NCBI RefSeq assembly: GCF_964194155.1
Contig: NC_135880.1
Location: 177,754,001 to 177,818,000 of the forward strand
Source: Cetorhinus maximus
Lineage: Eukaryota
Direction of reading: 5' to 3'
Length of the DNA stretch: 64,000 nt
The position numbers and the translations under genes were made by a program. The notes beneath the pieces were generated by a model. It did no database searches. It saw nothing but the letters and a program-made list of their open reading frames with translations, and had not been told where the DNA came from. Position 1 is the first letter of the stretch. Each line of letters starts with the position of its first letter. Shown in pieces: positions 1 through 64,000 of the stretch.

Positions 1-299
1 CTGTAAAGAAAGTAAAATAGTCAAAAGATTAAAAGTACGCTACAATTTACTTATTTTGAGTTTATTTTCAGTGGAGACCAAACTCTTGCCATGAGCTTTG
101 CATGTAAATTGTGCTGATCTCAACACCATAACCCTAGTTTCCTCTGATCTCACAGGCAGCAGATTGTAGGTCAGCACTCATTTCTTTTTAAATAAAGACT
201 AAAAGATTGTTTTGCAATATGATTTGTGAATTTTGAAATTTTCAACTAAAGGAACTTTGCACTGCAAATGCCAAATTGCTTATGAGAACTGTATACTAA

Positions 300-8185
<7,886 letters not shown>

Positions 8186-8288
8186 AGGACTTAAGGACTA
8201 ACCCTTGAAGGATACTTATGGTTGTTTTGTATTTTTAAACCTTTGCCTATTGTACACTTACAGCTATAATAATGGAGGCTTTCTCTAG

Positions 8289-8523
8289 AATAAATGTCCT
8301 ATTTCATTACAATTTCAAGCCACCATTTTAGTTTCAAAAAGCTCTCACATTCCCCCATTGTAATTGTAATATCTGACTATAGAACAATGTGCTGAACCCC
8401 AGTTTAGATATAAGAAAATAATGCACATAGTAACTGGTTTTGCAGTGCTGTTGACTGTGTTTAGATTGTTTTTGTTGCAGAACCAAGATCATTGTAGAGT
8501 TCAAAGTGTAGTTTTAAAATAAA
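8289..8523 (+). terminator. Candidate SMU1 polyadenylation signals
   Basis: AATAAA at 8289-8294 and 8518-8523, downstream of the stop codon. Confidence 0.55.
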
Positions 8524-8739
8524 ATGCAACATTTTCTGAATGACCAAACTCATTTAATGATTTTTTGTTCCATAATAACTTGAAAATGTTGATAATTGTA
8601 GAGATTTTTATACACTAAATCTGAATTTAAGTTTAAGTGGGCAGTAACTGCTGAAGTACAGCAAGCAAAACAAAAGTCTTCCACGGAATAGATCACTTGT
8701 TACTGCAGTCAAAAGGCCTTTGTTGTTAACATTGGTAGG

Positions 8740-9550
8740 GTCAGATCATACAGCTTGAGCCTGCTCCACCATTCAATACAAACGTGCCTGATCTTCTGCC
8801 TTAACTCCACTTTCCTACCTGCTCCCCATATCCTTCAATTTCCTGAAAGTTTAAAAATCTATCTCTGCCTCCACAACCCTCTGCAGTATCACAACTAAAT
8901 TTCTCATCTGTTGTAAATGATTGACCTGCTATCCTGTGATTGTGCCCTGATGTTATAGATTTCACAGAAGCCAAAATATCTCTCTACCTTGTCAAGCCCC
9001 ATCAGAATCTTGCATGTTTGACAGAAATCACATCAATTTAGACAGCCTCATCCCATGAACCAATCTAATGAACCTTCAAATGTACTACCTTCAATGCACA
9101 TATATCCTGTGAAGACTGCACAGTACTCCAGGTGTGGTGTCAAAGCCCTATACAGTTGTGACAAGACTTTTTTATCCTTGTATTCCAACCACCATTTGCC
9201 TTCCTAACTGCATGTTAACTGTATTCCTTGCACAAGTATACCTGTCTCTTTAAACCTCAACATTCAGAGAAGTTTCACACTTCTGCTCACGAGCAAAGTG
9301 TATAACTTCACACTTCCCCACATTATACTTCTTTCAGCCATCATGTTGCCCACTCACTTAACCTGTCTATATCTCTTTGCGGCTCTCTGTATTCTCAGCT
9401 TACATTCCCACTTAGCTTTATACCATCAGGAAACTTGGATGAAGAGAATAGTAATGTATCCAAGTCATTATATACTGCAGAACTCCACTGGGTATAGCTT
9501 GCCAACTTAAATGCCCCAATTCACCCCTACTGTCTGCTTCATGTCCATTA
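8740..9550 (-). mobile_element. Degraded CR1-type LINE, antisense
   Basis: Reverse-complement of the CR1 3' tail (cctgctccaccattcaat) and of RT pieces (gcacagtactccaggtgtgg). Confidence 0.75.
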
Positions 9551-9554
9551 ACCA

Positions 9555-12335
9555 GTGAGTGCTGTCTTGGGCTGCATTTGAGTGCTTCAGTTGGAGTTTG
9601 GCGAGTGAGGGAGTTTGGTGAAGAGGGAAGATGATCCTTTCATTTTCTACCTTTCCTCAAAGAAAACCAGCAGCCTTGGTAAGTAGGATTTGGTGAGTAT
9701 TTCTACTATCCTTAATATTCTTTAAACTAGAGGTAGTAAAAGGGAGTAATTTGAGGGTAAGTCATGGTAGGGCAGCTCGGTCACGTGGAATTCTTCTCCT
9801 GTGCAATGTGGGAAGTCAGGGACACTTCTAGTGTCCATGGTGACCATGTGTGCAAGACACGTCTCCAGTTGCAGCTACTTGAAACCCACGTTTTGGATCT
9901 GGAGCAGCTGCTGGAGTCACTGTGGAGCATCTACAGGGCTGAGATCTTCGCAGATAGCACGTACAGTGAGGTGGTCACACCGCAGGTAAAGAGTGCACAG
10001 GTAGAAAGGGAATTGGTGACCACAGTAAAGGCACTAGGCAGGTAGTGCAGGAGTCCCCTGTGTCCATCTCCCCCCTCTAACAGATTTTCCGTTTTGGATA
10101 CTGCTGGGGGAGATGGTTTCTCAGGGGAATGCAGCGAGAGCCAAGTCCATTGGCACCACAATTGGCTCAACTGCATGGGGGAGGGAAAAAAAAGTGGGAG
10201 AGCAATTGTGATAGGGGATTCTATTGTAAGGGGAAGAGATAGACGTTTCTGCAGCTGCAGACGTGACATGGATTGTAAGTGGCCTCCCTGGTATCAGGGT
10301 CAAGGATGTCAGAGCGGCTGCGAGACATTCTGAAGGGGGAGGGTGAACAGCCAGAAGTCATGGTCCATATTGGTACCATCGACAGCTAAAAAGAGGAGGT
10401 CCTGCAAGCAGAATATAGAGAGCTAGGAAATAAAGTAAAAAGCAGGACCTCCAAGGTAATAATCTCAGGATTACTCCTAGTGCCACAAGCTTGCGAGATC
10501 AGGAGTAGGAGAATAGACTGGATGAAAGTGTGGCTGGAGAGATAGTGTAGGGGGGAGGGATTTAGATTCCTGAGGCATTGGGACCGATTCTGGGGAAGAT
10601 GGGGCCTGTACAAGCTGGACAGGTTGTATCCTAGCAGGACTGGCACCAATATCTCACATGGAAATTTGCTAGTACTGAGGGGGAGGGTTTAAACTAGAGT
10701 GGCAGGGAATAGGAAGCTGAGTGGGGAGACAGAGAGGGACACAAAGATAGAAATGAAAGAGGCAAAAGTGGAAGGCAGAGGAAATCGGGGCTAGCAGCAA
10801 ATAGGGCCATAGTACAAAACAAAATGTGTAAAAACGTTAAACAGACAACTCTAAAGGCACTGTATCTGAATGTACGGAATATTCCCAATTAGGTAGATGA
10901 ATTAACAGTGCAAATTGATGTAAACAGGTGTGATATGATTGCGATTATAGAGACATGGTTGCTGGGTGACCAAGGCTGGGAACTGAATATCCAATGGTAT
11001 TTGATATTTAAGGACAGGCAAAAAGGAAAAGGAGGTGGCATGGCATTGTTAGTTAAGGATGAAATCAGTGCAATAGTGAAAGAGGATATTGGCTCAGAAA
11101 ATCTAAATGTAGAATCAGTCTGGGTGGAGCCAAGAAGCAACAAAGGGCAGAAAACATTAGTGGGAGTTGTCCATAGGCCTCCAAACAATAGTGGTAAGGT
11201 AGAGAACGGTATTAAACTGGAAATTAGAGATGTGTGTAACAAGGGTGCTACAGTAATGGGACTGAAAGCTGATAAATCTACATCCCAGGGTACTAAAAGA
11301 GGTGGCCATGGAAGTACTGGATGCGTTGTCATCTTCCAAAATTGTAATTCTGGAACAGCCCTGGCATATTGGAGGGTGGCAAATGTAATCCCACTATTTA
11401 AAAAGAGGGAAGAAGAGTGAATTACAGACCAGTCAGCCTAACATCACTGGTAGGGAAAATGCTAGAATCTATTATAAAGGACGTGATAACAGGACACGTA
11501 GAAAATATTAATGGGATTAGATAAAGTCAACATGGATTAATGGAAGGGAAATCATGTTTAACAAACCTACTGGAATTTTTTTGAGGACTTAACTAGGATA
11601 TGGGAGAACCAGTGGATGTGTGTTTGGATTTTCAAAGCTTTTGATAAAGTCTCACAAGAGATGAGTGTGCAAAATTAAAGCACATGGGATTGGGGTAATA
11701 TATTGGCATGGATTAAGAATTAATTGACAGGAAACAAGAGTAGGAATAAATGGGTATTTTTCTTTTATCACAGGAAGTCAGTGCTTGGGCTCCAGCTATT
11801 CGCAACATAGATCAATGATTTAGATGAGGGAATCAAATATATTTTGAAGTTTGATGACAACACCAAACTAGGTGGGAATGTGAGTGGTGAGGAGGATGTT
11901 AAGAGGCTTCAAGGCACTTGAGTGGGCAAATACATGGCAGATGTAGTATGTGGATAAGTGTGAAGTTATCTACTTTGGTCAAAAAAGAAAATGGCAGAGT
12001 ATTATTTAAATGCTGATGGTGTCCTTTTATACCAGTCATAAAGAAGCATGCAGGTGCAGCAAATGGTATGTTGGCCTTCATTGCAAGGACTTGAGTGCAG
12101 GAACAAGGGTGTCTTACTGCAGCTGTATAGGGCCTTAGTAAAACCACATCTGGAGTAGTGTGTGCAGTTTTGGTCTCCTTACCTAAGAAAGGATATACTT
12201 GCTATGGAGGACACTGAAAATTCACCAGACTGATTCCTGAGATGGCAGAATTGTCATATGCGGAGAGATTGAGCCAACTAGGCCTGTATTTACTGGAGTT
12301 TAGAAGAATGAGAGGGGACCTCACTGAAATGTATG
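9555..12335 (+). mobile_element. Near full-length CR1 LINE with internal deletion: ORF1 (Cys-rich N-terminus and SGNH esterase) and ORF2 (APE endonuclease, RT)
   Basis: ORF1 SCAMWEV..HVCKT..LQLLE and AIVIGDSIVRG; ORF2 DMIAIIETWL, KGGGMALLVK, VGVVHRPP, jumping directly to WRVANVIPLFKK, then RT motifs. Confidence 0.92.
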
Positions 12336-12604
12336 GGAATACCATATCTACAGGTTCCCCTTTAAAATGTAATGATATCTTAAAAACAAATTTGTCAAAC
12401 CTCCCTGTTCATAAATAATTAATAGATTCCAACATTTTCCGTGACTGATGTCAGGCTAACTGGTCTATAATTCCCTTTCTGGCTCAAGATGAGTGATCTC
12501 TAATGACAAACAAGGTAAATTTTGAGGGTATTCTTAAAACTTGAGGGGTAGTGGTTAAATCTAGTACGTATTGCAATGCAGTTTGCAGTCAAATGTGCTC
12601 ACTG

Positions 12605-12756
12605 TTTATTGAAAAAAAGCTCTCCTCTTCGGTATTAAAAATCCTTGAATACGGCCTAACAGCTGAAAATCAACTCTTAAAAAAGACGCGTTCCAGCTCA
12701 CAGCAATATCAACAAAAAGTCTTAGTGAAATTAGCCCCCAAGACAGTATCTTTATT
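12605..12756 (-). terminator. Candidate DNAJA1 polyadenylation signals
   Basis: TTTATT on + (AATAAA on -) at 12605-12610 and 12751-12756. Confidence 0.5.
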
Positions 12757-12927
12757 TAAATACAAGTTTGTAGAATACACCAATAAACATTCAAGAGTAC
12801 ACAAAAGCATTATCCTCCAATGACAACCATGGATGTTAAACATGTACAATGATTATTGAGGTTGCAGTCTTCATACTCAAGTCTTCCACAAACACACACA
12901 ATTTGAAGTCATAGAGAAGGCCTGTTT

Positions 12928-21677
<8,750 letters not shown>

Positions 21678-21954
21678 TCACTGTAGTAGTCTGAAAAAAT
21701 GACATTGATTTAGAAGATAACTTCATAATATGAAATGTATTAAATAGTAATTATCACCACAATTAGTAGTCAATTCCAAATGCACTACAGGCAAAACAAG
21801 GATGAAATGAGTTATGTCACCTTTCTGCATATAGCTGAACAAGCCCTCCCTTAACACCATGGCAAGACTACCCACAGAGCAAACTTACAAAGAAGTATGA
21901 AATACAAAAGATCCTCCAGTAGAAACTGAAATCACCAAACCACAAATCCCACAA

Positions 21955-23320
21955 CTTATATTTATAAAGCACCTTCTTCAGTTTAATAAAACATCCCCAA
22001 GATGCTTCATAGGAATTTTATAAAGCAAAATATGATACCAAACCACAAAAAGATTTTAAGGCAGGTGACCAAAAATCTGGTCAAACAGATTTTTTTTTAA
22101 AAAGATGATCCTTAAAACCTGAGGGAAATAGAAAAACAGAGGTTTAAGAAAGGAAATCCAGAGCCTAAGGCCTAGGCAGCTGAACACAGCCAACAATGGT
22201 AACGCAATTAAAACTGGGGCTGCTCAAGGAGGCCAGAATGGGAGGCAGCAAGAGTCCTGAGGGTTGTGAGGAAATTACAGAGATAGGGAGGCGCAAGGCC
22301 ATGGAGGGCTTGTTAACAAGGATGAGAATTGTAAAATCAAGCTGTTGCTTAGCCAGGAGCCAGTGTAGGTTAGGGTGATGTGTGAACAGGACTTGATTCA
22401 AGTTAGGATATTGGCAGGAGAGTTTTAGATGACCTGAAGTTTATGGATGGTAGAATGTGGGAAGCCAGTCAGGAAAGCACTGAATAGTCAAATCTAGATA
22501 TAAGAAAGGCATGCATGAGGAGTTCAACAGATCAAAGGCAGAGTCAGGCGATGCTCAAGTTTGAAACAGATGGTTTATTGATGGCACAGATACATGGTTA
22601 GAAACTCATATCGGGATCACATATGATACCAAGTTTGCAAATAGTGTAGTTCAGCTTCAGACAGTTACCAGCAGGAAGGATGGAGTCAGTAGCTAAGAGT
22701 GGATTTTGTGATGGAGGCTCAAGACAATGGCTTTGCAGCTTCCCAATACAAGTTGGGGGTAATTTTTGCTCAGCCAGTACTAGTGGCAAGCAGTCAAACA
22801 CAAGGTAGAGCTGGCTGGGGTCAGTATACATGTGAAAACCAGCACGTTTTAGGATGATTTCGCTTAGGGCAGCATGTACATGAGCAACAGGAGGGGGTGA
22901 AGGATAGATTTTTGGGGGACACCAGAGGTAACAGTGCAGGAACAGCAAGTGAAGCCATTGCATGTGACAATGATGACAATTAGACAAGAATGGATTCAGT
23001 CCCACTTTGCTGAATGATGGACAGGCATGAGGAGAAAGCTGTAGTCAATCATGAAGGCTGCAGACTGGGCTCAAAAGACAAGGGGGGGATAAGTTTACCT
23101 TTGTCATTTGTGACTTTTATAGGAGCCATTTTGTTACTTTGGCAGAGACAGAAACCTGACTGGAGGGATTCAAATATCAAGTAGCAAGAAAGATGGCACA
23201 GGTTTGGAAGGGGACAGCACAACAGAAAGAGGAGATTGCAAATGGGGTGGTACTTTGCAAGATGTAGGATGTCAAGAGTTTGTTTTTGAGGACAGGGGTG
23301 GTGACAGCAGATTTGAAAGT
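21955..23320 (-). mobile_element. L2-clade LINE fragment
   Basis: Minus-strand FESLQSGFC..MAPIKVTND, FHMYTDPSQLYL, KLGIICDPDMSF, with an L2-like 3' tail. Confidence 0.8.
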
Positions 23321-24629
23321 TCAATAATGCATCATAAAAGTTATACAAAACAGAGCCCTTAAACTCGAGTTGTAGCATTTGACATAATATAACCCCCCTT
23401 CCCCCAACCCCACCTTCTGCACAGTGAATGGGTGCATAATTTCCTCTTTCAACCCATATTAAATACAAATCACAGAACAGCCTGCTCCTGTGCTGTAAAT
23501 TCTTCGGTTTCTTGCATCTTTATGCTAGCATTAGAAAATTTGTTTTAACCGCCTGCCCTGCCCTCGTTCTCACCCACCAAAATCCTGATTTCTCCCCCTT
23601 CACATATTATTGATCAGAAATTGGGAAAACTATCCTGCTCTTCAAGTATTGCCCTGGGACCCTCTACATCCACTTGAGCGAGGCAGGTGGAGTCAGTTTA
23701 ATGTCTTCTCTGAAAGACAGGAACTTTGGTACTGAACTTCTGCACTTAAATTTCTGGAGTTAGACACGGAACACACAGCATTCTCACTCAAGAGACAGGA
23801 GTGCTACTACCAAGCTTAGAGCCCATGTCTCTCCCACTGTATCTTCTTCAAAGTTCCAATTCTTCTAATGCACAAAGAGGGGGAAGAAATCTCACTGAAC
23901 AAACCTAATTTCTTTGCATCTTTCTTGTGTATTAATTTTTTCTCAATCACACAGCAGAGAAGGGTTAAAAAATTAAGAAAGCAAGCCAGTAGAGGGAATT
24001 TTAAGACAGACCTAACTGAATGGTGTAACATGTTCAGAGGCCTGAATGGGTGTGTCCTGTTCCCATCTTCCTAGGACATTCACCAAGTTCTTTGAAAGAG
24101 CTATCCAATTAGTCCTCCCCTGCAAATTTCTCCTTTTCAATTATACATCCAATTCCCTTTTGAAAGTTGCAATTGAATTTGCTTACACTGCCCTTTCAAG
24201 TCTTATATTCCTCTAAGTTTCTTCTCTTTACCCACTTGATTGAATGCATCATTCTGAATTGTAATTGCTCATAAGTATTTGCGCCACCCACATCCTCCCT
24301 TAGAGTTTTCCTCTGGAAACTGGACCAGTTCTAAGATGTCTGGCCAAAGATGATGACAACATGGTGGCAAATTCTGAGTTTTGTATTTCAGTCCATAGGT
24401 TTGAAATAGCAGATTTAAAAAGAAGTTGATTTTCATAGAAAGACCAGACTGATTGTGCTGGAAACTAGTCAGGCTATAGAGAATTATTGTTCTAAAGCAA
24501 ACAAAATGAACACAATCAAGGCATTGAGAGGTACTTGGTATTCAAAGTAGGTCCTTAATTTTGATGAATGATTCAACTTTGATGCAACAGGGGTGGTCAT
24601 CTGGCCCATCATGCTTGGGCCAGCTCTTG

Positions 24630-25070
24630 AAAAGAACATTAAGAAATAGAAGTTGAAGTGGGACAAATGGTTCCTGGAGCCTGCTCCACCATTTGATAAG
24701 GTCATGGCTGAACTTTCTTCCTCAACTCCATGTGCTTGCGCTACCCCATATCCCTTAGTATCCAACCCTCTGTCTTGAATATACTCAACAACTGAGCAGC
24801 CACATCTCTCTGGGTAGAGAATTCCAAGATTCACAACCATCTGAGAGAAGACATTTCTCATCTCAGTTCTAGATGGACAACTTGCTTTGAGACTACGACC
24901 CCATAGTTCTAGATTCCCCAGCCAGGGGAAACATCATCTCAGAATCTTATTTTTCAACAAAATCGCCTTCAAGTCTTCTGAACTCCTGAGAATATAGGCC
25001 CATTCTACTCAAATTCCCATCATAGGCCAACCTTTTCGTCCCAAGGAATCAATGTAGCAAAGCTTCACTG
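24630..25070 (-). mobile_element. CR1-type 3' fragment
   Basis: MRNVFSQMVVNL motif and CR1 3' UTR, antisense. Confidence 0.75.
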
Positions 25071-25099
25071 CACACAAAGCAATTAAGTTGTGTTGGTCT

Positions 25100-26047
25100 T
25101 GTCTTGTTTCTTTCTTTATCCCCATATGTTGCATTCAGGATTGTTGCCATGTAGCTGCTCACACCTCATTTAGATGCCTTTTTTTTATTCTATCCTTTAG
25201 CCTCATTGGCTGTTGCATCATGAAATCTTTTGTTATTTTATCTCCCCTGCCCCCCCCCCCCACCCCACCCCACCCATCATAGACCTTTTTTGTTCTTCCT
25301 ACCCCACTCCTTCCACTGGCTTAAAAGCTCTCAAGTTTCTATCTTTCTTCAGTTCTGATGAAAAGTCACCTCAACCTAAAAAGTTAACTCTGTCTCTCCA
25401 CAGATGCTGCCTGATCCAGAGTATTCCCAGCTTTTTCTTTTGTTTTTATGGACTTCAGATAGATATGCAGGTGCGCTAAAAAACTGGCAAATTCTCTTGA
25501 AACCCATCAAGGTGGGGAATGCAAATAAAATGGGTGACTGCCAACAAACCACAAACACCCCACACCTAGACTGAGAAGAGACAGGCAAGAATAAAAACAC
25601 AAAGCACTGGAAAAAAGCTCAGCCTGTCTGACAGCATCTGTGGTGATAGAAACAGAGTTTACATTGAGTCCAACAGGATGTTTCTTCGAAACCAGTTCCG
25701 AAGGAGTAATTTTTGACTCCAAACATTAACTTTATTTTTCTCTCTCCACGGATGCACCAGGCAAGCCACATATTTCCAGCACTTTTGTTTCTATTTCAGA
25801 TCTCCAGCTGTATTCTGCTTTTTACATAGAGAGATAGGCAGAGGGTTTTGTATTGTAAATGGGTGCAGTGATGATCACACACATGGGGCACAAAGTTGGG
25901 CTTCCCAGCCAGGCATAGTCAATCTTCTGAAGAAGGGTCATACAGACTCGAAATGTTAACTGTCTTTCTCTCCACAGATGCTGTCCGACCTGCTGAGTTT
26001 TTCCAGCACTTCGTTTCAGATTTCCAGCAACCGCAGTACTTTGCCTT
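25100..26047. mobile_element. Cluster of degenerate Penelope terminal units, including an old fold-back at about 25590-25820
   Basis: Repeated CTGAnGA...GAAA..ttaact..ctctccacagatgctg units at about 25350, 25695 and 25927, and inverted at about 25590-25690. Confidence 0.7.
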
Positions 26048-26050
26048 TAC

Positions 26051-26170
26051 CTGGAGTCACGTGGGAACTGAACGCTCGGTCACGTGACAGGCAGCAAGAG
26101 TCACGTGGTCGGTTGCCGGAAGTGACGTCGGCCACACCGGCGCCGGGAGGATGGGGGAGGGGGGCGGCGA
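26051..26170 (-). promoter_or_regulatory. GC-rich motif cluster in DNAJA1 intron 1: three GTCACGTG E-boxes plus an overlapping ETS/CRE site
   Basis: CACGTG at 26058, 26081 and 26102; CCGGAAGTGACGTC at 26116-26129; minus-strand donor CAG|GTAAAG at 26051/26050. Confidence 0.6.
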
Positions 26171-26671
26171 CAGCGAGGACACGGACTTGCCGCCCTCGTG
26201 TTTCAATCAATTAAATCCGGGATATATATATAATTAAAATTTAAATTAATAACAACCCCTGAAAAGACGCCAAGGGCGTCTCGAATCTAACATCCGAAAG
26301 AGAAACGAACAGAGGTTAGAGCCCAGCGTATCTTATTTATTTAGATAAAAGAGCCGGCGACGCGTAACCGGCAAAAAAACCGCAACGCGGCTATTGTTCC
26401 CCCGGCGGATCAAAAAAAAGACTGAAGGAAATAGCGCATAACTCCGATCAATTCATATAAAAAATACGTTTATGTTAAAGAACACCTCCCCCACACACAC
26501 GGAAAAGCTGGAATAGCCTCGACGGAAATTTTTTTTAAAACTAGAAGCTTCCCCTGATCATCCCGTCAAAAACCCCAGTTAATAAAATATAAATCATTCT
26601 CCAGATCCAAAGGGTAAAAACTCTTTCATGAGAATCTCTTGTCAGTGGGACCCCAGGAGCTCTGGGCTTAC

Positions 26672-26930
26672 CTCGAAGCTGCTCCTAGCAAAGCGGTGGA
26701 AACGCCGGGACGCTTCTAGAAATTTCTGCGCTTGCCGGCTCATCCGGGTCCCCCGGACGCGGCCGCGTGCTGACGTCACCCGCCCGGAAGTGTTGAGCCG
26801 CCGCCTCCACCCCCTTACTGAGCATGCGCGGAGCGCTGGCACTCAAGCAATGGCAACTCCCCCATCCGCTATGCTTGATTGCAGCACAAGCGCAACTCCA
26901 TAAACTGAGAAAGGCAGAACCTTCTGGAAA
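26672..26930 (-). promoter_or_regulatory. DNAJA1: DNAJA1 non-coding exon 1 and CpG-rich promoter with heat-shock elements
   Basis: Donor GAG|GTAAGC at 26672/26671; perfect three-unit HSEs cTTCtaGAAatTTCt (26713-26727) and aGAAccTTCtgGAAa (26916-26930); CRE TGACGTCA 26771-26778; ETS CCGGAAGT 26784-26791. Confidence 0.8.
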
Positions 26931-27129
26931 ATGCACAGTGTACCACCCCACCCCCAACCAAGGCGGTGGTTTCCTTCACCGCCCCCCGGATTGCCCTGGA
27001 GTCTCCAGGAATTGAAGATCAATTTCCAGGACGCTGCTGTGTGCAACCCTGGAGATATAGGGACATTAAAAAATCGATAGTTTTTTGTCATTTTCTTTGA
27101 AGATTTCTCCTTACCATTTGTAAACATAT

Positions 27130-27330
27130 TGAAAATGGAGGGGGAGAAAAGCTGTTTGGCTACCAGTCAAGCATCATCCAATTGGGTAATTCTTTTGCTT
27201 TCCAATTGGCGTAGGAAGGCACTGGGCAGTACGCCACAAGGATGGATGTGTTGGTCAATTAATGGCAAAAGAGTGGGGTCAAGTCATGTGATGAAACCTC
27301 CAGGCATATATTTAGTCACAGTTGGCATGA
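27130..27330 (-). repeat. Interspersed repeat (MITE-like); second copy at 62370-62590 in the opposite orientation
   Basis: The two ORF-track translations are homologous (RGWMCWxxNG..SHVMKPPGI); the 62370 copy begins tagggttgccaac. Confidence 0.7.
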
Positions 27331-27469
27331 CGCCCATTCAGCTGTTCAGTTCAGGGCAGCCACCGTGCCTCATAGTAGCACTCCATGTGTGTTTCTGAGT
27401 CAGAAAGATTAGCAGGTTCAAGCCCCACACTACCCACGCTGCCCCCCCAACTCCAGAGATTTCAATTGA

Positions 27470-27760
27470 GACGTTAAACTCATAGCCAACCCACCTTATC
27501 TGGTAGACACAAAGATCCTGTTTCACTATTTTGAAGAAATTAGGAGTTCTCGCTGTGTCCTGACCAATACTTATCCCTCAACCGAAAGCCACTCAAATTA
27601 TCGGGCCATGATCATCTTTCTGTTCGAGGGAGTTCACTGCGTGCAAATCAGCTGCCATGTTTCTACAGGTCAATGCTTCAAAAATACTGCATTGGCTGTA
27701 AAATGTTTTGGATCGTCCTGGGATTGTGCAAGGGCTATATAGATGCAAGATATTTCTTTT
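27470..27760 (+). mobile_element. SINE fragment, Deu-domain-like family
   Basis: Homologous to the 3' half of 48295-48760. Confidence 0.6.
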
Positions 27761-28329
27761 CCAATGAGATTTTTGTCTCTTTCCCCTTTTCACGTTTGAC
27801 CATGTGCCTCCTGAAACTCTTCTACAGCCACATCTCTTTCTTCAAGAAGCTAACTGCCTTAAAAGTTCTCATTAAAGGTCACCAGCTAGAAACTTTAGCT
27901 GTTTCTTTGGCCACAGATATTGCTTGACCTGCTAAGAGTTTCCAGCATTTCCTGTTTTTATTACTGATTGAAGCAGTCCCAGATTGTATTGATAAGCACT
28001 AGATTTAAAAAAAACACATGAAACAAAAACAGAAAATGCTAATATAAAAGCAAAATACTGCGGAGGCTGGAAATCGGAAATAAAAAAAGAAAATTCTTGA
28101 AAAATTCATCAGGTCTGTTTTTGGTTTTGATTTCTAGTATTTGCGCTTTTTTGATTTTGTGAAACAAAACAGTAGCCCAGAAAGCTCTGAGAGCACATTG
28201 TGTTTTGTAAACAAAACATGAGGAGAAGATAGACTATTTCTGCCTTTGTACAGTGTCTGTATCATTGTAATTAAATTATAACATTACCAGAACAAAAAGG
28301 ACTTACATAGGAGAGATAAGTTACATTTT

Positions 28330-29280
28330 TTTATTCAATCACAGCATGTGGCCATCGCTGGCAAGGCCAGCATTTATATCTCATCCCTAATTGCCTATGA
28401 GAAGATGGTGATGAGCCATCTTCTTGAACCATTGCAGAGCATTTGGTGTAGGTACACCCACAGATCCATTAAGGAGTTCCAATCGAGTGACAATGAAGGA
28501 ATGGCGATATGTTTCCAGGTCATTTTGGAGGGAAACTTTCAGGTGGTGGTGTTTCCATACACCAGCTGCCCTTGTGAGTGCTAGAGGTTGGGAGGTGCTG
28601 TCATAGAAGCCTTGGTGAGTTGTTGCAGTGCATCTTATTCTGCAGCCACTGTGCATCGGAGGGAGTAAATGTTCAAGGTCGTGGATAGGCTGCCGGTCAC
28701 TGGACTGCTTTGTCCTGCATGGTATCAGTGTTATTCCAGTCATCTAAGCAAGTGAAGAATATCACATTCCTAACTTGTGCCTTGTAGATGACGGAAAAGC
28801 ATTGGGGAGTCAGGAAGTGACTTATTTGCTGCAGGATACCCAGATGCTGACCTGCTCTTGCAGCCACAGTATTTATGTTTATGATATACCCAGGTTCCCA
28901 GACAATGACCCCCAGGATGTTGGTAGTGGAGATTCAACAATGATAATGGCATAGAATGTCAAGGGGAGGTGGGTAAACTCTTTCTTGTTGCAGGTAGTCA
29001 TTGCCTAGCACTTGTGTGGCTGAAAATTACTTGCCACTTATTAACCCAAGTTTGAATATTGTCCATGCCTGTTTCATTAGCTGAGGAGTCACGAATGGTT
29101 ATTGAACACTGTGCAATCATCAGCGAACATCCCTACCCCTGACCTTATGATGGAGGGAAGGTCATTGATGAAGCAGCTGAAAATGGTAGGGCCCAGGACA
29201 CTACCCTGAGGTCTCCTGCAACAATATCCTGGGGCTGAGAATTGGTCTCCAACAACCACAACCGTCTTCATTTGTGTTAG
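28330..29280 (-). mobile_element. CR1-like LINE 3' fragment whose tail is shared with a SINE family
   Basis: [28 protein letters not shown]; 3' tail ggcaattaggga...ctggccttgccagcgat. Confidence 0.85.
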
Positions 29281-29734
29281 TGTTATGAAACCATGTTTTA
29301 TGGAAAAAAATTACTTTATGAATTTGCAGCCTGGAAACCAATATTTGAATTTTTAGGAAGATTTAAACCACATTTCAATGACTTGTAATCACTATCAAAG
29401 ATGACTACACATTTGCATCACTGGACCATCTACATTTCAAGGCCATTAAGTGGAGCCAACATGTATGCATAGCCTCACCAGGAACAATTGCCTTGAAGGA
29501 GTATGAATAGGGGCCTCTCCTACTCATTAGGAAAGCAGTCAATCACTTGGGTACTCAAATGGTGGAGACAAACCAGCATTAGAGATAATCACTTCAGACA
29601 AAGGACTTTGGTTGAGAGAGGAATTCCCAACTCTAATGCAATCAAGTGGAATACAGTAGCCATGACCATATTTGGGTCACTGGACAGTAGGCGAGCAAAA
29701 GTCTGTACTATACCAGTATACTAAATTGAAAGAA

Positions 29735-30139
29735 ATACAAGTAAATTACTGTTTCATGTGGAAGGAGTGTTTAAGGCCTTGGATGGGGAGCAGAGAGGAG
29801 GTAAAAGGGCAGGTGTAACATTGCCTGTGCTTGCATGGAAAGGTGCCATGCGAAGGGGGGGGTGGTATTGGGGTGACTGAGGTATAGAACAGAGTGTCAC
29901 ATAGGGAATGGTCCCTTCAGACTGCTGTAAAAGGAAGGGGAGATGTGTTTGGTGGGACCATCATGTTGGAGGTGATGTAAATGGCAGAGGATGATCCATT
30001 GAATGCAGAAGCTGGTGGGGTGGAAGCTGAGGACAAGGGGAACCCTATCATGTTCTGGGTGGGAAGGGGAGAAGAAAGAAATGCAAGAAATGGGACAGTA
30101 CAAGACCCTGTCAACAATGCTAGATAGGGGGAATCCTTG
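29735..30139 (-). mobile_element. Penelope-like fragment that is the target of the LTR element and resumes after 35230
   Basis: DRVPLVLSFHPTS..IQWIILCH..HLQHD, a PLE post-RT segment. Confidence 0.7.
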
Positions 30140-31194
30140 TGTTACGGAAAGAATGGGGGTTAATTTCAACAGCACTAATTTCTCCTTTCACCACCCGTCC
30201 ATAAACAGAAAGATGTTTTTGCTTCCCCCTTTATAATTGGTGGCATATTTCCCAATTGCTTGGTTTTGGTCTGATCCAATTTCTATTAATAACTCCAAAG
30301 CAAACTCGAAATAGGATGAACTCAAAGGGTTAGTTTATTTGCACACCCTAAAACACAGAAGGATCACAACGTTGCCTCCATTGCATTCATTCAGTAAAAG
30401 TGCGATAGAGAAAAGAAAGATTTACAGTGAAGAGACCACAGGGAAATTAAATAGTGTTTCACGTGGGTTCCAGGGTCTAGAAACAAGGTCCAATGAGGTA
30501 TTCCTTCACAGGGGTTGGTAAGCTGGAAACCGATGTTGTTTAATTGACTTTTCCTCTGGTGTTGACTTCACACAATGAGATGGGCATGCAGAGATGATTC
30601 AGTCTTGTTGGTGATGGTACAGAATTTCCAGTAGAAGCAGTGTAGATGGGGCCTGGTGTCCAACCTGGGCCAGAGCTTCTTGACTGTGATGCTGCGAGTT
30701 AGATGGAGCCACAGGAGACTGAGACTTTGCAGTTCCACAAGGCGATGTTACTGGTTCCACAAGCTAGAGGACTATGTCACATGACTCCCATGTCTTCACT
30801 CTGGCTTTGACAAGGTGTATCCCTCCTTTTTCTCCACCATAACTTTTCTATGGTTCCATGGGTCCCCGTGATTGTCAAATATCTCAACCATTAAGAATTG
30901 AAAGCAAGGTTACAGGATCCTTTGTCTTAGCAGATGAGCATACTCCTGTTGACTGGCCTGGGTTATGAAATGCAGATGGCCTTTGTGTAGATTTCTTTGA
31001 ATTTGGGCTGTGCAGCCCACAATATTTTGTCTGTGGCTTTTCAGAGATAATGTTGTGCCAGTTTCCCTGCTTCTTTTGTTCGAGGGTCACAGACCAACAT
31101 AGATTCAGCCATTATAGGTCTTTGTCCAGTTTAAATTTTTTTTAGAGATAGTGATGAACATATCTTTTTAATTTTCTTTATATATATGGTCTTA
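30140..31194 (-). repeat. 3' LTR of the Gypsy element
   Basis: Colinear diverged direct repeat of 34213-35230. Confidence 0.88.
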
Positions 31195-34190
31195 TGAAGG
31201 AAGAATAGGAAGTAAAGAAGTATGCACTCATTCTCTCATTCACATGGCACATCAGACACGCAGCTAACAGGGGCAATGGCAATTCCCTGCTGCGTTTTCC
31301 TTTCTGGAGTTTAAATCTGGGTTAGTGCATCAACAAGGACATTGTCCTGTCCTGGGATGTGGAATGTTTAAGTGACCCGGGAAGTTTCGAGATCTGTCTT
31401 TTGGGAAAGTCTATTCGGGTCTAGAGTTCCAAATTCATTCTGGGGCAGGATCAGGCATAAGCAAAGCCATTGATTTCAGAACTCTGGCTGTCCAACTCCT
31501 GATTAAGTGTCTTCTAAAGGGTCTGGGGGTTTTATAGGGTGTCTGGCTTTCAGGGGATGAGTGATGGTTAAGCTGCTCTGGGGTATCCACAGGGGAATGC
31601 TGGGCATCTCACTCTGTGAGTGCCAGGTCCTTTGATCCGAGGGCTGAGCTGCTCCTGTCCAGCTTAGCTCCTCCCTGTCCACTTTGGTAACCTGTGGGTT
31701 CAGCTGTTCAAACCCAGGGATGGTGATTAGGCTGATTGTCAGGAGATTGGGCTGTTTTAATGGAATTTTGGTCTCTTTAGGGGATTTGGGTTCAGTGTCC
31801 AGCTCGAGCGCTAGCACAGCCGAGGTGTTCCAGTTTCTGTTGCTAGGTGCTTCAGGATGGCATGGCAACAGGTCTGCTCCTGAACTTGGGCCAGCCTTTC
31901 TGGGCCCGGATGTTAGGTAGGGTGCCTTCGGGAGGGGCTTCACCCGCATCCATACCAGGTAGGGCTACAGTGCTGTAGCCTGGGGGGATTTTTAAGGATC
32001 ATTTTAAGTGCAGTGGACAACCCTGTCAGGTTTCCTTGCAATTCTGCATTAAGCAGGGGTGAGTATGGGATCCAATCTGGTTGGGATCCCTCTGCTAGTC
32101 AGCTGGGTAGTAGGCTCCGTGTCTTTTGGAACACTGCTGCCCTCAGGTGGATGGTCAGCTCTCACTGTACCACCTAATGGCTTTTCAACTAAGTGAGACA
32201 TCACCCTCACCCTTTCTGGGCGAATTTGCGAACTTTCCTGGTCCCCATTTAAATTCGCCATACAGCTACCAGCCAGACCAATCAATGGCTTCTTAGCTGG
32301 GGCCTTTGGATTGGGAGGAGGCGCTGTCCCCATGAAACTTGCTCATGACCCCTGGAACACAACTGCCCTCAAGTGGAGATGCAGCCCTCGCCCAATGTTT
32401 ATAGGTACTATTTCACCCATTTGGACCTCTGGAACTTCCCCAGCTTTCTGCACTCCTGCAGATTTCTGCTGGTTGATGTTGGCCTCTTTTCTTTCACTGG
32501 CTAACACCTTGCTGCCAGCCAATCATTTCCAAGGAGGAAATCGATTCCTGCTACTAGTAGTTCAGGGACAACTCCTACTGTGACAGGGCCTGAAACAAGG
32601 TCACAGTCTAGGTAGACATTATGGAGGGCTGCAAACACAGATCCTCCTCCCACTCCGCTGATCAGTGCTTTGGCCTTCAGGGAGTACTCTGGGGTGATGG
32701 GAGGGTAGATTTAGGTTTCCTTCCACCATTAAGGCCCCTATGTCCCCGAGCAGTAAAATGGACTTACTCACATTCTGGGGCAGATAAGGGGACACTGTTC
32801 CTGAAAGGACAAAACTCCGGAAGCTCTCCGGGAGTTTGTCCGGCTTGGACACACATAGAGCCGTACCCTCTAAAGGGTAATTTTCTGTACCGAGAATCTC
32901 TGTCTGCTCTGCTGCACTACCCATTGGGGCGTTTTTCACGGTCTACTCAAATGAAACCCTATTAGACCTACAGGCTTCCCTTGCAATCACCAGCACTCGG
33001 GCCTGGAATGGCCTATTTTATTGCAATGGAGACACACCGGATTCTGAGGGTTCTCCTTTTGGGCTGCAGGAGCGTTTCTCGCACCCTCCTTTGTGTCTTC
33101 TTCTCTGGGCGAGGGGCTTTTTCTATCTAGATCACCCTGCTTATCTTTCCAATGTTCATGTGAAGGTTTGGAAAGGGTCCGACTTGAGTGACCAGGCCTA
33201 TGGCTGAGATTGTAGCTGTCTGCTCTGACTGCTGTATCCCAGGCTGTGAGGATTCTCTGCTCCTCCAAATGCATCTGCAGGTTGGAGGGTAAGCAATTTT
33301 TGAATTCCTCCAACAATACCAACTCATGCAACTCCTCATAGGCACGTGGGATTCTTAGGGACCTTCCCCATCGGTTGAACGCGATTTGCCTCCAGGACTA
33401 ACTTGTAGGCACTTAGGATGGCAGCCTTGGTTTGCTCATAATTCATGGACACATCTGGAGGCAGCTTGGAGCAGACCCCTTGGGCTCTCCCTGTCAGTTG
33501 CCCTTCAATTAAAAATGGCCAGCTATCAATTGGCCATTTTAACTGTCCTGCTACTTTCTCAAAAGTGGCAAAAAATGACTCCGCATCACTCTCTTCAAAT
33601 TTAGGAATGACTCTAGCATACTTGAGGGCCTCAGAGAGTGATTCTGGGTTAGAAAGATAAGGGGCGCAATCGGGTGGAGGGAGATTTTTCCCTCGCAGCT
33701 TCCAATTGTCTGGTCTCTCTCCTTTGAGCTGCTAGCTCCATTTCCAATTTTCAGAGCTGGAATTCTCTTTCCCTCTCCTTGAATTCTAGCTATATTCTGA
33801 ACTTTTCCAACTCGAATTTGGCTAGGGGAGGGGATTTAGAGTCATGGTTGAGCTCTACATCTAATTGCTCTATCGCTAACGTGTGATCCAAATGTTCTAC
33901 CAACAACTGGATCAGTTCACTTCTCATCGCTTTACTGGCCTAGCCACAGCTTTCAGTTGTTCTGTGCTAAGGGACACTAAAGTTTCACCATTCAAATTTC
34001 CTTGCTTGACCCACATTTGGGCATCAAACATTGCCATCTTCTTAGTGATAGGAAAAAGGAATTTGCTGTGGTTAGTGATTGTTTTTAAATTTGTCCAGCA
34101 CATGGGTTTTCCTCTTAGCTTCCAATTGACTCTTTTATATCAGATTTGGCTCCTGTCTTAACTCGGACTCTGGTCAAATTCAAATGGATG

Positions 34191-34210
34191 ATCCCGGATT
34201 CGAGCTCCCA
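34191..34210 (-). other. Primer-binding site, tRNA-Pro-like
   Basis: TGGGAGCTCGAATCCGGGAT versus the classical tRNA-Pro PBS TGGGGGCTCGTCCGGGAT. Confidence 0.75.
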
Positions 34211-34212
34211 AG

Positions 34213-35230
34213 GTGGGGGTGTAATTTAAACAGCACTAATTTCTCCTCTTATCACCCGTCTGTAAACAGAAAGGTGTTTTGATTTGCTTCTCCCTTTATA
34301 AGTGGTGGCATATTTCCCAACACTTCGGTTTTGGTGTGGTCCAATTTCTATTAATAATCCCACAGCAAACTTGAGATTGAGTTTATCCTAAGGGTTAGTT
34401 TATTTGCACACACTCAAATCGCGGAAGAAGGGTCACAACGTTGCCTCCTTTGCATTCATATAGCAAGAGAGTTAGAGAAAAGAAAGATATACAATGCAGA
34501 GACCACAGAGAAAAGAAATAGTGTTTCACATGGGTTCCAAAGTCTAGAATCAAAGTCCAATGAGGTATTCCTTCAGAGGTTGGTAAGCTGAAAACCGATG
34601 CTGTTTAATTCATTTTTATGGTGGTGTTGACTTCACACGGTGAGATAGGCACGTAGAGATGAATCAGTCTTGTAGTTGATGGTACAGAATTTCCAGTAGA
34701 AGCAATGTAGATGGGGCCTGGTGTCCAACCTGGGCCAGAGGTCATTGTCTATGAAGCTGCTAGCTAGATGTTAAAATGACAGACTGAGACTTTGCAGTTC
34801 CGCAAGGTAATATTACTGGTTTCACAAGCTAGAGGTCTATGTCACATGACTCCCACCTCTCCACTCTAGGTCCCCAAGATTGTTGAATGTCTCAACCATT
34901 AAGAACTGAAAGGAATGTTGCAAGGTCCTTTGTCTTAGCAAACAAGCAGACTCCTGTTGGCCAGCTTGGGTTATGAAATGCAGATGGCCTTTGTCTAGTT
35001 CTCTTTGAATTTGGTCTGTGCAGCCCACAATGTGTCATTAGTGGCTCTTCAGAGGTAATGATGTGCGATTTTTCCCTGATACTGTGAGGTAGCTTCTTTT
35101 GTTCGAGGGTGACATAAATCCAGCCATTTTAGGTCTTTGTCCTGTTTTAAATTCCTTTAGCGATAGCAATGAGCATACCTCTATATATTTTATAATAAAA
35201 ATATACAGTGTGAGGTCTTAGTCTCTTACA
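34213..35230 (-). repeat. 5' LTR of the Gypsy element
   Basis: Direct repeat of 30140-31194; begins TGTAAGAG on the minus strand; adjacent to the PBS. Confidence 0.88.
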
Positions 35231-35399
35231 CTTGGTTATGAAACATCAAGAGCGCTGGCAAGGAAGTTTGAAACATCAGAATAGATGCAATAGAGACAGA
35301 GAAACAACAGTCCAAAAGTAGAACTTGCATTTATAAAGTGCTTTTAACACAGTAACAATTTGTATTTATATATCACATATAAAGTAATGAAATACAACA

Positions 35400-35760
35400 A
35401 CTTTAATTTGTATAGCACCTTTAATGTAATTCAAGATCCTAAGGTGCTTTGCAGGCACATTATAAAACAAGTATGACACCAAGCCACATGTGGAGATATT
35501 AGGTCAGATGACAAAAGCTTGGTCAAAAAATTAGGTTTTAAGGAGTGTCTTAAAGGAGAAAATGAGGTAAAGGTGGACTGGTCTAAGGAGGGAATTCCAG
35601 AGCTAGAGCCTTTGGCAACTGAAGGCACAGCCACCAATGGTGGAGCAATTAAAATTGGGGTTGCATAAGAAACCAGATTTAGAGGAATGCAGGTATCTTC
35701 CAGGGTCATGGGATTGGAGGAGATCATTGATAGGGAGGTGCAAGGCTATGAAAGGATTAC
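35400..35760 (-). mobile_element. L2-type 3' end fragment
   Basis: Homologous to 21955-22330, 39325-39640 and 57440-57950. Confidence 0.7.
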
Positions 35761-36111
35761 AGGCAGCCTAGGAGTCCATGAATTGACTTTTAACAGGCGG
35801 GGGGACTGCTCCATGCAACACTCTCTGCTCCTGATCCCCAATGGAGCAATCGTTCAAAGATGGCAAGAACCCCCTTAAAAGATTTTTCTGGATAAAATTA
35901 GATAAGGCATTTTCATCTGCGCCTGTCTTGTGAATTGAAGCAGTAGCTGTGAACAGTGGGGGAAAAGGAGATGGGAAGATCTCGTACAGAACTTAGAAAA
36001 ACTCACTTCAACTAAAGTCATCTGTCTTGATTTTTGCGCCGGTTGCCTTTTCGCGGGCAGGGGATGGCCGAGCTCTGGGCAACTGCCAACAAGGTCCAGC
36101 TTTACAAAGAT

Positions 36112-36303
36112 AAAAACAAAAAGCTAAAAGCTACTGCGGATGTTGGAAATCCAAAACAAAAACAGAATTACCTGGAAAAACTCAGCAGGTCTGGCAGCAT
36201 CGGTGGAGAAGAAATCAGTTAACGTTTCGAGCCTTCACGGCCCTTCGGCAGAACTGAAGCATAGTTAGGAGAGGGGTGAAATATAAGCTGGTTTAAGGTG
36301 GGG

Positions 36304-36334
<31 letters not shown>

Positions 36335-37354
36335 TTGAGGGTGTGGTGATTGTGGAGATAAGCAAGCAGTGATAGGAGCAGATAATCAAAAGATGTCACA
36401 GACAAAAGGATCAAAGAGGTGTTGAAGGTGGTGATATTTGTCTAAGAAAAGTGCTAATTAAGAATGGAAGACAGGACACTCAAAGTACAGCTCTAGTGGG
36501 GGTGGGGTGGAAAAGACTAACAAGGTTTTAGTTTTAGATTTAAAAATAATGGAAATAGGTGGGGAAAGAAGAATCTATATAAATTATTGAAAAAAAAGGT
36601 GGGGGGGGAGAAACGGGGTGGGGATGGGGGGAGGGGGAGTTTAAGATCTAAAGTTGTTGAATTCAATATTCAGCCCGGAAGGCTGTAAAGTGCCTAGTCG
36701 GAAGATGAGGTGCTGTTCCTCCAGTTTGCGAACTGTTGCCAACGCAAACTGGAGGAACAGCACCTCATCTTCCGACTAGGCACTTTACAGCCTTCCGGGC
36801 TGAATATTGAATTCAACAACTTTAGATCTTAAACTCCCCCACCCCGTTTCTCCCCCCATCCCCACCCCGTTTCTCCCCCCATCCCCACCCCGTTTCTCCC
36901 CCCATCCCCACCCCGTTTCTCCCCCCCCCTTTTTCAATAATTTATATAGATTCTTCTTTCCCCACCTATTTCCATTATTTTTAAATCTAAAACTAAAACC
37001 TTGTTAGTCTTTTCCACCCCACCCCCACTAGAGCTGTACTTTGAGTGTCCTGTCTTCCATTCTTAATTAGCACATTTTCTTAGACAAATATCACCACCTT
37101 CAACACCTCTTTGATCCTTTTGTCTGTGACATCTTTTGATTATCTGCTCCTATCACTGCTTGCTTATCTCCACAATCACCACACCCTCAACTTCTCTCTC
37201 CCCCCCCCCCACCTTAAACCAGCTTATATTTCACCCCTCTCCTAACTATGCTTCAGTTCTGCCGAAGGGCCGTGAAGGCTCGAAACGTTAACTGATTTCT
37301 TCTCCACCGATGCTGCCAGACCTGCTGAGTTTTTCCAGGTAATTCTGTTTTTGT
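36112..37354. mobile_element. Fold-back Penelope-like insertion with 17-bp TSD
   Basis: Arms 36155-36730 and 36743-37355 are near-perfect inverted repeats with a 12-nt spacer. Inner ends encode QRKLEEQHLIFRLGTLQPSGLNIEFNNFRS* (GIY-YIG C-terminus). TCCAGCTTTACAAAGAT at 36095-36111 and 37355-37371. Confidence 0.92.
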
Positions 37355-37364
37355 TCCAGCTTTA

Positions 37365-37620
37365 CAAAGATGGCGGTCTGGCGGCCTGACCTCTCCAGTG
37401 TACGCATGTGCGACGCCGCAGCAGCATGAGCAGCGCGAAAATGCGCGCGCGCATTCCTCACCTGCCAGGTAAGGCACGCGTGACATGGCCCCTGTTTCTT
37501 TGCGCGTGCGCAGGCGGATAGCTCCGCCTTGCCCCGGGGTGGTGGGGGGCGGAGTGCATGCCGGGGAGTGGGGCAGTGGAAGCTCGTCGCAGTGGCTGTC
37601 GGGTAGGAGTGAGGCGGCTC
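37365..37620 (+). promoter_or_regulatory. APTX: APTX CpG-rich promoter and candidate first exon ending at 37468
   Basis: YY1-like AAGATGGCGG; NRF1-like TGCGCGCGCGCA (37442) and TGCGCGTGCGCA (37501); donor CAG|GTAAGG at 37468/37469. Confidence 0.7.
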
Positions 37621-37904
37621 TTGTTGTCGGTGAGAATAACTTTAAGTTGTTTTTTCCATTCCCCCCCCCCCTCCTTTAAAAGCGGAGCATCGAGACGCGA
37701 AATTTAAGCGACACATTTCCTCTTTTAAAAAGTGTTTCCTAGGTCCTGGTGTGGCAGCTTGCTTGGCTGCAGATTCCCTAAACCCAGGCCTGCTGACTCC
37801 AGGCTCCATCAGGCAGGTGGGACTGACTGGCTTCAGTAACAGGGGCCGGGGCAGATTCAGTAATAACCCTGAAAGGGCAAATGGATAATCACTTGAAAAG
37901 GACA

Positions 37905-38630
37905 AAAAATAACGTTGCCTGGGCTGGAGAGTTTTAGTTATGAGGAGAGATTGGATGGACTGGGGTTATTTTCCCTGTGCAGAGGAGATTGGGGGGGGGA
38001 CATGATTGAGGTGTATAAAATTATGAGGGGTGTAGATAGGGTAGACAGGAAGGAACCTTTCCCCTTGGTGGAGGGATCAATAACCAGGGGGGCATAGATT
38101 TAAGGTAAGGGGCAGGAGGTTTAGAGGGGATGTGAGGAAGAATTTTTTCACCCAGAGGGTGGTGGGAATCTGGAACTCGCTGCCTGAAAGAGGCAGAAAC
38201 CCTCAACATTTAAGAAGCATTTGGATGTGCACTTGCGATGATGCCACGGCATACAAGGGCCTAGTGCTAGAAAATGGGATTAGACTAGTTAGGTACTTGT
38301 TTGACCGGCGGAGACTCGATGGGCCTTTTTCTGTGCTGTAGACCTCTATGACTCTTATAAGACCATAAGACATAGGAGCAGAAATTAGGCCATTTGGCCC
38401 ATCGAGTCTGCTCCGCCATTCAATCATGGCTGATAAGTTTCTCAACCCCATTCTCCCGCCTTCTCCCCATAACCTTTGATCCCTTTACCAATCAAGAACC
38501 TATCTATCTCGGTCTTAAATACACTCAATGAACTTGTATGCAGGAAGGAGTAGGGCAGTGGGCTCAAAGGGATAGCTCTTTCAGAGAGCTGGCACAGGAA
38601 TGATGGGCTGAATGGTCTCCTTCTATCATC
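37905..38630. mobile_element. CR1-type 3' fragments (sense 37905-38350; antisense 38358-38532)
   Basis: [31 protein letters not shown]; taagaccataagacatagg tail. Confidence 0.85.
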
Positions 38631-38711
38631 ATTCTAATCTGCTCTGCTAAATATTGTGATGTATGCCCAATCACTTTAAACACTTTTTCCGTGGCGCTTT
38701 AAGCATCATAG

Positions 38712-39045
38712 TTGTCAGCCGTGGTTTGGTTGGTTTCACTCTTGAGTCAAGAGAGTTGTTTGTTCGAGTCCCTGCTCCAGAAGACATGTGCATGTAATCT
38801 AGGCTGACACTCCCCAGCTCCAGTACAGAGGGATTTTCGTGTTATTGGAGGTGTTGTCTTTCAGATAGGATGTTAATCTGAGGCCCCAGTTGCCCTATGA
38901 GGAGAGTAATCTGGTCACTAACATAGATTGTGGAACCTTGCTGTGCACAAATTGGCTGTCACTGTGACTGCACAGCAAACATAGTCTATTCAATGTAAAG
39001 TGCTATGGGATTATCAAAGGTGTAATATAAATGCAAGTCTTTTTA
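38712..39045 (+). mobile_element. tRNA-derived SINE, Deu-domain-like family
   Basis: Homologous to 48295-48760. Confidence 0.65.
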
Positions 39046-39667
39046 TTTCTTTCAGTTTGACTGATTACAGTCACAAGTAACATTTGCTTCCTCCCCAGTG
39101 TTACTGTTTTACCTTATGTTTGCACTTTATTTAGATTAATGGCTTGGATTCAGAAACACAACTGGTTGGTTAATTGTAGCTATGTACATTTTCAAGGGAA
39201 GCTGTTAAATTGTGTTTAATGATTAGATTCTGGAGCTGTGTGTATCTACAGGGTATATGAAACATTAATTAGAGCAAATTATTTTTGACTTTTATAATTG
39301 AACGCATTACAGCAATTTACATTGTTTATTGCTTTTAACATAGTAAAGTCTAAGATGCTTCACAGGAATGATTATAAAGCAGAATTTAACACTGATCCAC
39401 ATAGGGAGGTAATGGGACAGTTAGCCAGCAGCATGGTCAAAGAGGTAGATTTTAAGGAGCATTTTAAAGGAGGAGAGAGAGGCAGAGAGGTTTAAGGAGG
39501 GAATTCCACAGCTTAGGGCCTAGGCAGCTGAAGATATAGATGCCAATGATGGAATGAGAGGCCAGAATTGGAGGAGCGCAGAGATCGTGGACGGTTGTAA
39601 GGCTAGAGGAGATTAGAGCTAAGGAGGAATACCTCAGAGCATTCTTAATCTTCTGTCTTCCAGCACG

Positions 39668-39797
39668 ATGCGAGTTTGTTGGTTGGTGAGTAAAGATGGG
39701 AGGCATCAACCGATACAACTTGCACACTCAGTTTGTGTGTTGATTGGAAGAAGCCCCGAAACTCGAATTACAGATAAAAAATGCTCACGGCATCAAG
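39668..39797 (+). CDS. APTX: APTX first coding exon (FHA)
   Basis: cag|CACGATG; [43 protein letters not shown]|gtgag. Confidence 0.93.
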
Positions 39798-42700
39798 GTG
39801 AGTGGTAACCTCGCTGGCGGTTTTCACAGGTTCTTGTGCAATAATGAGTAAATCGAAAATGTTGCTTTTATTAGGCTTTCTACACATGATAATGAGAAGG
39901 GGTTAAAATAGGGATACAGAATCCTGACCAGCAGTTGCAGTCTGATAAAATGGAAGCAGAGATTACACCGGAAACTGTTGAACTCAATGTCACTTAATGT
40001 AAAGTGCTTCATTGAAAGGTGAGGTGCTGTTTCTCGAGCTTGTGTTGAGCTTCATTGGAACAGAGTGAGAGTCCGAGGTCAGGGAATTAAAGTGACATGC
40101 AGCTGCAAGCTCGGGGCCACGCTTGCAAACTGAATGGAGGGTCCTGCAAAGTGGTCGCCCAGTCTGTGTTTTGTTTCATCAATGAAGAGGAGACCACATC
40201 ATGAGCAGCGAATACCACTAGATGACACTGCACCATACACGACCCAAAATCAAACACTCTCCATATGATCATGTCCTCCAAATGCTTATCATGAGCTATT
40301 TTAATCCTTTATTAACTTAATTTGCTTAGAATGTGGATTGAATGGGGGGACCAGTTAGCTGGATGGATAGTGTATAGTTCAGAATAACACCAACAACTAG
40401 GGTTCGATTCCTGTTCTGGCTGAGAAAGACTTGAACCTACCTCCTTGCCCTGTCCCTGAGAGTGGAAGGCAATGGCAAACCTATAAAAACTGCCAAGAAA
40501 CCAGCTCAGGATGAAGCATCAGCAGACAATAAGCCAAGGAGTTGCCTTTGGGGAGAACACACACAATGGATTGTGTATGAAAACCAAAAGGATTAAAGCA
40601 ATGGTAGTCAGGAGAAATACGTTAGAAGAAGCTTGAGTGAAGATTGAGTTGAATGGTGTTACACTGGAACAAGTAGATAAGTTTGTCTACTTAGGACAAC
40701 AGAAAATGGTTGATGTGATGCTGAAGTCAGAGGAAGGATAGAGACAGCCAGAAGTAATTTTGTGAAGGTGAAGGATGTGTTAACAACAGGAAATCTCAAA
40801 CTTGTAACAAGAAAATAACTCCTAAAATGCTACATTTTATCCACTTTCCTGCATGCCTCAGAAACCTGGACAATAAATAAAGATCTGTGGAAGAAAATAG
40901 AGACCTTTGAAATGTGGAAGCTAAGACGTATGCTTAAAATTCTCGATGGGCTGAATGGCCTACTCCTATTTTGTATGTTCTTAACAGCAAGACTTTAATC
41001 TCTAATGGTGCTGAGACCAAATGTATTCCCCATACCACTGTTCCAGCTGATTGCAGACTGTGGATTGAATCTGGAAGCTTGCTCTACAGTTAGACTCAGT
41101 ACCTCAATGAATAAACTTGCTGAGCCATGGCAGGTATTGGTTGGGAGGGGTTGTGGGGTCAGATGTGTATGTCACTAATACTTAGTGTTACCAACTTTGT
41201 GACTTACTGATGAGCCCTGGGACTTGCAGAAGTTTTATTAATGCTTGTACTTCTAAGTTTTAATGTAGCTTTCAATATGTGTAGACTTTCCAGCATAAAG
41301 TACGAGCATTAAAACAAAATCCACTGAGTCTCATAAATTAATGATAAAAAGCTGGCACAGGCACAATGGGCCAAATGGCTTCCCTCTGCTGATTCATTTT
41401 ATGCCCCAGATATTCCAGTTTCTGGATAGTTGGAGACTAGATGAACCCCACAAGATACGCTATGGGACAGTTTGGAAGTCCTGATGCACTGACTCTGGGA
41501 ATTGCTGGGAAAATTTGAGCTTCTGATTGGTGGTTTCCCTACTCCCTGGGATCCTCCCAACTCTTGAGTTAGAGTCGGAGACTTCAGACGGTTCCGACTT
41601 TACCTGGATAGTTACCGAGGAAATATTTGACAAAGTCCTACTCCCCCAACCTCACACCCTACTCCCCCCCCCCCCCCCCCCCCCCCCCCGGCCCCCGACC
41701 TGACCTCACCACCTTACTCCCCCTCGCCCCCGACCTCACCACCCTACTCCCCCCCACCCCCCGACCTGACCTCACCACCTTACACCCCCTCGCCCCCGAC
41801 CTCACCACCCTACTCCTCCCCCGGATCTCACCACCCTAAACTCCCTCCCCACCATGACCTGACCTCATCACCCAACTCTTTCCTCCCCTCACCCCCGCCC
41901 ACTGACCCCTCTGACCATGCCAAGTGGCTACAATAAAGTCGTGCTATTCGCAGGGGTTATGTTCCCGCTATACTTCACAAACGGCGAAATGGCGAACGAG
42001 GAACATGTTTTTGAATGGGACTCAGTTAGATGGGTTCCAGCCATGCGAGGGCAGCATTAGTTTGGCAGTTACTCTGCAGCAAATTGTTCTGACTGTATCT
42101 ACTCACAAGCACTTCTACCAGGGTTATTGGATAATGGTGTGGAGCAGGAAAGCTGATTTCTCGGGCCAATTAAATAAATTCCACAAAGACATCAGTAAGT
42201 GTACTCCATGAATAACTGACCCCAACAATAACCTGCTGTATCCTCCATTTTAACACAGCATTCCAATCCACAGGGTTCCTTCCTGATGTTTCACTAACCC
42301 GGCGGGTCTTGTCCAACAGTGTTAAATTTGCCAGAGTATATCTGCCTCGGCTTTCAAAGACCTTTTGCAAAATTATTGATGAAACTGATACCTTAGAGTA
42401 AATTAACCGATCCCTCATTCAAGCTGTGCTCAAAGGGTGTGCTTGTCAAAGAATCAGTGCAGAGATTCAGACATTTCAAATGTGGATAAGCAAACATCAT
42501 ACACCGCTTTGCCCATCGCGTCGGCAAAGTACAAAGCGCTGGTAAGTGAAAATGCGAACAAGGAAGTCACGAAAGGCAGGAATTTACTCCACTGCTCCCT
42601 CAACCTGACCTCAAGACCCACCTGACTGCCACCCTACCCCCTTACCTGCTTACTTGACTGTACCCCCTTGTCCACCCTACCCTCTTACCTTGCCGATCCT

Positions 42701-45700
42701 ACTGCCTTACCTTGCCCACCTTACCCCTTACTTGCCCACCCCACCCATTTATCTTACCTACTCTACCCTGTTATCTACTCTATCCTCCTATGCCCTTACC
42801 CACCCTGCCCCCTCACCTCATCCGCCCTGCCCCCTCACCTCATCCGCCCTTCCCCCTAACTCCTTTACCTTTTCCCTGTAGCCTTTCAAAGAAGCTTTGG
42901 GACATTTAAACTCTTTACTTACTAGAATATGGCAGCTAGTGCTGTAAATGGGGATGTGGCTTCTGCACAAATTCCCTTCGCTGCTTCCTGTGAGGTTTCC
43001 TGCACTGAGTCACTTTGGGATCCTCTATTGGAAGGGTGCCCAGCAAAATTGGCGGAAGGTAAGTGGTATTTTATTGTCTGATCTGGGTTGGAAATAGGGG
43101 TTCCGATCCTGATCGTAAGACTTGAGTCTGTGATTTTGTAAAGTGTCAGAAATGTTGCCAATGGTTTTCTTGCCTCGCTTTATACTGAGAGGAATGGTAA
43201 AATGAGAAATTTAGAAGTAATTTCAGCGGATGGGGAACATTAACTTATAACTGCTTACCTGTTGTTTTGCAGTACAGCTGAAAGCAGATTACAATAAGGG
43301 ATATGTTCTTGTTAAACAGGTATGTTCTTGTTAAACAGGTATGTTCTTGTTAAACAGATATGTTCTTGTTAAACAAGTTAAACCTCTGCTTTGTTTCTTT
43401 TAGTGGTGCTTTTATGTATTTAATGGATGTGTTCAAATTTATGAGGGGCTTCGATATGGGGAAACTGTTTCCACAGGCAGGAAAGTTGGTAACCAGAGAA
43501 TACAGATCTAAAATAATTACCACAGACTTGGTAAAAGAACCCAGAGGGGGAAATGAAGTGATTTTGTTTTAAGCAGCGGTTTATGTTTTGAAATGTACTG
43601 ACACCAAAACAGTGGGCCGAATGGCTTCCTTCTGCGCCATGAGTTTCTATACGTATGGCCCTAGATTATATTACAATGAATAAATCAATCTTTAGCGTAA
43701 AATGCTAAATGAGGAAGTTGCTGAAATGCGTTGTGGAGTTGATAAGCTTCCTTGTTGCTTAAGATGCACATTCCATGAGGAACAATTACTCAATTCAGAA
43801 CGTTAATTAATTTCCTACAAGTTGATTGATTAAAATAACTTACTGGCTTAACTGAATGGATTAAATGGTGTACTCAAGGCAAGTAGGATTAGTTGCTTGC
43901 ATCTTTACTGAGACATTATGGCCCCGTTGTGCCTGATTTTGCATTTTCAGTAAAAAATCTCTCTTAGACCATTTATGAGGTTTAAACATCTACATACATC
44001 TACTCCCAAAAGAAAATTGGATAAATAATTCTAAGGCAAGGTACCGTGGAAGCTTTAACTATGAAATCTGAACAGAAAATGCTGGAAATTCTCAGTAGGT
44101 TTGGGAAAATAATTCTATTTTGTTTCTCGCCCCCCCCTCCTCCCACCACCACCTCTCCCCCGACTCCAAAGTTAGGCATAAACCCAAGCAATGTCAATTC
44201 TGAAGACTTGGGAAGAGATCAGGAGGTGAAGTTAATGCCAGGACAGATCCTTCATATTGTCAATCGGCTCTATCCATACACCATCCACTTTGAAGAAGAG
44301 AGCTCAGAAAAGGAGGCGCTGCCACCAAAGAGACCCTACAAAGAGATTTCTCCAAACAGCAGCTCCAACATGTCAAATAAATATCTTAAGACCAAGGACT
44401 CCAATCCAAGGGAGCACCACACATTCAACACGAAGCCCGAAAAGAAGCAAGAGAAGAACAAGGATGGGCACACGGCAGAAGATAGAAGCAACTCGGTGAC
44501 TCGGGTGAGCTCTGCCGAGGCCTCTGGGAGAAAAGTAATTGATGGATTGGATTTAACTTGACCCATCTTACGTGGCAATTCGTTTGAAATAGCACCACCT
44601 TAATTTATACCTCATTGCCCGGCCCTCCTCTTTCAGCAGCTAAATGTCCCTTAGTTATAATTTCTTGTTAAAGTCCACAAGTTAGAGGCAGGGATGCAGT
44701 GAATGGTAGGCAGGATTCAATCCCGCTAATAAAAAATCAACTGATGATTTTCAAATGATGAAGAGAGAATCTTTGCTAGATGAACACTGCATTCAGAAAG
44801 GGAATGCAACAGTCTTCATTTCATTTGCTTATCTATGCATATATTTTAAAGTTTTTTTGAGACTGGTGAAATATGCCTTACCTTGAGCAGGAAGAGTAGG
44901 GTGTTCTATGTGCCTACTTGCTCCCAAGACAGCACCCTTGTAACTTTACATGTGTATCCCACCCCTTTTTACTGAATGCATATATTTGAAGGTTTTTATT
45001 CTTTCATGGGAAGTGGGTGTGGCTGGCAAGGCCAGCGTTTGTTGCCCATCCCTAATTGGCCGTGAATTGAGTGGCTTGCCAGGTCATTTCATAGGGCAGT
45101 TAAGAGTCAGCCACATTATTGTGGGTCCAGAGTCACAAGTAGGCCAGACCTGGTAAGGATGGCAGATTTCCTTCCCTAAAGGACATAAGTGAATCAGATG
45201 GGTTTTTAGGACAGTCAATGATAGTTTTCATGATCACCATTGCTGAGGCTAGCTTTCAATTCCAGATTTTATTAATTGAATTTAAATTCCACCAGCTGCC
45301 ATGGTGGGATATGAACCCATGTCCCCAGAGCAGGTGCCTGGGCCTCTGGATTACTAGTCCAGTAACATTATCACTCTCCCCCTATAGTTATAACTACAGT
45401 CACAAAAAGTCTGCTCACAAATATATAAAATTAGGTGTATGGTAGCATAGTGGTTATGTTGCTAGTAATCCAGAGGCCTGGACTAAAGATTCAGAGAGTC
45501 GAGTTCAAATCCCACCTCAACAGCTGGGTAATTCAATTAAATTCAGTTAATGAAATAGATATAGAATACAAATAGTGACGACCTTGGAACTAATGGATTG
45601 TCGTAAAAGGTCCTTCAGGAAAGGAAATCTGCTAGTCTGGCTTAGAAGTGACTCCAGACACACAGCAATGTGACTGACTCTGAAGTGGCCTAGCAAGCCA

Positions 45701-48700
45701 CTCAGTTGTATTCAAGAAGGCAGCTCAAAGGAACCTTCCCAAAGGAAATTAAGGATTTTGCTCACATCCGCAGAATGAATAAAATAAAAGGAAATGCTTT
45801 TCATTATGATTATCTAGACAGTGAGATATTTATGGTCCGAACATCTATAGGTTAAATAAGTGTATTTCTACTTTGTGCCTTCAGGATTTTCAGGGAATGT
45901 GGAGTCAGGGATTAAAAGTCTCCATGCAGGATCCAGAAATGCAGGTACTAAATATTTTTCTCTCCCAAAAATCCCACCTAATTATGATCACGGTTTCTTT
46001 GTACCACATTTGGCCCAAATAATATTTCAATTTTTGCATTGTTTATATTGATCAATGTAGCTTCTTATTTTTATTCCCCAACAGGTGTATAAAGATGATA
46101 CAGTTGTCGTAATTAAGGACAAATATCCAAAGGCCCGTTTTCATTGGCTGGTTTTACCGTGGGACTCCATCTCCAATCTGAAGGCCGTGAGGAGGGATCA
46201 CTTAACTCTTCTCCAACACATGCACCAAGTTGGCCAGAAGCTGGTGCGAGAATGTCTGGATTCTGACACATTGAAATTTCGATTGGGTTACCATGCTATT
46301 CCTAGCATGAGGTGAGCGGAGTTTATTTTCACATTGATATCTGTGGGCAGTCCTTTGCTGTAAGTATCTAACACTAGAGCACGCTTCAGTGTTTCAGAGC
46401 GACTAGTCAGTAGAGTGAATACTTGGAGCATTTGGAAGAACATTCTTGTCTTACCTGTAGTTGTATTAGAACACAGGTTTAAATTGGCCTGCAAACTGTA
46501 TTCAGGTAGGCACCTATTTATAATGGTGCCTCTCAGGAACTTTGCTTTATGTATAGTGAATTACTTTGAGTAGAATGCCTGTTGTTATGTAAGCACCTGT
46601 GCCAATTTTCTCACACACAAGGACCTCCAAACAAGAAATATTTGTGTGACCAGTCCATTTGCTTTGACTGACGGGATAATGTTAGTCAAAAACACTGGAA
46701 GTCCCTGGTTCTTCAGAGTGCTGCCATTGGGATCTTTAAAGTCTACCTGAACCACATGAGCAGGTAGATGGGGGCTCGGTTTAATGGAAAAAAGAGTACT
46801 TCCTCTACTACACAGCTGCTCTATAGGCTCAAAACCTGCAGTAGATTTGAATCCATAACTTTATGACTCAAGTGAGATTGCTGCCAATTGTACAATAGGG
46901 CATCCAAATTGGTGTTTATGGGTGTTTAAGCATAATTCAAAGCAGATATTTCCGTGCATAAATAGTAAAAAAGTGGTCTGGTGTTTGCTTTTAAAACTGC
47001 ATCCATCTAAAACAAGGCAAGTTTAAACATAATGAGGTATACTTGGGTTATTTTGTTGTAAATCTTTGAGGTTAATACTGATTGTGAACTTATTAGTATA
47101 CAGTTTTTATTGCTGTTATTAAGAACATAAGGAATTGGAGGTGATGTTTATACGTCTCCTTGAGCTGGCTCCGTTATTTAAGTGAGATCAAGGCTGATCT
47201 TCTACCTCAACTCCACTTTCCAGCTCTATCCCCACCTCTTAGTGTACAAAACATCAATCTCTGACTTGAATATACTCAATGGCTGAGCATCAACAGCTCC
47301 CTGGGGTAGAGAATTCCAAGGATTCACAACCCTCTGAGTGAAGAAATTTCTCTTTTTTAAAAATTCCTTCATGGGATGTGGACGTCACAGGCAAAGCCAG
47401 CATTTGCTGCCCATCTCTAATTGCCCTTGAGAAGGTGGTGGTGAGCCACCTTCTTCACCTACTGCAGTCCATGTGGTGTAGGTACACTGACAGATGCTAG
47501 GTGTTCGGTTTTATAGTGGTTTCTGTAACAGTTTGGTACAGCTGAGTGACTTGCTAGGCCATTTCAGAGGGCAGTTAAGAGTCAACCACATTGCTGTGGG
47601 TCTGGAGGCATGTTGGCAGATTTCCTTCCCTTAAGGGCATTAGTGAACCAGATGGGTTTTTACGACAATTGACGGCACCAATACAGCATACAAAGACTAG
47701 CTTTCAATTCCAGATTTTTATTAATTTAAATTTCACCAGCTGCCGTGGGGGATTTGAACCTGTCTCCCTAGGGCATTAGCTTGGGCCTCTGGATTACTAC
47801 TCCAGTGACATCACTACTATACCACCATCTCCCCCACACACATCTCGGTCCTAAGTTGCCAACCTCTTATTCTGAGACTGTGACCCCCAAGGCCTAGACT
47901 TTCCAGCCAAGGGAAACAACTTCTTAGTACCGAAGCTGTCAAGCTCCTTAAGCATTTTATACTTTCATTGAGATCACCAAAATTGCAACTAACCTTAATT
48001 TGGTCAGACTATCTGTTGTAAAATATTGCAGTATTGTAGTTCTTGGTTGACTTTGTAAAAAGCAGCAAGATGTCGAACATTTAATCACTTTTTTCTCCTC
48101 TCTTTCCTCCCGTGCCCTTTCACCAGCCACATTCACCTTCATGTGATCAGCCAAGACTTTGATTCCCCATGCTTGAAGAATAAAAAGCATTGGAATTCAT
48201 TTAATACAGATTATTTCCTGGAATCAGAAGGTAAGCAGAACATCCACTTCAACCCATGGCTTTCAAAAGTTTCTGCATTGGGTGCACTCCCAGTGTGTCT
48301 GCTGTGGCTCAGTGGGTAGCATTTTCACCTCTGAATCAGAAGATTCTGTGCTCAAGTTTCACTCCAGAACATGAGCACTGATAACCCCTGATAAGGCTGA
48401 GAATCCCAGTGCGGTAGTGGGGGTGTGCTTCACTGTCAGAGGTGTTGCCTTTTGAATGAGATGTTAAACCGAGGCTACGTTTGCCCCCTCAGATCCCACA
48501 GCACTGTTCTAAGAAGATCAGGGGAGTTCTTCCCGGTGTCCTAACCGATATTTATCCCTCAAACACCTCACTAAAAACCGATTCTCTGGTCATTATCGCA
48601 TTGCTGTTTGTGGGAGCTTGCCGTGCACAATTTGGTGCCATGTTTCCTACATTACAGCGGTGTCTACAGTTCAAAAATATTTCATTTGTTGTTAAGCGCT

Positions 48701-51700
48701 TTGAGATGTCCAGTTGCTGTGAAAGGCTCTATATAGTGCTAGGTTTCTTTACTACTTTTCCTTAGGACACTTGTTCAAGTTGCTGAAAGACTGTAAAATA
48801 TAAGCAAAATACTTCAGATGCTGGAAATCCGAAATAAAAACAGAAAATGCTGGAGAAACTCAACAGGTCTAGCATCTGTGGAGAGAGAGAAATAGAGTTA
48901 ACTTTTCAAATCGTATGACTCTTCTTTAGAGCTCTGAAGACGAGTCATATGGACTCGAAACATTAACTCTGTTTCTCTCTCCACAGATGCTGCCAGACCT
49001 CTTGAGTTTTTCCGGCATTTTCTGTTTTTATTTCTGAAAGACTGTGCCAGCTGACCACACTACCATTTATCTACAGCAATAGAAACATGCTAATTAATTC
49101 AGCAAATATAGATACCTGAGAACAGACAGACCTTGAAACTCTGTTTGGAAGTTTATAATTTGTGTGAAAGAAATTATTGATAGAACAATTAGGAAATTGT
49201 TAAACCTTATTTTTCCATAGGCTGCTTAATAGTTCTTTTGTTGGTTAATAACCTTTTTGCTGTTGAATGTAATGTTTATGGGTATTTCAGTGCTTACCAT
49301 TCCACTCATCGAGCTTTGCCATTTATACTCAAATGACAATAATAATAATTTTAAATGAGCAGAGAATTACAGAGAATGTACAGCACAGAAACTACCTATT
49401 TGATTCAGTTGGTCTGTGCTGGTGTTTATGTTCCACATGAGCCTCCTCTCACCCTATCAGCATGTCCTTCTATTCCCCTCTCTCTTGTGTTTATCTCGTT
49501 TCCCCTTAAATTCATCTATACTATTCAACTACTCCCTGTGATAACAAGTTCCACATTCTCACCACTCTCTGGGTAAAGAAGTTTCTCCTGAATTCCTTAT
49601 TGGATTTATTAGTGACTATCTTATATTTATGGCCTCCTTTTTGGTCTCCCCCACAAGTGGAAACATCTTCTCAATGTCTATCCTATCAACCCCTTCATAA
49701 TTTCAAAGACCTCTCTCAAGGCATCCCTAAGTCTTCTCTTTTCTACCCCATCGGCTCAGTTTTCCCTGATAGTTATAACTTCTCAGTTCTGGTATTGTCA
49801 GCTGCACTCATCCAGTCAAGTGGGGAGTATTCCATATCATTCCTGACTTGAGTTGTAGAGGGTGCACAGTCTTTGGGGAGTCAGGAGGTGAGTTAATCAC
49901 CACTGAATTCCCAGCCTCTGACCTGCCCTTGTAGCCACAGTATTTATATGGTTGGCCTACTTAAGTTTATGGTCAATGATGACCCCAAGGATGTTGATTG
50001 TGGGAGAAATCAGCGATGGTAATGCTGTTGAATGCCATGACAGAGTTAAAAGGAAGAAATAATTGGAGCTTGTCAGAAAGGTATGGCAGTACGGGGGGAA
50101 TTTTAATTTACTTACAGACTGGAAAAATCAGATGGGCAGAGGTAGCATAGATGAGGAGTTAACAGAAATAAAAATAAAAATACCTGGAAAAACTCAGCAG
50201 GTCTGACAGCATCTGCGGAGAGGAACACAGTTAACGTTTCGAGTCCGTATGACTCTTCAACAGAACTAAGGAAAATAGAAAAGAAGTGAAATATAAGGAC
50301 CAGTGATAGGTGGAGATAGCCAAAAGATGTCATAGAGAAAAGGACAAAGAGGTGTTGAAGGTGGTGATATTATCTAAGGAATGTGCTAATAAGTGACATT
50401 AAGGGTGAACACCTTTTTGTCCTTTTGTCTATGACATCTTTGGCTATCTCCACCTATTACTGGCCCTCTATCCAGCTCTACCTGTCCCACCCCCCCCTTA
50501 AACCAGCTTATATTTCACCTCTTTTCTATTTTTCCTTAGTTCTGTTGAAGAATCATACGGACTCGAAACGTTAACTGTGTTCCTCTCTGCAGATGCTGTC
50601 AGACCTGCTGAGTTTTTCCAGTATTTTTATTTTTGTTTTGGATTTCCAGCATCCGCAGTTTTTTGCTTTTATCGAGGAGTTAACAATGTTTTCAAGATAG
50701 TTCTTAGAACAGCATGTTCTGGAGCCAACTAGAGAGCAGGCTATACTAGACCTGGTATTGTGTGACGAGATAGGATCAATTGATAACCTCATAGTGAAGG
50801 CACGACTAGGTAGCAAGCGATCATAATATGATTGATTTTTACATTCAGTTTGAGGGAAAGAGGAGTAGGTCCAAGACTAGTATTTTAAACTTAAATAAGG
50901 GCAATTATGAGGGCATGAAAGCAGAGCTAGCTAAAGTGAACTGGCAAATGAGGTTAAGGGGTAGGTCAACATAAGTTCAGTGGCAGACATTTAAAGGGAT
51001 ATTTCAGAATGTACAGAACAGATACATTCCAATGAGAAAGAAAAATTCCAAGGGGAGGACCCACCATCCGTGGTTAACTAAGAAAATTAGAGACCCTATC
51101 AGCAGTATCACAGTATCTTTACAGTGTAGAAGGAGGCCATTTGGCTCATTGAGTCTGCACTGGCTCTCTGAAAGAGCATTCCACCTAGTCTCACTCCCCT
51201 GCTTTATCCCCATAACCTTGTATATTCTCACTTTTCAGGTTATGGGGATAAAGCATGGTTTCTCTCTCCACACAGATGCTGCCAGACTTGCTGAGTTTTT
51301 CCAGCATTTTCTGCTTTTATTTCAGATTTCCAGCTTCTGCAGTATTTTGCTTTTATCATGTTTAATTTATTAGAGTTATTTTAGGAGTCACATGGTGCTT
51401 GTACTGTACTTAGATTTCCAGGAGGTATTTGTTAAGGTGCCAAATCAAAGGTTATTGCAGAAAATAAAAGCTCATGATGTAGGTGGTAACATTGGCATGG
51501 ATAGAAGATTGGCTAGCTACCAAGAAACAGAGTAGGCATAAATGGGTCACTTTTTGGCTGGCAGGATGTAATGAGTGGTGTGCCACAGGGATCAGTGCTG
51601 GGGCCTCAGCTTTTTACAATTTATACAAATGACTTAGATGAAGGGACCAAAGGTATGGCTGCTGATGACACAAAGATAGGTAGGAAAGTAAGTTGTAAAG

Positions 51701-53893
51701 AGGACATAAGGAGGCTACAAAAATATATAAATAGGTTAAGTTAAGTTTAGCCAGACAGTGGTGAATCTGTGGAATTCATTGCCACAGAAGGCTGTGGAGG
51801 CCAGGTCATTGAGTGTATTTAAGACCGAGATAGATAGGTTCTTGATTGGTAAGGGGATCAAAGGTTACGGGGAGAAGGTGGGAGAATGGGGTTGAGAAAC
51901 TTATCAGCCATGATTGAATGGCAGAGCAGACTCGATGGACTGAATGGCCTAATTTCTGCTCCTATGTCTTATGGTCTTATGTCTTAAGTGAGTGGGCAAA
52001 GATCTGGCAAATGGAGTATAATGTGGGCAAATGTGAAATTGTCTATTTTGGCAGGAAGAATAAAAAGGAAGCATGTTATCTTAATAATGAGAGATTGCCA
52101 AGCGCAGATTCACAGGGATCTGGGTGACCGAGAGCATGAATCTCAAAAGGCTATTATGCAGATACAGCAAGAAATCAGGAAAGTTAAGAGAATGTTATTG
52201 TTTATTGTGAGGGCAATTGAATGCAAAAAGTAGGGAGGTTATACTTCAGTTGTACAGGGCACGGGTGAGTCCACATCTGGAATACTGTGTACAACATTGG
52301 TCTGCTTATTTAAGGAAGGATGTTAATACGTTAGAAGCAGTTCAGAGAAAGTTCACTAGACTAATACCTGGAATGGATGAGTTGTCTTATGAGAAAAGGT
52401 TGGGCAGGCTATGCTTGTACCACTGGAGTTTGGAAGAGTAAGAGGCAACTCGATCGAAACCTTTAAGATCCTGAGGGGGCTAGACAGGGTGGATGTGGAG
52501 AGGATGTTTCCTCTTCTGGGCAAATCTAGAACTACGGGTCACTGTTGGGATGGGGAGAATTTTTTTTTCTGAGGGTTGAGAGTCTTTGGAACTCTGCTTC
52601 CACTGCCTTTTGAGGAAGAGAGTCTTTGAATATTTGATAAGCAGAGGGGTGAAAGGTTATTGGGGGTAGGCGGGAGGTTACAGTCAGATCAGCCATGAAA
52701 TTATTGAATGGTGGAGCAGGCTCAAGGGGCCGAATGGCCTACTCCTAATTCAGGAAAGTTAAGAGAATGTTATTGTTTATTGCAAGGGCAATTGAATGCA
52801 AAAAGTAGAGAGGTTATACTTCAGTTGTACAGGGCACGGGTGAGTCCACATCTGGAATATTGTGTACAACATTGGTCTGCTTATTTAAGGAAAGATGTTA
52901 ATACATTAGAAGCAGTTCAGAGAAAGTTCACTAGACTAATACCTACTCCTAATTCATATGTTTGTATGTTCCTATGTGGAGATGGTTAGAGTCTTTCTTG
53001 TTCAAGGTAGTCATTGCCTGGCACTTGTGTGGTATGAATGTTACTTTCTCTAAATCTCAATGCTGTTCATGTTTTGCTGCATGCAAGCCCAGACTGGTTC
53101 ATTATCAGAGGAATCACGAATGGTACTAACCACTACTCGTCAGTGAACACCCTCATGTCTGACCCGATGATAGGAGGAGAGGTCATTGATGAAGCAGCTG
53201 AAGAAAAATAAAGGCAGAGGAGGGGCACTAAGTGAATTGCTCCTTTAGAGGGCTGGCACAGATACAACAGGCTGAATGGCCTCCTTCTGTGCTGTAACCA
53301 TTCCATGATTCTATCCTGTAAGATGGTTGTAGCTGGAACACTACCCTGAGGAACTCCTGTAGCAATGTCATGGGGCTGAGATGATCGGCCTCCAACAGGC
53401 ACAGCCATCCTCCTTTGTGTTCAGTATAGCTCCAGCCGGTGGGGATTATTCCTTTTTACTCGTGATGTGCCAAGAAGGGTTGAGAATAGTCCAAGCTTAT
53501 TTTATCAAAACACTCTGAGCAAGAAGAGGGGACTCCCCTCCTTTGGCTCTGACAAAATTCCAAATTGTTCCCCTGCTATTGAGTGGAGCTATTGGCTCCA
53601 TCCAGCCAACTTCTTCAGACCTTAACTGTCGCCAACTTGTTTATTTTTTTTTAAATGTGGACAAACAGGAAGGTAAGAACATTTCCTGAAGTTTGATAAT
53701 ACTAATGCAATACTAATGCTTTTTTAAAAAAACTCAACTAGATGTGATGAAGATGGTAGAACGAGATGGAAAGGTGGCAGTCAAGGATGGAATGGCTGAG
53801 CTGTTAAAACTGCCACTCATGTGCCATGTCTGCCAGCAGCAACAATCCACCATGCCACAGTTGAAAGATCACTTGAAAAAGCACTTTGCTTGA
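39668..53893 (+). CDS. APTX: Aprataxin (FHA, HIT and C2H2 zinc-finger domains), complete CDS of about 360 aa
   Basis: Exons 39668-39797, 43273-43319, 44172-44534 (end uncertain), 45885-45944, 46085-46311, 48127-48230, 53742-53893. [25 protein letters not shown] (FHA), [11 protein letters not shown] (HIT), CHVC..HLKKH (zinc finger). Confidence 0.96.
39830..40240 (-). mobile_element. Penelope-like endonuclease-region fragment
   Basis: Shares gaggtgctgtttctc..gcttgtgttgagcttc with the inner arm of the 36112-37354 element. Confidence 0.6.
40560..40945 (+). mobile_element. RTE-clade LINE fragment
   Basis: [46 protein letters not shown]. Confidence 0.75.
41640..41920 (+). repeat. C-rich minisatellite (GACCTCACCACCCTACTCCCC-like units) with a poly-C run
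   Basis: Visible tandem units; related C-rich repeats resume at 42595-42870. Confidence 0.85.
43273..43319 (+). CDS. APTX: APTX 47-nt exon
   Basis: [16 protein letters not shown]; cag|TA...CAG|gtatgt. Confidence 0.92.
43302..43377 (+). repeat. 19-bp tandem repeat x4 spanning an APTX splice donor
   Basis: TATGTTCTTGTTAAACAGG, ...AGG, ...AGA, ...AAG. Confidence 0.95.
44172..44534 (+). CDS. APTX: APTX exon (FHA end and linker); 3' boundary uncertain
   Basis: [43 protein letters not shown]...; in-frame donors possible after 44495, 44504 or 44534. Confidence 0.85.
44995..45790. mobile_element. Two head-to-head copies of a tRNA-derived SINE with a LINE-like tail
   Basis: 44995-45385 (-) and 45435-45790 (+) both match 58115-58497. 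Confidence 0.8.
45885..45944 (+). CDS. APTX: APTX 60-nt exon
   Basis: [20 protein letters not shown]|gtact. Confidence 0.92.
46085..46311 (+). CDS. APTX: APTX HIT-domain exon
   Basis: [26 protein letters not shown]...[11 protein letters not shown]. Confidence 0.96.
47120..47980 (-). mobile_element. CR1 3' fragment interrupted by LINE-tail and SINE fragments
   Basis: CR1 tail 47120-47350 resumes at about 47840; LINE tail and SINE pieces between 47365 and 47835. Confidence 0.7.
48127..48230 (+). CDS. APTX: APTX exon with the histidine triad
   Basis: [34 protein letters not shown]. Confidence 0.96.
48295..48760 (+). mobile_element. Full-length tRNA-derived SINE with Deu-domain-like core (SacSINE1-like)
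   Basis: Pol III box A/B head; core gagatgttaaaccgagg...ggggagttct.cccggtgtcct...attgctgtttgtgggagcttg; further copies at about 13500, 27470, 38712, 46530 and 59950. Confidence 0.75.
48795..49033. mobile_element. Short fold-back Penelope-derived element with 12-bp TSD
   Basis: CTGAAAGACTGT at 48783-48794 and 49034-49045; inverted arms centred on AGAGCTCT (48928-48935). Confidence 0.88.
50030..52980 (+). mobile_element. CR1-type LINE ORF2 remnant with several nested insertions
   Basis: [43 protein letters not shown]; 3' tail at about 52960-52980. Confidence 0.88.
50165..50673. mobile_element. Fold-back Penelope-derived element with 12-bp TSD, nested in CR1
   Basis: GAGGAGTTAACA at 50153-50164 and 50674-50685; inverted arms each carry the hammerhead-like motif. 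Confidence 0.88.
53742..53893 (+). CDS. APTX: APTX last exon (zinc finger)
   Basis: [49 protein letters not shown]. Confidence 0.94.
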
Positions 53894-54468
53894 AAGGTTC
53901 GGCTGTCCCCAATGCGTCTGCGAGTATCCCCAACGACCTTGACTCAATGGATTTCTGTTCAGTATTCAGCTGTAGGTTAACGAGAGCCATTCGTTAGTGG
54001 CGGAATTGACCAATGAAGAATGATGAAGCATTCTGATGAAATACCGCCCCCCTCCCCCTCCCCCTCTTCCCCCACTGTTGTGCACTTGCCTTGTAACCTT
54101 GCTAAATAACAAAACTCTGTTATCTGCTGACAATATTCTGCTGTTTCACTGGGGGACTGTTGGTATTCAACGGAAGACTGTTTTACATTGTTGTTTTTAA
54201 CCTTCAGCTACCTTTAGAATGTGATGGATAAGTCAAACAGAAATTATTCCAGTGCTGTAGCCAAAGTTACATACCATATTTAGACCATTACAACACTGGT
54301 AAACACAAGTTATCTAAATCAGCCCCATCTCCCAGAATGGGAGAAGTAACAATTCCTGTATTGTCAGGGAGGATGAAGAGAGAGAGTTCTAAACTTATGG
54401 TTCCAGGAAATGCATCCACGTGTCAATTATGCTTGCTGACACAATGTGTTGAAAACAGTTGTTAGATT

Positions 54469-54489
54469 AATAAATTTAATTTGAATAAA
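54469..54489 (+). terminator. Candidate APTX polyadenylation signals
   Basis: AATAAA at 54469-54474 and 54484-54489. Confidence 0.55.
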
Positions 54490-54999
54490 GTTTAACAGGT
54501 TAATACATCGCAGTTGATTTAGAGAAAAAAATTGCACCTGAAACTGGAATAGTACAATCTATCCTAGTAGAAGGGAAAGGATGTGATTTAATTTAATTTA
54601 ATCTAATTTGTGTTAATTTGGTTACAAAAGATAAATTCAAAAATTCTAATTTTCTGAACATTTGAGGATATGGTTATTTTATTAAAAGAGCATCATTCAT
54701 TATCGATGTGTAATGTATGTACAGGTATTTTTGCCCACCCAAGTCCCTGCTATAACTCTTCAGCAGTCTTTGACCTAAACTACTCTTCTGCTGCTGTCTC
54801 GGGCTTGACTCCCTCCAAAATAAACCTACAGCTGCCCTCTGTGTTGCTCTTGGCATCCTCCGAATGGCTGATTGAGGTACTTGGCGCTGACTAATAATGA
54901 GCAGTGACACTCAACTACCTCTTCCTAAGCTCTCGTTGACCTTCCCACCCAGTTCTTACCCCCCCCCCCAAAAACCCTATCACCAATCCTGGGGGGAAA

Positions 55000-56460
55000 A
55001 AGAAGTCCCAATTCACTTACAACTGCATTTTCAAAATCCCAGCTGTTTAACCTTTGACTTTCCACAACATTTTTATCGTGACTGATTTGCTCAACAGCAC
55101 CTTCACCTCCACCTTTGAAGCTCCTGCTGAAACCATTGCTCTCTCTCACCCTGGCCATTCTCCCTGATTTAGTTCTCATCTCCGCTCCCTTAAGTCCAAG
55201 GGATGCAGGCTTGAATGGATATGGCAGACAACTTGCTTAGCCATTTACCATCATATCTTGTGGGACCACCAGCAGCACTATCGAGGCCCTGCTCCTGTCT
55301 GCTAAAGCTGCTCACTGTCCCAGGATAATGCTGGAATGCAGAGGTAATCCTGGCTTCTTTACTGCAAACCATCGTAAATCCCTGTCCTCCACCCTAACCT
55401 CTTACAAGAAGTGTGAGGAGCCTGTGGATTTCTTTTGCCACTAAGATTGTGGCTATCTTCCCCTAGCCCACGAAGCCAAACTTTCTCTAAAGTTCCCACT
55501 GTCCTGACCCTGAGCTTGCGTCATTCTCTAGTTTCTGTCCTATCTCCCAACATACCTTCTCTGAGTTCATTGTGTCCACAACACCCACCTCACGCTTCCT
55601 CAACCCTATTCCAGCTTCATGATCACCCAACTTTCCCTCCCAGCTCCATTGTTAGATGATGGTGTTAATGGTTTTCTCTCTTCAGGTACTGATGTTCTCT
55701 TTCAAATTTGCTGTCATCACTCCTCTCCTCAAAAGAAAACTCTTGACCACCCCCCTCAACCTTGCAAGCTACCAACTTCCCTTTCCTCTCCAAAGTCCTT
55801 GAGCATGTTGTTGCATCCTAAATCTGTGCCCATCTTTCCTGGAACCCCTTGTGCGAATCCCTCCAATCAGGTTTGCCCCTGCCACTGTACTGAAATGGCT
55901 CTTTTCAAATTCACAAATGACACCCTGTGTGACAATTACAAAGGTAAACTGTTCTTCCTCACCCTTCTTGAATTGTCTGCAGCCTTTGACATACCATCCA
56001 CCCACAACGCCTCTCCACTGTCGTCCAGCTGGGTTGGACTGTACTCCTGGTTTCATTCTTATCTAATCGTAGCCAGAGAATCACCACCCTCCCACACTGT
56101 TACTTCTAGTGCCTCCAAAGGATCGATTCTTGCCCACCTTCTATATTGCACCTACATCCTACCTCTTGGAAACATCATTTGAAAACATAGCATCAGTTTT
56201 CACATATATGCTGATGATACACAGCTGTACCTCACCACCACATTTCTTGTCCCTCCATTGTTTCCAAATTATCAAACTGCTTGTCAAACACCCAGTACTG
56301 GATGAGCAGAAATTTCCTCCAATTAAATATTGGGAAGACTGAAACCATTGTCTTTGGTTCCCCACTACAAGCTCTATTCCCCAGGCACCGAGTCTCTCTC
56401 TCTCTTCCTGGCATCTCTCTGAGGCTAAACCAGACTATTTGCAACCTTTATTACATTTGA
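55000..56460 (+). mobile_element. L2-clade LINE fragment
   Basis: CHCTEMALFKFTND..LLELSAAFD, KGSILAHLL, FHIYADDTQLY. Confidence 0.8.
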
Positions 56461-56785
56461 CTAAACAACCAAACAAAGTAGGCAGCAGCCATTCTCGGGT
56501 TTGTTGCTCATGGCAATGCCTTGACCAACCAGAGTCAACCTGCCTGGTTTCAATTTAAACACAGCTTGGCAGTTCACTGTCAGTTATCAGTTAACTCCAT
56601 GGCAACACCCCTACTAATCAGAGTCCATTTGCCAACCAATTGACACTCTCTTGCAGTATAAATTGTTGTTCCCTGTACAATTTGGTATTCTTGCAAATTG
56701 TCCTGATGAGTTCAAGATGAAAAGCTTTGACAGCATGTCTTTTTTTCAGCAACACTCAAGTTCTGTACCTCCGAACAACTATATG
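56460..56785 (+). mobile_element. Penelope terminal-repeat copy, same family as 3525-3800
   Basis: Reverse-complement match to 3525-3800, including gtcCTGATGAgttcaagatGAAAagctttgac. Confidence 0.8.
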
Positions 56786-58114
56786 TTTTATGTTAAATAT
56801 GCTATATAAATACAAGTTGTTATTTGTATTTGCTGATTGAGATGTTGAATTTCTAAATTCCCCTGGTAATCTAATGGCTAAAGGAACTGGTGGTATGGCA
56901 CTGCACCACACACAGCAGAAAGATCCAATTGAATTTCTGGTTTGTGTTTCCTAATGTAACTCATGGCAGCTGGAGCAGCAGTCGAAGCACTGCAAGTGAT
57001 TCTGGGTCAGGCTTTTTGAGCATGTATGGACATCCAGTGAAGACAGGCTTGTACAATTCCCCTCACAGCAAAAGCACCTCCTGACATTTTGTCTTTAAAC
57101 TTGCAGTTTTGCCAGTTCAGATCTGGCAGGCACTGCCTAGAAGGGTGATGGAAGCAGACTCACTATTGGTTTCAAAAAGGAATTGGAAAAATATTTGAAG
57201 GGGAAATGATTACAGGGCTATGGGGGGAATGGGACTAATCGGCAACTCTTTCATAGAGTTTGGATAAACGTGATGGGCTGAATGGCCTCCTATACTGTAT
57301 CAATCTGTGATAACTCATAGACCTCTTTCATGATCATCAAGTTCTCTACTGGAGTTTCATTTAAGACTCGTCATTTTTTTTGCTGTCATAACCAATGCTT
57401 CGTTATCACTCTGACACCCAGTTACCTTTCTATTTTCCATTCGTACTTATAAAGTGTCTTTAGCCTAGAAAAATGTCCCACGGTGTTTCTCTGAAAGGGG
57501 CATATGATAAAGAATGGAAGCAAAGAGGGAGATAGTAGGAATGGGCTACCAAAAATTTGGTCACATTTTTAAGGAAGGTGGATGGGTTTAGGGAGGGAAT
57601 TCCAGAGCTTTGTACCTACCTGGCTACCAGTAGCTGGGTGAAGGAAGAGGTTGCATAGGAGACTAGAGTCAGAGAAATTGAGAGTTTTGGCTGGGGTGGT
57701 GATTATAGGATCGCTTGGAAATGGGGAGGCGAAAGAGGTGTTTAAAAAGAGAATATTAAATTGTGGTGGAGTGGTTTGAGGATGGTGTGATGGCTGAGCA
57801 GGATTTGGTGCAAGATAAGATACTGGTAACAAGAGGTTTAGGTGAGCCAATGTTTTTGGAGGATGATAGGCCTGTCTGGAGAGCTTTGGAATAGTCAGGT
57901 TTAGAAACAAAGGCAGAAGTGAAGATTTTAGTGGCAGGCCAGTGCCTCAAAAGTGGGAAGAGAAGCCGTTGGTTGAGGTGGCTATGACTGGACAAGAGTA
58001 CAACCAAATGAAAGTAGTTCCAATGAGTTAATTAAGAGAGAGAAGTAACTGAAGAGGTTACAGAGATGAGGAGAGATAGATAATTTATCACTATGTCACA
58101 CAATGTAATTAATT

Positions 58115-58497
58115 GGGGGAGATGATGGCATAGTGGTAACATCACTAGAGTAGTAATCCATAGGCCCAGGTTAATGCTGTGGGGACGTTGGTTCAAATTG
58201 CACCACAGCAGTTGGTGAAAATTCAATTCAATTAATAAATCTAGTCTCAGTAATAGTGACCATGAAACTATCATCGATTGTTGTAAAACCCATCCGGTTC
58301 ACTAATATGCCTTTAGGGAAGGAAATCTGCCATCCTTCCCTGGTCTGGCCTACATGTGACTCCAGACTCACAGCGATGTGGCTGATTCTTAACTGCCCTC
58401 TGAAATGGCTCAGCAAACCACTCAGTTCAAGGTCAATTAGGGACAGGCAACAAACGCTGGCCCCACCAGCTAAGTCCACATCCCATGAAAGAATAAA
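58115..58497 (+). mobile_element. Full-length tRNA-derived SINE with LINE-derived 3' tail
   Basis: Box A tggcatagtgg, box B ggttcaaattg, core cccatccggttcactaat..tttagggaaggaaatctgcc, tail shared with the LINE at 28330. Confidence 0.8.
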
Positions 58498-59059
58498 GAG
58501 ACAAATAATTTTGGTTTGGAACACTTCACAGCTGTCGAAGGCCCAATTGCAGAATATCAAATGGGTTTGCAGAAGAGGGCCACAAATCTAAGAGGCCATG
58601 TTCAGTAATTATGGAGAGAAAAACAAGTTTGGAGGTGGGTCAATAGTTTGAAGAACAGGGTGGCCAAGGGTGTTTTTTTTAAATTCTTTCATAGGATGTT
58701 GGTGTTGCTGGCAAAGTAATTGCTCTTGAGACGATGGGGTGAGCCAACTGCTTGAACTGCTGCAGTCCATGTGGTGCAGATATTCTGAGAAATGGACGAC
58801 AATGGCTGTTTTGAAGGGGTGGTGGGGCTTGGGGGCAGGGGGTTGTGTGGAACAGGTTCTGAGACTGGGAGTGAAGGGAGAAAGGAATGGGTCGTGGACA
58901 AAGTTAACTCAAAATGGGCGTGGGGGAAGATAAGAGGGGAAAACTAGAGGGAGTTAGGGGTTCAAAACTAAGGTGTCTGAAGGAAGTTTGAGTTGGAGAT
59001 CAGGGGTGGTGGTGGTTGGTGTTAGAGGGGGCTGCCTGCCGATGCAGTCAAACAAGGTT

Positions 59060-59515
59060 TTGTCGACTCGTTCCTGGGATGAGGGGTTTATCTTTTGAAG
59101 AAAGATTGAACAGTTTGTGTCTATACCCATTGGAGTTTAGAAAATGAGAGGTGATCTTATTGAAACAAGGTCCTGAAGGGACTGGATAGGACAGATACCA
59201 GGAGGATGTTTCAACTTGTGGGAGACACTAGAACCAGGGGACACAGTTTAAGAATAAAAGGTCTACCGTTTAAGATGAAGATGAGGAGAAACTTTTTCTC
59301 TCAAAGGGACGTTAGTATGCAGGATTATCTTCCCCTGAAAGCAGCGGAGGGTGGGTCATTGAATTTATTCAAGACTGAGTTAGATTTTTGATAGACAAGG
59401 GTTATGGAGAGCAGACAGGAAAGTGGAGTTGTGACCACAACCAGATCAGCCATCATATTGAATGGTGGAGCAGGCTCAAAGGGCTGAATGACCTACTCCT
59501 CCTAGGTCCCATGTT
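59060..59515 (+). mobile_element. CR1-type 3' fragment
   Basis: RTRGHSLRIKG..MRRNFFSQR and CR1 tail. Confidence 0.85.
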
Positions 59516-60209
59516 CCAAACAGGTATCTCCTATCTTGGAAATGTATGAGCGTCAACAAAATGAATCTAACCTTTCTGAATCTGGTTGTGTGGCTCCATA
59601 TTACTGTATTGGTTCTGCATCTCTTTTTTGGTATCATCTGCAAACTCCAAGACATTACATGCAGGTAAACCTCCAAAATAATTAATTTATTCAAAATATC
59701 AAGTGCCCCAAGACCCGTTAATCTCATTTGTAACTACTCTCCAGACTGAAAGTTGCACTCTTACATGTGCTGTGAACAAGGGCAATTAGGGATGGGCAAT
59801 AAATGTTGGCCTATCCAGTGACGCCCACATCCCATGAATGAATGAATTAATTTGTACCATCCCTGTGGCCCTGTTTTTAAAAACACAATGCACCCAGACT
59901 TATTTGCTACTCCCTAACTGACTTGTATTTCATGTACTTCAAGGACGACCAAGGGAGTTCTCTAGTGTCCTGGCTAATCTATACCCCCAACCATCACTAA
60001 AGCAGATGATTTGGCCATTGCTGTTTGTGGGAGCTTGCTGTGCGCAAATGAGCTGGCGAACTTCCCACCTTACGACAGTGACTGGGCTGCTGAACAGTAC
60101 TTCACTGGCCGTGAAGCGCCTTGAGACCTCCTGAAATTGTGAAAGGCGCTATAGAAATGCAAGCCTTTCTTACCTTAACCATTAATTATCGTCGCGATCA
60201 GTGCCAATA

Positions 60210-60229
60210 CATATATATATATATATATA
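60210..60229. repeat. (TA)n microsatellite
   Basis: atatatatatatatatat. Confidence 0.8.
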
Positions 60230-60599
60230 AATACTTTCTGAAAAGTCTCGGATGTGGTAACTGCGGTTCGTTTGTCTGCTGTCTCCATTAGGTCAGCAGG
60301 ACTCCCTTTTCCCCCGGGTTCAGGTGCTGATATCCTCCAAATGCCATCCGAGTTCTCAAAATAGTTTCAAAGACCACACCCCCCCCACCCCCAACTCCTC
60401 AGTTGGAGAGAGGAAGGTTCATGATGCACCTGCACATCTGCACTAATCCGTTTGAACGAAATCATCTTCAGCAATTTAATGTACCCACCACCCCCCCCCG
60501 CCCTCCTCTCATTACATTTGGATATAAAAAAAATAAATCTCGTGTGGAGTGGGCTTCCGAACATTACGAGACAGTGTAACTGGTAAACTTCCAGTTCAG

Positions 60600-60740
60600 G
60601 ATGGGACGTCAGCCACTTCATTCATCATCAAAACCCAACTTGGACAGAAGGAGTCTCAGATCAACGTGTAATATGACTTGATAATGGCCCCGCTGTCTGA
60701 CGCCCATAGTAACAGCAAAAACAAAGGCTATAAAAAGGTA
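60600..60740 (+). promoter_or_regulatory. Candidate promoter of the actin-like gene
   Basis: TATAAAA at 60729-60735, CRE-like GACGTCA near 60605 and TGACG near 60698, RFX half-site-like CATAGTAAC near 60705. Confidence 0.45.
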
Positions 60741-60850
60741 ATAATCGGGAGAGAAACAGCATTGTTATCCCATCTTAATAACGAAAGGCAGCCACTGAAG
60801 GGGCTGGTTTGTTTTGCAAATGTAAGGAAATAATCGAAACAGAAACAGCC

Positions 60851-62116
60851 ATGAAATCATCAAATTCACAGCTTCGGAAATGTTCCTTACCGGTGGGGGT
60901 TCTGTGCAGGAAATTCCCCTCGAATACCAGTCAGTCCGCGAGATCAGAGCCCAGGATGCCATCCTTGTCCTCAATAGACAGTCTGAGCATCCATCCTGCC
61001 AGGGTGGTCAAGGAGGTCAGGGCACTGGTGATTGACATGGGCACGGGCTATTTCAAAGCAGGGTATGGTGGCCATGCCAGGCCTTCAATCGTCATCTCTT
61101 CTACGGTGGGTAGGCCCATGCAACGAAGTGCCAAGACCGGTGACAACCGGCAGGAGAACTACGTGGGCAGTGAGTTGAGAACCCCCATGGAGCTGCGGCT
61201 CATTAACCCCCTCCGGCATGGCATCGTGGTGGACTGGAATGGCGCCGAGGCTATCCTGTCCTACATCTTCGAGAAAGAGCTGAAGGTGCGGCCGGAAGAC
61301 CACGCTGTGATGGTGGCTGACCCGCCCCTCAGCCCCGTCACCAACCGCGAGAGGATGGCCGAGCTCCTCTTTGAGACCTTCAGCATCCCGGCCATTCACA
61401 TCACCAGGCAGTCACTGCTGTCCATCTATGCCTATGGGTGCACCAGTGGGTTGGTGGTAGAGAGCGGCCATGGCTCATCTTGTGTGGTCCCCATCCATGA
61501 AGGCTACATTATGCCCCACATCACTGCCAGCGTCGACTATGCAGGAAGCGACCTCACCAAGTACTTGCTAAAACTCATCAACCAGAGTGGGCACATGATT
61601 TGTGCCAGTGAGTATCACCTGTTGGAGCAAATCAAACAGGAGTACTGTTACACAGCCATTGACTTTGACAGTGAGATGCGGAGTGAGACCAAAGAGTACA
61701 CGGCACACTATGAGCTGCCAGATGGTAAGATTATCACAATCGGCAAGGAAAGGATCAAATGCCCCGAGGCCCTCTTCAATCCATCACTCATGGGTTCCAG
61801 GGAGGCCGGGCTGCACACAGTGGCTCTGAACATCATCAATAAATGTGACTGTAGCCTGCTAGAGGAAATGTACAAAAACATCCTACTCTGTGGAGGCTCG
61901 ACCATGTTCTCCGGATTCCGTGTTCGTTTCCAGAAGGAATTAAGGAAACTGGCACAGGATATGAACCCACAAGTGCAAGCAATTCCTGAGAGGAGATACT
62001 CAGTCTGGTATGGAGGGTCAATCCTATCCTGCCTCAAATCCTTCCAACAACTTTGGGTTAGCAAAAAGGATTATGATGAGCGTGGACCATTGGCTATCTA
62101 TAGGAAATGTTTCTGA
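60851..62116 (+). CDS. ACTL7A: Intronless actin-like protein 7A-like (actin-related protein, 421 aa from GCCATG)
   Basis: Intact single-exon ORF with actin fold motifs (VIDMGTGYFKAG, YELPDG, LCGGSTMFSGF, PERRYSVWYGGSIL, ...IYRKCF). The segment STVGRP..SAKTGDNRQENYVG resembles mammalian ACTL7A as recalled. AATAAA at 62229. Exact 7A versus 7B/9 orthology needs a phylogeny. Confidence 0.85.
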   Translation: MKSSNSQLRKCSLPVGVLCRKFPSNTSQSARSEPRMPSLSSIDSLSIHPARVVKEVRALVIDMGTGYFKAGYGGHARPSIVISSTVGRPMQRSAKTGDNRQENYVGSELRTPMELRLINPLRHGIVVDWNGAEAILSYIFEKELKVRPEDHAVMVADPPLSPVTNRERMAELLFETFSIPAIHITRQSLLSIYAYGCTSGLVVESGHGSSCVVPIHEGYIMPHITASVDYAGSDLTKYLLKLINQSGHMICASEYHLLEQIKQEYCYTAIDFDSEMRSETKEYTAHYELPDGKIITIGKERIKCPEALFNPSLMGSREAGLHTVALNIINKCDCSLLEEMYKNILLCGGSTMFSGFRVRFQKELRKLAQDMNPQVQAIPERRYSVWYGGSILSCLKSFQQLWVSKKDYDERGPLAIYRKCF

Positions 62117-62369
62117 AGCTGAAGTTTTAAACATTTGTGACTTTTAAAAAAAAATGCAATGCTGATTTCCATTGTTGAATGTAACTTAAATTAATTGGAG
62201 AAAAACTGGTTTAAAACTATGGAAACATAATAAAGCCTTATAATTCGTGTGATTATTGAAATGGATGATCATGGAGGTTATGTGATTAAAAATAAGGTAG
62301 ATACCATTTTGTCACATGGATTCCCATTGGAATCTGTTGACTTCGGTTAACAGGACTGTGGGCTGGGCA

Positions 62370-62590
62370 TAGGGTTGCCAACTGTGATTAAATGTATTCC
62401 TGGAGGTTTCATCACATGACTTGCCCCCATGCTCCAGCCATTAGTCGGCCAACACATCCATCCTCGTGACGTACTGCCTTCCGACGCCAATTGGAAAGCA
62501 AAAGGACTCATTACCCAGTTGGATGATGCTCTGGCAGTGTTTACAGCCTCTGACATCGTGAGTTTGTGCTTTCCAATTAAATATTTTTGT
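62370..62590 (+). repeat. MITE-like interspersed repeat, copy of 27130-27330
   Basis: Reverse-complement homology to 27130-27330. Confidence 0.7.
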
Positions 62591-62940
62591 ACTTCACTAG
62601 TGCCTTCTGGAAAGCTACTGAATTCCAGTCCCCACTATTGTTTAAACTTTTCAAATGCCTCTATGACATCACTAGCTTCCCAATTCATCACGGGCTGGAG
62701 CTGTATATGTTTATTGCTATAGGGCAGTCATTTAATTTTTTGCACACTTCACTCGGTTTTTCTCTCTCTGGCACTAATTCGGGTTGATTTTTCAATCTAA
62801 TTCAGCATTAAATTTGTTTAAAATATTTGGGTTTTTACTCACAAACAACCCCGTCTTCTAGTTCCCAGAATTCAAACTAATCAAATTTTTAGACTCAAAA
62901 TGTTGGAGCTTTATTGAGTGTATTTGTTGCATCTCTCCAT

Positions 62941-63361
62941 GGGCTGAATTTTCCCCCCATTGGGAGGGGTTGTGCAGGGGCAGGCGGGAGCGAGCGCAAA
63001 CCCAATCGGCGCCCCCGATCGGGTCCGCGCTGCCATTTCACGTGGGTGGGCCAATTAAGGCTCGCCCAACGTGACGCTCACCTGGAAGCGCTGAGCGCTC
63101 CCTGTGCAGGCAGGGGGAGGGGTGACTCCCTGAGCCAGGGCCTGCGCTCTTTCATGCAAGCGCTCAAAAGAGCACAGAAATCACCTTTGTGCCTCAGGGA
63201 GATTTGTTTAAGTTTTAAACATCTAAATAAAAGAATTAAAAACTTTTAAAACATGTCCCCTCATGTGAGCTGGGACATGTCAATGAATTTTTAAAATAAT
63301 TTTTATTGAATTTTAAAACACTTCATGAAACCTCATCCCACCCGTGGTAAATTTTTCCCCG
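62941..63361. mobile_element. GC-rich MITE-like element with imperfect terminal inverted repeats
   Basis: Starts GGGCTGAATTTT and ends AAATTTTTCCCC; CpG-rich relative to its flanks. Confidence 0.55.
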
Positions 63362-64000
63362 TGAAGTTGGTAGACTGATAGATTGTTACTCATCATATAA
63401 CTGCAGTGCAGCTGTAAATTGTGGCCCCCCAGGATATATATTCACATAACAATTAGTTCCTAGCACTTTACGAATTATATAACTAAAGAAATGGTCACCC
63501 CAATAGATATTTAATGGGAGAAAGTTTCTACTCATCCAATACTGGATGTCAGACAATGGAATTATTAAACACAATAAAAATTACTAGCCTAGACAGTTCT
63601 GTACCACAAAACACAGCACATTTAACACCAATTAATCCATTGGGGAGTTGCAATATTGTGCAGTTGCATAGAATGACTACAGTTAGTTAGCATTTTACCC
63701 TTCATCCAGGTAATAATCTCAGACAGTGTCAACTTTGCACCATCAGCAGTATACTGCAAAGGTGTAGAACTAGCCTTTCCAATACAGTATTAGAGAATAG
63801 TTTATTATTCTGTGAGGTGTATTCTAAAGTAGAATTTAGAGCAGAGGGTTGGCTTCATCACAGATTTAAGGTTTTGGGTAAGAGACACAGTGGGAAAAAT
63901 GAGAAAGAATTTTTTTTTACACTGCAAGTGGTAATGGCCTCACTGCTTATGAGGCTGCTGGAAGCTATGTGATCAATGATTTCAAAAGGAAATTGGATGG

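Follow-up and report, generated by a model that had tools for sequence, protein, structure and literature searches.

An initial annotation placed a 1.26-kb near-perfect palindrome in the putative core promoter of APTX, within a 64,000-nt stretch of the basking shark (Cetorhinus maximus) genome that we call the window and from whose first letter all positions are counted. The locus raises three questions: what the palindrome is, how it was formed, and whether its presence matters to the gene. On the first, our analysis indicates that the palindrome very probably arose in a single retrotransposition event of an endonuclease-bearing Penelope-like element (PLE), probably of the Neptune type, which landed at the 5' edge of the APTX CpG island.

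Structure and affinities of the insert

The palindrome is a 1,243-bp insert (36112-37354) bounded by perfect copies of a target site duplication (TSD; Table 1). When both ends were allowed some slack, a TSD search gave a score of 17 at the insert and at most 8 in 300 random position pairs. The arms align as four colinear inverted blocks of 168, 157, 139 and 115 nt with 95-99% identity. Outside the C/G tracts they show 0 substitutions in 502 aligned columns, together with 5 gap columns, one of which is an internal 1-nt indel while the other 4 are taken to be segment-edge effects. The near-identical inverted arms and their 12-nt spacer had already been recognized in the initial annotation, and our alignment bears this out; it likewise confirms that the arms differ mainly in a G-run and an amplified 23-bp unit. 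Further differences are a small change in the C/T tract beside the 23-bp unit and the 1-nt indel. Three features had been overlooked: a 43-bp extra at the left end, hereafter the tail, and an ORF remnant and a hammerhead motif in the arms. The tail terminates in a short AGCTTTT stutter that is absent from the other copies in the window.

Table 1. Positions of the insert, its parts, related PLE copies and the adjacent APTX features in the window.
Feature	Position	Strand	Basis or remark
TSD, left copy, TCCAGCTTTACAAAGAT	36095-36111	+	17/17 match, spacing 1260
TSD, right copy, TCCAGCTTTACAAAGAT	37355-37371	+	overlaps YY1-like AAGATGGCGG (37367-37376)
PLE tail, 43 bp, left arm only	36112-36154	-	without partner in right arm; aligned with other window copies
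Left arm, 5'-truncated PLE 3' end	36155-36730	-	arm alignment
Right arm, 5'-truncated PLE 3' end, tailless	36740-37354	+	arm alignment, comparison with other copies
Head-to-head junction	36731-36742	.	AACTG (inverted copy of CAGTT 9 bases upstream), then TTG-C-CAA
G26 run	36300-36325	+	right-arm counterpart is C11
23-bp unit, 3.9 copies, right arm only	36837-36926	+	G4-type pattern on minus strand
GIY-YIG endonuclease ORF end, left copy, 29 codons and stop	36641-36730	-	tblastn 29/29
GIY-YIG endonuclease ORF end, right copy, 30 codons and stop	36740-36832	+	homology to P0141
Minimal type I hammerhead motif, left copy	36221-36251	-	motif scan; core CUGCCGA
Minimal type I hammerhead motif, right copy	37259-37289	+	motif scan; stems I and II fold
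Head-to-head pair	25588-25823 (profile matches); 25577-25840 (whole)		TSD 11 bp, 1 mismatch, marginal
Head-to-head pair (palindromic insert)	36119-37368 (profile matches)		TSD 17 bp
Head-to-head pair	48799-49037 (profile matches); 48783-49045 (whole)		TSD 12 bp
Head-to-head pair	50161-50671 (profile matches); 50153-50685 (whole)		TSD 12 bp
Solo tailless PLE 3' end	14068-14232		own 12-bp TSD at 14068/14221
CpG-rich fringe left of insert	36030-36094	.	5 CpG in 65 bp, O/E 0.83
Main CpG island with candidate non-coding APTX exon	37372-37771	+	32 CpG in 400 bp
First coding exon of APTX	39664-39797	+	ATG at 39668

The ORF remnant points to the origin of the arms. It aligned with the C-terminus of a shark ORF with reverse transcriptase (RT) and GIY-YIG regions (P0141; 18 of 28 residues identical, pairwise E 9e-13), which matched Pfam GIY-YIG above the cut-off (E 8.6e-5) and RVT_1 below it. 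By itself the 30-residue remnant had no Pfam match. Searched against 1.84 billion representatives, it retrieved 20 proteins at E up to 0.001, one of which extends upstream into a GIY-YIG-like domain whose GIY-YIG match lies below the cut-off; a search with that domain returned 6 longer proteins, including 3 shark ORFs that are uncharacterised. RVT_1 matches, again below the cut-off, were present in 3 of the 4 long homologues, and P0141, P0143 and P0144 contain a CX4CxxC linker. According to the excerpted text of PMC8557442, a C-terminal GIY-YIG domain and a CX2-5CxxC linker mark the Neptune and Nematis clades; unlike such elements, the truncated insert is missing both the linker and the RT region. 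The clade call is based on homologues of the 30-residue remnant, and the assignment to a Neptune-type element, made from protein likeness, is probable, with Nematis as the alternative. Two of the 20 matches (P0006 and P0007) were set aside because they resemble chance repeats. Host gene models P0008, P0009 and P0145, among them a skate myocardin, end in or contain the PLE peptide of the remnant, P0008 being a skate neuromedin-U receptor model with a PLE-derived C-terminus; this is probably annotation run-through into a repeat.

Both arms also carry the hammerhead motif, with the core CUGCCGA and not CUGANGA; the core has a C where other copies carry A or U. Its fold was no better than shuffles (z -1.06), and an Rfam scan of 35500-38000 returned 11 matches, all under gathering scores and none to a hammerhead; these sub-threshold matches were mostly generic miRNA hairpins at the palindrome centre. 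Minimal type I hammerheads are known from metazoan PLEs, where pairs occur on opposite strands 100-700 bp apart (PMC4209133, in part). The shark motif, a putative ribozyme, resembles those in its short stem I, its stem II, the extra base before stem II and a palindromic minimal stem III, and differs from them in its core and in the approximately 1 kb between its two copies. Because sequence on either side of the expected hammerhead cut is present, the template RNA appears to have been uncleaved.

To place the insert among its relatives, we used a profile of the last 144 bases of the family, built from 7 window copies that match it by construction. The window contains 16 profile matches, 8 of which form 4 head-to-head pairs including the insert, and in 4 of 4 pairs the tail is on one arm only. 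The tailless arms of the three other pairs stop at model positions 110-114 of 144. In the 48.8- and 25.6-kb pairs, which have almost no spacer, truncation falls exactly at the 5' boundary of the hammerhead motif; the 50.2-kb pair has approximately 37 extra bases on one arm. Among 300 random position pairs, 1 reached a TSD score as good as that of the oldest pair. A very small candidate for a fifth pair (28045-28134) was left out of the count, having no credible TSD (score 4). The solo tailless copy has its own TSD, which indicates that the inner site is an ordinary terminus of an insertion. Decayed fragments of PLE ORFs lie at 29689-30139, 39965-40213, 18225-18404 and 3873-6443; they derive from the RT thumb with the linker, from GIY-YIG, and from a more distantly related RT/EN family.

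Read depth shows clearly that the family of the insert is highly abundant. Depth over the insert was 1.2-6.7 million in run X1 against 61-138 in low-depth unique bins (summed contig depth, not copy number), and depth in raw reads of run X21, another sample under the same species label, was in the thousands over the insert and at most about 2 on the unique flanks. Reads of all 4 runs compared, out of 24 listed, have loose ends at 36739/36740, where the family continues upstream; this continuation had 0 matches in the 64-kb window.

Formation of the palindrome

The layout of the insert has precedents. The typical PLE unit, as presented in the part of PMC8557442 consulted, couples an inverted 5'-truncated copy, placed beside the 5' end, with a terminal tail of 30-40 bp on one side, and the corresponding part of PMC3846280 describes inverted pLTRs of which one bears a 31-bp tail, 8-10 bp TSDs in rotifer examples, and head-to-head as the commonest arrangement. 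With the endonuclease-bearing units of these two sources the shark insert shares head-to-head copies, the one-sided tail, a variable TSD, 5' truncation, a palindromic junction and a hammerhead motif in the repeat. It differs in that both copies are cut to approximately 0.6 kb, so that the whole insert is palindromic, and its 43-bp tail and 17-bp TSD are longer than the ranges given there. We therefore regard it as an ordinary recent head-to-head PLE insertion of a layout that has already been described.

Given a PLE origin, we lean towards a route with two separate primings. The GIY-YIG endonuclease of the element would cut the target on both strands, at points 17 nt from each other. Of the resulting 3'-OH ends, one would prime reverse transcription at the inner start site, yielding the tailless right arm, and the other would prime at an outer site, 43 nt further 3', yielding the tailed left arm. 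One uncleaved RNA, or RNAs from one source locus, would serve as template for both primings. Both cDNAs would halt about 0.6 kb in and be joined end to end, and fill-in at the target would yield the TSD. The arms share variants (mirror positions 36674/36799, and the hammerhead variant) that most family reads lack, so they derive from one source or have been homogenised. Such a route recalls twin priming in L1 elements, in which both target ends prime cDNA and an inversion with a TSD, without duplication, results. The likeness lies in the two-ended priming and the inverted product with its TSD; unlike the L1 product, the shark insert contains the same segment twice. In the excerpted text of PMC11167929, an Anolis PLE protein, for which a dimer is predicted, cleaves the target on both strands and extends them, begins reverse transcription at two RNA sites bracketing the tail, and inserts RNA with a dead ribozyme. 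No two-priming model for PLE palindromes was found in the literature searched, outside which most subscription journals lie.

A PLE origin is also compatible with a fold-back route, which we consider possible but less probable: a tail-primed cDNA would have snapped back and been copied as DNA, and the mirror arm thus formed would have been trimmed by the endonuclease at the tail boundary and joined. The truncation points of the two arms are only about 3 nt apart, and the centre reads CAGTT-TGCG-AACTG, then TTG-C-CAA; self-priming accounts for this near-zero spacer and small central fold-back no less well than two primings do. The 48.8- and 25.6-kb pairs are likewise nearly spacerless. Self-priming was proposed from junction palindromes in the part of PMC3846280 seen here, and tail formation via endonuclease resolution in that of PMC8557442. 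Against fold-back, the solo copy with its own TSD stops at about the same tailless site, and priming on both strands at two RNA sites occurs in vitro (PMC11167929, in part). The right arm, moreover, retains a base that is missing from the left arm and present in another window copy, which would be unexpected in a copy of the left arm unless the left-arm loss came later. The extra bases on one arm of the 50.2-kb pair also speak against a mirror copy. The data do not decide between the two routes, both of which we infer; two primings remain the one that we slightly prefer.

The insert and the 5' region of APTX

On sequence evidence, the gene beside the insert is APTX, on the plus strand. This agrees with the initial annotation: the FHA exon matches PDB 3kt9, the first coding exon matches 49 of 66 candidates, of which the named ones are all aprataxin bar one shark 'hypothetical protein', and the exon peptides are identical to RefSeq basking shark APTX in 6 of 6 cases and to white shark APTX in 4 of 6. 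Head-to-head with APTX on the minus strand lies a gene starting near 21.6 kb, which we take to be DNAJA1-like from its J-domain and zinc-finger motifs. Upstream of it is a CpG island at about 25.7-27.2 kb (25700-27250), which may drive upstream APTX starts too. This island contains CCGGAAGT motifs at 26116 and 26784 and has PLE 3' ends at its left edge (25588-26049). Elsewhere in the window are a single-exon actin-like ORF downstream of APTX (60782-62113, 444 codons stop to stop, Pfam Actin E 6e-104) and a broken gag-like ORF (32990-33731) with a SCAN match below the cut-off, which is probably an LTR retrotransposon remnant.

The candidate exon in the main CpG island ends at the donor CAG/GTAAGG (37468/37469) identified by a donor scan. 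The fringe on the other side of the insert is probably the former 5' edge of the island, severed by the insert, because it holds 5 CpG, a number reached by only 7 of 931 other 65-bp bins. The motif TTTCGCGG occurs once in the window, at 36049, within this fringe. Also unique in the window is AAGATGGCGG at 37367, presumably a YY1-like motif; the reported overlap of the 17-bp TSD with it is real (17/17 between TSD copies), and the insert duplicates part of the motif via the TSD. The proposal that the insert displaced upstream elements of APTX thus keeps its basis in the separation of the CpG-rich fringe from the main island, and is weakened in its description of the site as the core promoter. 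The GTTGCC/GGCAAC half-sites adduced for it carry little weight, because they occur 32 times in the window; the two that were cited (RFX-like) are 30 bases apart.

Transcripts of APTX can also begin further upstream. An acceptor lies 4 bases before the ATG of the first coding exon, which implies upstream exons. White shark RefSeq APTX isoforms X1/X2 use an exon corresponding to window positions 28501-28614, the residues that start these isoforms being encoded at 28501-28609 and the donor lying at 28614. Relative to this exon, the basking shark sequence has a 1-nt shift and a stop, with the donor kept. Basking shark RefSeq isoforms X1/X3 start with MSTM, for which an upstream exon ending in ATGAG or ATGTC is needed. 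There are 4 ATGAG/GT candidates in 21000-39663 (at 30493, 34560, 35562 and 36705), all upstream of the right insert junction. The candidate at 36705 is inside the left arm, and its donor, GAG/GTGCTG (36709/36710), is the poorest consensus match of the four; GAG/GTAAAG at 35566 is nearer the consensus. The white shark exon and the basking shark MSTM isoforms together indicate that APTX has further-upstream 5' exons. The insert would be intronic for the 28.5-kb exon and for 3 of the 4 MSTM candidates and exonised in one candidate case, a reading that assumes that the annotated genome equals the window and that there is a single splice to 39664. Run X15, whose RNA origin is a guess, covered neither the island nor the first coding exon (depth 0) and gives no evidence on expression.

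Two other features of this region were noted. The right arm carries a donor-like CAG/GTAATT at 37336-37344, 16 bases before the TSD, which is one of 3 sites scoring 8/9 in 26000-39660. The candidate island exon has an upstream ATG whose 19-codon ORF (37370-37429) begins in the YY1-like motif, and from 37427 onward there are upstream ATGs out of frame with APTX; these upstream ATGs would dampen translation if the island exon is included in the mRNA.

APTX most likely tolerates the insert, since the greater part of the island remains on its side and the gene has 5' exons further upstream as well. That it is functional, cutting the promoter from upstream elements, altering starts or expression, or acting through a cruciform or RNA hairpin, seems unlikely. 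Such an effect would be in keeping with the CpG fringe left of the insert, the TSD in a motif unique in the window, the hairpin of -715 kcal/mol predicted for the palindrome as single-stranded DNA, and the MSTM candidate donor inside the left arm. However, the insertion left the main island, donor included, unbroken on the side of the gene; a lamniform relative has 5' exons lying upstream; the left-arm donor is inferior to that at 35566; and neither arm has lost CpG relative to the other. Palindromes of this type are, in addition, frequent here, and the structure as such is therefore no rarity. A more elaborate version, which we consider doubtful, holds that a fixed palindromic PLE rewired the APTX 5' end in this shark lineage: the proximal island would be split at the YY1-like site, transcripts starting in the left remnant or further upstream would read into the left arm and then either splice out at its donor, 36709, to yield the MSTM isoform, or contain within an intron a 1.2-kb RNA hairpin accessible to editing or to small-RNA processing, and the base-perfect joints would record two separate RT passes over one RNA.

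Age, allelic state and significance

With 0 substitutions in 502 columns, the epaulette shark mutation rate of 7e-10 per base per generation (PMC10587355, in part) gives an upper bound of approximately 4.3 million generations for the age of the insert, although arm-to-arm conversion could conceal a greater age. Both the 50.2-kb pair (12 mismatches in 198) and the 48.8-kb pair (12 in 98) have more diverged arms and are thus older than the insert. Its earlier description as a young insertion thus holds in that it is recent and has a TSD, with young to be understood as relative, up to about 4 million generations being allowed.

Two contigs of run X1, which may be the assembled sample, cover 35635-36115 and 37334-37671 and match there with 0 differences, each holding one TSD copy within its proper surroundings. 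Neither is interrupted at the TSD edge, the point at which an empty allele would diverge, which is a weak sign that this sample is without the empty allele; the suggested polymorphism of the insert is not supported. The empty-site joint from 36111 to 37372 was not among the best 15 of 945 joints, which are mostly repeat joints, and a metagenome scan with the TSD and five flank bases gave 0 matches. Run X8, from another organism, had 0 depth in bin 35888-36031.

Two further explanations are very improbable. A foldback or MITE-type DNA transposon with the arms as terminal inverted repeats would account for inverted arms accompanied by a TSD, but the insert ends are unequal by 43 bp, TSD length ranges from 11 to 17 bp between copies, the arms correspond to the 3' end of an RT and GIY-YIG element, pair centres are not the same from pair to pair, and 8 of the 16 family matches are unpaired. 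An assembly or chimeric-read fold-back artefact can scarcely be reconciled with contigs that cross both junctions, unique flanks that differ between left and right, TSD copies identical over 17 bp, a tail present at one end and stopping where other copies stop, indels specific to each arm, and three older pairs of the same layout with diverged arms, even though the centre junction is on none of the contigs listed, the junction contigs enter the insert by only 4 and 21 bases (below the 31-letter bridging rule), and run X1 possibly comes from the assembled sample itself.

No description of this insert locus was found in the literature searched, which leaves most subscription journals outside. 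As a structure the insert adds little, its layout being known and recurring four times in 64 kb, and its location is mildly interesting. A change in APTX start sites or dosage, had the insert caused one, would make it a natural promoter mutation in a DNA-repair gene. For the PLE family, it offers a clean specimen for the question of how these elements produce inverted copies and one-sided tails, which the excerpted texts of PMC8557442 and PMC11167929 leave unresolved.
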